From NCBI GenBank assembly GCA_963814375.1, contig CAWFCQ010000003.1, positions 103,393-167,392 of the forward strand: 64,000 bases of DNA, given 5' to 3'. Below are positions 1-64,000 of the stretch, piece by piece; position 1 is the first letter of the stretch; every line of letters begins with the position of its first letter. The notes beneath the pieces were generated by a model, which was given only the letters and a program-made list of their open reading frames with translations, did no database searches and had not been told where the DNA came from. The stretch comes from an uncultured Chloroflexia bacterium (GTDB taxonomy: Bacteria; Chloroflexota; Limnocylindria; QHBO01). The position numbers were made by a program, and so were the translations under genes.

Positions 1-56
1 ATCGACGACGCGCGGATGGACTTCTACGGCCTCTGTGCCGACTGCGCCCGGACGGC

Positions 57-1097
57 CTAGCCCGCCGAGCCTGCCACCTGTGCCGGGCGCAGGGTGCCTG
101 CCCCGTTCGAGGCGGCATCGGCATAGCCGGTCGGATGCGCCTCGCGCCACGCCCATGCGTCGGCGAGCATGTGCTCGAGTGACGAGTGCGTCGGCTGCCA
201 TCCGAGCTCACGCCGCGCCCGCCGCGACGAGGCCACCAGCACCGGGGGATCCCCGACCCGACGCCGCACCGGGCGCGCCGGTATGGCGCGTCCGGTCACG
301 CGCCGCGCCGCTTCCACCACTTCGCGCACGCTGAAGCCCGCCGCCGACCCGAGGTTGTAGACCTCGAGCGATGCATCGGCCTCACCCGTGGCCTCGAGCG
401 CGAGCAGGTGCGCGTTCGCGATGTCGCGAACATGGAGGAAGTCGCGAATGCAGGTCCCGTCCGGCGTCGGGTAGTCCTGGCCGTGGATCTGAACGTGGGT
501 CGCCTCGCCGGCGGCCACTCGAAGCACGAGCGGCATGAGGTGGGTCTCCGGGTCGTGGTCCTCGCCGTTGCGCTCGGTCGCGCCGGCCACGTTGAAGTAG
601 CGCAGGCTGATGGCGCGGAAGTCGTGGGCCGCGCAGAACCAGCGCATCGCCCCCTCGAATGCGAGTTTCGTCTCGCCGTACGGATTGATCGGCTGGGTGC
701 GATCCGCCTCCGCGATCGGGACACGCTTCGGCTCGCCGTAGACCGCGGCCGTCGAGCTGTACACCAGGCGCGTCACGCGTGCCTCACGCATCGCCTCGAG
801 CAGCGCGACCCCACCTGACACGTTGGTGCGGTAATAGAGGCCTGGCTCGAGCATCGACTCGCCGACGAGCGATCGCGCGGCACAGTGCAGCACGGCATCG
901 ACGCCGTTGGAGAGGATGCGCACCAGCCGCTGCTTGTCGCCGATGTCCCCGACGACGAGCCTCGCGCCGTCGGGCACCGCCGCGGCGTGGCCGCTCGAGA
1001 GGTTGTCGTAGACCACCACCCGATGACCGGCGTCGACGAAGCGCTCGACGCTGGTCGAGCCCACGTAGCCGGCGCCACCCACGACGAGGATCTTCAA
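57..1097 (-). CDS. galE: UDP-glucose 4-epimerase (NAD-dependent epimerase/dehydratase)
   Basis: 346-aa ORF. N-terminal Rossmann motif VVGGAGYVGS, catalytic YxxxK context (PYGETK) and full-length GalE-like collinearity. Confidence 0.85.
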   Translation of the reverse strand: MKILVVGGAGYVGSTSVERFVDAGHRVVVYDNLSSGHAAAVPDGARLVVGDIGDKQRLVRILSNGVDAVLHCAARSLVGESMLEPGLYYRTNVSGGVALLEAMREARVTRLVYSSTAAVYGEPKRVPIAEADRTQPINPYGETKLAFEGAMRWFCAAHDFRAISLRYFNVAGATERNGEDHDPETHLMPLVLRVAAGEATHVQIHGQDYPTPDGTCIRDFLHVRDIANAHLLALEATGEADASLEVYNLGSAAGFSVREVVEAARRVTGRAIPARPVRRRVGDPPVLVASSRRARRELGWQPTHSSLEHMLADAWAWREAHPTGYADAASNGAGTLRPAQVAGSAG

Positions 1098-1116
1098 ACC
1101 GACGGCCCTCCGATGC

Positions 1117-1869
1117 CTAGACCGACGCGGCGCCGGCGAGCGCGCCGGGCTCTGCGAGCGATCGCGCCATGGTCGTGGTCAGGAGCGTCGAGATCCGCGT
1201 CGCGCCGGCGGCCACCGCCTCCGCGAGCTGATCCGTGCTGCGGAAGCGGCCGGAGGCCTTGACCCCGATGCGCGGTCCCACGCTGTCGCGCAGCAGCCGC
1301 GTGCCCGCCAGCGTGGCGGCCGCGCTGGCAGCGCCGTCGCCGGTGACGACATAGTCCGCTCCGGCGCGCTCGGCGAGGTTGCAGGCCCGGCGCACGAGGT
1401 CCTCGGCCAGGGAATCGGTGCTGACGATGACACCCGCCGACGCAAGCGCGGAGTGAGCCATATCGATGACAGCGAGCATGTCGTTGTAGACGGTCTCGTC
1501 ATCGCCCGAGGCGAGGGCCCCGCCGTTGACGACGAAGTCGATCTGGGTCGCGCCCTGCTCGAGCGCCTTCGATGCCTCGAATGCCTTGACGCTCAACAGC
1601 TGCGATCCGTGGGGATAACCGACGACCGTCCCGAGCGTCACGCGCGAGCGCCCGAGCTGACGCTTGGCGGCCTTGACCAGCCAGGGGTTCACCGTCAGGG
1701 CCGCGAGTTCATGGTCGGCCGCCATCGTCACCGCCGCTGCCAGATCGGCGAGCGACGCGTTGGGTGTGGTGAGCCGGTGCTCGAGACGAAGGGCCCGACG
1801 CACGCTGGCGGTCATCGGAGCACGATCCCTCCGGTCGTTGTCGGCGGTCGATGATGAGGGTGAAGGCAT
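1117..1869 (-). CDS. DeoC/LacD-family (deoxyribose-phosphate aldolase-like) TIM-barrel protein
   Basis: 250-aa ORF with DeoC-like blocks (VGYPHG, IDFVVN, GADYVVTG, IGVKASGRFRS). The positions of the two catalytic lysines of E. coli DeoC appear substituted, so the function is uncertain. Confidence 0.45.
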   Translation of the reverse strand: MPSPSSSTADNDRRDRAPMTASVRRALRLEHRLTTPNASLADLAAAVTMAADHELAALTVNPWLVKAAKRQLGRSRVTLGTVVGYPHGSQLLSVKAFEASKALEQGATQIDFVVNGGALASGDDETVYNDMLAVIDMAHSALASAGVIVSTDSLAEDLVRRACNLAERAGADYVVTGDGAASAAATLAGTRLLRDSVGPRIGVKASGRFRSTDQLAEAVAAGATRISTLLTTTMARSLAEPGALAGAASV

Positions 1870-1950
1870 GGCCCGGACGGCCGATTGTAGCAGCGTCCTT
1901 TCGGGTACCGACCACCTAGGGTCGAAGATCGGTCCAGGTGGTGCCGGTGG

Positions 1951-3289
1951 TCACCGCTGAGCGGCGGCCTGGCGGGCGATGTCCAGGAGCGCGTTTCGCT
2001 CATTGCGGGTCGGATCCTCCAGCACCGCCTCGACGAGTCGGTCGAGCATCCGCCCGATCTCCGGCCCGGCGGAAATGCCCAGCTCGCGCTGGAGGTCGTG
2101 GCCGTCGACGGCCAGCCGGCTCCGGAGCGGCATGTCGGGTTGTCCCTCCAGCTCGGCGCGGATGCGCGCCTCGAGCCGATCCTGGTTCGCCTCGCCGGCG
2201 GCGCCAGCCCCGGAGGCACGGTTGTCGGCGCGCCGCAGGGCGAAGAGCAGCTCGCGGTCGATCCCCTCGAGGCGGTGGATGAAGCGGCGCACCGCCGCAT
2301 CGGTCCAGGTCTCGTCGTAGGCGTACATGTGCTGCCGAATGACGTCGGGGATGCGCGCGTACGTCCCACCGATGCGCAGCCGCCGGAGAACGGCCGCGGC
2401 GAGATCGGCACCGACCAGCTCGTGGCCGATGAAGTGGCCATCTGCCCGCGTCGTCGCCTTGCCGAGGTCATGGAGGAGGGCGGCCAGTCTTACCGTGCCG
2501 TCGAGCGTCATCGGCGCCGCGTCGACAGCGGCGAGGGTGTGCTCCAGCGCGTCGCCCGACGTCGCCTTGTGCTGGGGGATCCCGCGCAGGGCCGCGAGCT
2601 CGGGGAGCAGCACGGCGAGAAGCCCGAAACGCTCCAGGAGCAAAAAGGCGTGCGACGGCCGCACGTCGAGCCGCAGGATGCGCAGCAGCTCGTCGCGGAC
2701 CCGCTCGGCCGACACCGAGGCGACGGTCGGAGCGAGCTCCCCCAGCGCCGCAGCGGTGGCCGGATCGATCGTCATCTCGAAGCGTCCGGCGAACCGTGCA
2801 GCTCGGACGAGCCGAAGGGCGTCCTCGGCGAAGCGCTCTCGCGCGTCCCCGACGGTGCGAAGCAGGCGCGCTTCGAGGTCGTCGCGGCCGCCGAACGGGT
2901 CGAGGACGACTCCGGCACCCGCGTCCACGTCGCTCGGCAGCCAGGCGATGGCGTTGATGGTGAAGTCGCGTCGAGCCAGGTCGTCCGGTGAGCGAGACCC
3001 CGAAGCGGACCTCGTCCGGGCGGCGCCGATCGCCGTACGCGCCCTCGGCGCGGTACGAGGTGACCTCCACCGGCGGCTCGCCGGCAATCGTCACCGTGCC
3101 GAATCGGTTCTCCCAGGTGGCGGCGGCGAAGAGCCCGGCAACGACCTCAGGCCGAGCCGAGGTCGCCGCGTCCCAGTCCCAGCCCCCCTCGCTGCCCAGA
3201 AGGCGATCTCTCACGCAGCCGCCGACCAGGGCGACCTCGTGCCCGGCGGCGGCGATCGCACGGAGCACCTCGGCCACCCGAGCCGGCAT
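1951..3289 (-). pseudogene. cca: CCA-adding enzyme / tRNA nucleotidyltransferase (Pol-beta NTase + HD domain), split by an apparent frameshift near 2995
   Basis: ORF 2468..3556 (-) encodes the N-terminal NTase part (GGCVRDRLLG ... DEVRFG) starting at about MPARV (3289). ORF 1951..3087 (-) continues in a neighbouring frame with DDLARRDFTINAIAW and the HD domain (LHDLGK). The two frames meet at about 2990-3000. Confidence 0.7.
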
Positions 3290-3342
3290 GGCCGGAAACG
3301 TGAGGTGCGATCCCCCGTCGGATGGTGGCGGACCCGCCACGG

Positions 3343-3882
3343 TCAGCCGACCGGCTGATGCGTGGCGATCGGCTCCAGGAAGAGGAAGGTACGCCAGGCG
3401 TCGTTGCGCTCGTCGGCCAGGTACGTGCCGAACAGGTAGCGGAGATCCGCGCGTGGCGCCCGCGGCTCGCGCAGGAGGTGCATCCGCGCCTCGGCGACCG
3501 TCTTGCCGCCCTTGCGGTGGTTGCAGGGCCGGCATGCGGCCACGAGGTTCTCCCACTCGTGGCGCCCGCCGCGGTGCTTCGGCGTGACATGGTCGAGGGT
3601 CAGGTCGCGGCTCACCTTGCCGCAGTACTGGCAGGTGTGGCGGTCCCGGCTGAAGACCTCACGACGGCTCAGCTTCACGCGCGGCTGCGGTCGCTTGACG
3701 TGGTACTGCAGCCGGATCACCGACGGCGCCGGGATCTCGATCGTCGGCGTGTGAATCACCTGGTGGTTCTTGGCCAGGAGCTCCGCCTTCGCAGCGCCGA
3801 GCAGCCGGAAGGCACGCCTGATGTCGCAGACGTTGAGGGGCTCGTAGTTCTGGTTCAGGACCAGTACCGGGACATTGAGCAT
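3343..3882 (-). CDS. HNH endonuclease family protein
   Basis: HNH motif CQYCGKVSRDLTLDHVTPKHRGGRHEWENLVAACRPCNHRKG. The probable start is MLNVPVLVLNQNYEPL; the longer ORF extending to 4035 is probably over-extended. Confidence 0.7.
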   Translation of the reverse strand: MLNVPVLVLNQNYEPLNVCDIRRAFRLLGAAKAELLAKNHQVIHTPTIEIPAPSVIRLQYHVKRPQPRVKLSRREVFSRDRHTCQYCGKVSRDLTLDHVTPKHRGGRHEWENLVAACRPCNHRKGGKTVAEARMHLLREPRAPRADLRYLFGTYLADERNDAWRTFLFLEPIATHQPVG

Positions 3883-4052
3883 CGTTCGTACGCCTTCCTG
3901 CGCCGGATCATACCAATCAGGCGGCGCGTGCTGGCGCGGGGTGCTTTCTGCTGGACTCCCCTTGTGACACGGGCCTACGATGCGCGCGGCTTCACGTGCC
4001 GAGCAACGGAGGTGCAGAGCGTGACGTCCTCGCACGGGCGCGCCTCGCGACG

Positions 4053-5291
4053 ATGAGCAGCGCGTCCCCGAAGGCCCAGACCCGGGCCTTCCTGTTCGCC
4101 GACCTCAGGGGCTATTCCGCGTACACCGATCGGCATGGGGATGACGCGGCTCGACTCCTCATCCGCCGCTTCCGTGAGCTGGTCCGCGCGGAGATCGACG
4201 CCCATGACGGCGCCGAGATCCGGACCGAGGGCGACTCCTTTTACGTCGTGTTCGACTCGATCAGCGACGCGGTGCTGGCAGGGCTCTCCATCCAGGACGC
4301 CGCCCGGAGCGCCGCCTCCGAGCCGGATAGCGTCCCGCTGCGCATCGGCATCGGCATCCACGCGGGCGAGGTCACGGACGGTGCCGAGGGGATCGTCAGC
4401 TCGGCGGTGAACACCGCCGCGCGGGTCTGCGCGATCGCCGAACCCGGCGAGGTCCTCGTCACCGACACCGTCCGCAGCCTCACACGGACCCTCCTGCCCA
4501 ACGGCTTCACCAGTCGCGGACGGCGACGGCTGAAGGGCATCGCCGAGCCGGTCGCGCTCTTCGCCGTGCGGCCCTCAGCGTCCGAGGATCGCTTGTTGCA
4601 CACGCGTTCGCGGCGACCGCGGTTCGCGGTGGCGGGCGCGTTCGTGGCAGGCGTCGTCGTCATCGTCGGCGTGGCTCTCAGCGTCAGGGGACCGGCGCCG
4701 AGCGGTGGCGCCGAGACCACGCCGTCCGCGAGCACCACTGCGACCGAGCCGGAGGAGACGCACGACCTCGGCCGCTTCAACGACCCTGGGGAGTACCCCA
4801 ACGGATTCGAGACGGCGTTGCTCGACCAGCTGCCGTCCGCCACGATCTCGAGCTGCGAGCGCGCCGATCCGTCGACGTATCCCGTCACCGTCATCGCGGC
4901 CGAAGATGCTGGCGTGTATGCGGCGGGGACGTACACGGCGGTCGTTCGCGCGGGCGTCACGTGCCTGACCGGCGGGAACCGCGCGACGTATCACCAGCTC
5001 GGCAGGCGTGGGGCCGGGTTCGCCCTGGACTCAGCCTTAGAGATCTTCCATAACGGCGTCTTTCGACGCTCCCTGGCGGAGGGCTCGTGCGAGGAGCGCA
5101 CACGGGCGTACGCAGAATGGACCTCCGGCGGCCACACCGGCCACGTCATGTGCTTCATGCGGGATGGTGAGGCGGTCCTGGAGTGGACGTACCTCGACCC
5201 GAACATCTACGCCATTGCGACGCGGCGTGACGGGGATCTGGCCGCGCTGTACGCCTGGTGGGAAGACTCCGGTCGGCGGCTGTCGAGATGA
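4053..5291 (+). CDS. membrane-anchored class III adenylate/guanylate cyclase with C-terminal extracytoplasmic domain
   Basis: CHD cyclase domain (FLFADLRGYS, RTEGDSFYVVF, GIGIHAGEV, NTAARV). It is followed by a hydrophobic helix (FAVAGAFVAGVVVIVGVALSV) and a roughly 200-aa unknown C-terminal domain. Confidence 0.8.
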   Translation: MSSASPKAQTRAFLFADLRGYSAYTDRHGDDAARLLIRRFRELVRAEIDAHDGAEIRTEGDSFYVVFDSISDAVLAGLSIQDAARSAASEPDSVPLRIGIGIHAGEVTDGAEGIVSSAVNTAARVCAIAEPGEVLVTDTVRSLTRTLLPNGFTSRGRRRLKGIAEPVALFAVRPSASEDRLLHTRSRRPRFAVAGAFVAGVVVIVGVALSVRGPAPSGGAETTPSASTTATEPEETHDLGRFNDPGEYPNGFETALLDQLPSATISSCERADPSTYPVTVIAAEDAGVYAAGTYTAVVRAGVTCLTGGNRATYHQLGRRGAGFALDSALEIFHNGVFRRSLAEGSCEERTRAYAEWTSGGHTGHVMCFMRDGEAVLEWTYLDPNIYAIATRRDGDLAALYAWWEDSGRRLSR

Positions 5292-6580
5292 CTGACCAAA
5301 CGCCGAGCCCATCCACGCCGCAGACACGCGGATTCCTCTTCGCGGATCTCCGCGGCTACTCGAAGTTCACCGACCAGCACGGCGACGCCGCGGCGGCCGA
5401 GCTCATCGGCCGCTATCGCGAGCTGGTCCGGACCGAGATCGCCGCCTTCCACGGCGCGGAGATCCGCACCGAGGGCGACAGCTTCTACGTCGTCTTCGGC
5501 GTCGGTCAGCGAGGCGGTCCAGGCCGGGCTGGCGATCCGAGACGCGGCGGCGACGGCATCGGCCGAGCCTGGTGCTTCCGCCGATCGACGTCGGGATCGG
5601 CATCCATGCCGGCGAGTCAACCGACGGCAGCCAGGGAATCGTCAGCTCGGCAGTCAACATCGCGGCTCGCGTCTGCGCGGTGGCGGAGCCGGGCGAGGTC
5701 CTCGTTACGGACACCGTTCGCGGAGCTGACGCGGACCTTCCGGCCGAGTCGGATTCACATCGCGCGGGCGGCGACGGCTGAAGGGCATCGCGGAGCCGAT
5801 GCGGCTGTCTCCGGCGTCGCCGTCGATCGCCCGATGGCCCTGCGCGGCTAGGCGGCGCGGGGCGCGTTCGATCGGCGCGCGGGTCGCGTTCGTTGGCGGC
5901 GATCGTCATCGTCGCTGGCCGCGGCCGTCGTCGTCGCAGGGCGCGACTCGACACGCGCGACCACGGAGCCGTGGCCGACGATCACCCCTGGCCGTCCGTC
6001 ATCGACCTCGGCGTCCAGCAGCTGCGGAGGCGACCCACGACCTCGGGCGATTCACGGACGCCCAAGGCGAGTTCCCGAACGCGGACGGAGACCGCTCTGA
6101 TGGAGAAGCTGGCGAGCGGGCGTGACGTCGAGCTGACGACCGGGTAGATCCGTCGATCGTACCCGGCCGACTCCTATCCGAGCGAAACGGAAGCGACGAG
6201 CTCGCGTCAGGGTGCCGGAGTCGGCGCTCCGCGCGGGCATCAGGCTGCCTCACGCGGCGGCAACACTGCGACCTACCTCGCAGGTGGCCATCGCGGAGCT
6301 GCACCCAGGATCAACACCGCGAAGAGCTCTTCGGCAACCTGCTCTTCCGCCGCTCGATCAAGGAAGGCTGCGTGCACGGACGACGGCCGGGCGTACGAGG
6401 CATGGACCGTCGGAGCTCACGACCGGCCACGTCATGTGCTTCATGCGCGACGGCGAGGCGGTCGTTGAGAGTGGACCTACGTCGACGCAAACATCTACGC
6501 CATCGCCACGCGCCGCGACGGTGATCTCGCCGCGCTGTACGCATGGTGGGAAGACGTCGGGCGGCGGCTGTCGAGGTGAC
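5258..6580 (+). pseudogene. decayed tandem duplicate of the upstream adenylate cyclase gene
   Basis: The copy starts with an intact cyclase N-terminus (MTDQTPSPSTPQTRGFLFADLRGYS...EIRTEGDSFYVVF) and then loses frame. The cyclase core resumes in another frame (ORF 5572..5781, GIGIHAGE...NIAARVCAVAEPGEVLVTDTVR). The C-terminal block GHVMCFMRDGEAV reappears at about 6430, and the 3-prime DNA (ggcggctgtcgagRtgactgaccRa) matches the end of copy 1. Confidence 0.7.
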
Positions 6581-6678
6581 TGACCGAGCGCCGAGCTCGC
6601 CCGTACCACGGGGTGCATCCGTGCTCGAGTGGGACGGCCGATGTGGTCGATGGGCGGTGAGGCCGCCCCAGAGTAGAA

Positions 6679-7581
6679 TTGGCGGCTGATATGACCACGA
6701 TCGAACGATCCACCTGGGCCACCAAGGTCGGGCTGGCCCGCATGCTCGCGGGCGGCGTGATCATGGACGTCGTGACCGCCGACCAGGCGAAGGTCGCCGA
6801 GGAGGCCGGCGCCGTGGCGGTCATGGCGCTCGAGCGCGTGCCTTCGGACATCCGCAAGTTCGGTGGCGTGGCGCGGATGAGCGACCCGCAGCTGATCAGC
6901 GAGATCAAGGCGGCGGTCAGCATCCCGGTCATGGCCAAGTGCCGCATCGGCCATTTCGCCGAGGCCCAGATCCTGGAGAGCCTCGAGGTCGACTACATCG
7001 ACGAGTCGGAGGTCCTCACTCCGGCCGACGAGGAGCACCACATCGACAAGCACCGGTTCAAGGTGCCGTTCGTGTGCGGCTGCCGCGACCTGGGCGAGGC
7101 GCTGCGGCGCATCGGTGAGGGTGCGGCCATGATCCGCACCAAGGGCGAGGCGGGAACGGGCGACATCGTCGAGGCGGTGCGGCATATGCGCGCCGTCCAG
7201 AAGGGGATCCGCGAGCTCAAGGGGATGCGGGAGGACGAGCTGTTCGCCGCCGCCAAGGAGCTCCGGGCGCCGCTGGACGTGGTGAAGCGCACCGCCGAGC
7301 TCGGCGCCCTGCCGGTGCCGAACTTCTCTGCGGGTGGCGTCGCCACTCCGGCAGATGCGAGCCTCATGCGCCAGCTCGGTGCCGAGGCCGTCTTCGTCGG
7401 CAGCGGCATCTTCAAGAGCGAGTACCCCGAGCGATACGCGGCGGCGATCGTCAAGGCCGCGACCCACTACGACAATCCCGAGATCCTGGTCGAGGTCAGC
7501 ACCGGCCTCGGCGAGCCGATGCGCGGACAGTCGTTGGGCGAGATCCCGCCGGAGGAGCGGCTCGCCGTCCGCGGCTGGTAG
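6679..7581 (+). CDS. pdxS: pyridoxal 5-phosphate synthase lyase subunit PdxS
   Basis: 300-aa ORF with full-length PdxS/SNZ signature ([34 protein letters not shown]). Confidence 0.95.
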
Positions 7582-7592
7582 CGACGCCACCG

Positions 7593-8201
7593 ATGGAAAC
7601 CGAGCGCCGGCCCCGCATCGGGGTGCTCGCCGTCCAGGGCGCAGTGCGAGAGCACGTCACCGCCATCCAGGACGTCGGCGGAGAGGCGGTCGAAGTACGC
7701 CTCCCTCGCGATCTCGTGGGCCTGGATGCCCTCATCCTGCCCGGCGGCGAGTCCACCACGATGCGGCACCTGATCGACGCCTACAACCTGCGCGAGCCGA
7801 TCGCCGCACTGGCACGCGCCGGGGCGCCGATGCTCGGCACCTGCGCCGGGATGATCCTGCTCGCCGATCGCATCGCCGATGGTGACGGCCCGGTCTTCGG
7901 CCTGCTCGACCTCGAGGTGCGCCGCAACGGCTACGGCCGGCAGCTCGACAGCTTCGAGGCAGACCTCGAGGCTCCCTCGCTCGGCACCGAGCCGCTCCAT
8001 GGCGTCTTCATCCGCGCGCCGATGGTCACCGATGTCGGGCCCGGAGCGGAGGTCCTGGCGCGTGACCCGGACGGTCGGCCGGTGGCAGTGCGCCAGGGGC
8101 GGGTGATCGCGACCGCGTTCCACCCCGAGCTGACGGCCGATCGGCGGGTGCATCGGCTCCTCGTCGAGATGATCGGGGAGGAGGCGAGGCGACCGGCGTG
8201 A
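7593..8201 (+). CDS. pdxT: pyridoxal 5-phosphate synthase glutaminase subunit PdxT
   Basis: Class I glutamine amidotransferase (GVLAVQG, LILPGGESTT, GTCAG, FHPE), immediately downstream of pdxS. Confidence 0.9.
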   Translation: METERRPRIGVLAVQGAVREHVTAIQDVGGEAVEVRLPRDLVGLDALILPGGESTTMRHLIDAYNLREPIAALARAGAPMLGTCAGMILLADRIADGDGPVFGLLDLEVRRNGYGRQLDSFEADLEAPSLGTEPLHGVFIRAPMVTDVGPGAEVLARDPDGRPVAVRQGRVIATAFHPELTADRRVHRLLVEMIGEEARRPA

Positions 8202-9259
8202 TCGAGGCAGAACGGACGATCCGCAGCGCCGGCCTGACCGACCGCCAGGCGCTGGCCGACCTCTCGCGCCGGGTCCACTCGACCTTCGACGCTCATCGCC
8301 GCAGCCTCGGGGTGCCGGCACCCAGCACCGAGTCGCGGCGCATCAGCCTCTCGACCCTGATGCCCTCGTGGCTCCCGCTGCGGGCTCCGTCCGTTCACCT
8401 GGTGGCCGAGGTCGACGGTGAGCTGGTCGGCAGCTGCCGCGCGATCGAGGAGCCGCACCGGGAGGACTGGGTGATCACCGAGCTCGATGCGGTCGACGGT
8501 CCGCTGGCTGCCGAGATCCGATACGACCTTCTCAACGCGCTGGTCGAGGAGGGCCAGCGGCACGACGTCGCCCGCTTCCACGCTGCCTGCGCCGATGTGA
8601 GGGAGAACCTCGAGCTCTTCGGCCAGCTCAGCTTCATGGCCTATGCACAGGAGGAGATCTGGTGGCGCGCTCCCGAGCCGATGCGCGGCCCGCGCTCGTG
8701 GCTGCGGTCGCTGGTCAGCCGTGACGGGCCGAGCTCGACGCGAGCCGAGGCCGGCGCGGACCTGCCGGACCTCCAGCCCGCGGGCGCCCCGGACGCCTGG
8801 CACCTCTTCGACCTGTGGACCCACGCCACGCCCCCGGCGATCGCGCGCATCGAGGGCTACGGCGCCGCCGACTGGAACGCCGTGGGACACGAGGCGATCG
8901 TGCCGCGTTCGTCGCTCAACCCGGTGCTCCACTTCAGCGAGGTTGCCGCGTGGCTGATGCCGTCCGAGCAGCGCGCCGGGGGCTTCGCGCAGCACGGGAC
9001 CTGCCGCGGCGGGCCGCACTACCTGCGCTTCCTGGTGCGCGACGGAGCGGACGGCGCGCGCTTCCTGCGCGCTGTCCTGGCCCGCATCGGCAGTGATGCA
9101 CTGGCTGCAGGCATCCTGTCGCCGGTGCGAACATATGAGTCGGCCGGCATGCGCGCGGCCGAGACATACGGCTTCGAGCCGATCGGCCGCGTGACCCTGC
9201 TCGTGCGCGAGGTGCGCGCGCAGGTCCGGCAGCCGGCGATGGTGGCGGTGACGCGATGA
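8198..9259 (+). CDS. hypothetical protein, possibly a double GNAT-like fold
   Basis: 353-aa ORF overlapping the pdxT stop by 4 nt. It has two acetyltransferase-like segments (VHLVAEVDGELVGSC; GFEPIGRVTLLVRE) and no clear acetyl-CoA motif. Confidence 0.45.
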   Translation: MIEAERTIRSAGLTDRQALADLSRRVHSTFDAHRRSLGVPAPSTESRRISLSTLMPSWLPLRAPSVHLVAEVDGELVGSCRAIEEPHREDWVITELDAVDGPLAAEIRYDLLNALVEEGQRHDVARFHAACADVRENLELFGQLSFMAYAQEEIWWRAPEPMRGPRSWLRSLVSRDGPSSTRAEAGADLPDLQPAGAPDAWHLFDLWTHATPPAIARIEGYGAADWNAVGHEAIVPRSSLNPVLHFSEVAAWLMPSEQRAGGFAQHGTCRGGPHYLRFLVRDGADGARFLRAVLARIGSDALAAGILSPVRTYESAGMRAAETYGFEPIGRVTLLVREVRAQVRQPAMVAVTR

Positions 9260-11109
9260 GCAGCGACGGGGAGGGCAGGACCAAGGTGCAGCGGCGCGAG
9301 ACGACCGACGACCTGGATGCGCTCATGGAGGCCCTGCCGCCGGAGATCGTGGCGCGCCTGGCCGGGCTGGCGAATCGGACGGATCTGCTCGAGGTGGTGA
9401 TGGACCTCGGGCGGCGTCCCGAGGCGCGCTTCACGACCGGCGAGGAAGACCTCCTCGACCGCGAGGTCACTGACGCCGACATCGCCCACGTCATCGATCA
9501 CATCGGCGTGTTCGGCGACGACAACCGGGCCGGCATCGAGCGCACCCTCCATCGCATCAGCGCCATCCGCAACCGCTCCGGCAAGGTCGTGGGCCTGACG
9601 TGCCGCATCGGCCGAGCGGTGTTCGGGACGATCGACATCATCCGCGACATCACCGAGGCCGGACAGTCGCTGCTCATCCTCGGACGGCCCGGCGTCGGCA
9701 AGACGACGATGCTGCGCGAGGTGGCCCGCGTCCTCGCCGACGACCTGGGCAAGCGCGTCGTGGTGGTCGATACGAGCAACGAGATCGCCGGCGACGGCGA
9801 CATCCCGCACCCGGGCATCGGCGATGCCCGGCGCATGCAGGTCCGCACTCCGACCGAGCAGCACGCGGTGATGATCGAGGCGGTCGAGAACCACATGCCG
9901 GAGGTGATCGTCATCGACGAGATCGGGACCGAGCTCGAGGCCGGTGCAGCGCGCACCATCGCCGAGCGCGGTGTGCAGCTGGTCGGGACAGCCCACGGCA
10001 ACACGCTCGACAACCTGATGCTGAACCCAACGCTGTCGGACCTCGTGGGCGGCATTCAGCCGGTGACCCTCGGCGACGAGGAGGCGCGCCGGCGCGGGAC
10101 GCAAAAGACCGTCCTTGAGCGCAAGGCGCCGCCGACGTTCGATGTCCTGGTCGAGATCGTCGAGCGCGACAACGTCATCGTCCACCGCAACGTAGCCGAG
10201 ACGGTCGACGCCATCCTCCGCGGGCACATGGTGCCTCCGGAAGCGCGCTACCGCGACGAGCGCGGTGACCTGAAGGCCGCGACGAAGTACGACTACCGGA
10301 TCAGCGAGACCTCGTCCGGCAACCCGGCATTCGCACCGCTCGAGCCGACAGGTGGCTTCGGCGCCTTCGGGCGCGGCCGCTCGGCCGGTGGAGGCGGCGG
10401 CGCGCGCTACGAGCGCGCCGGATTGCGTCCGCTCCCCGGTGGCGGCTCCGGAAACTTCGGTGGTGAGGCGCGCGGAGCGCGAGCACTCCCCGGCGAGCGC
10501 CTCTCCGGCGCAGCGGCCGGCGGCGATGATCGCAATCCGCGACGCGAGCTGGAGCAGGCGCTGGCCGAGATGGACGATCGCGCCGCGCTCGACCGGCCGA
10601 TCGGCGCGCAGCGACCGAAGGACGAGCGGGCGCAGGCGCATCGGCCGATGAGCGTCTTCGCCTTCGGCGTCAGCCGCAAGCGGCTGGAGCAGGCGGTTCG
10701 CGAGCTCGGTGTCCCCGTCAACGTGGCGCGCGACCTCGACGAGGCGGACGCGGTCGTGACCCTGCGCAACTACTACAAGCGCAAGCCGGCAGCGCTGCGC
10801 GACGCCGAGTCCAACGGCGTGCCGATCTATGTGCTCAAGACGAACACCACTCTCCAGATGGGGAGCATGCTCGCGTCGCTGTTCGACCTGGAGGCCGATC
10901 CGCAGGAGGCCGCGCTGCGCGAGACGGCCGAGGCGATCGGGCTGGTGCAGGCCTCCGGCCGGCCGGTCGAGCTCGCGCCGCAGAACGCCTACGTCCGCCG
11001 GCTCCAGCACCAGATGGCCGAGCGCAACGCGCTCATGAGCCGATCGCGAGGCTCCGAGCCGAACCGGCGCGTCGAGCTGATCCCCGAGGACGGCGGGCGC
11101 TGGAGGTGA
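9256..11109 (+). CDS. R3H domain-containing AAA ATPase (Ycf45/SpoIIIAA-like)
   Basis: Walker A (LGRPGVGKTT), Walker B (VIVIDEIG) and SpoIIIAA-like collinearity. The C-terminal R3H-like domain includes RRLQH. A Gly-rich low-complexity linker sits between the domains. Confidence 0.7.
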   Translation: MSSDGEGRTKVQRRETTDDLDALMEALPPEIVARLAGLANRTDLLEVVMDLGRRPEARFTTGEEDLLDREVTDADIAHVIDHIGVFGDDNRAGIERTLHRISAIRNRSGKVVGLTCRIGRAVFGTIDIIRDITEAGQSLLILGRPGVGKTTMLREVARVLADDLGKRVVVVDTSNEIAGDGDIPHPGIGDARRMQVRTPTEQHAVMIEAVENHMPEVIVIDEIGTELEAGAARTIAERGVQLVGTAHGNTLDNLMLNPTLSDLVGGIQPVTLGDEEARRRGTQKTVLERKAPPTFDVLVEIVERDNVIVHRNVAETVDAILRGHMVPPEARYRDERGDLKAATKYDYRISETSSGNPAFAPLEPTGGFGAFGRGRSAGGGGGARYERAGLRPLPGGGSGNFGGEARGARALPGERLSGAAAGGDDRNPRRELEQALAEMDDRAALDRPIGAQRPKDERAQAHRPMSVFAFGVSRKRLEQAVRELGVPVNVARDLDEADAVVTLRNYYKRKPAALRDAESNGVPIYVLKTNTTLQMGSMLASLFDLEADPQEAALRETAEAIGLVQASGRPVELAPQNAYVRRLQHQMAERNALMSRSRGSEPNRRVELIPEDGGRWR

Positions 11110-11753
11110 GCGCCCCCGGGCGCTTCATCACGCTCGAGGGACCCGAGGGCAGCGGCAAGACCACCGCCGCCCGCCACCTGGCGGAGTGGCTGCGCGGGCG
11201 CGGCATCGCCACCCTCCTCACGCACGAGCCCGGCGGGACGCCGCTCGGCGAGGAGGTGCGGCGGATCGTGCTTCACATGCGCGGCATGAGCGACGACCTC
11301 GACCCGCGGGCCGACGCGCTTCTCTACGCCGCCGGCCGCGCCCAGCACGTCGCGCGCGTCATTCGGCCGGCCCTCGCGCGTGGTGACTGGGTTGTCTGCG
11401 CGCGCTTCCTCGATTCCTCGCTCGCCTACCAGGGCGCGGGCTACGGCAACGAGATGGACGAGCTTCGGCACCTCCAGGAGTTCGCCACCGGCGGCCTTCT
11501 CCCCGACCTGACGATCCTGCTCGACGTCCCGGTCGAGGTCGGGCTCGAGCGCACCCGCCGCCGCGCCGAGTGGAACCGCTTCGAGGACACCGAGGAGGCA
11601 GCCTTCTTCGAGCGCGTGCGCTCCGCGTACCTTGCCCTGGCGGCGGCCGAGCCGGAGCGATTCCGGACGGTCGACGGATCGGGCGCGGTCGAGGCTGCCG
11701 ACGACGCCATCCGCGCAATCGTCGAGGAGCTCGTGCCCCAGGCATCGGTCTAG
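11106..11753 (+). CDS. tmk: thymidylate (dTMP) kinase
   Basis: P-loop ITLEGPEGSGKTT, DRY-like motif (RFLDSS) and a LID region. It overlaps the upstream stop by 4 nt. Confidence 0.9.
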   Translation: MSAPGRFITLEGPEGSGKTTAARHLAEWLRGRGIATLLTHEPGGTPLGEEVRRIVLHMRGMSDDLDPRADALLYAAGRAQHVARVIRPALARGDWVVCARFLDSSLAYQGAGYGNEMDELRHLQEFATGGLLPDLTILLDVPVEVGLERTRRRAEWNRFEDTEEAAFFERVRSAYLALAAAEPERFRTVDGSGAVEAADDAIRAIVEELVPQASV

Positions 11754-11761
11754 TCGCTCGG

Positions 11762-12764
11762 CTACGGCCCGAGCGGAGGATCGATCGAGTCGACCCTATC
11801 GAAGGTGAGGTCCGGAACGCCCTCGGGCCTGGCCACGGTCGCAACGAGCTGATCCTGGTTGCTCTCGTCGACGGCGACGTTGATTTCGATATCCTCCGCC
11901 GCCCCTGACTCCGCTCCGACCGTGAACGTGATCGTGTAGGCGACGGGCGTTCCGGCGGAGTCTCGCAGTGCGAATACCGATGCGGGGACCTCGTGCACCT
12001 CGCCGCTGCGCGTCAGGCACTCCGCGGGATTGCCGGGATCGGCAACCGCGCGCTCCCACCACCTGACCGACGCGGCACCTGCCGCGCTCGGGTCAGTTGG
12101 GTACGAGGTCTCGTCGAGGTCGAGCACCAGGCAGGGTCCGTCGGTATTGAACGGGCCGCGGAGCAGGTAGAGGCCGTTGGGCTGGAGCGCGGTGACGGCC
12201 GGGGTCGGCAGCGGATCCAGCGGCGGATCGATCACCTCGACGCGGTCGAAGACGAGGCCCTCTCCGGCACCGGCGATCGCCTGGATGAGCTCCGGCGTGC
12301 TTCGGGCTGCCAGGATCGTGACCTCGATGTTCGGGTCCCCGGCCGGCGTCGGAAGTGAGAAGCCCACGACGTATCCGACCGTCTCGTCCGGCGCATCGTC
12401 GTCTGCGAGTCGCGTCACGGACGCGGTGACCTCCTCGACCTCGCCGGTCCGGGTGTCGCAGCCGGTCATCCCGCGCTCCCAGTGCAGGACGGTCGCGACG
12501 CCATCGGGCGCGTCGGTGCCGACCGGGATACGAACTCGGCTCCAGCTGGAGCGCCAGGCACGGGCCGAAGAACGCCTCGCGCAGCCGATACAGGCCGATG
12601 GGCGGAATCTGGGCATCCGTCGAGGGGGAGGGTTCGGGCGTCGCCGTGGCCACCGCCACCGGGGCCGCCTGCGGCAGCAGCGGCGCGGCCAGCATCAGGC
12701 CGAGAAGGACCGCCGAGAGGACGGCCGCGACGGCGACGCCGGCGTCGAGGATGCGGGAGCCCAT
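11762..12764 (-). pseudogene. secreted protein with two internal ~125-aa repeats, carrying an apparent frameshift near 12505
   Basis: The signal peptide and repeat 1 start (MGSRILDAGVAVAAVLSAVLLGLMLA ... IGLYRLREAFFGPCLALQLEPSSYP) are in the frame of ORF 12093..12902. Repeat 1 continues (TDAPDGVATVLHWERG...) and repeat 2 follows (NGLYLLRGPFNTDGPCLVLDLDETSYPTDPSAAG...) in the frame of ORF 11762..12616. Confidence 0.5.
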
Positions 12765-12922
12765 CGGCACAGGATGCCCGAAGTTGTCGGTGAGCGGAAC
12801 GCGCTCGATGGCAGGGCTGGCGAAGGAGCCGCGGGGCGCGCGACGGGTGGCCCTCGGCTGCTCCCCTGCGCCATACTGAACGCCTTCGTTGCAGCGCCCC
12901 ATCCTTGTAGGAGCCGCCGCCC

Positions 12923-13252
12923 ATGAAGCTGGTTACCGCGATCGTCCATAACGAGGACGCCGGGACGCTCGTCGACGCACTGCTCGAGAAGGAGTACCGC
13001 GCAACGCGGGTCAACTCGTCGGGCGGATTTCTGAAGCAGGGAAATGCCACGATCCTCGTCGGGGTCGAGGACGACCAGGTCGATTCGGTGCTCGAGCTCA
13101 TCAGCGCCAACTGCACGAGCCGCAAGCAGTTCGTGAACCCGATGCCGCCGATCATGGAGCCGGGCGAGTTCTACATGCCCTACCCGGTCGAGGTGGAGGT
13201 CGGCGGTGCGACGGTGTTCGTCCTGCCGGTGGAGCGCTTCGAGCGCCTCTGA
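12923..13252 (+). CDS. darA: PII-like c-di-AMP receptor protein DarA (YaaQ/DUF970 family)
   Basis: 109 aa, the same length as B. subtilis YaaQ. It is collinear with YaaQ as I recall it, including the C-terminal block YMPYPVEVEVGGATVFVLPVERF. An AGGAG ribosome-binding site sits 9 nt upstream of the ATG. Confidence 0.85.
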   Translation: MKLVTAIVHNEDAGTLVDALLEKEYRATRVNSSGGFLKQGNATILVGVEDDQVDSVLELISANCTSRKQFVNPMPPIMEPGEFYMPYPVEVEVGGATVFVLPVERFERL

Positions 13253-13427
13253 GGCTCGGCCCGCGTAGCAGCGCACGATGTGGCGAGCGAAATGCGCGCG
13301 AGGGCCGTCGAGCGTGTCAATTTCGCGGTAGATCGAGCGCGAGGGTGCGTAACGGGCGCCCACAGGCGCGGCTCGTGCGCATCGGTGCTCGACCCGGCGT
13401 GCAATTCGCGCCTGTCGAGCCGCCCTG

Positions 13428-14105
13428 GTGGAGATCGCCCGATTGATCGAGCGCCACGTCAGCTGCCGGCACGCGGCCGAGGATAATTCGGCCGTGAGCA
13501 CGAACACCCCTGCCTGGGCCATCGATCTGGAGCGTGATGCGCCAGACGTCGTCGTCTGCTGGCACGCGCTCGACAACACATTCTCCGGCCTGAAGGCGCT
13601 TCGCCGAGAGCTCCGCGCCAGGGTCGCCACCGGCGACGCGTCCCGGATCCTGGCGCAGCAGGAGGCCGCGGGCGACGCCCTCGAGCGGGTGTTGCGCGCC
13701 ATGCCCGAGCCGCTGCTGCGCGCCCCGGGCGGCGAGGAGGATTGGAACGTGGCGCAGGCCTTCGCGCACACCACCGCCGCCCGGCGGTTCCTCGGGACGT
13801 GGGCCGCGCTCGACGCGGGCGGCGAGTGGCCCGCAGAGCGCGCCCCGACCGTGACCCCGTCTGTGCCGGGCCGCCCTGACGCCACCCGCGAGGAGCTGTT
13901 GGTCCTGCTCGACAAGTCGAGGCGAGCGATCAGGGAGGCGGCGGAGCGCATCGAGGGCAACGAACGCCAGCGCTGCGGCATGCAGCACCCGCTGGTGGGC
14001 CGTCTGCGCTGCGGGGAGTGGCTCCTCTTCCTGGGCATCCACGACTGCATGCATCTCGAGCAGCTCCACGGCCTCCTCGCAGCGCACGGACGCGCCGATG
14101 CCTGA
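13428..14105 (+). CDS. DinB/YfiT-like (DinB_2) metal-dependent protein
   Basis: Four-helix DinB-like pattern with His-containing motifs (WNVAQAFAHTT ... GIHDCMHLEQL). Confidence 0.5.
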   Translation: MEIARLIERHVSCRHAAEDNSAVSTNTPAWAIDLERDAPDVVVCWHALDNTFSGLKALRRELRARVATGDASRILAQQEAAGDALERVLRAMPEPLLRAPGGEEDWNVAQAFAHTTAARRFLGTWAALDAGGEWPAERAPTVTPSVPGRPDATREELLVLLDKSRRAIREAAERIEGNERQRCGMQHPLVGRLRCGEWLLFLGIHDCMHLEQLHGLLAAHGRADA

Positions 14106-15228
14106 GCGCCCGGCGCCCCTCGTCCTGGTCACGACCCCGCCCGAGGGCCAGCCGTTCGGGTCGCATGCCGCCGTCGCGGCCGACGGGCAGCGGCTCCTGG
14201 CCACCGATCTCTCCCGACGGCTCGGCCGCCTCGGGGCGGCGGTCGCGCCGTTGCCGCCCGGCGCGCCGGACGCCGGCGAGCCCTTCCATTGGGGCCGATG
14301 GTTCACCGCGGCGGCCCGCCGGTCCCTCGCCGACGCGGCCGAACCGCTCGACGCCATCGGCTATGCCGGTGGCTCTGCGCTCTCGCTGGTCGCCGACGAT
14401 GACCTGGATGCGCTTCTCTCGCCGATCCCCGGCGAGGTCGTGGCCAACAACCGCTTCAGCGCCGATGCGTTCGTCGTGGCCGGCGAGCTCGACGCAGCCT
14501 TGGGGGCGCTCGAGGGTTGCCCGAGTGACAACGCCGCACCACGCCGGCTGAGCGAGGCGGGATTCGCCTGGCGCGATCTTGGCGAGGCGGCGTGGGCCCG
14601 GTTCGACGTGGACACGACCCTCGACCTGGCGTTGCTCCGGCTCGCCACCCGCCTGCCCGGCACGCGCTCTCCGGAGCCATCGGTGGCGGCATTCCTGGAG
14701 ATGGCGCGCGTGCCCGGCGACCGGCCGCTCGAGGTGCCGAACCTCGCGCCCATCGGCGAGGTCATCCGCGATCAACGTGCCGAGCTGGTGGTGGCGGGTC
14801 GGGTCCCGGGCTCGACCCAGCAGCACCTCGAGACCGAGACGGCCTGCCGCGTCCGATCCATCGTCGAGGAGCGCGGGATGCGCTCGGCGCGGGAAGGGCG
14901 GCCACCTCGCTCCATCCTGTCGGCGCTCATGGAGCGATCCTCACCCGCTGAGCTCATCGGCGAGCTTGCGCGTCTCGGCGACGCGGTCGTGCTCGACACG
15001 CGAGTGCTGATGGCGGCGGTGGCTGAGTCGGCGGAGGCCTCGGCCTGGCCGCTGGAGGAGGATCGCTTCGCGTCCGACTTCGGCGATCACGCGCGCATCT
15101 CGACGCCGTGGCTGAGGGATCTGACCGAGGCGGCCGCGGACGCGCAGGTGCCCTTCCTGTTCGGCGGCCACGCCCTCGTCAGCGATGGCCTGCGACTGAT
15201 CGTGGCCGCTGCATGGCAGGGCCGTTGA
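14098..15228 (+). CDS. hypothetical protein
   Basis: 376-aa ORF with coding-like periodicity in a high-GC background. It overlaps the upstream stop and has no recognisable motif. Confidence 0.45.
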   Translation: MPERPAPLVLVTTPPEGQPFGSHAAVAADGQRLLATDLSRRLGRLGAAVAPLPPGAPDAGEPFHWGRWFTAAARRSLADAAEPLDAIGYAGGSALSLVADDDLDALLSPIPGEVVANNRFSADAFVVAGELDAALGALEGCPSDNAAPRRLSEAGFAWRDLGEAAWARFDVDTTLDLALLRLATRLPGTRSPEPSVAAFLEMARVPGDRPLEVPNLAPIGEVIRDQRAELVVAGRVPGSTQQHLETETACRVRSIVEERGMRSAREGRPPRSILSALMERSSPAELIGELARLGDAVVLDTRVLMAAVAESAEASAWPLEEDRFASDFGDHARISTPWLRDLTEAAADAQVPFLFGGHALVSDGLRLIVAAAWQGR

Positions 15229-15378
15229 TGTGGCGGGATGAGCGTGGATCGGCGCCAGGGTCCCCCTGCTAGACTGTGATCGAGGCGCCCGCCTCGTGCA
15301 GCGTCTCGCCAACGATTGACAACATCGCGGACCGCGAGGTCCGCTCAGCAATCACCGCGCGTTGCGACCGGAGTGGAG

Positions 15379-15738
15379 ATGGATCACACCGGACTGCTCT
15401 ACGTCATCGGTTTCGGGTTCGCCGCGACGACGTTCGTCTTCGGGACGATCCTGTTCAGCTGGCTGATCACCCATCGGCGCCGCAGCCCTCAGAAGGGCCT
15501 CCCGTACGAGTCGGGCGTCGACACCATCGGTGACACCTGGAGCCGGTTCGGACTGGCCTTCTATCTGTACGCCCTGCTCTTCGTGGCCTTCGACGTCGAG
15601 ATCATCTTCGTCTACCTGTGGGCCATCACGGTGCGGGCCATCGAGTTCCAGGGGATCGTCCTGATCGGCATCTTCCTTGCGATCTTGATGTTCGGCGAGC
15701 TGTACGCGTGGAAGAAGGGGGACCTGCGATGGCAATAG
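15379..15738 (+). CDS. nuoA: NADH-quinone oxidoreductase subunit A
   Basis: About 120 aa with three TM helices ([14 protein letters not shown] ... [16 protein letters not shown]) and the NuoA/ND3 pattern. First gene of the nuo cluster. Confidence 0.85.
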
Positions 15739-16409
15739 ACCGAACGCCTCCGAGCGGCCACACCGAACCGCCCACGTCCGGAACCGAGCTCGTCGCCAAC
15801 GACGGCGGGGGGCAGATCATCATCCCCGAGGGCGCGGGCGACGCCGATCTGCTGCGCCCGTTCGGGATGGAGGAGCATCCGCAGGGCGGGTTCCACGGCC
15901 TGCTCGAGGTGATTCCGACCAAAGCCGACCTCATCCTCGACCTGATCCGGGCGAACTCGCTATGGCCGCTCCTCTCGGGCCTGTCGTGCTGCGCGATCGA
16001 GATGATGAGCACGGCCACGAGCGTCAACGACATCGACCGATTCGGCTCGTTTCCGTTCCGTGCCAGCCCGCGACAGGCCGATGTTCTGATCGTGGCGGGG
16101 ACACTCACGACCAAGATGGCCGGGCCGCTCGTGCGCCTCTGGGAGCAGATGCCCGAGCCGAAATGGGTCGTGGCGATGGGGACCTGCACGACATCCGGCG
16201 GCCGCTTCAAGCGCTCCTACTCGGTCGTCCAGGGAGTCGACCGGGTCATGCCCGTCGATGTCTACGTGCCGGGCTGCCCGCCGCGCCCGGAGGGCCTCAT
16301 CTACGGGATGATGAAGCTCCACGAGCTCGTGAAGCAGCGGCGCGGCGAATGGAGCACGTTCGTCGACCGCGGACCGCAGCGGACGCGCTGGGAAGGAGAC
16401 GTTCGCTGA
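15728..16409 (+). CDS. nuoB: NADH-quinone oxidoreductase subunit B
   Basis: N2-cluster cysteines (SCCAIEMM ... GTCTTSGG ... VPGCPPRPE). The ATG overlaps the nuoA stop. Confidence 0.9.
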
Positions 16410-17047
16410 GCACGCCCGCGACCGCAGGCTCGCTCGTCCGAACCCTCACCGAGCGCCTGGGCCCCGACGTCGGCGACCTCTGGACCGATGAGGACACCGT
16501 CGAGTTCTCGATCGACGGTGCGCGCAACCTCGAGGTCCTGGCGCAGCTGCGCGACGATCCCGACCTCGGCTTCTTCATGCTGGCCGACGAGGCTGCCGTG
16601 GACTACGGCGTCGGCGCCCACTTCGAGGTGGTGTATCACCTGTTCAGCTGGAAGCACCCCGCCTGGCTTCGCGTGCGCGCCAAGGTCGACCGCGCCGACC
16701 CGCGCATCCGCTCCGTTACCCACCTGTGGGAGGGCGCGATGTTTCACGAGCGCGAGGCCTACGACATGATGGGCATCGTGTTCGAAGGCAACCGCGACCT
16801 GCGCCGGATCTACATGTCGCCCGACTACCGCAGCTTCCCGCAGCGTCGCGACTTCATCCTGCCCGACGACGCCGCCGACTCGCCCGCCGCCGGCGTCAAT
16901 CCGCTGGAGCGACCGGAGACGTGGGACCTTGCCCGCTTCCGTGACGCGCCGGCGGTGACGTATCCACCCGCGTCCGAGCGTGAGGACGCGCCGGCCGAGC
17001 GGGTCGAGTCTGGCGAGACGCTGGCCGATCGGAGCCGGCCGCGATGA
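16349..17047 (+). CDS. nuoC: NADH-quinone oxidoreductase subunit C
   Basis: NuoC/30-kDa subunit blocks (FEVVYHLFS ... [20 protein letters not shown]). The only in-frame ATG lies inside nuoB at 16349, so the start is uncertain. Confidence 0.75.
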
Positions 17048-18327
17048 CGACGACTGATCCGGAGGTCCGCATCCCGGACCCGATCGAGCTCGACCGGGCC
17101 GAGGAGGCCCGCCTGCGTGCCGCCTCCGGTTTGACGCCGCCCGTCGAGCGGCGGCCCGAGTACGCCGGCTTCGAGTCGGTCGGGATCCCGGACCGGCCGC
17201 CGCAGACGGACCGCGAGCGAGACGTCTACAGCCTCGAGGAGGGCGAGATGCTCCTCAACATGGGGCCACAGCATCCGTCCACCCACGGTGTCATGCGCCT
17301 GGTCGTGAAGGTGCGCGGCGAGGTCATCATCGACATCGACCCGGTGCTCGGCTACCTCCATCGCGGGATCGAGAAGCTGTGCGAGAACGCGACCTACACG
17401 ACCGTGCTCACCTACGTCGACCCGATGGACTACCTCGGCACGATGCACAACGAACACGCCCCGGCCATCGCCTTCGAGAAGCTGTACGGCATCCGGCCGC
17501 CGAAGCGGGCCGAGTACATCCGCGCGCTGGTGGTGGAGCTGAACCGCATCTTCAGCCACGGCCTGATGATGGGCTTCCTGGCGCTCGACATGGGCGGGCT
17601 GACCCCGATCCTCTACAGCTTCATCAACCGCGACGAGATCGTCGACATGCTGTCGGCCATCAGCGGACAGCGGATGCTCTTCAACTTCTTCCGCGTCGGC
17701 GGCGTGAACTGGGACACCAACGACGAGTTCCTCTCGCGGCTGGGGACGTGGCGCGGCACCGTCATGAAGAACATCGAGATGAACGAGCGGATGATCACGG
17801 AGAACGAGATCTTCACCGCCCGGACGCGCGGGATGGGCGTCCTGACCGGCGACGAGGCCATCTCGCTCGGTGTCACCGGCCCGAACCTGCGAGCGTCCGG
17901 CGTGCCGTTCGACGTGCGCAAGGCCCACCCGTACTCGATCTACCACGAGCTCGAGTTCGACGTCATCACCCACCAGACCGGCGACTCGTACGCCCGCTAC
18001 CTCCAGCGCATCGCCGAGGTCAAGCAGAGCATCCACCTCATCGACCAGATCGTGGACCGCATGCCGCACGGCGCGGTGCAGGCCCAGGTGCCGGGCATCA
18101 TTCGCCCCAAGCCGGGCCGCGCCTACGGCGCCGTCGAGTCGCCGCGCGGGCTCTACAGCGTCTACGCCATCAGCGATGGCGGGCCCAACCCGTATCGGTT
18201 CCGAATGCGCGACCCGTCGTTCATCAGCCTCCAGGCGCTGCCCAAGGTCATGCCAGGCAAGCTCATCGCCGACACGATGGCGGTGATGGCCAGCTTCGAC
18301 CCGGTCATGGGCGGCGTGGACAAGTAG
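17044..18327 (+). CDS. nuoD: NADH-quinone oxidoreductase subunit D
   Basis: 427 aa. NuoD/49-kDa signature (MLLNMGPQHPSTHGVMRL, IEKLCE, RMRDPSFISLQALP). Confidence 0.9.
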   Translation: MTTTDPEVRIPDPIELDRAEEARLRAASGLTPPVERRPEYAGFESVGIPDRPPQTDRERDVYSLEEGEMLLNMGPQHPSTHGVMRLVVKVRGEVIIDIDPVLGYLHRGIEKLCENATYTTVLTYVDPMDYLGTMHNEHAPAIAFEKLYGIRPPKRAEYIRALVVELNRIFSHGLMMGFLALDMGGLTPILYSFINRDEIVDMLSAISGQRMLFNFFRVGGVNWDTNDEFLSRLGTWRGTVMKNIEMNERMITENEIFTARTRGMGVLTGDEAISLGVTGPNLRASGVPFDVRKAHPYSIYHELEFDVITHQTGDSYARYLQRIAEVKQSIHLIDQIVDRMPHGAVQAQVPGIIRPKPGRAYGAVESPRGLYSVYAISDGGPNPYRFRMRDPSFISLQALPKVMPGKLIADTMAVMASFDPVMGGVDK

Positions 18328-18354
18328 CCGATGGCCCCATAGATGGCTGTATAG

Positions 18355-19365
18355 ATGGACTGGGAGCTCGTCCTCGGCCTCGGGCGCTTCGTGCTTGCCA
18401 CGACGCTGATCCTGCTGCTCACCGTGCCGACCGCGTTCGTGATCATCCAGATGGAGATGAAGATCATCGCCCAGCTGGCGCTGCGCTTCGGGCCGAACCG
18501 GATCGGTCCGCGCGGCATTTTCCAGAGCACCATCCACGGCTTCAAGGTGCTCGCCAAGGAGGACACCGTCCCCGACCAGGCCGACCGGGTCGCCTTCACG
18601 ATGGCCCCCTGGATGGTGTACATGGCGGCGGCGATGAGCATGCTCGTCATGCCCTTCGCGCCCGGGGCGATCGCGGCCGACATGAACATCGGCATCGTCT
18701 ACTTCTTCGCCGTCCTCGGTCTCTCGGTGGTCGGCCTGCTCGTGGCCGGGTGGGCCAGCTACAACAAGTACTCGCTGCTCGGCGGGCTGCGCTCCGCGGC
18801 GCAGATGGTGAGCTACGAGATCCCGCTGACCCTGTCCATCGTCGGGGCGGTCGTCCTGGCCGGGACCCTCAGCTTCAGCGAGCTCATCGCCTGGCAGCTG
18901 GAGCACGGCTGGCTGCTCTGGTGGCAGCCGGTCGGCCTCGCCATCTTCTACGTCGCCAGCCTGGCCGAGATCAACCGCACTCCGTTCGACATGGTCGAGG
19001 CCGACAGCGAGCTGGTGGCGGGCCCGTTCACCGAGTACTCCGGGATGCGCTTCGGCTTCTTCTTCTTCGCTGAGTACGTCGCGCTGTTCATCATGAGCGG
19101 CATCCTCATCAGCCTCTTCTTCGGCGGCTGGCTGGCGCCGTGGCCATTTCCGGCCCAGCTGGGCGGGTTCGCCGGGACGCTGTACGGCATCTTTTGGTTC
19201 TTCCTCAAGACCTACATCTTCGTGGCGATCGCGGTCTGGCTGCGCGGCACCCTGCCCCGCGTCCGGGTCGACCAGCTGATGGGCATGGCCTGGAAGGTCC
19301 TGCTGCCGCTGGCGCTCATCAACCTGTTCGTCACGGCCATCGCGGTCGTCGTCTTCGAGCTGTAG
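18355..19365 (+). CDS. nuoH: NADH-quinone oxidoreductase subunit H
   Basis: 336-aa polytopic membrane protein with NuoH/ND1 motifs (RFGPNRIGP, GWASYNKYSLLGGLR, EYSGMRFGFFF). Confidence 0.9.
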   Translation: MDWELVLGLGRFVLATTLILLLTVPTAFVIIQMEMKIIAQLALRFGPNRIGPRGIFQSTIHGFKVLAKEDTVPDQADRVAFTMAPWMVYMAAAMSMLVMPFAPGAIAADMNIGIVYFFAVLGLSVVGLLVAGWASYNKYSLLGGLRSAAQMVSYEIPLTLSIVGAVVLAGTLSFSELIAWQLEHGWLLWWQPVGLAIFYVASLAEINRTPFDMVEADSELVAGPFTEYSGMRFGFFFFAEYVALFIMSGILISLFFGGWLAPWPFPAQLGGFAGTLYGIFWFFLKTYIFVAIAVWLRGTLPRVRVDQLMGMAWKVLLPLALINLFVTAIAVVVFEL

Positions 19366-19377
19366 GAGGACGGACCG

Positions 19378-20217
19378 ATGGCGTTCCCCGGTGCCGGCAT
19401 CGCCAAGGGCATGGCCACGACATTCCGCAACTTCTTCGCGCCCAAGGTGACGCGCCAGTACCCCGAGGAGCGGCCCCAGATCCCCGATCGCTGGCGCGGT
19501 CGGCTCGACCTGATCTACGACCCCTTCGGCGAGCACAAGTGCGAGGTCTGCTTCCAGTGCGCGCAGGTCTGCCCGGTCGAGGCCATCGACATGAGCGGAT
19601 TCGACTCGACCGGGAACCGGATCCGATACGGCCTGCCCGAGATCTACGACGAGCGCAAGGACGCCAACGCCTACCGCCGAGCGGGTCTGCCGGCTCGGCC
19701 GATGCGCAACGCCGCGCGCTGGGATGAGGCCGTCGACACGCCGTGGGTCGACGAGACGATCGACGCCTTCGGCGGCCGATCCGAGGCTCTGGTCGCGATC
19801 TTCCGGGCCGTCCAGGATCGCTACGGCTACCTGCCCGAGCATGCGCTGCGTCGGATCAGCGATCGGCTGACGATCCACTGGGCACAGGTCTTCGGCGCCG
19901 CCGGGCTGGGCGGCTTCCGCCTGCTCCCGGCCGGCGGCCACGTCATCACCGTGTGTGACTGTGCCGCCTGCCGCTTCGCGGGCGGCAGCGCGGTCCTGGC
20001 GGCGGTCGAGAGCGAGCTCGGCATCCGGGCGGGCGAGGAGACCCCGGACGGGACCTTCAGCCTGGAGCGCGGCACCGATGTCGGCGCGGGCTCGCTGAGC
20101 CCGGCGATCCGCATCGACACCCTCGTATTCGGGCCGGTCGACGCCGCCAAGGCTCGGCACATCGTCGGAGAGCGCCGCGCCACCGCAGCGCGCCCTGCGA
20201 GCGGGGCCGTCAGCTGA
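19378..20217 (+). CDS. nuoI: fused NuoI-like (single 4Fe-4S) / NuoE-like (thioredoxin-fold) subunit
   Basis: The N-terminus is NuoI-like (VTRQYPEERP ... CEVCFQCAQVCPVEAIDM) but carries only one CxxCxxCxxxCP motif. The C-terminal ~150 aa resemble NuoE (ALVAIFRAVQDRYGYLPEHAL ... GGHVITVCDCAACRFAGGSAVL ... TPDGTFSLERGTDVG), and the second NuoE Cys pair is absent. Confidence 0.75.
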   Translation: MAFPGAGIAKGMATTFRNFFAPKVTRQYPEERPQIPDRWRGRLDLIYDPFGEHKCEVCFQCAQVCPVEAIDMSGFDSTGNRIRYGLPEIYDERKDANAYRRAGLPARPMRNAARWDEAVDTPWVDETIDAFGGRSEALVAIFRAVQDRYGYLPEHALRRISDRLTIHWAQVFGAAGLGGFRLLPAGGHVITVCDCAACRFAGGSAVLAAVESELGIRAGEETPDGTFSLERGTDVGAGSLSPAIRIDTLVFGPVDAAKARHIVGERRATAARPASGAVS

Positions 20218-21569
20218 TGGCCAGCACGATCTCCCCCCAGATCAGCATTCTGCCCGGCGGCGAGCACCGCCTGCTGACCGACATCGGTCGGGTCGACCCT
20301 ACGAGCCTCGCCAGCTATCGCGAGCGCGGCGGGTACGGCGGCCTCGAGCGTGCGGTCACACGCCTCGCTCCAGAGGAGGTCATCGGTGAAATCGAGGCAG
20401 CCGGGCTACGCGGCCGCGGAGGCTCCGGCTACTCGACCGGCGCGAAGTGGCGCGTCGCGCGGGAGGCGCCCGGCGACCGCACGATCGTCGTCGCCAACCT
20501 CATGGGCGCGGATCCGAGCGCCCTCGGCGATCGGGCCCTGGCCGAGGGCAATCCGCACCTGGTCGTCGAGGGCGCGCTGATCGCCGCCTATGCCGTCGGA
20601 GCAACCGAGGCGATCATCGCCGTCCGCCGCGACTGGACCGATGCGATCGCGCGGCTCCGGGCCGCCGCGGCCGAGGCGACCGAGGCGCACCTGGCCGGCT
20701 ACCTCGTGCTTGGCACCGACACGAGCATCCAGCTCAGCGTGTGGGAAGGGTCCGGGGCGTACGTCGCGGGAGAGGAGACAGCGCTGCTGAACGCCCTGGC
20801 CGGCGACCGCGGCATGCCGGCCATTCGTCCGCCGTATCCGGCCACGCGCGGCCTGGGAGACGCACCGACCGTCGTCCAGAACGGCGAGACCCTGGCGCAT
20901 GTCGCGTGGATCCTGTCGCACTCGGCGGAGGCGTTCGCATCGGTCGGCAGCGCGGCCAGCCGGGGCACGAAGCTGGTCACGGTCATGGGGCGGGTCGGCG
21001 AGCCCGGCCTGGTCGAGGTCCCGCTGGGCACCTCGCTGCTCGACATCGTAACCCTCGCCGGCGGCGGCACCGGCGCGAGCAAGGCGGCCTTCGTGGGCGG
21101 GCCGGGCGGTGGCGCGATCGAGTCCGGCGCGTTCAGCGGCACGCCATACGACTACGAGGCGCTCGAGGCCGCCGGCGCGATCATCGGCTCGGGCGCCGTC
21201 CTCGTGGTGGATGCGGCAACCTGCATGGTCGACAGCGCTCGATTCTTCGTCGACTTCAGCGCCCGAGAGGCGTGCGGCAAGGCCGTCCCGTGCCGCATCG
21301 GTACCAAGCGCCTGGTCGAGGGGCTCGACCGCATCCTGGCCGGGACGCCCCGACCGAACGACTTCAATCTTCTCCGCGAGCTCTCGCGCAAGATGAGCGA
21401 CACGGCGCTGTGCAAGCTCGAGCGCCTGGCGCCGGGACCGATCCTCACGACGCTCGATCGGTTCGGCGACGAGTACCGGGCGCATGCCGAGCGCGGCGAG
21501 TGCCTGGCCGGCGCCTGCGCCACCGGCGGGCTGCCGCCCCTCATCTCCCCGTTGGCCGGGCTAGAGTAG
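20217..21569 (+). CDS. nuoF: NADH-quinone oxidoreductase subunit F (divergent)
   Basis: NuoF/51-kDa collinearity: FMN-site region GRGGSGYSTGAKW, NADH-site GEETALLNALAG, SLBB domain. The N3 cluster region reads EACGKAVPCRIG rather than the canonical CGKCxPC. Confidence 0.8.
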   Translation: MASTISPQISILPGGEHRLLTDIGRVDPTSLASYRERGGYGGLERAVTRLAPEEVIGEIEAAGLRGRGGSGYSTGAKWRVAREAPGDRTIVVANLMGADPSALGDRALAEGNPHLVVEGALIAAYAVGATEAIIAVRRDWTDAIARLRAAAAEATEAHLAGYLVLGTDTSIQLSVWEGSGAYVAGEETALLNALAGDRGMPAIRPPYPATRGLGDAPTVVQNGETLAHVAWILSHSAEAFASVGSAASRGTKLVTVMGRVGEPGLVEVPLGTSLLDIVTLAGGGTGASKAAFVGGPGGGAIESGAFSGTPYDYEALEAAGAIIGSGAVLVVDAATCMVDSARFFVDFSAREACGKAVPCRIGTKRLVEGLDRILAGTPRPNDFNLLRELSRKMSDTALCKLERLAPGPILTTLDRFGDEYRAHAERGECLAGACATGGLPPLISPLAGLE

Positions 21570-21575
21570 GCCGCG

Positions 21576-23963
21576 ATGAGCTTCGGCACGACGAACGGCC
21601 ACCCCACCAACGGCAATGGCGCCGGTGACGGCAAGGTCACCGACTACACGCCTATCTGGCCGATGGTGCCCGGGACCCGGAAGATCGCCGTCACCATCAA
21701 CGGCGCCCAGGTCGAGGCCGAGGAGGGCCAGACCATCCTCCAGGCCTGCCGGGTGCTCGGCATCGAGGTCCCGACGCTGTGCTACGAGCCGAAGCTGGCG
21801 CCCTACGGGGCATGCCGCATCTGCGCGGTTGAGGTCGAGGGCCAGGACGACACGCCGATCTCGTGCGGTACCGCGATCACCGAGGGGATGGTCATCACCA
21901 CCCACTCCGACCGGGTCGTCGAGAACCGTCGGATGGTGCTCGAGCTCATCTTCAGTGACCACGACGCGTACTGCCTGCCGCCCTGCCAGTTCAAGTGCCC
22001 GACCCGGGTCGACATTCCGGGCTACCTGAAGCAGAACACCCTGGGCAACTGGGAGGAGGCGACGCGCATCCTGAAGCGCTCCCTCCCGTTCCCGGCCATC
22101 CTCGGCCGCGTCTGCCCGGCGCCGTGCGAGACGCACTGCCGGCGCGAGGAAGTCGACACCGCCATCGCCATCCGCGACTCGCATCGGTACTGCGCCGACC
22201 GTGTGCTCGAAGTCGACGCTCCCGCGCCGATCCCGTGGCCGAAGGAGCCGGACACCGGGCGTCGAGTCGCGGTCATCGGCGCCGGCCCGGCCGGCATGAG
22301 CGTCGCCTACTATCTCCAGCTGCGCGGGCACCACTGCGACGTCTTCGAGGCCGATCCTGAGCAGGGCGGCATGCTCCGCTACGGGATCCCGCAGTACCGC
22401 CTGCCGAAGGGCTGGATGGACCGCGAGCTCAACCACGTGTGGGAGCTGGGCGCGACCTTCCGCCCGAACATGCGGCTCGGGCGCGACTTCCATCTCGGCG
22501 ACATCATCGACGAGTACGACGCGATCTACGTCGGCATCGGCTGCTACAAGCCGAACGAGCTCGGGATCCCGGGCGAGGAAGCCGACGGCATGGTCAACGC
22601 GTTGGAGAACCTCTACAACTCGACGCGCGGAATTCCCGTGCCGCGGCTGAAGGGCGCGCGGGTGGTCGTCATCGGCGGGGGCTTCACGGCCATCGACTGC
22701 ACGCGGACCTCGGTGCGTCAGGGCGCCGCGGAGGTGACGCTCGTCTACCGCCGCGACCTGAAGGACATGCCCGCCGCGGACGAGGCGCACGAGGCGATCG
22801 AGGAGGGAGCGCGCCTCATCTTCCAGGCGGCGCCTACACGCATCGTCACCGACAACAAGAACAAGGTCACCGGCGTCGAGTTCCAGCGCATGAAGCTGGG
22901 CGAGCCGGACGCCCAGGGCCGCCGCCGACCGGAGCCGATGCCGGGCACCGAGTTCATCGTCGAGTGCGACACCGTCCTCGGCGCCATCGGCCAGGGTCCG
23001 GAGCTGTCCTGGATCGAGTCGGAGCCCGACGAGCTCAAGGCCGGCCTCGAGGTCGACCGCCGCGGCAACCTCGTCAGCGAGGAGCACATCTTCCGCACCA
23101 ACGTGCCGAAGATCTTCGCCTCCGGCGACGTGCGCACCGGCGCCGCCACCGTGGTGGAAGCGATCGGCGAGGGTCGCCGCGCCTCGTACGCGATGGACTA
23201 CTGGCTGCGCGGCCACGACCTCGACGACCCGCAGGTGCGGCGCATCGTCACCGAGCCGCAGCCCAACTTCCTCACGATCGTGCCCTTCACCGACGACGTG
23301 AAGGAGCCGCGGGCGATCATGGGCAAGCAGGAGGCGGACGAGCGCAAGGGCAACTTCAACGAGTACGAGTTCGGCTACACCGGCGACCAGGCCATGGCCG
23401 AGGCGTCGCGCTGCCTCCAGTGCACCTGTGAGGCGATCGGCCACTGCGACCTGCGCGAGGCGGCGATCGAGTACGAGACGACGCTCAACATGGCGATCGA
23501 CGAGCGCTCGATCCAGGACAACCCGTACGTCGGCGTCAACCACGGCTACGGCCGCGACGAGACCCACTCCTTCATCCTGCGCGACTACTCGCGCTGCATC
23601 GACTGCGGTCGATGCGCCCAGGTGTGCAAGGAGATCGTCGGCGCCGGCTGCTATGACTTCATCGGCAAGGGCTTCGACTCGCTGGTCACCACCGCCGACT
23701 ACGTCAGCCTCAACGAGACGCCGTGCGTTTCCTGCGGCCGATGCGCGGAGACCTGCCCCGTCGGCGCCCTCATGCCGCGCCCGCGCATCCTCGAGACCTA
23801 CCAGCTCGACGTGTCGCGCTGCATCTTCTGCGGCATCTGCGCCGATGCCTGCCCGTACGACGCCCTGCGCTGCGGCCCCGAGTTCGAGTTCAGCGAGTAT
23901 CAGCGCGACCTGCCCATGCTCGACATCCTCGAGATGTCCGACCGGGAGCGACCTACCCGCTAG
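21576..23963 (+). CDS. chimeric NuoG-like iron-sulfur flavoprotein (2Fe-2S + GltD-like FAD/NAD(P) domain + 2x4Fe-4S ferredoxin)
   Basis: The N-terminal ~150 aa match the NuoG N1b/N5 region (CYEPKLAPYGACRICAVEVEG ... HDAYCLPPCQFKCP). The middle is GltD-like, i.e. glutamate-synthase-small-subunit-like (two dinucleotide folds, VAVIGAGPAGMS and VVVIGGGFTAIDCTR). The C-terminus carries two CxxCxxCxxxCP motifs (CVSCGRCAETCP, CIFCGICADACP). No molybdopterin-like domain is present. Confidence 0.7.
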   Translation: MSFGTTNGHPTNGNGAGDGKVTDYTPIWPMVPGTRKIAVTINGAQVEAEEGQTILQACRVLGIEVPTLCYEPKLAPYGACRICAVEVEGQDDTPISCGTAITEGMVITTHSDRVVENRRMVLELIFSDHDAYCLPPCQFKCPTRVDIPGYLKQNTLGNWEEATRILKRSLPFPAILGRVCPAPCETHCRREEVDTAIAIRDSHRYCADRVLEVDAPAPIPWPKEPDTGRRVAVIGAGPAGMSVAYYLQLRGHHCDVFEADPEQGGMLRYGIPQYRLPKGWMDRELNHVWELGATFRPNMRLGRDFHLGDIIDEYDAIYVGIGCYKPNELGIPGEEADGMVNALENLYNSTRGIPVPRLKGARVVVIGGGFTAIDCTRTSVRQGAAEVTLVYRRDLKDMPAADEAHEAIEEGARLIFQAAPTRIVTDNKNKVTGVEFQRMKLGEPDAQGRRRPEPMPGTEFIVECDTVLGAIGQGPELSWIESEPDELKAGLEVDRRGNLVSEEHIFRTNVPKIFASGDVRTGAATVVEAIGEGRRASYAMDYWLRGHDLDDPQVRRIVTEPQPNFLTIVPFTDDVKEPRAIMGKQEADERKGNFNEYEFGYTGDQAMAEASRCLQCTCEAIGHCDLREAAIEYETTLNMAIDERSIQDNPYVGVNHGYGRDETHSFILRDYSRCIDCGRCAQVCKEIVGAGCYDFIGKGFDSLVTTADYVSLNETPCVSCGRCAETCPVGALMPRPRILETYQLDVSRCIFCGICADACPYDALRCGPEFEFSEYQRDLPMLDILEMSDRERPTR

Positions 23964-23989
23964 ACCGGTGCGGCGGGCGGCGTTGATGG

Positions 23990-24040
23990 GCTCCCGGAAG
24001 TGTCGGCGGCTCGCGCTTCGCTAGCTCGCCGGCGACCCTT
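23990..24040. terminator. long imperfect hairpin between convergent nuoG-like and lipoprotein genes (possible bidirectional terminator, no U-tract)
   Basis: Inverted repeat ccggaag-gtcgGcgg ... ccgGcgac-cttccgg, read directly from the sequence. GC-rich genomes often lack the U-tract. Confidence 0.25.
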
Positions 24041-24163
24041 CCGGCCGCTGCCCGAACCGCTTGGAGATCGTGTTTTATTCGATGGCGGCCGTGAGCCACC
24101 AGGTCCGCCACCGCCGTGCGCCGACCCGCGGTCCTGCGAGTAGGGGCGCGCGGGCGACTGTTC

Positions 24164-24535
24164 TCAGAACTTGTTCAGGTTGACCTGCCACTCGTCGCAG
24201 TCGCTGACGACGGTGATGGTGTACTCGCCCTCGATCAGGTCGTTCACGAACGAGGTCGTGACGCGCTGCTGCTGCTCGTAGGTGAAGCCACCGTCGACCG
24301 AGGTGATCGAGACGACGACGTCCTCGCAGGTTGGTGCGGTGTACGAGAGGCGGTAGCGACCTGCCTGAAGCGGGAACGTCGTCCCCTCCTCGTCCTCCGA
24401 CGTCGCTCTCGCGGCCTCGGGAAATTCCGAGGCGCCGTCATCGCCGCCTCCGCCACCACCACCTCCGCCGCACGCGGCGAGAAGCACGGTCAACGAAAGG
24501 AGCGCGAGCAGCGTGGTCCGTCTCAGCATCTCCAC
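24164..24535 (-). CDS. small secreted lipoprotein (signal peptide + lipobox LAAC, poly-Gly linker)
   Basis: 123-aa ORF beginning MEMLRRTTLLALLSLTVLLAACGGGGGGGGG. It is antisense to the nuo cluster and sits between the nuoG-like gene and nuoJ. Confidence 0.55.
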   Translation of the reverse strand: MEMLRRTTLLALLSLTVLLAACGGGGGGGGGDDGASEFPEAARATSEDEEGTTFPLQAGRYRLSYTAPTCEDVVVSITSVDGGFTYEQQQRVTTSFVNDLIEGEYTITVVSDCDEWQVNLNKF

Positions 24536-24702
24536 GGGTCCTCCTACCCTCCAGAGCTCGGGGTTGGTCCGTTACGGGGAACCGCTTTGCTGTTGTGTGC
24601 GCGCTACCTTAGGCGAGCCCTCGACCGCCGCGCAATGGATTCGGCCGCTACGCTAGAATCGAGCGCGGCCCAGGATCGGGCCGCGAACGCTCGAACCTTC
24701 CT

Positions 24703-25227
24703 GTGGGAGCCACGGCCCTGGACATCTCCAGCGTTCTTTTTTACCTGCTCGCGATCGGCGTCGTGGGCGCCGGGCTCGCGGTGGTCACGCTGCGCAACAT
24801 CATCCACTCGGCCGTGGCGATGATGGTCTGCTTCGGTTCACTGGCTGGCATGTACGCCCTCCTGGGTGCTCCGATCGTGGCTGCCGCGCAGGTGCTCATC
24901 TACCTCGGCGCGATCAGCGTCCTGATCCTCTTCGCCATCATGCTCACCCAGGCGGGCGACGCGAACCTGCCCGCGCCGTTCCACCGACAGCTGCCGATCG
25001 CGGTCGTGGTCGCCCTTGCGGTCACCGGCCTGGTCGGATGGGCGGTGGTCCAGACCGACTGGCAGATGGCCGCCGAGGTCACCGGCGCCGCGGTCGAGGC
25101 CATTGCGACGGCTGTCTTCACGACCTATGCGCTGCCGTTCGAGATCATCAGCCTGCTTCTCCTCGTCGCGATCATCGGTGCCATCTTCCTGGCGCGCCGC
25201 CCGGAAGAGGACGAGCGCGCGAACTGA
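24703..25227 (+). CDS. nuoJ: NADH-quinone oxidoreductase subunit J
   Basis: 174-aa membrane protein with the NuoJ/ND6 pattern (LIYLGAISVLILFAIML). Confidence 0.85.
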   Translation: MGATALDISSVLFYLLAIGVVGAGLAVVTLRNIIHSAVAMMVCFGSLAGMYALLGAPIVAAAQVLIYLGAISVLILFAIMLTQAGDANLPAPFHRQLPIAVVVALAVTGLVGWAVVQTDWQMAAEVTGAAVEAIATAVFTTYALPFEIISLLLLVAIIGAIFLARRPEEDERAN

Positions 25228-25230
25228 CCG

Positions 25231-25536
25231 ATGGGGATCCAGGGCTATCTCATCGTCTCGGCGCTGCTGTTCGGCATCGGCGCGTTCGGGTTCATGGTGC
25301 GCCGCAACGCGATCCTCATGCTCATCAGCATCGAGCTCATGTTCAACGCGGTGAACCTGAGCCTCGTGGCCTTCAACGCCTATCTCCCGCCCGATGCGAA
25401 TGCCGGCGCCGTCTTCGCGCTCATGATCATGGCCGTCGCCGCCGCCGAGGTGACGGTCGGGCTGGCCCTCGTGATCGCGATCATCCGTACGCGCCAGACG
25501 GCCGAGGTCGACCAGTACGCCGATCTGAAGGAGTAG
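25231..25536 (+). CDS. nuoK: NADH-quinone oxidoreductase subunit K
   Basis: 101 aa with three TM helices. NuoK/ND4L motifs (MLISIELMFNAVNL, AAAEVTVGLALV). Confidence 0.9.
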   Translation: MGIQGYLIVSALLFGIGAFGFMVRRNAILMLISIELMFNAVNLSLVAFNAYLPPDANAGAVFALMIMAVAAAEVTVGLALVIAIIRTRQTAEVDQYADLKE

Positions 25537-25540
25537 CCCG

Positions 25541-27739
25541 ATGCCCATCGAGCTGCTGATCGCCCTCATTCCGGCGCTGCCCCTCGCCGGGTTCCTGTTC
25601 GCCGTGCTCGTCGGGCCGCGCATCGACCGCGTCCCGTCCCACGGTCACGACGAGCATCACGACGACGGCCACGCGAGCCACGATGATCACGGGCCGATCG
25701 ACGACTCGAGCTTCCGCGGCATCCCGACCGAGGAGGAGCAGGCGGCGACCAGCCCGCACGCCGGGCACGCCGACGATCTCGCCAATGCCGAGGGCGCCGC
25801 CGGCGTCATTCCCGCCGACATGAACGACGGCCTCGGGCAGGCCGGGCACGTGACCCCGGGCGGCCCGAAGCCTCGCTACCTGTCGTGGATCGTGCCGACC
25901 GGCCTGGTCGGGATCGGCTGGGTCATCAGCATGATCGTCGTCGCCGACGTGATCTTCGGCGGCAACGAGTACGAGGTGACGCTCTACGAGTGGATCGCAT
26001 CGGGCGACTTCCACGTCGAGATCAGCTTCCTCGTTGACAGCCTCACGGCGATGCTCCTGCTGGTCGTGAGCACGGTCGGGTTCCTCGTGCACGTCTACAG
26101 CATCGGCTACATGGACGGCGACCGCGGGTTCTGGCGCTTCTTCGCCTACCTCAACCTGTTCATGTTCTCGATGCTGCTCCTCATCCTGGGCGACAACTTC
26201 CTGATGCTGTACGTCGGCTGGGAGGCGGTCGGCCTGTGCAGCTACGCGCTCATCGGCTTCTGGTACAAGAAGCCGTCGGCGGCGGGAGCCGCCAAGAAGG
26301 CGTTCGTCGTCAACCGCATCGGCGACCTGGGCTTCGGCCTGGGCGTGATGATGATCTGGGTCAACCTCGGCACGCTGAGCTTCCACGAGGTTTTCGAGAC
26401 CATCGGCACGCTCGACGAGGGCACGGTGACGGTCATCGCCCTCCTGCTCTTCGCCGGCGCCGTGGGCAAGTCAGCCCAGTTTCCGCTCCACGTCTGGCTG
26501 CCGGATGCCATGGAAGGGCCGACCCCCGTCAGCGCCCTCATCCACGCCGCGACGATGGTCAACGCCGGCGTGTACATGGTCGCTCGCGCCAACCCGATCT
26601 TCGCCGAGGCGCCGACCGCGATGCTGACCGTCGCCACCATCGGCGCATTCACCGCCATCTTCGCCGCGGCCATCGCACTGACCCAGAACGACATCAAGAA
26701 GGTCCTCGCCTACAGCACCGTCAGCCAGCTGGCCTACATGTTCCTGGCGCTCGGTGTCGGAGCCTGGGTCTCGGCCATCTTCCACCTCGTCAGCCACGGC
26801 TTCTTCAAGGGCCTGCTGTTCATGGGCTCCGGCTCCGTCATCCACGGGGCCGGCGGCGAGCAGGACATGCGGTACATGGGCAACCTGCGGGCGAGGATGC
26901 GCTGGACCTACGTGACGATGGTCATCGGCTCGCTGGCCCTGGCCGGCATCCCGCTCTTCGCCGGCTTCTTCAGCAAGGACGAGATCCTGGCCGAGACCTT
27001 CAACCGCGGCTACTACGTCTTCTACCTGATCGGCGTGATCGTGGCCTTCATGACCGCCTTCTACACGTTCCGGATGATCTTCATGACGTTCTGGGGTGAG
27101 TGGCGCGGGCCGGCCGCGATCTGGGAGCACGTCCACGAGAGCGCGGTGACCATGGTCGCGCCGCTCGTGCTCCTGTCGGTGCCCACGATCTTCGCCGGGC
27201 TTCTGCTGGGCATCCCGCCGGAGGGCGGCGTCATCCACACCTGGCTGGAGGAGGTCTTCCACGCTTCGGAGGAGGCCGGAGCGGGCATCCAGCCGGGCTC
27301 GATCGCAGCGACGAGCCACGAGGGGTTCCAGCTCCTCGGCTTCGGCGGCCTGCTGCTCGGCAGCGGCGCGCTGGTGGCGGCGCTCGGCGTCTGGCTGGCC
27401 TATCGCTGGTACGTCCGTGATCCCGAGGCGCCGGCCCGCTTCGTCGAGCGCTTCCCAGCCGGGCTCGGCCCGGGGATGTATCGGGCCAGCGTCAACAAGT
27501 ACTACGTCGACGACATTTACGGGCTCGTGTTTGCCCGTGGCGGCGTCCTGCTGGCCGAGGCGCTGTGGTGGTTCGACGCGAGGATCATCGACGGCATCGT
27601 GAACGGCGCCGGCTGGCTGGCCTCGACCATCGGTGGTGGCCTGCGCAAGGTCCAGACCGGACGGGTCGAGAACTACGGGCTCGGCATCGCGGCCGGGCTG
27701 GCCGTGGTGCTCCTCGCCTACGCGACGGTGGTGCGCTGA
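25541..27739 (+). CDS. nuoL: NADH-quinone oxidoreductase subunit L with a His/Asp-rich N-proximal insertion
   Basis: 732 aa with NuoL/ND5 antiporter-like motifs (YVGWEAVGLCSYALIGFW, QFPLHVWLPDAMEGPTPVSALIHAATMV). A ~100-aa low-complexity insertion (HGHDEHHDDGHASHDDHGP ...) follows TM1. Confidence 0.9.
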   Translation: MPIELLIALIPALPLAGFLFAVLVGPRIDRVPSHGHDEHHDDGHASHDDHGPIDDSSFRGIPTEEEQAATSPHAGHADDLANAEGAAGVIPADMNDGLGQAGHVTPGGPKPRYLSWIVPTGLVGIGWVISMIVVADVIFGGNEYEVTLYEWIASGDFHVEISFLVDSLTAMLLLVVSTVGFLVHVYSIGYMDGDRGFWRFFAYLNLFMFSMLLLILGDNFLMLYVGWEAVGLCSYALIGFWYKKPSAAGAAKKAFVVNRIGDLGFGLGVMMIWVNLGTLSFHEVFETIGTLDEGTVTVIALLLFAGAVGKSAQFPLHVWLPDAMEGPTPVSALIHAATMVNAGVYMVARANPIFAEAPTAMLTVATIGAFTAIFAAAIALTQNDIKKVLAYSTVSQLAYMFLALGVGAWVSAIFHLVSHGFFKGLLFMGSGSVIHGAGGEQDMRYMGNLRARMRWTYVTMVIGSLALAGIPLFAGFFSKDEILAETFNRGYYVFYLIGVIVAFMTAFYTFRMIFMTFWGEWRGPAAIWEHVHESAVTMVAPLVLLSVPTIFAGLLLGIPPEGGVIHTWLEEVFHASEEAGAGIQPGSIAATSHEGFQLLGFGGLLLGSGALVAALGVWLAYRWYVRDPEAPARFVERFPAGLGPGMYRASVNKYYVDDIYGLVFARGGVLLAEALWWFDARIIDGIVNGAGWLASTIGGGLRKVQTGRVENYGLGIAAGLAVVLLAYATVVR

Positions 27740-29259
27740 TGGACGGCGTCCCCCTGCTCACCCTGATCGTCTTCATGCCCGCACTCGGCGCGCTCCTCCT
27801 GCTGTTCGTGCCGGCCGACAACCATCGCGCCATCCGATGGATCGCCCTCGCCACGGCGCTGCTCACCTTTGCGCTCAGCCTGGTCCTGCTCGGCTACAAC
27901 CCCGACGGCAGCGAGTTCCAGTTCCGCGAGGACCTCGAGTGGATCGACTTCTTCGGCATGCGCTACACGCTCGGCGTGGACGGCATCAGCGTCGTGCTGG
28001 TGATCCTGACCACGCTGCTGAGCGTCGTGGCCATCCGCTACAGCTGGGAGCCGATCCAGACGAAGGTGCGGGCCTACTACGCCACGATGCTGGTGCTGAT
28101 GGTCGGCATGCTCGGCGTGTTCGTCGCCCTCGACCTCTTCCTCTTCTACGTCTTCTGGGAAGTCAGCCTCTTCCCGATGTACTTCGTCATCGGCGTCTGG
28201 GGCGGCCCGCGTCGCATCTACGCCACGGTGAAGTTCGTCATCTACACCCTGGTCGGCTCGCTGCTCATGCTCGTCGCCATCCTGGCCGTGGCGATCGCGT
28301 ACGCATCGGCCGGCAACCCGTTCACCTTCAGCTACGAGGCGCTCCGCGGCTTCGCCTACGCCGATTCGCTCCAGGCCGTCGCATTCATCGCCTTCTTCCT
28401 CGCCTTCGCCATCAAGGTGCCGATGTGGCCGCTCCACACCTGGCTGCCCGATGCGCACGTCGAGGCCCCCACCGCCGGCTCGATCATCCTGGCTGGCGTG
28501 CTGCTCAAGCTCGGCGGCTACGGCTTCCTGCGCTACAACCTGCCGCTCCTGCCCGATGCCGCCGTGACCTTCGCGCCGATCATCATCGGGTTGAGCATCA
28601 TCGCCATCATCTACGGCGGCCTGGTGGCGATGGTGCAGCCCGACATGAAGAAGCTGGTGGCGTACTCGAGCGTGAGCCACATGGGCTTCGTCATGCTCGG
28701 CGCGTTCGTCTTCAACACCCAGGGCCTCCAGGGCGCCGTCTACCAGATGATCAGCCACGGCATCACGACCGGTGCGCTGTTCCTGCTGGTGGGCATCATC
28801 TACGAGCAGACCCACGATCGCGAGATCTCGCACATGGGCGGCCTCAACGCCCGGCTGCCCCACTACGCGGCCATGTTCGGCCTCTTCACCTTCGCCAGCA
28901 TCGGGCTGCCTGGGCTGTCGGGGTTCATCGGCGAGTTCCTCGTCATCTTGGGCGCCTTCGAGTCGAACGGCTTCGTGGCGGCGGCGGCGATGGTGGTGGT
29001 CATCATCAGCGCGGTCTACATGCTGTGGATGTTCCAGCGCGTCTTCTTCACTGTGCCATCCGATTGGATGCGCCGATGGTGGCCGTCGCTGCGCGACATG
29101 AGCAGCGGCGAGTGGCAGTCGCTCGCGCCGCTGGTGGTGCTGGTCGTGGCGCTGGGGGTCTATCCCGGACCGATCCTCGAGATCATCAGCGCGCCGGTCG
29201 AGCGAATCATCGAGGCGGTCAACGGCGCCGGGCTCACCGGCCTCGGGCCGCTGTGGTGA
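27739..29259 (+). CDS. nuoM: NADH-quinone oxidoreductase subunit M
   Basis: NuoM/ND4 motifs (FFLAFAIKVPMWPLHTWLPDAHVEAPTAGS). The start MDGVPLL overlaps the nuoL stop (TGATG). Confidence 0.9.
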   Translation: MDGVPLLTLIVFMPALGALLLLFVPADNHRAIRWIALATALLTFALSLVLLGYNPDGSEFQFREDLEWIDFFGMRYTLGVDGISVVLVILTTLLSVVAIRYSWEPIQTKVRAYYATMLVLMVGMLGVFVALDLFLFYVFWEVSLFPMYFVIGVWGGPRRIYATVKFVIYTLVGSLLMLVAILAVAIAYASAGNPFTFSYEALRGFAYADSLQAVAFIAFFLAFAIKVPMWPLHTWLPDAHVEAPTAGSIILAGVLLKLGGYGFLRYNLPLLPDAAVTFAPIIIGLSIIAIIYGGLVAMVQPDMKKLVAYSSVSHMGFVMLGAFVFNTQGLQGAVYQMISHGITTGALFLLVGIIYEQTHDREISHMGGLNARLPHYAAMFGLFTFASIGLPGLSGFIGEFLVILGAFESNGFVAAAAMVVVIISAVYMLWMFQRVFFTVPSDWMRRWWPSLRDMSSGEWQSLAPLVVLVVALGVYPGPILEIISAPVERIIEAVNGAGLTGLGPLW

Positions 29260-29270
29260 GGGGCTGACGG

Positions 29271-30731
29271 ATGGACATGGTCGACGACCTCGTCACTCTC
29301 CTGCCGGAGCTGATCCTGACGGTGCTCGTCCTCGTCATCATCACCACGGACCTCTTCATCTCGCGCGCGAACAAGTGGCTGCTGACCCCGCTCACCGTGG
29401 CCGGCCTCATCCTGGCCGGGGCGGCGTGCTTCGTGGTGTGGGACGTCAACGAGACGGTGTACGGCGGCTTCTACGTCGTCGACGACCTGTCGGTGTTCCT
29501 GAAGGGCGCCACCATCCTGATCGGCATCCTCTCCGCCCTCTTCGCGCCGGCCTACCTCCTCGTCCGACGCATCCCGCTCGGCGAGTTCAACACGATCCTG
29601 GTGACCGCGCTCATCGGCATGTGCGTGCTGGCCTCGAGCAGCGACTTCATCACCCTCTTCCTGGGCCTCGAGCTGATGACGATGCCGTCCTACCTGCTGA
29701 CCGGGCTCCACAAGACCGACCGATACAGCAACGAGGGCGGGCTCAAGTACTTCCTGCTCGGCAGCTTCGCCAGCGCCATCCTCCTGTTCGGCGTAGCCTG
29801 GATGTACGGCCTCACCGGCACCACGAACATCGGCGCCATCGCGGCGTCGCTCGACGGCCAGATGAGCGCCGGCATCCTGGTGGCGGTCGGGTTCCTGACC
29901 GTGGGCGCGACCTTCAAGATCGCGGCGGTGCCGTTCCACTACTGGACGCCGGACGCCTACCAGGGCGCCCCGACACCCATCACCGGATTCCTCTCGGTCG
30001 GCCCCAAGCTCGGCGCCTTCGCGCTCGTGATCCGGATCTTCGTCGAGGCCCTGGCCCCGTTGCGGACCGATTGGCTGGCGGTGTTCCTGGTCCTGACGGT
30101 GCTGACCATGACGATCGGCAACGTGGTGGCGCTGACGCAGACCAACGTCAAGCGGATGCTGGCCTACTCGAGCATCGCCCACACCGGCTACATCATGGCC
30201 GGCCTCGCCGCGTACGCGAACGCGACCGATCCGGAGGCCGCGGCCCAGGGCATCCAGGCGGTCCTCTTCTACCTCCTCGCCTACGCGGTCATGAACATCG
30301 CGGCCTTCGCGATGGTGGCGATGCTCCAGCGCGACACGGGCCGCTTCGGTGGGCTCAACTCCTTCGCCGGCCTCGCCTCGCGCGCCCCGTGGCACGCCGC
30401 CGCGATGACCGTGCTGCTGCTGAGCCTGACCGGAATTCCCCCTACCGTCGGCTTCTTCGCGAAGCTCCTCATCCTGCTCGCCACGGTCGAGTCCGGGCTC
30501 ATCTGGCTGGCGGTCGTCGTCGCGCTCAACGCGGCGCTGGCGGCGTTCTACTACCTGCGCGTCGTGGTCTACATGTACATGCGCGATCCCGAGCCGGAGC
30601 CCGCTCCGATCGACACCAACCCGTTCGGCTCGGTGGCCCTGGCCGTCTCGGTGGCCGGCGTGATCGCGCTCGGGATCTTCCCGGGAGCCATCCTGCGCCT
30701 GGTCGAGGTCTCTGCGGCCAGTATCTTCTAG
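29271..30731 (+). CDS. nuoN: NADH-quinone oxidoreductase subunit N
   Basis: 486 aa. NuoN/ND2 motifs (KIAAVPFHYWTPDAYQGAPTPITGF). Confidence 0.9.
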   Translation: MDMVDDLVTLLPELILTVLVLVIITTDLFISRANKWLLTPLTVAGLILAGAACFVVWDVNETVYGGFYVVDDLSVFLKGATILIGILSALFAPAYLLVRRIPLGEFNTILVTALIGMCVLASSSDFITLFLGLELMTMPSYLLTGLHKTDRYSNEGGLKYFLLGSFASAILLFGVAWMYGLTGTTNIGAIAASLDGQMSAGILVAVGFLTVGATFKIAAVPFHYWTPDAYQGAPTPITGFLSVGPKLGAFALVIRIFVEALAPLRTDWLAVFLVLTVLTMTIGNVVALTQTNVKRMLAYSSIAHTGYIMAGLAAYANATDPEAAAQGIQAVLFYLLAYAVMNIAAFAMVAMLQRDTGRFGGLNSFAGLASRAPWHAAAMTVLLLSLTGIPPTVGFFAKLLILLATVESGLIWLAVVVALNAALAAFYYLRVVVYMYMRDPEPEPAPIDTNPFGSVALAVSVAGVIALGIFPGAILRLVEVSAASIF

Positions 30732-30735
30732 GCGG

Positions 30736-32253
30736 ATGGCGACCCCCGACGCCGAGGCCCTGGCCGATGCGGAGCTCGCCGCCGCAGCCTCGCGGCTGCT
30801 CGGCGACCGGCGACTGATCATCGCCACGAACCGAGGTCCGGTCACCTTCACGACGACCGCCGGCGGCGATCTGCGGCCGCGCCGCGGCTCGGGAGGGCTC
30901 GTCACGGCGCTGGGCCAGGTCGGCCGGCACGTGCCGATCACCTGGGTCGCCGCGGCCATGAGCGAGGGCGACCGACGCGCCGCCGCCGACCCGCGTCTCA
31001 TGCGCAGCGTGGAGGTCGGCGGCGAGTCGCTCCGCCTCCGATTCGCATCCGTCGAGCGGACGGTGTACGAGCAGGCATACAACGTCATCGCCAACCCGCT
31101 GCTGTGGTTCCTCCAGCACCAGATGTGGAACCTGCCCGAGCGGCCGGTCATCGATGCCGGTGTCATGCGCGCCTGGCAGCGTGGCTACCTCCCGCTCAAC
31201 GAGGCCTTCGCGCGTGCGGTCCTTGCCCAGGCACGGGGGGACCGGCGCCCGCGGATCATGCTCCACGACTACCACCTCTACCTCGCCGCCGAGCCGATCC
31301 GGCGGGCGCGTCCCGGCGCCGTGCTTAGCCATTTCACCCACATCCCGTGGCCGCCCTCTTCGATATGGCAGACGATCGCGCCGCCCATCCGCGAGGGCAT
31401 CGCTCGAGGGCTCCTCGCCAACGACGTCGTCGGATTCCAGACGGAGCGCTACGCGCACAACTTCCTGCGGACGGTCGAGTCGTTCGTGCCGGAGGCGCGG
31501 GTCGACTACGACGAGAGCGTCGTGCGCTGGCGGCGCCGAACGACCCGCGTGCGCTCGTACCCGATCAGCATCGACGTCGAATCGACGCGCCGCCTCGCCG
31601 AGTCGCGCGCCGCACGGCGCCGGGCGGACCAGCTCCAGGGCGGGGCGCGCGAGCTCGTCCTCGTCCGCGTCGACCGGCTCGAGCCGTCGAAGAACATCCT
31701 GCGCGGCTTCCTCGCCTACGAGGCGCTCCTCCAGCGCACGCCGCGCCTCCGCGGCCGGATCAGCTTCCTCGCCTTCCTCGTCCCGTCGCGCACCGGCCTG
31801 CGTGAGTACGGGCACTACGGCCGCGAGGTGCAGAACGCTGTCGACCGCATCAACGCCCGATTCGGCCGGGCCGGATGGCGCCCGATCCAGCTCTTCTACG
31901 AGAACGATTACGCCCAGGCCCTGGCAGGGCTGGCCATCGCCGACGTGGTGCTCGTCAATCCCCTCGTCGACGGTATGAACCTCGTCGCCAAGGAGGCGGT
32001 CGTCGTCTCGCGCCGCGACGCGGTGCTGGTCCTGTCCGAGACCGCCGGCGCCTTCGACCAGATGTCGGCGGGCGCGCTCCCGGTTGCGCCCGCCGACGTG
32101 GTGGGCACCGCCGATGCCCTGGCGACCGCCCTCGCCATGGCACCCGACGAGCGGCGGAAACGGCTGGCGGGTATGCGCCGGGGGGTGGAGGCGGAGGACA
32201 TCACGTGGTGGCTGCGCCGCCAGCTCGAGGATCTCGCCGACCTGGTGGAGTGA
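30736..32253 (+). CDS. otsA: alpha,alpha-trehalose-phosphate synthase (GT20)
   Basis: OtsA motifs (NRGPVTF, GGLVTAL, IMLHDYHLYL, NDVVGFQT, VNPLVDGMNLVAKE). It starts 4 nt after the nuoN stop. Confidence 0.9.
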   Translation: MATPDAEALADAELAAAASRLLGDRRLIIATNRGPVTFTTTAGGDLRPRRGSGGLVTALGQVGRHVPITWVAAAMSEGDRRAAADPRLMRSVEVGGESLRLRFASVERTVYEQAYNVIANPLLWFLQHQMWNLPERPVIDAGVMRAWQRGYLPLNEAFARAVLAQARGDRRPRIMLHDYHLYLAAEPIRRARPGAVLSHFTHIPWPPSSIWQTIAPPIREGIARGLLANDVVGFQTERYAHNFLRTVESFVPEARVDYDESVVRWRRRTTRVRSYPISIDVESTRRLAESRAARRRADQLQGGARELVLVRVDRLEPSKNILRGFLAYEALLQRTPRLRGRISFLAFLVPSRTGLREYGHYGREVQNAVDRINARFGRAGWRPIQLFYENDYAQALAGLAIADVVLVNPLVDGMNLVAKEAVVVSRRDAVLVLSETAGAFDQMSAGALPVAPADVVGTADALATALAMAPDERRKRLAGMRRGVEAEDITWWLRRQLEDLADLVE

Positions 32254-32447
32254 CGTGGCCCCGCCACTCGCGATATGTCGCGGCCGATGCACCAGAGGCG
32301 ATCCCGAGGTGCTGTTCCCACGATGTTTCGCGGCCCGGCACGCCTGAGCAGCACCTCCGGGTGGCGCTCAGGCATGGCAGCCGCGCGATGGATCGCGAGA
32401 ATGCAACCCGCGGACGCCTTCTGGTGAAGTGGCCGCGATCAATCGCG

Positions 32448-33279
32448 TCAGACCGGGGCCAGCTCCGCTAACAGCAGCGCCACCTGGGCCGGCGTGGCGA
32501 GCACCACGTCGGCCGCTGCGAGAACCGACTCGGGCACCTCGCGATCGGCTCCGCCCACGCCGATGATCGCGGCGTGCAGCTTCCCCGCCGCCCGCAGATC
32601 GGCGACGGCGTCGAACATGTCGAGGTCGGTGACGTCGTCGCCCATGACCACCACGCCCGCGAAGGCCGAACCGATCGATCACGGCGCGCGCCGCGCTGCC
32701 CTTGTCGCCGAGCCCGACCGGTCGCAGCTCGACGCTCATGCGGCCCTCCCGCACCTCGAGGTCGGCGGGTACCGAGCCGATGGCGTCCATGATCGCGGCA
32801 CGGGCAACCACGGGGTCCGCGGCATTGCGGTAATGGACCGTGGCCGACAGGCCCTTCGCCTCGACCGACGCCTCACGAACCGCCCGAACGCGCGCGACGA
32901 CCTCGGCCAGCGCGGCTCGGACCGAGTCAGCGGCGGGGGTAGCGGCCGGCTCGGCCGCTACGGCCTCGAGCCACTCCGTGCCATGGTTGCCGACGATCAC
33001 CAGCCCGGGCACGCCGACCATGCGTCGCGCGTCGAGCGGAGCGCGTCCGGTGATGACGGCCACCACCGCCAGATCGGCGGCAAGCGCGGCCAGGGGAGCC
33101 TCCGCGCCGCCCGCGAGCCCGGCGGCGGCCGGATCGGCGACGATCGGTGAGAGAGTGCCGTCGAAGTCGGTCAGGAGCCCAGCCGGTGCGTGCGCCAATG
33201 CCGATCGGGCCAGCTCGATGGCACGCGTCAGCGACTCATCGGTGCGGCGTCTAGACTCCGGCCGTGAAGCGTCTCTCAT
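32448..33279 (-). pseudogene. otsB: trehalose-6-phosphate phosphatase (HAD-IIB) with an apparent frameshift near 32655
   Basis: The N-terminal HAD motif LTDFDGTLSPIV and body lie in ORF 32368..33279 up to DKGSAARAVIDRFG. The C-terminal GDDVTDLDMF motif lies in another frame (ORF 32448..32654). Confidence 0.7.
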
Positions 33280-33989
33280 CGTGGGCGCTCCCGCTCATCC
33301 TGGGGGTGACGGGGGTGGCGCTCATTATCATCGGGTCGGTCGACTTCGAGTCCGATCCCGCGCCGAGCCTGGCGCCGATCGTCACGCCCACGCCGGTCGC
33401 GCTGGCCTCGCCAACGCCGTCATCGACCGAGACTGCCACCGCCGAGCCGACCCCTGTGCCAACCGCGACCCCGGTGCCGACGCCATTGCCCGACAGCGTG
33501 GTCGCCGCGCAGCTCGAGGTACCTTCGGTCGGGATCAACGTGCTGGTCAGGCAGTCGACGAGCGCCGAGACCGACGGCTTCCCGCCCTCGGACGCCGCCT
33601 ACATCCTGCGCTCGGGGACCCAGCCGGGGCGCAACACGAACTCGTTCATCTTCGCCCACGCCCTCAACTCGCTCTTCAAGCCGCTGTGGAACGTGCAGAT
33701 CGGCGCCGAGGTGCTGATCCGGATGTCGGACGACAGCGTGCTCCGCTACATCGTCACCGAGGTTCGACCCAACGTCGCCTGCCCCGATCCCAACGCCGAC
33801 CCCGCCCTCAACCCGCCGAACCCGCCGCTGGCGCTCCAGATCCACGACGACTGCACCGAGGCCGTCTCGTGGACCACGCCGACCGATCACGAGCGGGTCA
33901 CGCTCCAGACGTCGCAGGGATACAACCGCAACTGGGGCGAGCTGGTCATCGTCGCCCAGCCCGCGAGCCGGGTGGAGGCAGGAGGCTAG
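33264..33989 (+). CDS. sortase-like secreted protein (catalytic Cys position reads Ser)
   Basis: N-terminal TM/signal, Pro/Thr-rich linker, and a sortase-like core with His (FIFAHALNSLF ... GAEVLI ... YIVTEV). The TLxTC position reads VTLQTSQG. Confidence 0.45.
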   Translation: MKRLSSWALPLILGVTGVALIIIGSVDFESDPAPSLAPIVTPTPVALASPTPSSTETATAEPTPVPTATPVPTPLPDSVVAAQLEVPSVGINVLVRQSTSAETDGFPPSDAAYILRSGTQPGRNTNSFIFAHALNSLFKPLWNVQIGAEVLIRMSDDSVLRYIVTEVRPNVACPDPNADPALNPPNPPLALQIHDDCTEAVSWTTPTDHERVTLQTSQGYNRNWGELVIVAQPASRVEAGG

Positions 33990-35554
33990 CCCCGGCCCCG
34001 CACGAACCAGGCGAACGGGATGGTTGCCACCGCCACGACGAGCGCGATCGAGAAGACGAGCGCCAGGACGCCCGCCGCCTCGCCCTGCGACCACGCCTCG
34101 AGCACGTCGACCAGGGCGAGCGACGTGTTCGGATCCACCCCGACGAACTCGGGATGCCCGAGCTCGACGACGAGCACGTCCCGGCGAGCGGGGTCGAGAA
34201 TCAGCCCGGAGAGCTCGTCGATCCGGTTCTGGCCGAGCGCGGTGAGCAGCGCCAGCCCGACGCTCATGCCAATCGTGCGGGTCACCTGGAGCATCGCGCT
34301 GGCAACCCCGTACGCGCCGGCGCCGGCCGCCTCGACCGCCGCGGTGGCGCGCGGCGAGACGGTCAGGCCGAAGCCGACGCCGAAGATGGCGAGGTCGCGC
34401 ATCAGCCGGTCGAGATCGGTCTCGACCCCCCAGCCGATGGCGAGCCACAGCCCCACCGCCGATGCGCCGACCCCGACGAGGGTCACGATCCGCTCGCCGA
34501 CGACCCCGGCGAGCAGCCCACCCGCGAGCGCCCCGACGGCGATCGCGAGGGTGAGGGCTGTCAGGGCGGCGGCGGACTGCGCATCGGTCCCGAACAGCAC
34601 GCGGTTGACGAAGACCGGGCCCCCGATGACCGCCGTCGCCAGCGTGTAGCCGGTCAGGAGGCTCACGACGTTGGCCGAGGTGAAGGCGCGGTCGCGGAAG
34701 AGGCGGAGGTCGATGAGCGGCGAGCGCGACCGCAGCTCGAGCCATACGAACGCCGCGAAGGCGACGGCCGACACCGCCAGCCCGGCAATCACCGGCGGGC
34801 TCGCCCAGCCACCGGTGCCGGAGAGGGTGATCGCGCCGATGCCGGCCACGAGCGCCAGCGACAGCAGCAGCGCACCGCCGATGTCGAGCCCGCCACGGAC
34901 CCGTGGCGTCTCGATGCCTCCGGCGACAACGTAGATCAGCAGGAGCGTCACGATCCCGATCGGAACGTTGAGCAGGAAGATCCACTGCCACGGCGCGATG
35001 TCGAGGCCGGGCAGCGGCAGCGAGAAGCTGAGCAGCACCCAGGCCCCGTAGGCGGGGCCGATGGCCATCCCGACATACGTTGCCGCCCCCTCGACGCCGA
35101 GCGCCGCGGCACGGGCGCGGCCGGTGAAGAGGTGGCTGGCGAGGGCCATCGACAGTGGCACTAGGGCGCCGCCGCCGAAGCCCTGGACGACCCGCGCGGC
35201 GATGAGCCAGGTGAGCCCGTCCTCTGGCCCGGCCAGCGGCGACAGGCCGGCCGCGGCCGAGCCGATCACGAACAGTGCGAGGGCGATGACGTAGAGCCGC
35301 ATGGCTCCCCACAGGTCGGCGCCTCGACCCGCCAGCGGCATGGCGATCACGTAGGCCAGCAGGTAGGCGTTGATGATCCAGCTGACGCGGCCCAGGTCGG
35401 CCCAGCCGCCGAAGTCGGCCACGATCGAGGGCAGGGCGATCGCCACAACCATCAGCTCGGCCCCGCCGAGGAGCACGCCGAGGCTGGCAAAGGCGAGCGC
35501 CGACCACGCCGCTACCGGGTGGAGGCGCTGCGCCGGCGCCTGAACGGCAGTCAC
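33986..35554 (-). CDS. MFS transporter, DHA2 (EmrB/QacA-like, 14 TMS)
   Basis: MFS motifs (AYVIAMPLAGRGADLWG) and about 14 hydrophobic segments. The GTG start overlaps the upstream permease stop (GTGA). Confidence 0.8.
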   Translation of the reverse strand: MTAVQAPAQRLHPVAAWSALAFASLGVLLGGAELMVVAIALPSIVADFGGWADLGRVSWIINAYLLAYVIAMPLAGRGADLWGAMRLYVIALALFVIGSAAAGLSPLAGPEDGLTWLIAARVVQGFGGGALVPLSMALASHLFTGRARAAALGVEGAATYVGMAIGPAYGAWVLLSFSLPLPGLDIAPWQWIFLLNVPIGIVTLLLIYVVAGGIETPRVRGGLDIGGALLLSLALVAGIGAITLSGTGGWASPPVIAGLAVSAVAFAAFVWLELRSRSPLIDLRLFRDRAFTSANVVSLLTGYTLATAVIGGPVFVNRVLFGTDAQSAAALTALTLAIAVGALAGGLLAGVVGERIVTLVGVGASAVGLWLAIGWGVETDLDRLMRDLAIFGVGFGLTVSPRATAAVEAAGAGAYGVASAMLQVTRTIGMSVGLALLTALGQNRIDELSGLILDPARRDVLVVELGHPEFVGVDPNTSLALVDVLEAWSQGEAAGVLALVFSIALVVAVATIPFAWFVRGRG

Positions 35555-36219
35555 AGATCGGCGCGCTCGAATGCGAGGCGTGCGCCGACGAGCAGGACGC
35601 CCGTCAGCGCCAGCCCGCCGCCGATGGCCCGCAGGGTCGCACCGAGGTCATCGCCGGCGCCGGACAGCGATGGGAAGACGCCGCCGGTGACGATCCCGGC
35701 CGCGACAACCAGGGCTGCGGCCGCGAGCACGACGACACTCACCGCGATCGACGGCCGCAGGAGGGAACCCGCCCACAGGCCGGCGGCGATGCCGATCGCG
35801 GCGGCGATGGCGACGATGGCGATGGCGATGGCGTAGTCGATCGGGCTGGCCCCGACCGCGGCCGAGGCGAGCGCCAGCCAGCCGAGGAAGACACCGGCCG
35901 CGATCCCCGCGGCCGCGATGGCCGCCAGCGCGGCGAACCAGCCGCCCAGGTAGGTGCTGCGGGACACGGATCGCGTGACGAGCCACCCGGCGCGCCCGGA
36001 GCCCCGCTCGAGAGCCAGCGACACGGCAGTGACCGCGCTCGTGACGACGGTCGCCAGCCCGAATCCGGCGGCGAGGCGCGCCGGCGTGCCCGTCGGATCG
36101 GGTGGGAGGAACGCCACCACCGCTCCGGCGCCGACGTAGGCGGCCAGCACGACGAACAGCCGGAGGGTGACCCACAGCTCACGGACCGCGAGGCGGGTGA
36201 CCGTTCGCGCCTGGCTCAT
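35551..36219 (-). CDS. ABC-type transporter permease (6 TMS)
   Basis: Hydrophobic 222-aa ORF (MSQARTVTRLAVRELWVTLRLFVVLAAYV ...). The ATG overlaps the stop of the ATPase gene (ATGA). Confidence 0.55.
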   Translation of the reverse strand: MSQARTVTRLAVRELWVTLRLFVVLAAYVGAGAVVAFLPPDPTGTPARLAAGFGLATVVTSAVTAVSLALERGSGRAGWLVTRSVSRSTYLGGWFAALAAIAAAGIAAGVFLGWLALASAAVGASPIDYAIAIAIVAIAAAIGIAAGLWAGSLLRPSIAVSVVVLAAAALVVAAGIVTGGVFPSLSGAGDDLGATLRAIGGGLALTGVLLVGARLAFERADL

Positions 36220-37030
36220 CGGGCCATGGCCACCGGTTCGGGCTCGTACGCGCCATCGGCTCCCGCGCGACGATCGGCCAGCTCGGCGATCCCTCGCAGG
36301 GACAACGACAGCCCGGCCGCATCGATGTCCCCGACGGGAGCGACGAGCGCGATCCGGCCACCGCGAACGAGCGCGACGTGGCTGGCCAGCCCCGCATCCG
36401 CGGCCGGGTACCGGCTCGCGATCACGACCGTCCGCCGGTCGCCCGGGAGGTCGAGCAGACCTGCGCGCTCCTCGGCTTCCAACGCGCGAAGCGGCTCGTC
36501 GAGCAGGAGGACCTCGGGGTCGCCCAGCAGCGCCGCCGCCAGCCCGGTGCGCTGGAGGATCGGTGGTCCTCCGCGACCGACCGAGCGGTCGCTCGCGTCG
36601 GATGGGATGCCCGCCCCAGCCAGGGCCCGGTCGATCCGTTCGTCCGCATCTGCCGCATCCAGCTCCAGCAGCCGGTCGGCGAGCACGAGGGCCTCTCGAG
36701 GCGTCATCCACGAGTGAATGCCGGGCTCAGGTCCGAGGAAGGCGGCACGGCGGCCGAAGCCGGCGCGCGACGGGTCCGAGAGGCCCGGCGATCTCGATCC
36801 GGCCGTGGTTTGGGCGGCTGAGCCCGGCGAGAACTCGCACCAGGGCGGATGCGCTCGCCTCGGGCTCGCCGACGATGAGGAGCCGCGTGCCCACCGGCAC
36901 CGTCAGCGAGCATCGGTTCAGAAGGGAGCCGTGGCTGACCTCGCGACACGTGACCGCGGCGGGCTGAAGGAGGCGGAGAGCCGGAGATCCCCATAGCGCG
37001 TCGGGGGTCGAGCGGGTCAGCGGCGCACCT
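36216..37030 (-). pseudogene. ABC transporter ATP-binding protein, degenerate (Walker A lacks Lys/Ser/Thr) and frameshifted near 36720
   Basis: The C-terminal half (RRAAFLGPEPGIHSWMTPREAL ... LLLDEP) is in ORF 36216..36707. The N-terminal half (ALRLLQPAAVTCREVSHGSLLNRCSLTVPVGTRLLIVGEPEASASALVRVLAGLSRPNHGRIEIAG) is in a different frame with no canonical start. Both translated by hand. Confidence 0.5.
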
Positions 37031-37077
37031 CCTGGCAGCGGCCTCCTCCCAGCCGCGGGCCGATCCTAGCAGACCCC

Positions 37078-37105
37078 TTGACACGGCCTCGCGTCGCATT
37101 AAGAT
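37078..37105 (+). promoter_or_regulatory. near-consensus sigma-70-like promoter (TTGACA-16nt-TAAGAT) in an AT-rich island upstream of arsR, divergent from the efflux operon
   Basis: Read directly from the sequence. It lies about 40 nt upstream of the arsR ATG, and the AT-rich stretch 37090-37148 is atypical for this GC-rich window. Confidence 0.4.
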
Positions 37106-37148
37106 AAGCAACTCTACATATAAACTCGCATTTGATAAAGAATCGCTC

Positions 37149-37511
37149 TTGATGACTCCAACCCCGGACACCCCGGGCGAGAACGACCTGCGACGGCTCC
37201 GCACCCTCTACCGCGCTCTCGGCGACGAGACGCGGCTGCGCATGATCGGCCTCCTCGCCGAGATCGGACCGATGCCGGTCAACGAGCTCTCGTCACGCGT
37301 CGGTCTCTCGCAGCCGCTGATCAGCTGGCACCTGCGCATCCTGCGTCTGGCGGGCATCGTCGACACGCAGCGCCAGGGCCGGACGACGATCTGCCGGCTC
37401 CGCGTCGCCGCATTCGAAGAGCTGCACGACGCAGAGGCGCGCCTCGTTGCCGGGACGGCCGGCGTCGTCAACCGCGGCGGCGCGCAGGGAACGGTGCCCG
37501 ATGTCCGCTAG
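37149..37511 (+). CDS. ArsR/SmtB family transcriptional regulator
   Basis: Winged HTH with characteristic LGDETRLRMIGLL ... VNELS ... LSQPLISWHLRILRLAGIV. Confidence 0.85.
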   Translation: MMTPTPDTPGENDLRRLRTLYRALGDETRLRMIGLLAEIGPMPVNELSSRVGLSQPLISWHLRILRLAGIVDTQRQGRTTICRLRVAAFEELHDAEARLVAGTAGVVNRGGAQGTVPDVR

Positions 37512-38169
37512 CCAGCATGCCCCGGACCTTCGCGCGAAGCCGGTGGTGCCGGCCCGCTTCAAGCAGGCCGGTCGCGCGCTCCTGTCCCCGCTCGTGCGGC
37601 TGGCGATGGCGCTCCACCTGACACCCAACACGATCACCGTCATCGGCCTCGGCATCACGATCGTTGCGGCGCTGCTCATCGCGAACGACCTTCTGCTCAT
37701 CGGCGCGGCCGTGCTCGTCTTCGGGTCGATCCTCGACGCTGTTGACGGCGGGCTCGCTCGAGCCCAGGGCACCGGCACCGCCTTCGGCGGCTTCCTCGAC
37801 TCCACGCTCGACCGCACCGGCGAGGCGGTGGCCTACATCGGCATCGGCGTCTGGCTGCTGAGCAGCATGAGCGACCCGACCTGGCCGATGCTCGCCCTCA
37901 TGCTGGCATTGGCCGGATCCTTCCTCGTCAGCTACGCCCACGCCCGAGCGCAGGGCATCGGCCTGTCGGCCGACGTCGGCCTGGCGCCCCGCACCGAGCG
38001 GCTCATCCTCGTGATCGTGGGTGTGGCACTTGCAGGGTTCGGGTTCGAGGCCGGCCTCGTCGCCATCCTCGGCATCCTGGCGGTCCTGACCGCGATCACC
38101 GTCATCCAGCGCATCTGGCACGTCTGGCGCCTCACCGCGTCCGGCGCTCTCGACAGCAAGGAGAACTGA
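37501..38169 (+). CDS. pgsA: CDP-alcohol phosphatidyltransferase (phosphatidylinositol-phosphate synthase-like)
   Basis: CDP-OH_P_transf motif [30 protein letters not shown] and six TMS. It is immediately upstream of ino1 and acyltransferase/pimA genes, as in the mycobacterial pgsA1 locus. Confidence 0.8.
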
Positions 38170-38173
38170 ACAC

Positions 38174-39397
<1,224 letters not shown>

Positions 39398-39429
39398 TCG
39401 CGCTCGCGCGCGTCCGTTACCTTCAACGG

Positions 39430-40410
39430 GTGAAACGCCCATCGGACGGTGAAACGGCAAGCGAGCGGAAGCGGGAGCTCGTCACCTACTGGCTGTACCG
39501 CGCCGGCGAGGCCGTCATCAACGCCGTCCCGCGCCGCCTCGCCATGCCCGCCGCGGCGGCCGTCGGCAACGTGGCCTACGACCTGGCCGGCTCCAAGCGC
39601 GACCTCATCCAGGCCAACCTCGCTAGGCCGATGGGCCTGGCGCCGGACGACGCTCGCGTTCGCCACGCCGCGCGGCGCGCCTTCCGCAACTACGCCAAGT
39701 ACCTCGTCGACATGATGCGGATCGCCGAGACGAGCGAGGCGCAGGCCGCGGCGATGGTCGAGATCGGCAACTTCGAGCTCCTGGCCGAGGCGCAGTCGGA
39801 GGGCAAGGGCGTGCTGCTGTGCACCGTCCACGTCGGCGGCATGGATCTCATCGGGCCTGCCGTGAAGCGGCTCGGCGAATCGCTGCACGTGGTCGCGGAC
39901 GACACCACCTACGGCCGCCTGTACGACCACCTGGCCGATGCTCGAGCGCGTCAGAACATCTTCCTGATCGGGTGGCGGAACCTGCGGGACCTCTTCCGCG
40001 CGCTGCGAGAGGGCCACAACCTCGTGCTCTTCTGCGACGGTGGATACCGGTCGGGTGACGTGCCGATCGAGCTGCACGGCGAGGCCACCACCTTTCCGAT
40101 CGGCCCTGCGACGCTCGCCGCCAAGACCGGCGCCCCGATGCTTCCTGTAGCGTGCCGCAGGCTGCCGGACGACCGCTTCGAGGTGCGTGGGCTGCCGCTC
40201 GTACATTGCGAGAGCACCGAGCCGGCCGAGATCCAGCGCGCCACCCAGGCGATTGCCGACGCGCTGGCCGGGGTGATCGCGGAGGACCCGGGCCAGTGGT
40301 ACCTCTTCCGCCCGGTGTGGCCCACCACCGATGCCGATCGCGCGCGGGCGCGAGCCGCGCTCGCCGCCGCCCGCAACGGCGAGGACTGGACCAAGATCCC
40401 GGCGGCCTGA
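39430..40410 (+). CDS. LpxL/HtrB-family lipid acyltransferase (PatA-like) 1
   Basis: Lip_A_acyltrans pattern (YWLYRAGEAVINAVPRRL ... NLARPMGL ... HVGGMDL ... FCDGGYRSGD). The GTG start is at 39430. Confidence 0.7.
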   Translation: MKRPSDGETASERKRELVTYWLYRAGEAVINAVPRRLAMPAAAAVGNVAYDLAGSKRDLIQANLARPMGLAPDDARVRHAARRAFRNYAKYLVDMMRIAETSEAQAAAMVEIGNFELLAEAQSEGKGVLLCTVHVGGMDLIGPAVKRLGESLHVVADDTTYGRLYDHLADARARQNIFLIGWRNLRDLFRALREGHNLVLFCDGGYRSGDVPIELHGEATTFPIGPATLAAKTGAPMLPVACRRLPDDRFEVRGLPLVHCESTEPAEIQRATQAIADALAGVIAEDPGQWYLFRPVWPTTDADRARARAALAAARNGEDWTKIPAA

Positions 40411-41285
40411 TGCTCGCCCGCATCGGTCTCGAGATCGCCGACCGCGTCGCGGCGGCGCTGCCGGCCCCGGTCGCGTACGGCCTGGCCGACCTGGCCGGCG
40501 ACGCATGGCACCGATTCGCGCCGGGGAGGCGCCGCCTCGTCGCCGCCAACCTCGCCCGCGTGTGCGAGGCCACCGGGCGGCCATCGCGGGGCCGCGCCTT
40601 CCGCGCCCTGGTGCGGTCGGCATTCCGCAACCACGCGCGCTACTACCTCGAGCTGCTGCGCGGCCCGCACTACCAGCCAGGGCAGATCGACGAGATCGTC
40701 GACGTTCCCGAGTGGGCGAAATTCGAGAGCGTCCTGCGGTCAGGTCCGACCGTCCTGATCAGCTCGCATCTCGGCAACTTCGAGCCGTTCGGTGCGTTCC
40801 TGGCGGCGCACGGCTTCGTCGCCCTCTCGCCGATTGAGGAGATCGAGCCACGCGCGCTGTACGAGTTCCTCGCCGCGCGGCGCGGCACGGGCCGCATCGA
40901 TCTCGTGCCGCTGCGCGATGCCCGGACGGCGATCGGCCGGCGGCTGCGCGGTGGCGGCCTGGTCGGGATCATCGGCGACCGGCTGGTCGCCGGCGGCGGG
41001 CAGACGGTGAGCTTCTTCGGCCATCCCGCCAGCGTTCCGACCGGTCCGGCGGCCCTGGCGCTCCAGCACGGAGCGTCGGTGATCGTGGGTCGCAGCCTGC
41101 GCGCCGGGCCGGACCGATACATCGTCGAGGGTGAGGTGCTCGAGATCCCGAGCTCCGGCGATCGGCGAGCCGATACGCTCGCGCTGACCGAGCGGATCGC
41201 GGCGCGCTTCGAACGCGATGTGGCGGCCGCACCTGAACAGTGGTGGGGCGCCTTCCAGGCGTACTGGCCGGACCTCGAGGCATGA
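40410..41285 (+). CDS. LpxL/HtrB-family lipid acyltransferase (PatA-like) 2
   Basis: Paralogue of the upstream gene (AYGLADLAGDAWHRF ... NLARVCEATG ... SSHLGNFE ... IGDRLVAGGG). The start overlaps the upstream stop. Confidence 0.7.
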   Translation: MLARIGLEIADRVAAALPAPVAYGLADLAGDAWHRFAPGRRRLVAANLARVCEATGRPSRGRAFRALVRSAFRNHARYYLELLRGPHYQPGQIDEIVDVPEWAKFESVLRSGPTVLISSHLGNFEPFGAFLAAHGFVALSPIEEIEPRALYEFLAARRGTGRIDLVPLRDARTAIGRRLRGGGLVGIIGDRLVAGGGQTVSFFGHPASVPTGPAALALQHGASVIVGRSLRAGPDRYIVEGEVLEIPSSGDRRADTLALTERIAARFERDVAAAPEQWWGAFQAYWPDLEA

Positions 41286-42025
41286 CCCGCAATGGCGGCA
41301 CCCTTGGCAAGGCTGACATGCATCTCCACACGCTCTACTCGGACGGGACGGCGTCGGTCCAGGCGCTTCTCGATCACGTCGAGCGCGCCACGGATCTCGA
41401 CCTCATCGCCGTCACCGATCACGAGCGGATCGACGGCGCGCTCCGGGCGCGGGAGATGCACGCTGCCGGCGACTATTCGTACCAGCTGGTGGTCGGCGAG
41501 GAGATCACCACCCGGCGCGGCCACGTACTCGCGCTCTTCCTCACCGAGCGCGTGCCGGCGCTGCGCCCGTTGCCCGAGACGCTCGAACGGATTCACGACC
41601 AGGGAGCGATCGCCATCGCGGCTCACCCGCTTGCGCCGCTCACGCCGTCGCTCGGGAGTGGCTCGTTGCGCTGGTCTCACGGCGCCACCGATCCCCGGCA
41701 TCACCTCGACGCGATCGAGCTCATGAATCCGTCCACCGCCGGACGAGCGCGCCGATCGGCGCGCGAGGCGCTCCATGCCGAGCTGGCCGGCCCGGCGGCG
41801 GTCGGCAACTCCGACGCCCACGTGCTCGAGGGCGTCGGCTCCGCCTGGACATGGTTCCCCGGCTCGAGCGCCGGCGACTACCGCGCCGCCATCGCGGCGG
41901 CCACCACCCGCCCCGACGGCGCCTACTGGAGCCACCTCCACAACGTCGACGTCTACCGCCGTCAGCTGAGAGCCAAGGTCAGGCACCTGCGCCATACTCT
42001 GCGGCCAACGGGAGAGTGGCGGTGA
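41282..42025 (+). CDS. PHP-family (polymerase/histidinol-phosphatase) metal-dependent phosphoesterase
   Basis: PHP motif ADMHLHTLYSDG followed by His/Asp-containing blocks (VTDHERIDG, AAHPLAP, NSDAHV). It is ATGA-coupled to both neighbours. Confidence 0.7.
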   Translation: MTRNGGTLGKADMHLHTLYSDGTASVQALLDHVERATDLDLIAVTDHERIDGALRAREMHAAGDYSYQLVVGEEITTRRGHVLALFLTERVPALRPLPETLERIHDQGAIAIAAHPLAPLTPSLGSGSLRWSHGATDPRHHLDAIELMNPSTAGRARRSAREALHAELAGPAAVGNSDAHVLEGVGSAWTWFPGSSAGDYRAAIAAATTRPDGAYWSHLHNVDVYRRQLRAKVRHLRHTLRPTGEWR

Positions 42026-43206
42026 CAACCGGAGAGTCGGCGGTGGTGGACGTGTCAGTCCCTCCAACGCCTGCCAGGCCGCCCCTACGGATCGGGATCG
42101 TGAGCCCGTACGGCTACCCCCATCCGGGCGGGGTCAACGAGCACGTTCGCTTCACCTACGAGGCGATGAGCCGGTTGGGCCACGACGTCTGGATCATCAC
42201 CAGCAAGTACGGCCGTGAGCGCGAGAGCGAGGGCCACATCATCCGCCTCGGCACCGGCTGGGCGGCGCCGGCCAACGGCAGCGTCGGCCGCGTCACACTG
42301 GGGCTACGCTTCAAGCACCAGGCACGCGAGATCCTCGAAGCGCAGCGCTTCGACATCCTCCACTTCCACGAGCCGCTTGTGCCCTTCCTGTCCCCCACCA
42401 TGCTCGACGCCAGCGATACCGTGAATATCGGCACCTTCCACGCCTTCGGCGGCTTCAGCCCCAGCTACTGGATCGGCAGCCGATTCGCACGCCACCTGGC
42501 CGACAAGCTGGACGGCCGGATCGCCGTCTCGGGGGCGGCGCGCCACTTCATCAGCCGATACTTCCCCGGCGACTATCAGATCATCCCGAACGGCGTCGAG
42601 ATCGACCGATTCACTGAGGCCGAGCCGTATGAGGAGCTGCGGGACGGCACCCTGAACATCCTCTTCGTCGGCCGGTTCGAGGAGCGCAAGGGCCTGATTC
42701 ACCTGCTCAAGGCCTACCACCGCCTCCGCAAGCGCAAGGTCGACGCGCGGCTGCTCGTCATCGGCTCCGGACCGAAGCTGCGCGAGTACCGCCGCTTCAT
42801 CGGCCTGCGCGGCATTCGCGACGTCGAGTTCCTCGGACGCGTCAGCGACGAGGAGAAGGTCCGCTATTTCGCCTCGGCCGACATCTACTGCGCGCCAAAC
42901 ACCGGCCAGGAGTCGTTCGGGATCGTGCTGCTCGAGGCGATGGCCGCCGGCGTGCCGATCGTCGCTTCGGACATCCACGGCTTCAAGCGCGTCGTCGAGC
43001 GCAACGTGCAGGGCATCCTCTTCGAGCCCCGCAACCATCGCGCGCTGGCCGCGGCGCTCTACAAGCTGGCGCGCGATCCCGATCTGCGCCACGAGATGGG
43101 CGAAGCGGGCCGCCAGCGCGCCCCCGAGTTCAGCTGGGACCGGGTCACCGAGCAGATCGTCGATTACTACTACGAGGTCCGCGAACGGGTCAGCGCGGCG
43201 TCCTGA
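42016..43206 (+). CDS. pimA: GT4 glycosyltransferase, PimA-like (phosphatidylinositol alpha-mannosyltransferase)
   Basis: The N-terminus LRIGIVSPYGYPHPGGVNEHV is typical of PimA/GT4. The C-terminal EX7E region reads FGIVLLEAMAAGVPIVASD. The GTG start overlaps the PHP gene stop. Confidence 0.75.
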   Translation: MAVTTGESAVVDVSVPPTPARPPLRIGIVSPYGYPHPGGVNEHVRFTYEAMSRLGHDVWIITSKYGRERESEGHIIRLGTGWAAPANGSVGRVTLGLRFKHQAREILEAQRFDILHFHEPLVPFLSPTMLDASDTVNIGTFHAFGGFSPSYWIGSRFARHLADKLDGRIAVSGAARHFISRYFPGDYQIIPNGVEIDRFTEAEPYEELRDGTLNILFVGRFEERKGLIHLLKAYHRLRKRKVDARLLVIGSGPKLREYRRFIGLRGIRDVEFLGRVSDEEKVRYFASADIYCAPNTGQESFGIVLLEAMAAGVPIVASDIHGFKRVVERNVQGILFEPRNHRALAAALYKLARDPDLRHEMGEAGRQRAPEFSWDRVTEQIVDYYYEVRERVSAAS

Positions 43207-43237
43207 TCGGACGGTGGAACGCCGTCGGCGCGACCGG

Positions 43238-46200
43238 CTAGCCGGATGCTCCGGCTGTCTGAACGAGGTGCGACTCTGCCTCTTCGACCCTCGAATGAAA
43301 TCCGAAGGACGCAAACAGATCCCGCGCCTCGGTCAGCACGGCCCGTGCCTCCGGCTCGCCCAGGTCCACGAGGCACCGTCCAAGGCCGAGGAGGCTGTAG
43401 GCAAGCTCCCGAACGTAGCCGAGGGCCCTCATTCGCTCCGACGCGTCCACATACATGGGCAGCGCCGCCCGACTTCCGTCAGTGATCTCCGTGACGGCCG
43501 CGCGCGCTGAGGTGGCCGCGGCCACGTGCATGTCATACGTAGGTGTGATGCCGTCGATCAGCCGCGCCGCGAGCTCCACGTCGTCCAGCGCAAGGGCCGT
43601 CCGCACCGCAATTGGAAGCGCAAGGCAGTAGAAGAGGCTCTGGCGCGCGAACGGCACGTCGGAGACGGCATTGAGCGTGCGCCTGGCCCGCTCAGGGTCC
43701 CCTGATCGGAGCCATACGAGCGCCAGCCGGCCTTGCAGGATCTCGAGGTCGAGCGATTCGACCTCGTCGATGTGAGAGGCGGCCGTCGTTGCGCGTTCCA
43801 CCGCCTCGCCGAGCTCGCCGCGCTCCGCGAGGAAATGGCCGATGCACGTCGACGCGTCAACAAGGTCGAACATGTCTCCGAGCTGCAGGGAAGCGTCGGC
43901 GTGCTCGCGCCAGATGCTGATCCCTTCGTCGAGGCGACCTCGGTCGACGAGGATCTCGGCCGAGTTGCTGCGAATCAGCTCGGCAAGGGCGCTCATGTTG
44001 CGTTTGCGCGCGAAGGCGATCCCGTCGTCTAGGGCATCCAACGTCAACGCGGGCCCGTAAATGACCCACCGCAGAAGGGCGAGGTTATTCATCATGTTGG
44101 CGGCCAGGCGCCCAGCGCCACCCGCGATGAGCGCATCGACAGCTCGATCTGCCTCATCGATCCCATCTCTCTCCCCGCTCTCGGCCCGAGCCAGACCTCG
44201 GTAGCCATGGGCCTTGAGAGGCGGATCCAGGCCGGCCGCATCGGCCAGGGCAATCGCCTGGTCGGCGGTCTCGATCGCGGTCTGCTGCGATCCAGTGAGC
44301 CACTGGCATCGCGAGAGCTCACTCAGGGCCTGCACCCGGAGCCGGGGGTCATGACCCTCGGCGAGCAGCGCCACGGCCTCCGCGGCCAGATCGAGCGGGC
44401 TACCACCACCAATGCTGCGGGACACCTCGGTCTCCAGGATGAGAGCCTCGGCGAGCAGGTCGTAGCGCCCGGCTGCGCGGAGCGCCGCCTTGGCCGCCCC
44501 CAGCGCATCCGCGGCCTCGCGCAGCCGCATCTCCTGAAACGCAGCCTCGGCCCAGCGGATGAGGAGCTCCGGCCGATCCCAGTGTCCCTCCGGCGTCAGC
44601 TCCAGCGCACGCGTGAGGCGGGCCTCGGCCTGCGAAGCGTCGAGGCCCATGGCTCGTTCGCCGGCCATGCGCAGGTAGCGCCGCGACGCGTCAGTGAGGC
44701 GCTCGGTCGCCGATGCGTCACCCGCTCCCCGCGCGAGCTCGAGCGCGGCAAGCGCGTGATGCGCGAGAAGCTCGGCCATGTCCTCCACCCGCCCGGCCGC
44801 TCGTGCCTCGATCCAACCTGCCGCCGCCTCGTGCCGCCGCGCGCGCTCGGCTCGCGGGATCTGCTGGTACGCCACGTCACGGACAAGCCCGTGCCAGAAG
44901 GCATACTCGGCCTCCCCTTCCATCGTGCTGAGCCGTGACGGGCGAACGAGCTCCTTCCGCGAGAGCTCGTGCAGATCCTGCTGCACGTCCGCCGAAGGGC
45001 GACCGGCCATCTCCGCGAGGGCTCCCGCCCAGAAGACCTTGCCGATGACCGCAGCGTCCTGGAGCAAGCTCTTGCGGACGGGTGGCAGGGTGTCGAGCCG
45101 GGCGGCGATAAGCGCCTGCACATTGTCGGGAAACTCCCATCCGACGCCGATCCGGCTGTCGGCGATGAGTCGGACAAACTCCTCAGCGTACAGGGGGTTC
45201 CCGCCTGCCCGATCGACGATCGTCTGGCGCACGTCATCAGCACTGGACGATCGCTCCAGCAGCGCGATCACGAGCTCGTTGGTCTCGCCCGTCGTCAGTG
45301 GCGCCAGATTGATGGTGTGGGCGTTTCGGATTCCGCTGGTCCAGTCGGGGTTCGCCTCGAACAGCTCCGGTCGCGTGGTGCAGACGACGAGCAGTGGGAC
45401 GCCCTCAGCCCACTCGGCGAGGTGCGCGATGAACTCGAGAAGGGCGCTATCCGCCCAGTGCAGATCCTCGAAGACGAGCACTGCCGGCGCATCGGACGCC
45501 ATGGACTCGAGGAAGGTCTGCCACGCGCTGAAGCTCTCTTCGCGAGTGGTCGCCACGCCAGAGTCGATGCCTAGCAGCGGAAGGAGCCTGGCGCGGAGGA
45601 ACGCGCGCTGCTCGACCTCGGGGAGAGATGCCTCGAGCTTTTCGGCCGCGACATCGGGGGAATCGGTCTCGAAGATGCCCGCCTGCGCCTTGACGATCTC
45701 GCCGAGCGCCCAGAACGTGATGCCGTCGCCGTATGGCAGGCAACGGCCCTGGCGCCAAGTGATGAGATCGGGCAACTCGTCAATATGGGCGAACAGCTCG
45801 GCGCACAGCCGGCTCTTGCCCGCGCCGGGCTCGCCCACCAGGGTCACGAGCTGTGTCCGCGAGTCGCGCGCGCATCGGTCGAAGAGGCTGGTGAGCATCG
45901 CCCGTTCGGCCACACGACCGACGAACGGCGAGTCGTGGGTGCGGATGAGGTCGGTGCCGAAACGAGCCCGTGCCTCGACCGCACGGAACAACTCGACCGG
46001 CTCGGCCTTGCCCTTGAGCTCGACCGGTGGAAGCGGCTCATACACGAAGACTCGCTCCGTCTGGCGCTGCGTCTCCTCCGAGACGGCGACGCCGTCGATC
46101 GGCGCGGCTCCCTGGATCCGGGATGCGGTATTGACCACGTCGCCGGCGACGAACCCCTCGCCGAGGTCGGGCCGCGCTCCGAGGGTGACGAGGGCCTCGC

Positions 46201-46621
46201 CCGTGTTGATGCCGACTCGGACTCGGAACCCGAGGGTGGCATCGGCCGCGTTCAGCTCCGCCAGGCTCTCGATGATCCGCAGGCCAGACCGCACCGCGCG
46301 CTCCGCATCATCCTCGTGGGTGACCGGTGCGCCAAAGACGGCCATGACCGCGTCGCCGATGAATTTCTCGACGGTGCCGCCGAAGTGCTCGATGTCGGCC
46401 CGCAGCCGCTCGTGGTAGGGCCGGATGCGCGCCCGCACGTCCTCCGGATCAGCGCCCTCGGACGCGGCGGTGAATCCGACGAGATCGCAGAATAGGACGG
46501 AGACGACCTTGCGCTCCTCGTGCGCGGGCGTCGCGGCCTGAGGAGCGAGAGGCGCGCCGCACCGTCCACAGAAGGTGAAGCCGTCCGGGTTCTCCCCGGC
46601 GCAGCTCGGGCACTGCACCAC
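43238..46621 (-). CDS. multidomain regulator: Zn-ribbon + class III adenylate cyclase + AAA ATPase + TPR repeats (STAND-like)
   Basis: 1127 aa. The N-terminus CPSCAGENPDGFTFCGRCG is followed by a cyclase domain (VLFCDLVGFT ... FIGDAVMAVFGAP ... RVGINTGE), a P-loop (LVGEPGAGKSRL) and a long helical TPR-like C-terminus. Confidence 0.8.
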   Translation of the reverse strand: MVQCPSCAGENPDGFTFCGRCGAPLAPQAATPAHEERKVVSVLFCDLVGFTAASEGADPEDVRARIRPYHERLRADIEHFGGTVEKFIGDAVMAVFGAPVTHEDDAERAVRSGLRIIESLAELNAADATLGFRVRVGINTGEALVTLGARPDLGEGFVAGDVVNTASRIQGAAPIDGVAVSEETQRQTERVFVYEPLPPVELKGKAEPVELFRAVEARARFGTDLIRTHDSPFVGRVAERAMLTSLFDRCARDSRTQLVTLVGEPGAGKSRLCAELFAHIDELPDLITWRQGRCLPYGDGITFWALGEIVKAQAGIFETDSPDVAAEKLEASLPEVEQRAFLRARLLPLLGIDSGVATTREESFSAWQTFLESMASDAPAVLVFEDLHWADSALLEFIAHLAEWAEGVPLLVVCTTRPELFEANPDWTSGIRNAHTINLAPLTTGETNELVIALLERSSSADDVRQTIVDRAGGNPLYAEEFVRLIADSRIGVGWEFPDNVQALIAARLDTLPPVRKSLLQDAAVIGKVFWAGALAEMAGRPSADVQQDLHELSRKELVRPSRLSTMEGEAEYAFWHGLVRDVAYQQIPRAERARRHEAAAGWIEARAAGRVEDMAELLAHHALAALELARGAGDASATERLTDASRRYLRMAGERAMGLDASQAEARLTRALELTPEGHWDRPELLIRWAEAAFQEMRLREAADALGAAKAALRAAGRYDLLAEALILETEVSRSIGGGSPLDLAAEAVALLAEGHDPRLRVQALSELSRCQWLTGSQQTAIETADQAIALADAAGLDPPLKAHGYRGLARAESGERDGIDEADRAVDALIAGGAGRLAANMMNNLALLRWVIYGPALTLDALDDGIAFARKRNMSALAELIRSNSAEILVDRGRLDEGISIWREHADASLQLGDMFDLVDASTCIGHFLAERGELGEAVERATTAASHIDEVESLDLEILQGRLALVWLRSGDPERARRTLNAVSDVPFARQSLFYCLALPIAVRTALALDDVELAARLIDGITPTYDMHVAAATSARAAVTEITDGSRAALPMYVDASERMRALGYVRELAYSLLGLGRCLVDLGEPEARAVLTEARDLFASFGFHSRVEEAESHLVQTAGASG

Positions 46622-46653
46622 GGGCGGAGTCTACGGTGGCCCGGGTGGCGTGC

Positions 46654-47657
46654 CTACCCCTCGAGCGGCTTGCGCCAGGTGCCGAACGTCTTCTCGGGCA
46701 CGAACCCGAGGGACCGATACAGATCGGTCGCGCCGGTCAGGCTGGTGGCGTCGACGCCGAGGCCGGCCGAGGTGTAGCCGTCCTCGCGTGCGGCAACGAG
46801 GGAGGCCGACAGCAGCGCGCGGGCGAGACCCCGACGGCGCCAGGCCCGGCGCACCGAGACCCCGGCTACATAGACGCGCGAGCGGCCGTACAGCGTGTTC
46901 TCCTCGGTCGGGACGGTCGTCATGATCACGCCGGCGATCTGGTCGCCGTCCCAGCCGATGCGCCAGTAGCGCGGATCGACGTTCTGCGGATCGGCCTGGA
47001 AGCGCTTCCAGTCCTCGTCGGTCGGCGGGCTGTGGCCCCACTCGTCGCGGAACGCCTCGTTCGCGGCGTCCCACAGCGCGCGGTACTGATCGCGCGTCGT
47101 CGGTCGAACCTCGAGACCATCCGGCATGCGGAGCCGCCTCGAGCCCTTCGAGCGTCGGGGCAACCATGTCGAACCAGTAGCGCACCGGCTCGTAGCCGTT
47201 GGCACGCAGGAGGGCGACGTTGCCGGCATCGGTCTCGACGCCCTCGGAGCCGAACCACTTCGGCGCGACGCCGTCGTGCTCGGCGGCGATCTCGCGCAGC
47301 CGTGCCTCGTTGTGGCGGAGCAGTGCCGAGGCGATGCCCCGACGCCGCCAGTCGGGATGCACGAAGCCGAACAGCTCGTACGAGCGCCCGCCCTCCAACA
47401 GCTCCTGCCAGAAGACGCGAGCGTAGGCAACGAGCGTGCCGTCCACCTCCGCCAGGATGATGTCGCGCTCCGGGTCGCAGTTCACCAACGTGGCGTAGCT
47501 GCGCCGCATGTCGTCGAGCGTCTGGACCTCCTCGAGGCCGTCCGCCTGCGTGGACCGCCATCCAGACCGCGAGCATGCCGGCGAGGTCCTCGTCGCCACG
47601 GAAGCGGCGGAACCGCAGGCCCGGAATGGCCGGCGCGGCTGCCAGTGCGACGGTCAT
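46654..47657 (-). pseudogene. two-domain GNAT acetyltransferase (MshD-like), unit C, with apparent frameshifts
   Basis: The start MTVALAAAPAIPGLRFRRF (ORF 46926..47657) shifts to the ORF 46631..47599 frame (N-GNAT, HPDWRRRGIASALL). The C-GNAT (VSVRRAWRRRGLARALL ... TFGTWRKPLEG) is in ORF 46654..47430. Confidence 0.55.
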
Positions 47658-48646
47658 GAGGACGCTTCCTCCATCGGCTTGCGCCAGGCGTTGAACCGAT
47701 CGGCGACGGCGAAGCCCGCCGCCTCGTACAGGCCGAAGGCGCCCTGGTTGTTGTCGCCGTCGACGCCCAGCGCGGCGCTCGTCATGCCGCGCTCGCGCAG
47801 CAGGAGCAGGGATCGGGCGATCAGGGCGCGAGCCAGCCCACGCCGCCGCCAGGCGCGTCGCGTGAAGACCGAGTCGAGCCAGCCGCGCTGGATGCCGAGC
47901 GCCTCGTTCTCGGCGGGGTAGATGGCGTTGACCACGCCGCCGGCAATCTCGTCACCGTCGAAGGCGATCAGCCACAGCGACGGATCCGCCTCGGGCGCCT
48001 CCAGGAATCGGCGCATGGCGGCCTCCGACTCGTCGGACCCGCCCCAGTGATCGCGGAAGGACTCGCGGTTCGCACGCCACAGCTGCTGGTGGAGATCGGG
48101 CGTGATCGGCCGCAGCTCGAGGCCGTCGGGCAGCGGCAGCTCCTCGATGGCGTCGAGATCGGGCCGGACCATGTCGAAGAACCAGCGCACCACCTCGTAG
48201 CCGCTTCGCTCCAGCAGGAAGGCGCCCGATCGCTCCTCGCCGGCGAACGAGCTGAACGCTCGCTGGCGGTCGGTCTCGTGGGTGGCGGCCAGCTCTCGCG
48301 CGCGGCGCTCGTTGTCAGCCAGCAGCGCCGAACCGATGCCCCGACGTCGATGGGCGGGATCGACGGCGCCCCACAGGCGGTGCTCGCGTCGCTGCCCGTC
48401 GCGCGTGTCGATCCAGTCCTGGCCTGCGAACCCCACCGGCTCCCCGTCGAGCTCGGCGATGACGAAGTCGCGCGCCGCGTCGAACTGCTCGGATGGATGC
48501 TCGAGGTGGGCGCGCTCGCCCTCCTCGGTGGTGCGCTCGTCGATGTCGTCGGCGGCGTTCTCCGCGTTCACGATGCGGGCGATCGCCTCGACGTCTGTGG
48601 CGATGTCGAATGGCCGGATCCGGAGCCCGGCGGGTGCGGAGATCAC
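47654..48646 (-). CDS. two-domain GNAT acetyltransferase (MshD-like), unit B, intact
   Basis: About 330 aa from a GTG (VISAPAGLRIRPF). N-GNAT motif AHRRRGIGSALL, linker VRWFFDMVRPDLD, C-GNAT motif FTRRAWRRRGLARALI, ending RFNAWRKPMEEASS. GTGA/ATGA overlaps with both neighbours. Confidence 0.7.
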   Translation of the reverse strand: MISAPAGLRIRPFDIATDVEAIARIVNAENAADDIDERTTEEGERAHLEHPSEQFDAARDFVIAELDGEPVGFAGQDWIDTRDGQRREHRLWGAVDPAHRRRGIGSALLADNERRARELAATHETDRQRAFSSFAGEERSGAFLLERSGYEVVRWFFDMVRPDLDAIEELPLPDGLELRPITPDLHQQLWRANRESFRDHWGGSDESEAAMRRFLEAPEADPSLWLIAFDGDEIAGGVVNAIYPAENEALGIQRGWLDSVFTRRAWRRRGLARALIARSLLLLRERGMTSAALGVDGDNNQGAFGLYEAAGFAVADRFNAWRKPMEEASS

Positions 48647-49675
48647 GAGCGCTCCTCCATCGGCTTGCGCCAGGCGGTCGCGCGCTCGGTCACGGCGAAC
48701 CCGAACTTCTCGTACAGCTGCAGCGCACCGCTGGGATTGTCGGCGTCGACCCCGAGCGCCGCCGCACTCCATCCCGCGCTCTGCCAGCACGTGCAGGCTG
48801 CGCGCGATGAGGGCCGAGGCGAGCCCGCGCTTGCGCCACGCCCGGCGGGTGAAGACGCTGTCCAGCCAGCCGCGCTTGCGACCGATCGCCGCGTTCTCGT
48901 GCGGGTAGATGGTGTTGACGACGGCCGCGGCGACCTCGTCGCCCTCCCAGGCGACGACCCACATCGACGGGTCGAACTCGGGCGAGTCCCGGTAGCGCGC
49001 GAACGCGTCCTCGGACTCGTCGCCGCCACCCCAGTGGTCGCGGAAGGCCTCGACGTCCGCGCGCCAGATGGTCAGCAGCTCGGACTCCGCGACCGGGCGC
49101 ACCTCGATCCCGTCCGGCAACGCCGTGATCTCCGGCAGGTCCCGATCGAGCCCGGGACGCTCCATGTCGAAGAACCAGCGCACCTGCGCATACCCGGAGC
49201 GCTGCGCCAGTGCGTTGGCACCGACGTTGCGCTCGTCGCACCACAGGCCGTGGACGAGCGGTCGGTCGGTCGTCCTGCGACGCCGCCAGCTCGCGCTGGA
49301 TGCACGTGGTTGGCGCGCAGCAGAGTCGTCCCGATCCCACGTCGTCGGTAGGCGGGATCGACCGCGCAGCCGCTGCGGTACTCACGCAGCCCGTCGTTGG
49401 TGTCGACCCAGTCGCGGTTCGCGTGCGCCACGACGCGGCCGTCGAGCTCGGCGATGGTCACGTCACGCTCGGGGCGGAAGCTCGTCGGATGGATGCGCGT
49501 AGTGAGCCACCCGCTCTTCCACCGTCTCGCGGTAGGTCTGGCCATCGGCCTCCCACTGCGCGTTCTGGATACGCACCATCTCGGGGATGTCGGCCTCGCC
49601 CGCGTACGGACGCAGGACGAGGCCCGGGATGTCGGCCGCCGCAGCGGCCGCATCGGTCTGCATGTCTGCCTTCAT
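48643..49675 (-). pseudogene. two-domain GNAT acetyltransferase (MshD-like), unit A, with apparent frameshifts
   Basis: The start MKADMQTDAAAAAADIPGLVLRPY (tail of ORF 49463..50383) is followed by the N-GNAT in ORF 49072..49653 (AYRRRGIGTTLL). The C-GNAT is in ORF 47654..49183 (first 140 aa) and its end is in ORF 48643..49029 (AALGVDADNPSGALQLYEKFGF ... WRKPMEERS). Confidence 0.5.
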
Positions 49676-50475
49676 CAGCCCACCCTCTTGAGCTTGCCGG
49701 TGCGCTTCGCGTAGCGCTCGGCGATGCCGAAGACGTAGACCCCGAGCGGGATGAGCACGATGCCCATCACCACCAGCGGCCAGACGTCGTGCCACAGGGC
49801 GGTGACCGACGTGCCCTTGATCAGGCCCTCGCGGATACCGTCGAGGACGTAGGTGCCCGGCGAGAACTGGGCGACGAACTGCATCCACTCCGGCAGCGTC
49901 TCGACCGAGTAGTACACCCCGCTGAAGAGCAGGATCACCGACTGGATCACGAAGACCATCTGGTCGCCCCGCTCGACGTACAGCAGCGGCAGGATGGCGG
50001 CCATCATGCCGACCCCGACGAAGCTGATCGAGCCCAGCGCCAGGAAGACGCCTGCCGTCAGGAAGTTGCCGCCGCTGAACTCCAGGTCGAAGAAGAGCAG
50101 CATCACGCCCAGGATGATCACCATCTGGATCACCGCGTAGGCCACCGCGAAGGCGGTCGAGCCGACGAGCTGCGTGTAGCGGCGCACCGGCGCCATGAAG
50201 GTGTACTCGAGCGTTCCCTCCCAGCGCTCCCAGGTGACCGTCTCGCCGATGAAGCCGAAGACGATCGAGAGGAAGTTCCAGAAGATCGTGCCGATCACGA
50301 GCACCTGGAGCAGCGCCTGGTCGTCCTGGGCCACGCCGATGAAGGCCACCGACAGGGCAGCCGCCAGCGAGTAGACGAGCCATGCGACTTCCCAGCCCCA
50401 GTAACGCTTGGTCAGGTTGAAGTTGCGCTCCACGAAGGCGAGGCTCGCCCGCAGCTCGCGCGTTGCGATCGTCAT
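49675..50475 (-). CDS. ABC-2 type transporter permease
   Basis: 266 aa with six TMS. ABC-2 family pattern (TKRYWGWEVAWLVYSLAAALS ...). Confidence 0.75.
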   Translation of the reverse strand: MTIATRELRASLAFVERNFNLTKRYWGWEVAWLVYSLAAALSVAFIGVAQDDQALLQVLVIGTIFWNFLSIVFGFIGETVTWERWEGTLEYTFMAPVRRYTQLVGSTAFAVAYAVIQMVIILGVMLLFFDLEFSGGNFLTAGVFLALGSISFVGVGMMAAILPLLYVERGDQMVFVIQSVILLFSGVYYSVETLPEWMQFVAQFSPGTYVLDGIREGLIKGTSVTALWHDVWPLVVMGIVLIPLGVYVFGIAERYAKRTGKLKRVG

Positions 50476-50486
50476 CGGTTCATCCC

Positions 50487-51404
50487 TTAGTCGTCGTCGT
50501 TCTCTTCGTCCTCGTCGACATCGTCGTCGAGGCTCTTGCCGGTGAACGTCATGAACACGCTCTCCAGCGTCGGCTCCTTGCCGTAGTCACGAGCGACCAT
50601 CGCCTTCAGCTCGTCCGGCGTTCCCTCCGCCACCATCCGTCCGTCGTTGATGAGCGCGATCCGGTCGCACAGCCGCTCGGCCTCGGCGAGATCGTGCGTC
50701 GTCAGCACGATCGTCGCGTCGTGCGTGTCGCGGACCTCCTCGATGAAGGTCTGCACGTCGAGCTTCGACCGCGGATCCAGCCCGGTGGTCGGCTCGTCGA
50801 GGAGCAGCACGGTGGGGCTCGTCAGCAGCGCCCGCGCGATCGCGACCTTCTGCTGCATGCCACGGCTCATCTGCTCGACCGGCCGGTCCAGCCGCTTCTC
50901 GCCCACGCCGAGCCGGTTCAGGATCGCGACGACCTGGACCCTCGCCTTCTTCGCATCCATCCCGTACAGCCGGGCCGCATAGGCCAGGTTCTCGTGCGGG
51001 CTGAGCTTCTTGAAGAAGGCCGCGTCCACGCTCACCCGGTTGATGAGCTGCTTGACGGCCATCTCCTCGCGCTCGACGTCGTGCCCCAGGACCTCGACCC
51101 GGCCGCCGTCCAGGGTCAGCAGCGTGCTGACCAGGCGAATGAGCGTGCTCTTGCCGGACCCGTTGGCGCCGAGGATCCCGTAGATCTCTCCACGCCGGAT
51201 CGACATGCTCACGTCGTTCACGGCCACCACCGACTTCTTCTTGCGACCGACCACGAATCGCTTCGTGGCGCCGTCGAGAAGCAGCGCCGGCAGCTCGCCC
51301 GCCGGCGGAGGACCCACGCGGCGCAACGGCTCGCGCGCCGGGAGCTGCGTCGGGTCTGCGGTCGGCATCGGTGCCGTCTTCGGTTCAGTCATGACCTCGG
51401 TCAT
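50487..51404 (-). CDS. ABC transporter ATP-binding protein (ABC-2/DrrA-like)
   Basis: Walker A GANGSGKST, Q-loop, signature MSRGMQQK, Walker B LLLDEPTTGLD, H-loop. The start is assumed at MTEVMTEPK; the longer ORF to 51536 would translate the upstream repeat region. Confidence 0.85.
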   Translation of the reverse strand: MTEVMTEPKTAPMPTADPTQLPAREPLRRVGPPPAGELPALLLDGATKRFVVGRKKKSVVAVNDVSMSIRRGEIYGILGANGSGKSTLIRLVSTLLTLDGGRVEVLGHDVEREEMAVKQLINRVSVDAAFFKKLSPHENLAYAARLYGMDAKKARVQVVAILNRLGVGEKRLDRPVEQMSRGMQQKVAIARALLTSPTVLLLDEPTTGLDPRSKLDVQTFIEEVRDTHDATIVLTTHDLAEAERLCDRIALINDGRMVAEGTPDELKAMVARDYGKEPTLESVFMTFTGKSLDDDVDEDEENDDD

Positions 51405-51520
51405 CGTTCGTTCCGTTTCGCTTCGTTCGATTCGTTCGCTCGTCGTTCGGGCCACCAGATGGGAAGAGCCGCGACCCGTTGGCTCCGGGTCCGCGGCTCT
51501 TGCTTTCGCCCCCCGTAAGC
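51404..51520 (-). promoter_or_regulatory. structured leader: GAACGAA-type heptamer repeats plus a 13-bp stem hairpin upstream of the ABC exporter operon
   Basis: On the minus strand, the hairpin (plus coordinates 51464-51501, aagagccgcgaccc / gggtccgcggctctt) is followed by about six (c)GAACGA(a) repeats (51404-51450) ending at the ATG. Confidence 0.35.
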
Positions 51521-51888
51521 CGATACGGGGCAACAAAAAACCGTGGACCCGATCCGGCCCACGGCTCCGGTGGCTTCGGCGGCTTCACCGCCGTTGCTCT
51601 ACCTCGACCAGGGCACAGATCTCCCGTCGGCAGCGCTGCCGGTAGGCGCGCTCCCGTGCGTCATGAAGGCGCAGATGAGATTCATCGCCGTCAGATCGCT
51701 CCTCGTTCGTTGATGGTCGCCGGACACCGCCGGGCAGCGTCGGCTGCAGTTGGTGGTGCCGGCGGAGTCTACGACCGGCCCGAGACGAGTGTCAAGGTTT
51801 CTACGTCGTTTGTCTCATACCGTGAGGCGTTGGCCCTCGGCACAAGGCCGGGTATCGTGGATGCCCATCGAGCGGGAGAGCAGAACCC

Positions 51889-52851
51889 TTGCAGGTCAAC
51901 CGCGGACTCGTCTTCTGGGGCGTGGCGCTCATCAGCGCGGGGGCGGTCGCGCTCGCGATCCAGGCGGGGATCATCGACGACGAGGTGGCGCGCCGGCTGT
52001 GGCAGTACTGGCCGGTCGTGCTCATCGTCATCGGCATCTCGATCCTGGCCGCGCGCACGGCGTTCGCGCTGGTGGCGACGCTGGTGGCGGCCGTGGTGGT
52101 CGGCGGGATGGTCGGCACGCTGGCGGCGGGCTGGCCGGACGGCATCGGCATCGGATGCGGCGGCGAGGCGGGCCAGGTCGTAACCGAGCGCGGCTCCTTC
52201 GACGATGCTGCCGATGTCGAGCTGGACTTCAACTGCGGCGACCTGTCGGTGGCCATGGCGGAGGGCGCCGACTGGTCGGTCGAGGCGCGCCATGGCGGCG
52301 ACGCGACGCCGGAGATCACCTCGAGTGGCAGCTCGCTGCGCGTGACCGCCGAGGATGTCAGCGTGTTCGGCTTCAGCGACGCGCGCCAGGAGTGGGACGT
52401 GACGCTGCCGACCGAGGCCAGCATCGCACTGTCGGTGGAGGCCAACGCGGCCTCGAGCAACCTCGACCTCGCCGGTGGCGACCTGTCGGAGCTGGGCATC
52501 GACGCCAACGCCGGTGAGGTGAACCTCGGGCTCGCGGGCGCGTCGGTCGACGAGCTCTCGATCGACGCCAATGCCGGGTCGCTGTCGATCGATGCCGATG
52601 ACGGGACCACACTGGACGGGTCGGTCGAGATGAACGCGGGATCGCTCGAGCTGTGCGTGCCGGACGGGGTCACCCTCGCCATCACGCTGGCCGACGACAA
52701 CATCACCTTCAGCCACAACCTCGACGAGAGCGGCCTCTCTCAGCAGGGCGACACGTGGTCGACGGGCGGCGACTCCGCGCCGACCATCACGCTCCGCGTC
52801 GACGGAAACGCGGCGAGCTTCACCCTGAACCCTGAAGAGGGATGCGCATGA
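51889..52851 (+). CDS. LiaF-like membrane protein with DUF4097-like beta-helical repeat domain
   Basis: Two N-terminal TMS, then repeated (L/I)xIDANAGx(V/L) strands (LGIDANAGEVNLGL, LSIDANAGSLSIDA, VEMNAGSLELCV). Confidence 0.55.
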   Translation: MQVNRGLVFWGVALISAGAVALAIQAGIIDDEVARRLWQYWPVVLIVIGISILAARTAFALVATLVAAVVVGGMVGTLAAGWPDGIGIGCGGEAGQVVTERGSFDDAADVELDFNCGDLSVAMAEGADWSVEARHGGDATPEITSSGSSLRVTAEDVSVFGFSDARQEWDVTLPTEASIALSVEANAASSNLDLAGGDLSELGIDANAGEVNLGLAGASVDELSIDANAGSLSIDADDGTTLDGSVEMNAGSLELCVPDGVTLAITLADDNITFSHNLDESGLSQQGDTWSTGGDSAPTITLRVDGNAASFTLNPEEGCA

Positions 52852-53297
52852 ACCGGCGCCTGTACCGATCCCGCACCGACACGATCCTCGGCGGCGTCGC
52901 CTCCGGCCTCGCGACCTACCTGAATGCCGATCCGGCACTCGTTCGAATCGGCTGGGCGATTCTCGTGCCGCTGACCGGCGGAATTGCCCTCGTCGTCTAC
53001 GTCATCGCCTGGATCGTCGTCCAGGAGGAGCCGGTTGGCTCGGCGGCGAGGCCATCGGTGACCGACCCCGTCACCGGGGTGGTGGTGGAGCCGGCCGGAG
53101 GTGATTCGCTGCCGGAGCCGGTCGGCCGCGCGAGTGATGGACGCGCGGGCATCGTGGTCGGCATCGGCCTCGTGCTGCTCGGACTCTGGTTCCTGCTGCG
53201 CGACTACCTGCCCGACATCGACTGGAGCCTCGTCTGGCCGCTCGTCATCGTGGGCATAGGTGCCGCCATCCTCGTCATCTCGATGCGACGGCGGTAG
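52842..53297 (+). CDS. PspC domain-containing envelope stress protein
   Basis: PspC motif LYRSRTDTILGGVASGLATYLNADPALVRIGWAIL followed by a TM helix. It overlaps the upstream gene by 10 nt. Confidence 0.75.
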   Translation: MRMNRRLYRSRTDTILGGVASGLATYLNADPALVRIGWAILVPLTGGIALVVYVIAWIVVQEEPVGSAARPSVTDPVTGVVVEPAGGDSLPEPVGRASDGRAGIVVGIGLVLLGLWFLLRDYLPDIDWSLVWPLVIVGIGAAILVISMRRR

Positions 53298-53300
53298 GCG

Positions 53301-56300
53301 TCAGCCGCCCTCGGGCATCGGTCCGGTGGCAACCTCGGGCTCGCGTTCGCGCAGGCGCTCCCACCAGCGGCGGCCGCTAATCGCGAACCAGCCGGCGGCG
53401 ACGGCGGCCATCACGCCCACCGCGGCCTTGAGCGCCCCCACTGACACGAGCTCCTCGCGTGACCCGGTCGGGGGGTCGGGAAACTGGAAGCCGAAGTTCC
53501 ACGGCGGCAGCGCGCGAGCCGCGTTGATATACCAGTCCGGCATCGGCAGGGCGGAGCCCAGCGGGAAGATGGCGATCCCGACGATCACCGCCAGCGCCAG
53601 GTAGCCGAGCGCCACGTCACGCCACGCGGGGCGGCGCAGCAGCTCGTCGACGATGTAGGCGACAGCGATCATCGCGAAGATCACCGCCGTGAGGTAGTGG
53701 TAGGCGAAGGTGGCGCGCTCGATCCGGATCCACGGCACGAACTGGAAGGCGAAGGCCGCCACCACCAGCACCAGCGCCGGCGAGCGGCGCTTCCAGGCCA
53801 GCACGGTGCACGCGGCGAGCGCGGGAATGCCGGCCCAGAACAGGACGGGGTTGCCACCGTTGTAGATGACCGCCAGCAGCTCGTTGTCGAACGAGCCGGA
53901 GTAGAACCAGGTCGGCTTCAGCGCCAGCGGCCAGCTCCACCACGGCGAGGCGCTGTCGTGGCCCGCGGTCAGGTTGAAGTGGTAGCCGAACATCTGCGCG
54001 TGCAGCTCGTCGATCGACCAGCCGTAGCCGGGGCCGCCGCCGATGGCCCAGTCGTGGCCGAGCTGGAGATACGGGATGTAGGTGAGCCCGTAGACGACGA
54101 GCGGGATGACGATCAGGCAGGCGCCCACCCACGGCCAGGCGAAGCCGCCCATCTCGGCGGGTCCATACCAGCGCGCGTCGGAGCGCGGGTCACGCAGCGA
54201 GCGCCACGCCCGCCACGCGACGAGCATTCCCGCGACGCCGATCATGATCCAGACCGGCCAGCCGACCTGGGCGCCGCGCGCGAGGAGCCCGAACAGCAGC
54301 TCCACCGCGCCGTTCGGTTCCCGCGCATCGGGCACCTGGTCGAACGCGATCACGAAGGCCAATCCAACCCCGGCGAAGACCGCGATGCTGGCCGGGATCG
54401 CGGTCAGCACCTCGCGGCGATCGAGGCGAATCGGCCGCACCCAGGTGATCGTCAGCGCCAGCGCGGTCAGGCCGACCATGACGAGCAGGAACGGCCACGG
54501 CGCCCCCACCCCGCCGACGACGGTCGCCAGCGCCACGAGCGCCACCAGGAACAGCCGCCCGAGGTTGGATCTCGCCAGGACGAGCACCAGGAGGCCCGCC
54601 AGGGCATAGAAGCCGACCCACTTCGTCGAGGCCGCCAGGCCGATGAGGACGCCGGTCAGCGGCAGCGCCCACCACGCGCTGCGCGCCCATCGGCCTGACC
54701 AGATCTGCCAGAAGAGCAGGTACGCGGCGACGATGAAGGTCGCCACGAAGATGTCGTTCATGCTGATCCGGCTCATGACGTAGCTCATCGGGTCGAGAGC
54801 GACGAAGGCGGCGGCCAGGATCGCGATGCGGCGGCGGCCGAACATGGTGGCGACGAGCAGGTAGACGAGCGCGACCAGCGCGACCCCGAAGAGGACGCCG
54901 GCGAGGCGCCACGCGAACGCGTTGCTGCCCGCGTCGATCGCGACGAGCGAGGCGGCGCCATCCTCGGCGGCGGTGCTGACCAGCAGGCGCCCGGCGTCGT
55001 CATCCTGCGAGGTGGTGGCGATGTCGAACGCCATGGAGAGCGGCGTGCCCGGCAGCTCGGTGGCGTCGAAGGCGGCGAGACCAATCGTCCCGTCGCCTCG
55101 CGTCTCGGCGTGCGGCTCGAGCGTCCACGTCTCGGGGACGCCCGCCGCCGTCGTGCCCGCGATGTAGGTCAGCCCGGCGACCCGCTGCTCGGCGATGAGC
55201 AGCGGCGCACCCGGCAGCGGGACGAGGCCGAGTGTGCACGGGTCGCCGCTGCAGCGACCGTTGCTGCCGTCCGCGTCCAGGAAGGCGAGGCCGCCGATCG
55301 TGGCGGGATGCTCGGCTGTCGCGGCCAGCGGACCGGTGAGGGCCAGCACCTCCTGTGAGTCGCCTCGATCGCGCACGAGGATCGGACCGATGAGAGGCGC
55401 CTCGACCGGTTCCGCCTCGTACTCCGGGCGCGGCTCCAGCGTGCTCGCATCGAGATACTCGACGGTGTTGCGCGCCGGGTCGGAGACGACCACCCAGTCC
55501 GGCTCCTCCTCCTCGACCCCCACGACGAGGCCGATGCCGCCGTACATGCCCTCGGCGCTCGCGAGGACCTCGTCGGTGGCCCGCTCGATGACGGCCACGC
55601 CGTCCGTCCCGCGCAGCAGGATCGGATCGCTCGCCTCGGACGGCACGAGTACCTGGTTCACGGTCTCCAGCCCGGACTCGATCGATGGACCGGCCGGCGG
55701 CGCGCGGCCGTCCGGCGACGCCAGCAGACCGGCGAGCTCATAGGTCTCGACCGTTCCGCTGTCAGCGCGGCCAACGAGGAGGCGGTAGGCCTCGGCGTCA
55801 TACGCCAGCGAGGCGATCGGGCCGCCGGCGCTCCAGCTCGCGACCTCCTCGCCCGTATCGGCGTCCATCGCGGTGATCGTCGCGCCCCCAGCCGCAAGGA
55901 GGGCGATGGAGCGATCGTGGCCGACGGACGCGCGCCGGGGCGCGACGGTCAGCGCGCTCGAGGCGGATTCCAGCTCGGTGCTGCCGACGACGCGGTTCGG
56001 ATCGGCGGCGACGATGCCGCCTGCGATGAGGTACTTCGCCAGCATCGGGTGGGTCCACTCGTACACGTCGCGCGTCCAGTCGTTGTTCCAGTTGGCGAGG
56101 AACTCGGCGGCCGAGCGCGCGTGGTAGACCTCGTCGAAGTGCTGGCTGCGCGGGGTGTCGAGGCGCCAGAGGCGGAAGACGAGCGCGAACACCACGAGCG
56201 CCAGCAGGGCGAGCGCGTCGCGCCGGTCGAGGCGGCGTGACGGCTCGTGCAGGTAGGCGTCGGCGGGATTCGGGGCGAGCCACACGGCACCGGCAGCCGC

Positions 56301-57860
56301 CCGTCGTGGCTCTCGGCCGGCGAGGGCGACAGGCGGCGCGGCGGCGCTCTCCGGCGCGAGCTGCATCGGCTGCTCGCGCGGCTCGAGGCTCAGCCGCAGC
56401 GCAAGCCACGCCACGACCGCCAGCGCCACGGTGATCAGCAGCGCCAGCAGCCAGATGCCGCCGTCGGTCAGCAGCGTCGAGGTGAGCAGCTCGCTCTGCG
56501 GCATCGGCGCGCCGTTGACACCGGGGTTGATGATGCGCGGCCCGGCGAACGACCAGTCCTCGGTATAGACCCAATAGATGTTCGCGAAGAACGAGACCGA
56601 CAGGGCGGCGTAGAGCCACGGCCACGCCCGTCCCGAGAAGACGAGCAGCGCCCCGAGCGCGAGCGCCGGGAAGAGGTAGCGCTCGTGGACCCGGGTCGGC
56701 AGCACGAAGAACGCGATCGCCAGCAGCAGCGAGGCGAGCACCACGCCACGCATGTCGTCGCGTCGGGCCACCAGCCATAGCGCGATCAGCGCTGCGCCGG
56801 CGAAGAGGATCGTCCCGATCGTCTGCCAGGTGAGCGCCATCCCGCCGATGGCGAACGCGACCACGGTGTCATCGCCCCAGTGCAGCGTGTCGCCGAGGCC
56901 GCTCCACGGGTTGCGCCACATGTTGAAGGCGTTGATCGAGAGGCCGGTGTAGGTGGACGCCGCCTCGGCCAGCTTGCCGATCAGGCTCCGTGAGGGATCG
57001 GCCTGGGGCAGGATCCCCAGCAGGCCGTTGGGGTCGCCTCCGGCCAACGGTACGTACAGGGTCATCCCGAAGGGCAGCATCACGAGAGTCAGGGCGACGA
57101 CGCCCGCGGCCAGTGAAGTGACCACCCGTAGCAGGTCCCGCCGCCCATCGTGCTCTGGATCCGATGAGCGCCCGGCCAGGTGCCGCTTCAGTCCGACCAG
57201 GACGACGATCGGGATGAGGAAGGCGAACTGGAACTTCACGAGCATGGCGACCACCGCGCCGACCGCGGCCGCCTCGGTCCACCCTCGCCCGAGCGCATAG
57301 ATCGTCACCAGCAGGAGAAGGGTGCCGACCGAATCGATCTGGCCCCACACCGCCGAATCGAAGATCACGCCGGGGTTGAACAGGTACAACGTGGCGGCGG
57401 CCAGCCCGAGCGTCTCGGGGCGGATGTCGAACCTGGTGCGCGAGACGAGCTCGGATCCCCATCGGCGCCCGATGATGAAGAGCATCCACGCGACGCCGAT
57501 GTCGGCGGCGATGCCGGGGATCTTGACAAGACCCGCGGTGGCGTCCTGGCCCACGACCGGCGCGAGCGCCGCACCGATCCCGCCCAGCAGCCACAGCACG
57601 TACAGGTAGCCGGGCGGATAGTCGCTGAAGTAGTCGTTGGCGTAGAAGTCGCCTGGCCCGACGCTTGCCAGGCGCTGTCCCCAGGCCGCAAAGTCGCCGA
57701 TGTCGATCGCGAAGCCGCTCATCGGCATCAACACGCCCGCAATGAAGGCGCGCAGGACGAGGCCGAGGACGAGGATTGCCGTGAGGATCGTGCCGGCGTC
57801 GAGCCGCCGAAGAGTGTCTGTCATCCCCACGCCCCGCCGGCCGACGGGGTCGCGGGTCAT
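53301..57860 (-). CDS. giant (~1500 aa) tandem GT-C membrane glycosyltransferase: ArnT/GT39-like domain + PMT-like domain with an inserted periplasmic beta-rich domain
   Basis: Domain 1 has the GT39-like signature DFYANDYFSDYPPGYLYVLW. Domain 2 opens with the PMT loop-1 motif HFDEVYHARSAAEF, then a roughly 350-aa Gly/Ala/Thr-rich extracytoplasmic insert, then 10+ TMS ending with a PMT_4TMC-like C-terminus (PWWSWPL). The start is taken at MTRDPVGRRG (57860); the ORF to 58370 overlaps the divergent gene. Confidence 0.7.
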   Translation of the reverse strand: MTRDPVGRRGVGMTDTLRRLDAGTILTAILVLGLVLRAFIAGVLMPMSGFAIDIGDFAAWGQRLASVGPGDFYANDYFSDYPPGYLYVLWLLGGIGAALAPVVGQDATAGLVKIPGIAADIGVAWMLFIIGRRWGSELVSRTRFDIRPETLGLAAATLYLFNPGVIFDSAVWGQIDSVGTLLLLVTIYALGRGWTEAAAVGAVVAMLVKFQFAFLIPIVVLVGLKRHLAGRSSDPEHDGRRDLLRVVTSLAAGVVALTLVMLPFGMTLYVPLAGGDPNGLLGILPQADPSRSLIGKLAEAASTYTGLSINAFNMWRNPWSGLGDTLHWGDDTVVAFAIGGMALTWQTIGTILFAGAALIALWLVARRDDMRGVVLASLLLAIAFFVLPTRVHERYLFPALALGALLVFSGRAWPWLYAALSVSFFANIYWVYTEDWSFAGPRIINPGVNGAPMPQSELLTSTLLTDGGIWLLALLITVALAVVAWLALRLSLEPREQPMQLAPESAAAPPVALAGREPRRAAAGAVWLAPNPADAYLHEPSRRLDRRDALALLALVVFALVFRLWRLDTPRSQHFDEVYHARSAAEFLANWNNDWTRDVYEWTHPMLAKYLIAGGIVAADPNRVVGSTELESASSALTVAPRRASVGHDRSIALLAAGGATITAMDADTGEEVASWSAGGPIASLAYDAEAYRLLVGRADSGTVETYELAGLLASPDGRAPPAGPSIESGLETVNQVLVPSEASDPILLRGTDGVAVIERATDEVLASAEGMYGGIGLVVGVEEEEPDWVVVSDPARNTVEYLDASTLEPRPEYEAEPVEAPLIGPILVRDRGDSQEVLALTGPLAATAEHPATIGGLAFLDADGSNGRCSGDPCTLGLVPLPGAPLLIAEQRVAGLTYIAGTTAAGVPETWTLEPHAETRGDGTIGLAAFDATELPGTPLSMAFDIATTSQDDDAGRLLVSTAAEDGAASLVAIDAGSNAFAWRLAGVLFGVALVALVYLLVATMFGRRRIAILAAAFVALDPMSYVMSRISMNDIFVATFIVAAYLLFWQIWSGRWARSAWWALPLTGVLIGLAASTKWVGFYALAGLLVLVLARSNLGRLFLVALVALATVVGGVGAPWPFLLVMVGLTALALTITWVRPIRLDRREVLTAIPASIAVFAGVGLAFVIAFDQVPDAREPNGAVELLFGLLARGAQVGWPVWIMIGVAGMLVAWRAWRSLRDPRSDARWYGPAEMGGFAWPWVGACLIVIPLVVYGLTYIPYLQLGHDWAIGGGPGYGWSIDELHAQMFGYHFNLTAGHDSASPWWSWPLALKPTWFYSGSFDNELLAVIYNGGNPVLFWAGIPALAACTVLAWKRRSPALVLVVAAFAFQFVPWIRIERATFAYHYLTAVIFAMIAVAYIVDELLRRPAWRDVALGYLALAVIVGIAIFPLGSALPMPDWYINAARALPPWNFGFQFPDPPTGSREELVSVGALKAAVGVMAAVAAGWFAISGRRWWERLREREPEVATGPMPEGG

Positions 57861-57965
57861 CAGCGGCGGCGCCCCCGTGGAGCGCGCCGTGTCGTATCGC
57901 ACGCCAAGGTGGCGGTGAGTATACATCGGCCCTCGGACGGCCCCGGCGCGCGCCGGGTTTCGTCC

Positions 57966-59513
57966 GTGGTGCCCTACACCGACAACGCGGTCGCCTTCGC
58001 CGCCGCGGTGGTGACCGTGGTCGCACTCGGCATCTACCTGCGCACGATGATGCCGTCGACCGGCTTCTGGGACACGGGCGAGGCCCAGACGGTGCCCGCG
58101 ACTCTCTCGATCTTCCATCCGACCGGCTTCCCGCTGTACGCCATGGCCGGCTGGCTCTGGAGCCAGCTGCCGTTCGGGGAGGTCGCATGGCGCATGAACC
58201 TGCTGTCGGTGGTGTGCGTCGCCGCCGCCTCGGGCCTCGTCGCGCTCATCACCGGCCACCTCGTCACCGAGCGCGATCGTTGGCTGCGTGGCGCCGCCGC
58301 CGCCATCGCGGGCCTCTCGTTCGCCTTCGCGGCCGAGCCGTGGGAGAACGCCACCCGGGCCGACGTGCACGCCGTCAACGTGATGTTCGTCGCCCTCATC
58401 GTCTGGCTCCTCTTTGCATGGCGGGCGGCGGTGCGCGCCGGCTCAGCGCGAGCGGACCGCTGGCTCGTCGGAGCGGCGCTCGCATTCGGCCTCGGCGTCG
58501 CCGCCCATCCCCTGGTCGGGCTGACGGCATTCGGGATCGCGGCATGGGTGCTCACGACCGATCGGCACATATGGCGGCGCTGGCGCCTCGTGGCGGCATG
58601 TGCCGGCGCCGTTGCGCTTGGGCTGGCGACCTACGGCTACATCTGGATCCGGGCCGTCATCGATCCGGCGCCCCCGCTGTTCTACGGGCATCCCGACACC
58701 TGGGAGCGGTTTCGCTACGTCGTCTTCGCCGAGCAGTTCCGCGAGCTGTTCGACGACTTCAGCTCGCCGTTTGCTCAGCTGGCGCCCAAGTGGAACGTCG
58801 CCGAGCGAGTCCTCGCGGCGCAGCTCGTCGGGCCTGGCTGGCTCGTCGCGGCGACGGGCGCGGCGGTGCTGGCCGCTCGACGCATCGAGGCATTCGCCTT
58901 CCTGGGCTTGATCGTGGTCGCGAGTGTGTTCTATGCCATGAACTTCCGCGACGGGGACATCGATCGCTACTACCTGCCCACCGTGGTCGTGGTCGCGCCC
59001 CTCATCGGCGTGGCCGTTGCGGCCGCCGCTGCTGCTGCGAGTCATGCCGTCGCCCGGCTGGCGGAACCCTCCATCAGGCTCGTCGCAACCGTGGCGACGG
59101 TGGCGGTGATCGCGCTCGGCGCCCTCCTGCCGGGCGCATCGCTCGTCACCGGCTACGCGGCGCTCGACCGGAGCTGGAACCGAGAGGCCGATCGCTGGGT
59201 GGCATCGGTCCATGCAGAGCTGCCGCCCAACTCGGTCGTGATCAGCTGGTGGAGCTACAGCACGCCCCTCTGGTACCACCGCTGGGTGCTCGGCGAGCGG
59301 CCGGACGTCACGATCATCGACGAGCGCAACATCCTCGACGACGGGTACCGTACGATGCCCAACGCGATCCGCACCTTCTTCGGCGAGCGGCCCGTGTTCG
59401 TGGTCCCGCCGAGCTGGGAGTACGAGAGCATCACCAACCAGTGGCTGACCCGAACGGTCAGCACATATTCCGGCTACACCGATCTGCTGTTCATCGAAGG
59501 GCTTCGACCGTGA
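57966..59513 (+). CDS. DUF2723-like polytopic membrane protein (putative GT-C glycosyltransferase)
   Basis: About 515 aa from a GTG (VVPYTDNAVAF). Multiple TMS with a GT-C-like arrangement and the signature FWDTGEAQTVPATLSIFHPTGFPLY. It is divergent from the giant GT-C gene. Confidence 0.55.
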   Translation: MVPYTDNAVAFAAAVVTVVALGIYLRTMMPSTGFWDTGEAQTVPATLSIFHPTGFPLYAMAGWLWSQLPFGEVAWRMNLLSVVCVAAASGLVALITGHLVTERDRWLRGAAAAIAGLSFAFAAEPWENATRADVHAVNVMFVALIVWLLFAWRAAVRAGSARADRWLVGAALAFGLGVAAHPLVGLTAFGIAAWVLTTDRHIWRRWRLVAACAGAVALGLATYGYIWIRAVIDPAPPLFYGHPDTWERFRYVVFAEQFRELFDDFSSPFAQLAPKWNVAERVLAAQLVGPGWLVAATGAAVLAARRIEAFAFLGLIVVASVFYAMNFRDGDIDRYYLPTVVVVAPLIGVAVAAAAAAASHAVARLAEPSIRLVATVATVAVIALGALLPGASLVTGYAALDRSWNREADRWVASVHAELPPNSVVISWWSYSTPLWYHRWVLGERPDVTIIDERNILDDGYRTMPNAIRTFFGERPVFVVPPSWEYESITNQWLTRTVSTYSGYTDLLFIEGLRP

Positions 59514-60265
59514 CCGAATCCGATCGCCCGCGCCTCACGTTCTTCTTCCCCGCGTTCAACGAGGAGGAGAACGTTGAGGAGACGGTGCGCCGCGCCCTGG
59601 ACGATGTGGGCTCGCTGGTGGATGGCTCGATCGAGGTCCTCGTTGTCGACGACGGATCGACCGATCGGACGCGCGAGCTCGGCGAGGCCATGGCGGCCGC
59701 GGATCCGCGCGTGCGGGTCTTCTCGCAGGAAAACCGCGGCTACGGGGGCGCGCTGAGGGCAGGGTTCGAGAACTCGACCGGCGAGCTGATCTCCTTCTCG
59801 GATGGCGACCTCCAGTTCGACCTGCGCGAGATGTCCCGCCTGCTCGATCGGCTCGCCGACGATCGGCGCCCGGTCGATGTGGTCATCGGGTATCGGCGCA
59901 AGCGCCGCGATCCGCCGCACCGGATCTTCATCGCCAAGACCTACAACGCGATCGTCTCGGTGCTGTTCGGCCTGCGGGTGCGCGACATCGACTGCGCCAT
60001 GAAGCTCTTCCGGCGCGAGGTCTTCGATGGCCTGCCGCTCACCACCGACTCACCGTTCCTCTCGGCGGAGCTGCTCATCAAGCTCAACGCGCGACGAGAG
60101 CGCATCGCCCAGGTAGGGGTCACCCACTATCCCCGCGCCGCGGGGACGAACACCGGCGCCTCGTTCCGCAAGATCGTGCGCACCTTCCGCGACATCGGGA
60201 AGCTGCGTCTCGCGCTATGGACCCGGCGCTCCGAGGTGCTCGGGACGCCACGCAAGCGAGGCTAG
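59510..60265 (+). CDS. GT2 polyprenol-phosphate mannose synthase-like (Ppm1/DPM1-like)
   Basis: GT2 motifs (FFPAFNEEENV, VVDDGSTDRT, DGD) with DPM1-like collinearity. The GTG start overlaps the upstream stop (GTGA). Confidence 0.75.
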   Translation: MTESDRPRLTFFFPAFNEEENVEETVRRALDDVGSLVDGSIEVLVVDDGSTDRTRELGEAMAAADPRVRVFSQENRGYGGALRAGFENSTGELISFSDGDLQFDLREMSRLLDRLADDRRPVDVVIGYRRKRRDPPHRIFIAKTYNAIVSVLFGLRVRDIDCAMKLFRREVFDGLPLTTDSPFLSAELLIKLNARRERIAQVGVTHYPRAAGTNTGASFRKIVRTFRDIGKLRLALWTRRSEVLGTPRKRG

Positions 60266-60831
60266 GACTCCTCCGGATCCTGGCCGGAGGGGCCGGTCTC
60301 CCCGCTTCCGTATCCCGGCAGGTCGACGTCGAGCGAGTTGACGAACTCGCGGAAGACGGCGAGGCGTTCGTCGTCCTCGGCATCGCGTTCCTCGGTGCTG
60401 TCGGGCTCGACGCCGGCCTCGTCGAGCACGCGCTCATCGGCGTAGATCGGCGAGCCGGTGCGGACCGCGACGGCGATCGCATCGGAGGTGCGCGAGTCGA
60501 TCTCGGTCTCGTCGCCGGTTGGGGTCTCGAGGTAGAGCCGCGCGTGGAAGGTGCCGTCGATGACGTGCGTGACGACCACTCGGCTGATGCTCGAGCCGAG
60601 CGCGGCGAGGGCGCTGACAAACAGATCGTGGGTCAGGGGGCGTTCGGCGCTGAGGCCCTGGAGCCGCATGGCGATGGCGTTGGCCTCGGACGGGCCGATC
60701 CAGATCGGCAGATAGCGATCCCGTTCGGACTCCTTGAGGATGACGACGTGCTGGCTGGAGAGCATGTGCACGCGCACGCTCTCGACCACCATCTCGATCA
60801 GCCGGACCCGGCCGAACGGCTGTTCCGCCAT
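60262..60831 (-). CDS. bifunctional nuclease domain (DUF151/BFN) protein
   Basis: DUF151 blocks (VVILKESERDRYLPIWIGPSEANAIAMRLQG, RPLTHDLFVSAL, HVIDGTFHARLYL, DSRTSDAIAVAVRTGSPIY). Confidence 0.65.
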   Translation of the reverse strand: MAEQPFGRVRLIEMVVESVRVHMLSSQHVVILKESERDRYLPIWIGPSEANAIAMRLQGLSAERPLTHDLFVSALAALGSSISRVVVTHVIDGTFHARLYLETPTGDETEIDSRTSDAIAVAVRTGSPIYADERVLDEAGVEPDSTEERDAEDDERLAVFREFVNSLDVDLPGYGSGETGPSGQDPEES

Positions 60832-60850
60832 GGCCCGATTCTAGCGATCG

Positions 60851-63076
60851 CTACTCGAGCACGACGCGCAGCACACCGTCCGCGGTGAGCAGGTACGCGA
60901 CGGGCGGACCGTCGGCGACCGAGGTCACGGCGAGGCCGCGCACGTCGTCCAGCGTTTGCGCCCCGGCCCCGGCGGCCGGCGCCAGCCACTGCCGCACGAA
61001 GGCGCCGTCGGCGCGCTGGAAGCCGATGAGCCGGCCGTTCGCGGCGTCGTAGACGTACAGGAACTCGCGATCGCCGACCGTGGCGCCATCGAGGAGCCGG
61101 TAGTCGAGAGCGGGTCGCACGGCGGCATCGGGAGGGCGGTCGAGGGAGTAGTCGGCCTGGTCTGCCGGCGTGCCGAAGTCGACCCGGCTGACGGTGTCGC
61201 GGTGCAGCAGCCAGGCGTTCACGTCGACGCGCAGGTCGCGCGCGAGGCTCGGATCGAGGTCGGGCGCCTCGTTGAGGAATGGCTCCGGTGGCTCCGGATA
61301 GGTGACCGGGATGACGGCCGGTGGCGACCAGCGCAGGACTTGCCCCGTAGCCGCATCGACAACATAGAGGTTGAAGATCTCGAGCGGCGGCCGGTGCTGA
61401 AGCGCGCCGATCAGCGTCGTCTCGGGGCTCAGCCCCTCGACCCCGTTCAGCTCCATCCGCCGTGGAACCCTCTCGGTGAGGTCGATGCGCCAGGCGACTC
61501 GCTGGCGGTCGATGACGACGACGTCCGTGGCGGCGGTCGCGATGAGCCACGGTTCGCCGGGGGTCGCGCCCGACTCGAGCTCCTGCCCGGCCCGGTAGAT
61601 GATCGACACCGATCCGTCCGCCGGGTCGACGCGCAGCACCCGTCCGCGCCCCGACTCGGTGATCCACAGCGAGCCGTCGCTGGCGGCCACCATCTCGGCC
61701 GGCTCGATGTCGTCGTACGCCGCCGCGAGGTCCGCGACGACGATCGGCGCATCGAGCCGCGCGACGCGGTAGAGGGCGTCGAGGCGGCGGTCCACTCGCC
61801 CGCGCAGGCCGGCAAGCTGATCATCGGCGACGCCCACCCCGGCGGCGCGCTCGATCGCTGCGTGGGCCTCCGCCAGCAGCTCCGCGGCGTGCTCCGGGTC
61901 GCGGTCTACGAGATCGGCGCCGTCGACGCGCTCCTCCACCCGCCCGACGAGGTCGACCGCCTCGGCGATCGCCTCACGGGCGGTCGTGGCCCGCGGGATC
62001 GCCTCGGTCGGCTGGACCGACGGCAGGGCCGCCACCGTCGCGCCAACGGCAACCAATCCGGCCACCACCACCATGCCCGCCAGCCCGAGGCGGCGCCGGC
62101 GCCCCTGCTCTCGTTCCGCCGTGCGCGGGATGCTGCGTGGATATTCGGGCCTTCGGCGTGGAACGAACGCCAGCAGCCAGGAGAGGAGGGTCAGCACGCC
62201 GCGCCCGAAGGCGGCCTTCGCCTCCTCCGCCGCATCGCCGGCATGGTGCAGTCCGCGGCCGATCGCATCGGCCAAAGGCACCGGGCTCTGGTCGGGCAGC
62301 CCGGCGAACGGCTCCGCCGGATGGACGGGCTCGAGCTGGTGGACGGTGTCGGTCGGGGCGAGCTCGGCCACCTCGATGGCGAGCAGGCCGTCGGAGCCGG
62401 TGCCGCCCCGGATGGCGAACACCTGCTGGAGATGCTCGATCGCCTGGGATGGGCGCATCTCACCGAGGGACCGCTTCAGCTCGTCCACCCCCACCAGCTG
62501 GGCGAAGTGGCGGCTGACCAGGCCGATTCGGTCGCCACCCGCCAGCCCTCCCTCCCACGTGAACGGATCAACCTCGAGCGCCTCGCCCAGGGTCGCCGCG
62601 ACGCGCCGCTGGCGCACGCGGGGGTCCTCCTCGACCACCGGGGGTGGTGGTGGGACCTCGTACATGCGGCCGTCGCGAACGACCACCGCGCTGGCCGGGC
62701 CGAGCTTGGCGACGTGGGCCTCCCGCCCGCGCACGACGACCGCGACGATGCTCACGCCGGATCGCTTCGGAATGCCGAGCCTGCGGCGCTGGTGATAGAG
62801 GCGCCGGTTGGCTCCCCGCAGCGCCTTGGCCAGGGCCACCAGGACGCCGGCCGAGAGGTCGTAGTAATAGTCGTGGCGCAGGGCGTCGAGCGCCTCGCGG
62901 GCGGCGGCGGCGAGCGCCGGGGACCCACCCGTCAGCTGCGCGACCAGGAAGAGGCTGCCCTTGGTGCGGGCCTGCGCCCCGACGGCCGGCTCATGAAACG
63001 CGATGACGTCGAAGGATCCCGGCGCCCGCTCGTCGGCGGACGGCACCCCGATCCTGGTCGCGAAGCGGTTGCTCAT
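60851..63076 (-). CDS. hypothetical membrane protein (N-terminal cytoplasmic domain, one TMS, large extracytoplasmic domain)
   Basis: 741-aa ORF with a TM helix (RRLGLAGMVVVAGLVAVGATVAAL) and no firm motif. Confidence 0.45.
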   Translation of the reverse strand: MSNRFATRIGVPSADERAPGSFDVIAFHEPAVGAQARTKGSLFLVAQLTGGSPALAAAAREALDALRHDYYYDLSAGVLVALAKALRGANRRLYHQRRRLGIPKRSGVSIVAVVVRGREAHVAKLGPASAVVVRDGRMYEVPPPPPVVEEDPRVRQRRVAATLGEALEVDPFTWEGGLAGGDRIGLVSRHFAQLVGVDELKRSLGEMRPSQAIEHLQQVFAIRGGTGSDGLLAIEVAELAPTDTVHQLEPVHPAEPFAGLPDQSPVPLADAIGRGLHHAGDAAEEAKAAFGRGVLTLLSWLLAFVPRRRPEYPRSIPRTAEREQGRRRRLGLAGMVVVAGLVAVGATVAALPSVQPTEAIPRATTAREAIAEAVDLVGRVEERVDGADLVDRDPEHAAELLAEAHAAIERAAGVGVADDQLAGLRGRVDRRLDALYRVARLDAPIVVADLAAAYDDIEPAEMVAASDGSLWITESGRGRVLRVDPADGSVSIIYRAGQELESGATPGEPWLIATAATDVVVIDRQRVAWRIDLTERVPRRMELNGVEGLSPETTLIGALQHRPPLEIFNLYVVDAATGQVLRWSPPAVIPVTYPEPPEPFLNEAPDLDPSLARDLRVDVNAWLLHRDTVSRVDFGTPADQADYSLDRPPDAAVRPALDYRLLDGATVGDREFLYVYDAANGRLIGFQRADGAFVRQWLAPAAGAGAQTLDDVRGLAVTSVADGPPVAYLLTADGVLRVVLE

Positions 63077-63100
63077 GGACGCCCGGATTATAGGAATGCC

Positions 63101-63439
63101 CTAGGCCGATCCTCGACCAACCGATACGGCCATTCGTCGAAGCTCGATGGTCGCCCCCGGCCGGCCGCGCATCCGCTCGTTGACCGCCCACACGAGCGCC
63201 TCCCCGCGGAGCGTGAGCTCCTGGGCCAGGATCGGGTCGGAAGCCTCGACGTGCGCCGTGCCCCCCGTGACGCGGGTGATCCGGCTCGTGAGGGGCGCTC
63301 GCTCCAGGCGCCCCTCGGTCGTCACCTCGGACCATGCGAGCCGCACCTGGGCGAGCGCCAGCTGCTCCGCCGCGGCGGGGCCCATGCACGATGTCAGCGC
63401 GCGCTGCACCGCGGCACCGGCCTCTTCGCGCCGGCTCAA
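63101..63439 (-). CDS. DUF721/DciA-like protein (putative replicative helicase operator)
   Basis: 112 aa, immediately downstream of recF with a 4-nt overlap, as in actinobacterial dnaA-dnaN-recF-DUF721-gyrB loci. The assignment rests mainly on position and size. Confidence 0.55.
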   Translation of the reverse strand: MSRREEAGAAVQRALTSCMGPAAAEQLALAQVRLAWSEVTTEGRLERAPLTSRITRVTGGTAHVEASDPILAQELTLRGEALVWAVNERMRGRPGATIELRRMAVSVGRGSA

Positions 63440-64000
63440 GACTCACGCTCCAGCCGGCCGTCGGCGATGCGCCAGATCGCCGCCAAGCGGTGGCGCGCGG
63501 TCTCGAGGGTGGCGGGGTCGGCGGTCGTCACGATCACCTGGCCGCGGCCGGTCAGCAGCTCCGACAGGCGTCCAGCGCGGGCGGGGTCGAGCTCGCTGAA
63601 GACGTCGTCGAGCAGAACGATCGGCCGCGGGCCGTCGCTGGCCAGGAGGTCGGTCTCGGCGAGCTTCATGGCGAGGATGATGGTGCGCTGCTGACCGCGG
63701 CTGGCGTGGGCGGCAACCTCGCGCCCTCCGAGCTCGGCGCGCAGGTCGTCTCGCTGCGGACCGACGAGGCTCATCCCGTTCCACGCCTCGCGCTGGCGCA
63801 CCTCGGCGATCCTGCGCCGATACGCCGCAGCCAGCTCGTCGTCGCTCGGCACCCGTCCTGCCGCCTCCGCGCGCTCCGGCCACGCCTCCTTGAGCCCGTC
63901 GAGGTAGGTGAGATGCACCGATGCAGCCTGCTCCTCCGGCCCGGCGACGGCGTCGTGCAGGGGAGCGATGCGCTCACCGAGGTCGCGCACGACCTCCAGG
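63436..64000 (-). CDS. recF: DNA replication and repair protein RecF (C-terminal part; gene continues beyond window)
   Basis: RecF/SMC-like C-terminal motifs (LSRGQQRT-like SRGQQRTIILAMKLAE, Walker B PIVLLDDVFSELD). The ORF runs to the window edge. Confidence 0.85.
   Translation of the reverse strand, partial: LEVVRDLGERIAPLHDAVAGPEEQAASVHLTYLDGLKEAWPERAEAAGRVPSDDELAAAYRRRIAEVRQREAWNGMSLVGPQRDDLRAELGGREVAAHASRGQQRTIILAMKLAETDLLASDGPRPIVLLDDVFSELDPARAGRLSELLTGRGQVIVTTADPATLETARHRLAAIWRIADGRLERES

Follow-up and report, generated by a model that had tools for sequence, protein, structure and literature searches.

An ABC-2 exporter operon with three tandem-repeat GNAT genes in uncultured Candidatus Limnocylindria

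The locus described here is a core, class-wide operon of uncultured soil Ca. Limnocylindria (Chloroflexota) in which an ABC-2 exporter is coupled to three GNAT genes. It was analysed within a 64,000-nucleotide stretch of DNA, referred to hereafter as the window. With moderate confidence, we read the locus as a module for amine N-acetylation and export that has an ancient GNAT triplet, artefactual frameshifts and an add-on cyclase gene.

Organization of the operon

As shown in Table 1, six co-directional genes on the minus strand encode an ABC ATPase, an ABC-2 permease, GNATs A, B and C, and a zinc-ribbon/cyclase/AAA_16 protein. The longest ORF of the ATPase gene reaches 51536, but its start was set at 51404 because orthologue alignments (which begin at residue ~44 of the longest ORF) and the gene calls of sibling assemblies (304 aa) begin with MTEVMTEP. 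The promoter-like site upstream of the ATPase gene was the only one found within 42.8-52.2 kb, and the same search found no terminator-like sites between the genes of the operon. On the plus strand, the divergent LiaF/PspC genes begin at 51889. Gene packing points to one operon, for which a single transcript is predicted. The initial annotation had described a tightly packed, co-directional unit with overlaps and gaps of at most 30 nt; the packing was borne out, and the single upstream promoter-like site and the lack of internal terminator-like sites fit such a unit, but the gap between GNAT C and the cyclase gene slightly exceeds that limit.

Table 1. Features of the locus, with positions counted from the first letter of the window
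Feature	Position	Strand	Remarks
Cyclase/AAA_16 protein, 1127 aa	43238..46621	-	Pfam Guanylate_cyc 1.9e-20, AAA_16 4.5e-20
GNAT C/cyclase gap			32 nt
GNAT C, 333 aa	46654..47657	-	Length after removal of two extra bases
GNAT C start			ATGA overlap (4-nt) with B
GNAT B, 330 aa	47654..48646	-	Intact, GTG start
GNAT B start			GTG within GTGA overlap (4-nt) with A
GNAT A, tandem-repeat GNAT, 342 aa	48643..49675	-	Length after removal of four extra bases
GNAT A/permease junction			TGATG, 1-nt overlap
ABC-2 type permease, 266 aa	49675..50475	-	Pfam ABC2_membrane 2.8e-18
Junction of 262-nt deletion relative to sibling strains	50476..50489	-	Between ATPase and permease
ABC transporter ATPase, ~305 aa	50487..51404	-	Acidic C-terminal tail; Pfam ABC_tran 2.1e-32
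Promoter-like site TTGACA-18-TAGACT	51766..51795	-	Upstream of ATPase gene; consensus match only

Conservation of the GNAT triplet

Each of the units A, B and C contains two GNAT stretches (Pfam). The units match one another at 1e-54 to 1e-63 (tblastn), so their paralogy is not a matter of chance, and the three tandem two-domain paralogues recognized in the initial annotation are confirmed. The linker described there as a conserved RWFFDM is present in A and B, but reads RYWFDM in C.

The best protein matches and the 28 genome loci all belong to MAGs of Limnocylindria or other Chloroflexota; the source belongs to Ca. Limnocylindria and is no actinomycete. The A-B-C triplet is present in single frames in ~20 species, typically with 4-nt overlaps, and the triplication is therefore ancient. 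Across the class, A, B and C form separate orthologue groups with 36-56% identity between paralogues, which argues against a recent, datable duplication. Not even the distant loci L015, L027 and L028 depart from the order ATPase-permease-GNAT. Unit A is deleted or absent in two loci (L006 and L012) and unit C in three (L013, L018 and L019), whereas no related locus lacks B. This distribution suggests that B is the core, indispensable unit and that A and C are accessory. In L027 and L028, an arylamine N-acetyltransferase and an MBL-fold gene adjoin the module, and these neighbours lend weak support to a xenobiotic theme.

Fold and motifs of the GNAT units

The AF2 model of unit B has a pLDDT of 92.9. 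When it was used in a Foldseek search, the best match was 7Q3A (MAB_4324c of Mycobacterium abscessus; TM 0.87, 4.5e-30, 29% identity), followed by 3TT2, MshD, GlmA, the clavulanate tandem GNAT and Eis. The same protein was the best sequence match among solved structures (phmmer against PDB sequences, 2e-28 over residues 44-318). Full-length similarity in sequence and in modelled structure suggests that A, B and C are tandem-repeat GNATs of the MAB_4324c/3TT2 type. MAB_4324c, the closest solved structure, shares the full-length two-GNAT architecture and, in the phmmer alignment, an FRDHWG-type motif at the start of the C domain. Apart from the low identity, it differs from the units described here in being a lone actinomycete gene that is unreported as a triplet or fused to an ABC-2 operon; it reportedly acetylates small polyamines. 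MAB_4324c is an active N-acetyltransferase of the stress- and antibiotic-induced WhiB7 regulon and acetylates amikacin weakly (PMC10727445).

The P-loops of both domains, FRDHWG and an LY motif confined to the C domain are at least 90% conserved in all three orthologue groups. The N-terminal GNAT domain appears to have kept the acetyl-CoA P-loop and to lack the catalytic tyrosine; the C-terminal domain appears to have both the P-loop (RRRGLA) and the tyrosine (LY..GF). MshD carries a P-loop in each domain; its catalytic machinery apparently resides in the C-terminal one alone, and the cleft for the substrate is located between the two (PMC4964394). As far as can be judged from sequence, the motif pattern of A, B and C agrees with this scheme.

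The ABC-2 exporter and a small ORF

The adjacent ATPase and permease genes were kept in all loci compared. The permease begins 11 nt after the ATPase; its identity to the Limnocylindria loci is 78-91%, falling to 62-63% for the three distant ones. The separate ATPase and six-TM-type ABC-2 permease resemble the DrrAB-type exporters of daunorubicin resistance, and the best NCBIfam matches are TIGR01188 (drrA) for the ATPase and TIGR01247 for the permease. Membership in the DrrA/DrrB subfamily was rejected, as both proteins score under the cut-offs (233.7 bits against 312.45 for the ATPase and 53 bits against 223.05 for the permease). The locus is also unlike DrrAB systems in that no antibiotic gene cluster lies nearby and in that most of its relatives carry an extra conserved 65-aa basic ORF between the exporter genes. 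In the window, comparison with sibling strains showed that the 262 missing nucleotides encode this Arg-rich small ORF. It is recognisable in ~20 related loci at 50-79% identity, and weakly in L027/L028, but is absent from the window and from L001, L009 and L015. The ORF has no Pfam match.

Proposed function and an envelope alternative

Acetylation plus export, the functional class suggested in the initial annotation, remains reasonable. We infer acetyl transfer, the class of substrate and functional coupling to export. In the reading that we favour, the DrrAB-like exporter, with the 65-aa basic protein in most relatives, would be tightly coupled to the three GNATs. The C-terminal GNAT domains would transfer acetyl groups from acetyl-CoA to the amino groups of a small amine compound, with the predicted substrate site in the cleft between the two domains. 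Candidate substrates are polyamine, aminosugar or aminocyclitol-type molecules. The three paralogues would differ in the amines or substrates that they act on. Through the co-translated pump, either the substrate or the product would leave the cell, resulting in tolerance, detoxification or secretion.

The genes around the module offer another possibility. A convergent operon conserved across Limnocylindria encodes a CDP-alcohol phosphatidyltransferase, an inositol-1-phosphate synthase, two PF03279 acyltransferases, a PHP protein and a GT4 glycosyltransferase. The other flank encodes PspC/LiaF, a 1689-aa PMT-like GT-C protein, a TMEM260-like protein and a GT2. With envelope and phosphatidylinositol-lipid flanks in all Limnocylindria, the substrate could instead be an endogenous envelope compound. 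In that case the GNATs would N-acetylate or N-acylate a lipid or glycan intermediate that contains an aminosugar or inositol and is made by the PI/PIM-type operon next to them; flipping or exporting this intermediate would fall to the pump, in analogy to Wzm/Wzt-type ABC-2 exporters. This is possible but clearly less probable than the reading given above. The module converges on the PI-lipid operon across Limnocylindria, opposite to the envelope genes of the other flank, and known substrates of tandem GNATs include Cys-GlcN-inositol (MshD) and glucosamine (GlmA). However, the link to the PI genes is lost in the three distant loci, where the transporter-GNAT link is kept, and within one class it may be inherited synteny. 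In addition, the module and the PI genes are on opposite strands, and no Wzt-like C-terminal carbohydrate-binding domain was found in the ATPase (Pfam).

Frameshifts in units A and C

In the window, A and C are frameshifted and B is intact, as had been noted in the initial annotation. The frameshifts were placed by frameshift-aware protein-to-DNA alignment and then, to single bases, by comparison with three sibling assemblies of the same species (L029, L030 and L031; 96-98% identical). Unit A has four +1 shifts, with extra bases at 49480 (C), 49300 (T), 49273 (A) and 48766 (T), and unit C has two, at 47549 (G) and 47128 (C). None of the six extra bases occurs in the three siblings; all are private to the window. 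L030 calls A, B and C intact (342, 330 and 333 aa) and L029 calls an intact 342-aa A. After correction, dN/dS relative to L029 was 0.12 for A and 0.15 for C, and third codon positions accounted for 32 of the 41 differences in A and 25 of the 37 in C. The corrected genes kept 82 of 85 (A) and 101 of 105 (C) invariant residues, the same range as intact orthologues. As real features, the frameshifts in effect vanish, since the siblings do not have them and the corrected genes are under purifying selection. The evidence goes against pseudogene status of A and C: the frames are disrupted here, but the siblings lack the disruption and there is no relaxed selection.

The six frameshifts are most likely consensus errors, with A, B and C intact in the organism; they would have arisen as single-base insertion errors in a long-read metagenome consensus. 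Other +1 frameshifts in the window affect cca, otsB, a hypothetical gene and an ABC ATPase gene; in cca, the PolyA_pol head domain is split by the shift (3-85 / 89-126). The sibling assemblies carry private indels and fragmented cyclase genes, and L031 has its own private burst of ~30 indels within 2.8 kb. The six insertions are clustered (6 in 2 kb, as opposed to ~1 in the remaining 21 kb that the siblings share) and none of them extends a homopolymer, and a uniform error model does not explain these two features. Strain mixing alone is insufficient as a cause, because the ATPase and LiaF genes diverge more between strains (6.5% and 5.1%, respectively) than the frameshifted units, yet neither is frameshifted.

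The frameshifts might also be real, A and C being young pseudogenes in this strain and B the sole functional unit, as one stage in the triplet's repeated reduction across lineages. Inactivation is biologically plausible because A or C has been lost naturally in other lineages, by deletion in the five loci named above, with B always kept. The six insertions are confined to A and C, with none in B, in the transporter genes or in the 1127-aa and 1689-aa neighbours, and their independence of homopolymers would also fit. We nevertheless consider this unlikely, given the sibling sequences and the intact triplet of L030. The low dN/dS values and the third-position bias imply that selection was active until essentially the present, and four independent indels in 1 kb would hardly accumulate without accompanying neutral substitutions. 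Moreover, all six are +1, as are at least three further shifts in the window that hit housekeeping genes, and private indel bursts occur in sibling assemblies as well.

The cyclase gene and the resistance cassette model

The cyclase gene is flanked by GNAT C and the convergent GT4 gene. From the N-terminus onwards, its product has a zinc ribbon, a class III nucleotide cyclase, a STAND-type ATPase (AAA_16) and C-terminal helical repeats. The cyclase and AAA_16 parts of the STAND-like cyclase/ATPase/TPR architecture first proposed hold up. As to the TPR part, many close homologues have a precomputed TPR_12 match, but none of the TPR models passes for the window protein. Mycobacterial multidomain cyclases of the Rv0386 type have a cyclase-ATPase-TPR(-LuxR) architecture. 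Like these and the TIGR03903 TOMM kinase/cyclase fusions, the window protein has a class III cyclase followed by an AAA_16/STAND ATPase and helical repeats; unlike them, it has an N-terminal zinc ribbon and no detectable HTH. Its TIGR03903 score is 230.8 against a cut-off of 705.75, and the match covers the cyclase-ATPase part only.

The cyclase is absent from the GNAT-adjacent position in 24 of 25 other species, which argues against the attached regulator of the initial annotation. The sibling assemblies do have it there, as does one relative at 83% identity. Relatives beyond these share 53-66% identity and carry Gaiellaceae/Thermoleophilia labels where named; the 63% relative sits in another genomic context. 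Judged from synteny, the gene is a lineage-specific insertion and not a conserved regulator of the module; it was probably acquired recently by horizontal transfer and is probably co-directional by chance.

The model proposed earlier as a whole, a self-resistance or export cassette made of recent MshD-like duplicates under cyclase/STAND control, is very unlikely and largely refuted by synteny. The genes are co-directional, C and the cyclase gene lie close together with no terminator-like site separating them, and GNATs with a DrrAB-like pump do resemble resistance cassettes. A 42%-identical cyclase lies ~1 kb downstream of the GNATs in L015, but a second chance adjacency is unsurprising because cyclase/AAA_16 proteins are extremely abundant (all 8000 scored candidates had E < 1e-20). 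Against the model, besides the missing cyclase, the duplication is ancient, the units are not MshD, and no biosynthetic genes or cluster were found among the neighbours of the module, which are conserved envelope and phosphatidylinositol-lipid genes.

Relation to mycothiol synthase

Like MshD (Rv0819; 1OZP/2C27; TIGR03448), the units have two ~150-residue GNAT domains with P-loops in both. The Foldseek comparison of the B model with 2C27 gave a TM of 0.74/0.81 at 20% identity. The alignment of unit B to TIGR03448 runs end to end (residues 18-317 against model positions 10-290 of 294), but the score is 62.6 bits compared to a cut-off of 163.1, and phmmer against PDB sequences did not retrieve MshD. 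The MshD-like nature claimed for the GNATs is thus limited to a two-domain MshD-type fold and does not extend to family membership. The units are also unlike MshD in their signature motifs, in phylum, in the lack of an MSH pathway context among the neighbouring genes and in number, MshD being one gene and the units three paralogues. That they are true mycothiol synthases is hardly credible, although many homologues are named 'mycothiol synthase' by JGI auto-annotation and an inositol-1-phosphate synthase and a GT4 gene lie nearby: the GT4 protein fails the MshA model (91 vs 462 bits) and the neighbours match PI/PIM lipid synthesis, not MSH synthesis. To our knowledge, mycothiol is known from Actinomycetota only, which, with a Chloroflexota host, counts against this reading.

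Implications

A system of wider scope can be imagined, although we regard it as quite unlikely. The pump, the 65-aa protein and the GNAT triplet would together form a class-wide system, with a functional tie to the PI/PIM-type operon next to it, that makes and exports an N-acetylated compound containing inositol or an aminosugar, the paralogues acting sequentially or as a hetero-oligomer. If this were true, the product might be of a kind so far known only from Actinomycetota, either a mycothiol-like small molecule or a surface glycolipid.

Organization of the operon

Six closely spaced genes lie on the minus strand between 43238 and ~51400 (see the table). From the ATPase gene to the gene for the 1127-aa cyclase protein, the junctions are an 11-nt gap, TGATG, GTGA, ATGA and a 32-nt gap. 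The sigma-70-like site 5' of the ATPase gene is the only one within 42.8-52.2 kb, no terminator-like sites were seen between the six genes, and an Rfam scan of the window (G+C 66-73%) for a leader or riboswitch 5' of the operon gave 0 matches. The three two-domain GNAT proteins, A, B and C, match one another by tblastn with E-values of 1e-54 to 1e-63. Gene coordinates, junctions, Pfam assignments and tblastn thus agree with the initial annotation, which had described packed, co-directional genes that include GNAT paralogues. We found no paper on this operon, nor on tandem GNATs linked to ABC-2 transporters.

Features of the operon and of other regions of the window
Feature	Position	Strand	Remarks
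ABC ATPase	50487-51404	-	Pfam ABC_tran; longest ORF extends to 51536, orthologue alignments and sibling gene calls start at MTEVMTEP
ABC-2 permease	49675-50475	-	Pfam ABC2_membrane
GNAT unit A	48643-49675	-	two Pfam GNAT stretches
GNAT unit B	47654-48646	-	two Pfam GNAT stretches
GNAT unit C	46654-47657	-	two Pfam GNAT stretches
1127-aa protein	43238-46621	-	Pfam zinc ribbon, Guanylate_cyc, AAA_16
Sigma-70-like site	51795-51766
Site of 262-nt deletion	50476-50489		between ATPase and permease genes
Extra bases, unit A	C 49480, T 49300, A 49273, T 48766		in the window alone, four-way alignment
Extra bases, unit C	G 47549, C 47128		in the window alone, four-way alignment
+1 shift, CCA-adding enzyme	~3000 (2990-3010)	-	HMM; PolyA_pol head domain split 3-85 / 89-126
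+1 shift, hypothetical gene	~12530 (12520-12540)	-	HMM
+1 shift, trehalose-phosphatase OtsB	~32660 (32640-32680)	-	HMM
+1 shift, ABC ATPase gene	36786		comparison with L029; extra G also in L030, absent from L029 and L031
Convergent operon	37447-43206	+	myo-inositol-1-phosphate synthase; PF03279 (PatA/HtrB-type); PHP phosphoesterase; GT4 glycosyltransferase
tRNA-Arg(GCG), ARAGORN	40335-40407	-	inside region read as PF03279 acyltransferase on the other strand; likely a false positive
Second class III cyclase-domain gene	3879-5291	+	31% identical to cyclase domain of the 1127-aa protein
Mannosylation-type genes	53301-60265		1689-aa PMT-like GT-C protein (PIG-U-like N-terminal region), then TMEM260-like O-mannosyltransferase-type protein, GT2

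Conservation and age of the GNAT triplet

The best protein-collection matches to unit B were 65-74% identical, and the named ones were labelled Ca. Limnocylindria or Chloroflexota. A scan of species-representative genomes gave 28 loci, nearly all from Limnocylindria or other Chloroflexota metagenome-assembled genomes, the closest 86% identical. In about 20 of these the three genes recur in an identical order, each in a single frame and typically with 4-nt overlaps. The proteins form three orthologue groups, with within-genome identities of 47-56% (A-B), 42-46% (B-C) and 35-39% (A-C). Because separate A, B and C groups occur throughout the class, the triplication is older than the class, which rules out a recent duplication; dating it from an alignment of the paralogues within a single genome, as had been proposed, is not possible. 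The module, a DrrAB-like ABC-2 pump together with three tandem-repeat GNATs, is uncharacterised and is conserved throughout this uncultured class.

Unit B was retained in every locus. In L006 only a 30-residue remnant of unit A survives (L006:8101-8193), and L012 lacks A altogether; unit C is a remnant in L013 (L013:4527-4634) and is absent in L018 and L019. B and C form one 660-aa in-frame fusion in L001, the closest GTDB relative (L001:8001-9983), where a 2-nt difference abolishes the B stop, and A and B are called as a single 672-aa protein in L031, a sibling assembly of the window's species (L031:5095-7113). Given how noisy these assemblies are, both fusions are probably assembly errors rather than real.

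Unit A of the window is only 59% identical to A of L001 (6988-8004), compared to 85% for B and 76% for C; in most other genome pairs compared, the three units diverge about equally. It is also unusually B-like (56% identity), and sliding-window identities place it between the A and B groups. Against L001 A its dN/dS was 0.47, with dS raised too. Allele replacement or partial gene conversion is a possible cause. As explanations of this divergence, gene conversion and relaxed selection both gave way to the comparison with siblings 98% identical to the window, in which strong constraint is evident.

Frameshifts in units A and C

In the window, the coding sequence of A passes through four successive frames and that of C through three, with B intact. 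Frameshift-aware alignment to orthologues assigned four shifts to A and two to C, all of them +1. Deleting one base per site restores stop-free proteins of 342 aa (A) and 333 aa (C), which keep 82 of 85 and 101 of 105 orthologue-invariant residues, respectively, the same range as in intact genes.

A search with the cyclase protein matched one entry at 100% identity (P0121), together with its cluster siblings in other assemblies; from the latter, three contigs of the same species were obtained: L029 (ENA ERZ25039550), L030 (ERZ25039541) and L031 (ERZ25039591), 96-98% identical to the window over ~21 kb. In the four-way alignment all six extra bases occur in the window alone. A, B and C are intact in L030 (342, 330 and 333 aa, with 4-nt overlaps); in L029, A and B are intact and C has a +1 shift of its own, 18 nt from one of the window sites. 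L031 contains ~30 private single-base indels, mostly insertions, within 2.8 kb of the cyclase gene and C (window-equivalent 44868-47622). Such a concentration of consensus errors in one short stretch shows that insertions can cluster locally in these data. Fragmented cyclase, PI synthase and acyltransferase genes were seen in L030 and L031, whereas those of the window are intact.

The corrected genes are under constraint. Corrected A differs from L029 A at 41 positions, with 32 of the differences at third codon positions (dN/dS 0.12), and corrected C differs from L029 C at 37, of which 25 are third positions (dN/dS 0.15); B shows 11 synonymous and 0 non-synonymous differences. A codon-periodicity HMM run on the whole window recovered the GNAT shifts and flagged +1 shifts in other genes too; its candidate at ~13420 proved to be an ordinary gene boundary. 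Together with the shift found by comparison with L029, this suggests an indel error rate of about one per 6-15 kb for the assembly.

Taken together, the absence of the extra bases from the siblings, the restored and constrained proteins and the further +1 shifts indicate that the frameshifts are very probably errors in the consensus of a long-read metagenome assembly. This reading does not explain why the extra bases cluster (6 in 2 kb of A and C, compared with ~1 in the remaining 21 kb of overlap with the siblings), nor why none of the six is a homopolymer extension. No common sequence motif was seen at the six sites. Very recent, real inactivation of A and C would fit the natural losses of either gene in other loci, but we regard it as decidedly unlikely. 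The frameshifts beside an intact B, as first reported, are therefore present in this sequence, but the siblings that lack the extra bases and the low dN/dS values speak against decaying duplicates. Strain-mixture consensus error is not supported as the sole cause of the clustering, since the ATPase (6.5%) and LiaF (5.1%) genes differ more between strains and yet have no frameshift. The general caution is that long-read metagenome assemblies of this kind hold clustered single-base insertions that mimic pseudogenes.

A small ORF missing from the window

The window lacks 262 nt that sibling strains have between the ATPase and permease genes, and both deletion ends share the microhomology ACGA..TAA. 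The deleted segment encodes a 65-aa Arg-rich ORF (MTVQTNADLRAVLSFVEERQERLRRTNLLV...RRWIGRNLVRLGAWVAAEPMRSARAR; L029:5896-6093) that is kept in ~20 Limnocylindria loci and weakly in the distant loci L027 and L028. A Pfam search of this ORF gave no match. Its product could serve the transporter as an accessory subunit or a regulator that has so far gone unrecognised.

The cyclase gene

The 1127-aa protein carries a class III cyclase domain, followed by an AAA_16 ATPase of STAND type and a helical region; this is the architecture first proposed, and Pfam confirmed its Guanylate_cyc and AAA_16 domains. The metal-binding Asp residues (FCDLVGFT, IGDAV) and an NTASR motif were identified in the cyclase by eye only.

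Its position is not conserved. Of 25 other species that have this neighbourhood, 24 place the convergent GT4 gene directly after GNAT C, or after B where C is lost; a cyclase gene between the GNATs and GT4 is restricted to the window's species and a single relative with an 83%-identical cyclase. Identity drops to 53-66% in the next-closest homologues, the named ones being labelled Gaiellaceae, Thermoleophilia or Actinobacteria, and one of them (63%) adjoins hydrogenase-maturation and UDP-sugar genes. L015 has a 42%-identical cyclase ~1 kb downstream of its GNATs, which we treat as coincidence because the family is so abundant (all 8000 scored candidates fell below E 1e-20). The cyclase is an insertion specific to this lineage and was probably acquired horizontally; it may be co-transcribed with the module, but it is not a conserved component of it and does not qualify as the attached regulator that had been suggested. 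Overall, the initial observation was right and its gene descriptions largely so, while the features that looked special are not real or not conserved.

Identity of the GNAT units

The alignment of unit B to the MshD model TIGR03448 runs from end to end, yet its score is 62.6 bits against a cut-off of 163.1. A phmmer search of unit B against all PDB sequences did not retrieve MshD; it matched 7Q3A (2e-28) and 3TT2 (2e-21). The NCBIfam cut-off and the PDB search rule out membership in the MshD family. The AlphaFold model of unit B (pLDDT 92.9) superposed best on 7Q3A, MAB_4324c, with a TM of 0.87, followed by 3TT2 (Sphaerobacter), MshD, VipF, GlmA (a glucosamine N-acetyltransferase), the clavulanate tandem GNAT and Eis. 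With MshD (2C27) the TM was 0.74/0.81 at 20% identity. The closest structure, MAB_4324c, is a tandem-repeat GNAT of Mycobacterium abscessus; it is a drug-induced, direct WhiB7 target that acetylates amikacin weakly and plays a modest part in amikacin tolerance (PMC10727445).

In all three orthologue groups the N-domain keeps the pyrophosphate-binding RRRGIG and the C-domain RRRGLA; the FRDHWG motif is conserved as well and so, in the C-domain only, is the LY..GF tyrosine. The same arrangement is described for MshD, in which the C-domain alone is catalytic and the substrate lies between the two domains (PMC4964394). The units are therefore MshD-like in fold and in probable chemistry, yet outside the MshD family; the original "MshD-like" label holds for fold and fails for family membership.

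Genomic neighbourhood and proposed function

The conserved Limnocylindria block begins with GT2, a TMEM260-like protein and the 1689-aa PMT-like GT-C protein, followed on the opposite strand by PspC and LiaF/DUF4097. Next come the ATPase, usually the 65-aa Arg-rich ORF, the permease, A, B and C. The block ends in a convergent operon of CDP-alcohol phosphatidyltransferase, inositol-1-phosphate synthase, two PF03279 acyltransferases, a PHP protein and GT4. By gene content, this last operon, found in all Limnocylindria loci examined, would encode a phosphatidylinositol-mannoside-type pathway in Chloroflexota, and resembles the mycobacterial pgsA1-patA-pimA operon. The genes of 53301-60265 together make up a large mannosylation/envelope neighbourhood.

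In the distant loci L015, L027 and L028, the transporter-GNAT link is kept and the link to the PI genes is lost. In two of these, both from distant Chloroflexota, an arylamine N-acetyltransferase (PF00797) adjoins the ABC-2 and tandem-GNAT module (L027, 8984-10009, minus strand; L028, 8749-11982, minus strand); a metallo-beta-lactamase (MBL)-fold domain also lies beside it, in L028. In L027 the permease is separated from the GNATs by an inserted RsgA GTPase gene.

We favour a putative role in acetylation and ABC-2 export. The GNATs are candidates for acetyl-CoA-dependent N-acetylation of amine-bearing small molecules, which could be coupled to ABC-2 export for tolerance or secretion, and the three paralogues would have non-redundant acceptors. 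An envelope-linked role, with the module acting on an aminosugar or inositol conjugate, seems unlikely. The "self-resistance" cassette of the initial annotation lacks a biosynthetic cluster to support it.

An ABC-2 exporter, a small basic protein and three MAB_4324c-like, presumably non-redundant acetyltransferases are strongly conserved as a well-defined module in a soil class that is abundant and uncultured. Knowledge of the module's substrate would assign a function to a family of thousands of proteins, a large part of which is mislabelled "mycothiol synthase", and might inform amine detoxification or envelope chemistry in Chloroflexota.

Follow-up and report, generated by a model that had tools for sequence, protein, structure and literature searches.

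A conserved three-gene set of Limnocylindria encodes a giant double GT-C protein and a predicted polyprenyl-phosphate-mannose-dependent mannosylation module

The locus lies in a DNA stretch of 64,000 nucleotides (the window) from an uncultured soil or freshwater bacterium of the Chloroflexota, class Limnocylindria. Positions 53301-60265 are filled by three real genes: a giant gene coding for 1,519 aa on the minus strand and, on the plus strand, a DUF2723 gene and a GT2 gene. As shown in Table 1, the giant gene is divergent from the other two, as an earlier note on this DNA had stated. The same note had described the GT2 and DUF2723 genes as GTGA-coupled, naming GT2 first. The overlap was found at 59510-59513, where the GTG start of the GT2 gene overlaps the TGA stop of the DUF2723 gene, and the order is DUF2723 first and GT2 second. 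In this conserved set, one enzyme is predicted to charge a lipid carrier with a sugar, probably mannose; the charged carrier would be used by three membrane-embedded transferase modules, two of which are fused in the giant protein.

Table 1. Features of the locus, in coordinates of the window
Feature	Position	Strand	Remarks
Giant double GT-C gene	53301..57860	-	1,519 aa plus stop; single uninterrupted ORF
N-terminal GT-C domain of giant	56370..57860	-	~497 aa, probably 12 TM helices; AF2, Foldseek
Arg- and Pro-rich linker of giant, between both GT-C domains	56235..56369	-	~45 aa
PMT (GT39-like) domain of giant	53304..56234	-	Pfam, yeast Pmt1 alignment, AF2
Pfam PMT within giant	54573-54926	-	above gathering threshold
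Pfam PMT_4TMC within giant	53574-54008	-	above gathering threshold
DE motif D576/E577 of PMT domain	56130-56135	-	numbering of the 1,519-aa protein
Predicted seven-bladed beta-propeller insert in PMT domain	54930..56003	-	~357 aa; AF2 and Foldseek
Divergent intergenic region	57861..57965	.	105 bp, carries a conserved element
DUF2723/TMEM260-like GT-C gene	57966..59513	+	515 aa; PF11028
GT2 candidate polyprenyl-phosphate-sugar synthase	59510..60265	+	251 aa; PF00535
GT2 DxD motif D98-G-D100	59801-59809	+	PDB alignment

The start of the giant that is kept among homologs is the ATG at 57860 (MTRDPVGRRGVG...), which yields 1,519 aa, while an alternative internal ATG at 57824 would yield 1,507 aa; the N-terminus MTRxPVGRRGVG is conserved in homologs. 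More than 120 independent full-length homologs (63-98% identity, about 1,500-1,570 aa), all from uncultured MAGs, were drawn from ENA, JGI, NCBI and Logan assemblies, some of them on contigs of 0.6-2.2 Mb. The architecture is retained in relatives at 30-38% identity, the fusion recurs in many clusters of at most 50% identity, and GC by codon position is uniform along the ORF (GC3 0.90). The homologs, the recurrent fusion and the even GC pattern led us to reject two genes joined by mis-assembly or a frameshift, an artefact whose probability we regard as negligible. The protein of roughly 1500 aa fusing two GT-C domains, as described in the earlier note, is genuine and conserved. Its linker is poorly conserved in sequence across homologs, and has an AF2 pLDDT below 50; a count of the helices and the positive-inside rule would place it in the cytoplasm.

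The C-terminal half of the giant matched the Pfam models PMT (PF02366; 67.2 bits, cutoff 22.7) and PMT_4TMC (PF16192; 66 bits, cutoff 32.4), and both were matched by 17 of 17 diverse homologs. Yeast Pmt1 (6p25) has D77/E78 in external loop 1 after TM1 and R138 at the start of TM2, and its alignment with the PMT domain fell into three pieces bracketing an insertion. HFDEVYH (D576/E577) aligns with VVFDEVHF of 6p25 and is followed, in this order, by HPMLAK, the insertion of ~357 aa and a TM helix whose Arg, R985 (AWRLAG), occupies the position of R138. Residues D576, E577, H604, P605, K609 and R985 were invariant in 17 diverse homologs, and the AF2 model of this half had a pLDDT of 79.8 and a pTM of 0.81. 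With both Pfam models above threshold and the DE motif and the Arg in place, the PMT-like assignment stands. No MIR beta-trefoil was matched in the PMT domain, the stretch from PMT to PMT_4TMC being made up of TM helices only; bacterial PMTs are not known to carry a MIR domain either.

Both the Pmt1 alignment and the AF2 model place the insertion in external loop 1, between the HPMLAK juxtamembrane helix and TM2, in agreement with the extracytoplasmic insertion of roughly 350 aa after a DE-type motif that had been proposed. In the half-model it is all-beta over E93-E445, mostly with pLDDT >85, and its best Foldseek matches were WD40 propellers, YncE, Lp49 and BamB (target-normalised TM-scores of 0.5-0.75). 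The inserts of distant family members match PQQ_2/BamB and other propeller Pfam models. The insertion is therefore predicted with confidence to be a seven-bladed beta-propeller and, as an insert of external loop 1, would be extracytoplasmic. A standalone PMT-plus-propeller relative (P0123) occurs in an unrelated gene context.

For the N-terminal half, Pfam returned only a weak GT-C match, to PIG-U (29.4 bits, cutoff 24.5), which was partial (profile positions 80-223 of 378), and Alg6_Alg8 was matched in 4 of 17 homologs. GT87 was not matched in Pfam, and a PDB search with the profile of the domain gave no sequence match at E<=10. The AF2 model (pLDDT 80.8, pTM 0.84) was closest in Foldseek against the PDB to PIG-U (8imx_U, E 7e-5), a non-enzyme, followed by PIG-M (9wno_A, 8e-5), PimE (9dm7_A, 1.7e-4) and ALG3 (9s6r_A, 1.5e-3), with TM-scores of 0.49-0.66 (query- and target-normalised). 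Model and Pfam match together support a GT-C fold. The ArnT/GT39-like nature ascribed to this domain by the earlier note had to be abandoned: ArnT (GT83; 5ezm) came only at rank 12 (E 9e-3, TM-score 0.36) and Pmt4 at rank 20, and residues 1-500 of the giant matched neither PMT nor PMT_2 in Pfam. Invariant positions in 10-17 diverse homologs include D53, K113, K209, Q211 and R390-x-H392-E393-R394-Y395. D53 (codon 57702-57704) is a candidate catalytic Asp that the AF2 model places where TM1 meets JM1, its equivalence to PimE D58 being by position only. In the model, K209/Q211 and RxHERY appear to face the outer leaflet, and they persist in homologs of 31-56% identity. An invariant Asp together with K209/Q211 and RxHERY is the pattern that would be expected for an active GT-C.

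The DUF2723 protein matched PF11028 well above threshold (107 bits, cutoff 24.2, E 1e-30), and its GT-C core, as predicted, aligned with human TMEM260 (9rql), a protein O-mannosyltransferase for IPT domains (E 1e-13, residues 14-459 against 31-471, covering every TM helix and reaching the beginning of the luminal Rossmann-like domain). The donor-binding/catalytic residues of TMEM260 are D52, H67, R264, Y267 and R355 (roles: bioRxiv 10.64898/2026.03.17.711096). By direct alignment D36 corresponds to D52, H51 to H67 and the Arg of DIDRYY to R355, while R264/Y267 were matched (FRELF against LREEY) only after a 4-residue gap had been shifted by hand, with Phe in place of Y267. The hydropathy profile gave about 10-11 TM helices and a soluble C-terminal domain of ~125 aa. 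Unlike TMEM260 (707 aa), the protein of 515 aa has no TPR matched by Pfam, and the alignment ends at TMEM260 residue 471. The gene was found in 37 of the 53 loci with enough upstream flank and is an optional member of the module. For bacterial relatives of TMEM260, only "distant homologs in bacteria" are mentioned (PMC10214176), and no characterised one was found in the literature searched.

The GT2 matched PF00535 (E 3e-29) and, in the PDB, ArnC (74 bits, E 1e-19, residues 9-229 against 10-224, DGDLQ aligned with DADLQ), the archaeal DPMS PfDPMS (5mlz; 50 bits, E 3e-12) and GtrB (E 6e-8), the similarity covering the catalytic and interface-helix region. Its best NCBIfam matches were all polyprenyl-P glycosyltransferases, all far below their cutoffs; the haloarchaeal Dol-P-hexose transferase scored 74 bits and PgfS 71 bits, neither family cutoff being reached. 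Unlike ArnC, GtrB and PfDPMS, the enzyme has no C-terminal TM anchor, and no TM helix was detected by hydropathy (maximum 19-residue Kyte-Doolittle 1.46), a TM-less form like that of human DPM1 and the catalytic domain of M. tuberculosis Ppm1. From the Ppm1/DPM1-like label given earlier, the polyprenyl-phosphate-sugar synthase type can be kept, but not the Ppm1/DPM1 identity or mannose. Since the GT2 scores higher with ArnC than with DPMS and reaches no NCBIfam cutoff, it is only the GT-C partners that point to mannose.

In 50 of 53 loci a divergent GT2 gene lay no more than 4 kb from the giant gene, and this held for giants with as little as 30-35% identity. More distant giants, of 1,753 and 2,092 aa, have the same block around them. 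Contrary to what had been supposed, the module is not self-contained: DUF2723 is optional, and a PIM-type operon (PimA, two PatA-like acyltransferases, PIP synthase and Ino1) neighbours it across Limnocylindria. This operon is convergent to the giant gene. At least 20 distant loci have it no more than ~1 kb away, and it directly abuts the giant gene in the tier of 30-35% identity as well as in the P0133 and P0171 loci. In close loci and in the window it lies ~6-10 kb away, with an ABC-2 transporter, GNATs and PspC/LiaF in between, plus a cyclase in the window. The window carries PIP-synthase-, Ino1-, PatA- and PimA-like genes, its GT4 matching PimA at E 2e-57 and the next-best family at 5e-22; no PimB-like second GT4 was identified within the window. 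No flippase gene was evident in the module, no GtrA-type or ArnT gene in the block and no Ara4N or UDP-sugar modification genes nearby. In distant loci the same block holds an extra, weakly GT87-like membrane protein. Because the whole region, near dnaN-recF-DciA, is syntenic throughout the class, part of the linkage may reflect common descent and not function. The conserved supercluster with the PIM-type operon makes a glycolipid acceptor a serious alternative for at least the N-terminal domain.

The characterised relatives of all three GT-C modules (PMT, TMEM260, PIG-M, PimE, ALG3) use Dol-P-Man or polyprenyl-P-Man, and in the PMT and TMEM260 families the only characterised members are protein O-mannosyltransferases. 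What the analysis shows is the structure of the genes, their domain families and folds, the conservation of catalytic residues and that of the linkage; from these we infer which sugar and acceptors are used, how the proteins sit in the membrane and what the propeller does, and we consider it somewhat probable that the whole is an extracytoplasmic mannosylation module dependent on a polyprenyl-phosphate-mannose donor. On the cytoplasmic side of the membrane, the soluble GT2 would load polyprenyl phosphate with a hexose, for which mannose from GDP-mannose is the likeliest candidate. The charged carrier would then be flipped by a flippase to the outer face, where three GT-C active sites would use it. 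Through the DE motif of external loop 1, the PMT domain would O-mannosylate Ser/Thr residues of exported proteins, and the propeller over its active site might select or hold the acceptor, comparable to the MIR, TPR or Rossmann/TPR domains of eukaryotic PMT, TMTC and TMEM260. The TMEM260-like protein would be a second, optional protein O-mannosyltransferase with another set of clients. The PIG-M/PimE-like N-terminal domain could either add mannose to a PI-anchored glycolipid that the PimA/PatA/PIP-synthase/Ino1 operon nearby would supply, or extend the first O-mannose. The protein or glycan O-mannosylation system with two or three transferases and a shared donor, as envisaged in the earlier note, is supported in part, by the three GT-C modules and their conserved catalytic residues; what it missed is a possible glycolipid acceptor. 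A bolder version, which we put forward only tentatively, sees the 23-TM giant as a single-polypeptide "mannosylation hub" coupling PI-glycolipid elongation by the N-terminal domain to propeller-guided protein O-mannosylation by the PMT domain, with the TM-less PPM synthase feeding it and the TMEM260 homolog supplementing it; Limnocylindria would then make mycobacteria-like PI-mannosides or lipomannan.

Other acceptors would change this picture. If the module served proteins alone, the N-terminal domain would elongate the O-mannose laid by PMT to di- or oligomannose and the PIM operon would be nearby by synteny only. For two of the three modules, protein O-mannosylation is the only activity known in the family, enzymes of consecutive steps are often fused, and in the close tier unrelated genes separate the PIM operon from the giant. 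This reading is unlikely, as PimE and PIG-M, the enzymatic fold neighbours of the N-terminal domain, act on PI-anchored glycolipids, and the operon abuts the giant in the more distant loci named above. Conversely, the whole module, PMT-like domain and propeller included, might build a PIM/lipomannan-like PI-anchored glycan at the outer face of the membrane, with no protein being glycosylated. We know of no GT39 or TMEM260 family member with a lipid acceptor, and the PMT domain has kept the DE motif as well as residues on the acceptor side that are typical of protein PMTs; P0123, with its PMT and propeller standing alone in an unrelated context, also argues against it. The conserved supercluster with the PIM-type genes, the weak GT87-like protein of the distant blocks and the extension of PIMs in mycobacteria by polyprenyl-P-Man-dependent GT-C enzymes (PMC12041525) speak for such a glycan, which we nonetheless hold to be quite unlikely.

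The donor and the role of the N-terminal domain can be read differently as well. The GT2 might make polyprenyl-P-glucose, -GlcNAc or an aminopentose derivative, and the GT-C modules would then decorate a lipid or a cell-wall polymer, in the manner of the three-component GtrB/GT-C or ArnC/ArnT systems. ArnC is the closest GT2 sequence, the haloarchaeal Dol-P-hexose transferase and PgfS score equally well, and three-component systems of GT2, flippase and GT-C are widespread (PMC11127046). However, every GT-C partner belongs to a mannose-using family or fold, and the lack of ArnT or GtrA-type genes in the block and of Ara4N or UDP-sugar modification genes nearby also makes another sugar decidedly unlikely. 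The N-terminal domain, for its part, could be a non-catalytic, PIG-U-like lipid-binding or scaffold domain that serves only to anchor or supply the PMT domain, or to bring in the TM-less GT2. PIG-U is both its best fold match and its sole Pfam match, and the GT2 lacks its own membrane anchor, but retention of the Asp, K209/Q211 and RxHERY in divergent homologs renders this very unlikely.

Compared with known systems, the module resembles actinobacterial Ppm1 and Pmt (M. tuberculosis Rv2051c/Rv1002c; S. coelicolor), where a GT2 donor synthase serves a MIR-less GT39 Ser/Thr transferase outside, and shares with Pmt the DE motif and the PMT plus PMT_4TMC architecture (topology background PMC12331936). 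It differs from them in that the genes are clustered, the PMT domain is fused behind a second GT-C, the predicted propeller sits in external loop 1, the score against the actinobacterial Pmt equivalog (NCBIfam NF058602) is 40.1 bits with a cutoff of 800, and the GT2 is a bare catalytic domain of 251 aa. The genes of the window recall the mycobacterial PIM pathway (PgsA1, PimA, PatA and PPM-dependent PimE), although in a Chloroflexota and not an actinobacterial host and with no PimB-like gene identified in the window. The N-terminal domain resembles PimE in its modelled fold and in the Asp at the JM1 position, but not in detectable sequence similarity to PimE/GT87. Eukaryotic PMT1/2/4 (MIR) and TMTC (TPR) likewise carry a soluble extracytoplasmic domain, presumably for acceptor handling, on a GT-C O-mannosyltransferase core; in eukaryotic PMT, however, the MIR beta-trefoil is placed between TM7 and TM8, in contrast to the predicted seven-bladed propeller in loop 1 after the DE motif. 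As in GtrA/GtrB/GtrC and ArnC/ArnT, a GT2 of polyprenyl-P-sugar synthase type is linked to the GT-C transferases that would consume its product, but there is no GtrA-like flippase gene in the block and, unlike GtrC/ArnT, the GT-C partners come from mannosyltransferase families.

To our knowledge, bacterial protein O-mannosylation and PIM/lipomannan synthesis have been studied almost only in Actinobacteria, and both gene sets stand side by side in this abundant, uncultured soil and freshwater class of Chloroflexota. In the literature searched we found no description of two GT-C glycosyltransferases fused in one polypeptide, of a beta-propeller within the catalytic loop 1 of a PMT, or of translational coupling between a bacterial TMEM260 homolog and a lipid-sugar synthase. 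The locus offers a concrete, testable context for bacterial DUF2723 function and a natural experiment on how O-mannosyltransferases gain acceptor-binding domains, and it hints that PI-mannoside envelopes may reach beyond Actinobacteria. Were the hub to exist, bacterial DUF2723 would gain its first functional context, a double GT-C enzyme would be on record for the first time, and a PIM-type envelope would be known outside Actinobacteria.

A simple sigma-70 scan of the intergenic region between the giant and DUF2723 genes (57861-57965) gave no match. The region carries the element GGTGAGTATACAT at about 57912-57925, and its translated stretch AKVAVSIH is kept in two loci (L001 and L002) while the flanks diverge, which indicates conservation at the DNA level and not of a coding sequence.

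The region 53301-60265 contains three real genes, which are listed in the table together with the other features discussed here. Window GC is about 70%, GC3 amounts to 0.90 across the giant open reading frame (ORF), and the codon-position GC pattern backs the called frames. The start of the giant protein was placed at the ATG at 57860, since the N-terminus MTRxPVGRRGVG is kept in its homologs. As the earlier note had described, the GT2 gene, a candidate polyprenyl-phosphate-sugar synthase, is coupled to the DUF2723 (TMEM260-like) gene by a GTGA (59510-59513), where the TGA stop of the latter is overlapped by the GTG start of the former, and both genes on the plus strand diverge from the giant on the minus strand.

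Coordinates of the mannosylation module and of neighbouring features in the window
Feature	Position	Strand	Remarks
PIM-type operon	37447-43206	+	six genes
PIP-synthase-like CDP-alcohol transferase	in 37447-43206	+	153 bits, cutoff 170
Inositol-3-phosphate synthase	in 37447-43206	+	562 bits
Two acyltransferases	in 37447-43206	+	best match PIM acyltransferase PatA, 138 and 135 bits
PHP phosphoesterase	in 37447-43206	+	possible PIP phosphatase
PimA-like GT4	in 37447-43206	+	PimA (PDB 2gej) E 2e-57; next family 5e-22
Adenylate/guanylate cyclase + AAA_16 protein	43238-46621	-	1,127 aa; between PimA-like gene and GNAT genes
Giant ORF	ends 53301, start ATG 57860	-	uninterrupted; 1,519 aa
DUF2723/TMEM260-like gene	57966-59513	+	515 aa; Pfam TMEM260-like/DUF2723 E 1e-30
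GT2 gene	59510-60265	+	251 aa; Glycos_transf_2 E 3e-29
741-aa protein	60851-63076	-	in nearly all related loci; no Pfam family; weak PP2C-like N-terminus; one TM helix

By word-indexed search, the giant has more than 120 full-length homologs (63-98% identity, 1,483-1,573 aa) in ENA, JGI, NCBI and Logan assemblies, those with a name being annotated as 'phospholipid carrier-dependent glycosyltransferase' of Candidatus Limnocylindria or Chloroflexota. In an exhaustive representative search, 482 clusters matched the giant at E<=1e-30, and a local phmmer run revealed a common layout in many clusters of <=50% identity (1,300-2,400 aa), with the N-domain at about 1-460, the first transmembrane helix (TM1) and DE loop of the PMT domain at about 530-680, an insert and then the PMT core. 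A scan of GTDB species gave 507 confirmed relatives, and the best 80 of these, nearly all Limnocylindria, separate into one tier at about 50-75% identity and another at about 30-35%. Since homologs, clusters and GTDB relatives carry the same full-length giant, the objection that two genes had been joined by an assembly error fails; an assembly chimera or a frameshift was ruled out by the homologs, the shared cluster layout and the codon-position GC. One homolog, P0123 (L084:1649-4552; 967 aa), consists of a PMT domain with propeller: it shares 47% identity with the C-terminal half of the giant, and the N-terminal GT-C domain is missing. As it is genuinely standalone, the two halves of the giant are separable modules. 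The neighbours of P0123 (EAL, RecJ) are unrelated to the module. A second homolog, P0122, was rejected as an unfused PMT-plus-propeller form, being partial at a contig end.

In the C-terminal half, the assignment to the PMT family was borne out by Pfam (PMT, 67 bits; PMT_4TMC, 66 bits). In the AF2 model of this half (pLDDT 79.8, pTM 0.81), TM1 is followed in turn by two juxtamembrane helices (HFDEVYH and HPMLAK), by an insertion of some 350 residues that is all beta and was modelled mostly at pLDDT >85, and by TM2 and the rest. The beta domain is a seven-bladed propeller, with WD40 domains, YncE, Lp49 and BamB as top Foldseek matches. With HMMER, three pieces of the PMT half (534-602, 976-1119 and 1273-1422) could be aligned with yeast Pmt1 (6p25), the D/E of the giant falling on D77/E78 and an Arg on the position of R138. 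Because the flanks align piecewise around it, the insertion was placed in external loop 1. This loop is lumenal or periplasmic in PMTs. The side on which it lies is also the subject of PMT topology work (PMC12331936). The inserts of distant family members have no sequence similarity to that of the window giant; several nonetheless match PQQ_2/BamB or other propeller Pfam models. Against the actinobacterial Pmt model, the PMT domain scored 40 bits (cutoff 800).

The N-terminal half had been described as an ArnT/GT39-like domain, and this assignment had to be abandoned. ArnT ranked only twelfth in Foldseek (TM-score 0.36) and no such Pfam match was obtained, the only one in this half being a weak match to PIG-U (29 bits). 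The folds nearest to the AF2 model (pLDDT 80.8, pTM 0.84) were PIG-U (8imx_U), GPI mannosyltransferase I PIG-M (9wno), PimE (9dm7) and ALG3 (9s6r). A profile of ten diverse N-domains gave no sequence match in the PDB at E<=10, and the domain is therefore regarded as a sequence-orphan GT-C family. Invariant in it are D53 at the TM1/JM1 boundary, K113, K209, Q211 and an R-x-H-E-R-Y motif. Compared by pattern and not by superposition of models, these residues resemble the D58, K195 and H321/H322 set of PimE (PMC12041525). From helix counting and the positive-inside rule, we infer that the N-domain crosses the membrane 12 times, with both ends inside, and that the PMT domain, with 11 TM helices, comes after a cytoplasmic linker rich in Arg and Pro.

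Residues 14-459 of the DUF2723 protein aligned with human TMEM260 (9rql; E 1e-13), without the TPR lobe. D52, H67 and R355 of TMEM260, whose residue roles are taken from a cryo-EM preprint (bioRxiv 10.64898/2026.03.17.711096), are kept; after a 4-residue gap was shifted by hand, R264 is kept too and Y267 is replaced by Phe. The GT2 carries a DGD motif and lacks any predicted TM helix that could anchor it; its alignments with ArnC (E 1e-19), P. furiosus DPMS (E 3e-12) and GtrB (E 6e-8) cover both the catalytic and the interface-helix region. Among NCBIfam models, its best matches are polyprenyl-phosphate glycosyltransferases without exception; their sugar specificities differ, and all score far under their cutoffs. 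Reading the sugar from NCBIfam or PDB scores was rejected, as these do not discriminate. Judged by its sequence, the GT2 is a predicted lipid-carrier-charging enzyme, and mannose is not readable from it alone. Of the earlier proposal of a Ppm1/DPM1-like donor synthase, the polyprenyl-phosphate GT2 type stands on the three alignments, while mannose cannot be told from the GT2, to which ArnC is closer than DPMS.

Linkage was counted in the 53 loci whose sequence extends upstream of the giant by 3.6 kb or more. A divergent GT2 lies within 4 kb in 50 of them, and DUF2723 stands between the two genes in 37; in about 10 loci without DUF2723, the GT2 is found 119-411 bp from the giant start. At least 20 loci of the 30-35% tier have a PimA-PHP-PatA-PatA-Ino1-PIPS operon convergent to the giant and no more than about 1 kb away; in the close tier the gap is up to 6-7 kb, and the operon also accompanies giants that are more distant (1,753 and 2,092 aa). 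The module is therefore not the self-contained one that had been supposed: its conserved core is the GT2 plus the giant, with DUF2723 as an accessory and the PI-mannoside (PIM) operon as a persistent neighbour. The presence of PI-mannoside genes in a Chloroflexota genome is noteworthy in itself.

All characterised relatives of the three GT-C modules use Dol-P-Man or polyprenyl-P-Man, and for this reason the GT2 is proposed to make polyprenyl-P-mannose; a donor with another sugar would agree with the GT2 being nearer to ArnC than to DPMS. As for the acceptor, a module acting on proteins alone would fit the PMT and TMEM260 relatives, which are protein O-mannosyltransferases, and one acting on glycolipid alone would fit PimE and PIG-M, which mannosylate PI-anchored glycolipids. 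Because the relatives split in this way, we lean, with modest confidence, towards a mixed model. In it, the PMT domain would O-mannosylate exported proteins, with the propeller as an acceptor-handling platform, the TMEM260-like enzyme would likewise O-mannosylate exported proteins, and the N-domain would either mannosylate a PI-glycolipid made by the neighbouring operon or else extend an O-glycan.

A non-catalytic N-domain would be in line with PIG-U, its top fold match, being a non-enzyme; the invariant residues of the PimE-like pattern belong to the same domain. Besides the nearness of the GT2 to ArnC and of the N-domain fold to PIG-U, weak points of the mixed model are the distance between the PMT domain and actinobacterial Pmt, the lack of a flippase gene in the module, and the synteny that extends over all of the origin-proximal region in the class, owing to which part of the linkage may be inherited and not selected. 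That the Chloroflexota have a PIM-type envelope and a dual-acceptor 'mannosylation hub' is a far-reaching but rather doubtful extension.

The Limnocylindria module follows the same logic as Ppm1 and Pmt of Actinobacteria, here with a PIM pathway alongside. Its differences are that the giant fuses two GT-C domains, that the PPM synthase candidate is without a TM anchor, that a bacterial TMEM260 homolog is present, and that the propeller sits in catalytic loop 1, the MIR domain of eukaryotic PMTs being in a later one. Our literature searches returned no description in bacteria of the GT-C fusion, the loop-1 propeller, an anchorless PPM synthase or a TMEM260 homolog, and nothing relevant on O-mannosyltransferases or O-mannosylation, PIMs or PIP synthase in Chloroflexi. 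These four features are new for bacteria in the searched literature, the underlying Ppm1 plus Pmt and PIM logic being already known in Actinobacteria.

DUF2723 is missing in about one quarter of otherwise syntenic loci (L004, L007, L012, L014, L017, L022, L045, L054, L057 and others). In L051-L083 and L086 (30-38% tier), DUF2723 and the giant are separated by the gene of an additional multi-pass membrane protein (490-611 aa, e.g. L083:6492-7964). This protein is a possible fourth GT-C, and one copy matches Pfam GT87 weakly (E 0.006, below threshold). It has no counterpart in the window, where no paralogs of it or of the module were found elsewhere either. The distant 2,012-aa family member P0177 has a different neighbourhood, with an inositol-monophosphatase-family gene directly after it (L085:8670-9470), which is another inositol link. 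Five loci with the same syntenic block (L021, L028, L053, L058 and L060; 32-55% identity) come from MAGs labelled Methylomirabilota, Zixiibacteriota, Patescibacteria or Steroidobacteraceae, for which binning contamination seems more likely than a real distribution.

A simple sigma-70 scan of the 105-bp divergent intergenic region found no promoter or terminator. The element GGTGAGTATACAT within it (57912-57925) is kept in the related loci L001 and L002 while its flanks diverge, and may serve the divergent genes as a -10-like promoter or as an operator. On the GT2 side, the window holds genes for a bifunctional nuclease, the 741-aa membrane protein, DciA and recF, all on the minus strand. The C-terminal region of the 741-aa protein looks like a beta-propeller, and this protein could be a client or partner of the mannosylation module. 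Downstream of the giant are PspC and LiaF-like genes, an ABC-2 transporter, GNAT acetyltransferases and the cyclase/AAA protein; the cyclase gene looks like a lineage-specific insertion, because it is absent at that position in L002 and other related loci. Further away, at 16984-33989, first-position GC is distinctly lower and GC3 is higher in a complex I (nuo) operon, after which come genes for trehalose-6-phosphate synthase (GT20), a sortase and an MFS transporter, all of them without relation to the module.
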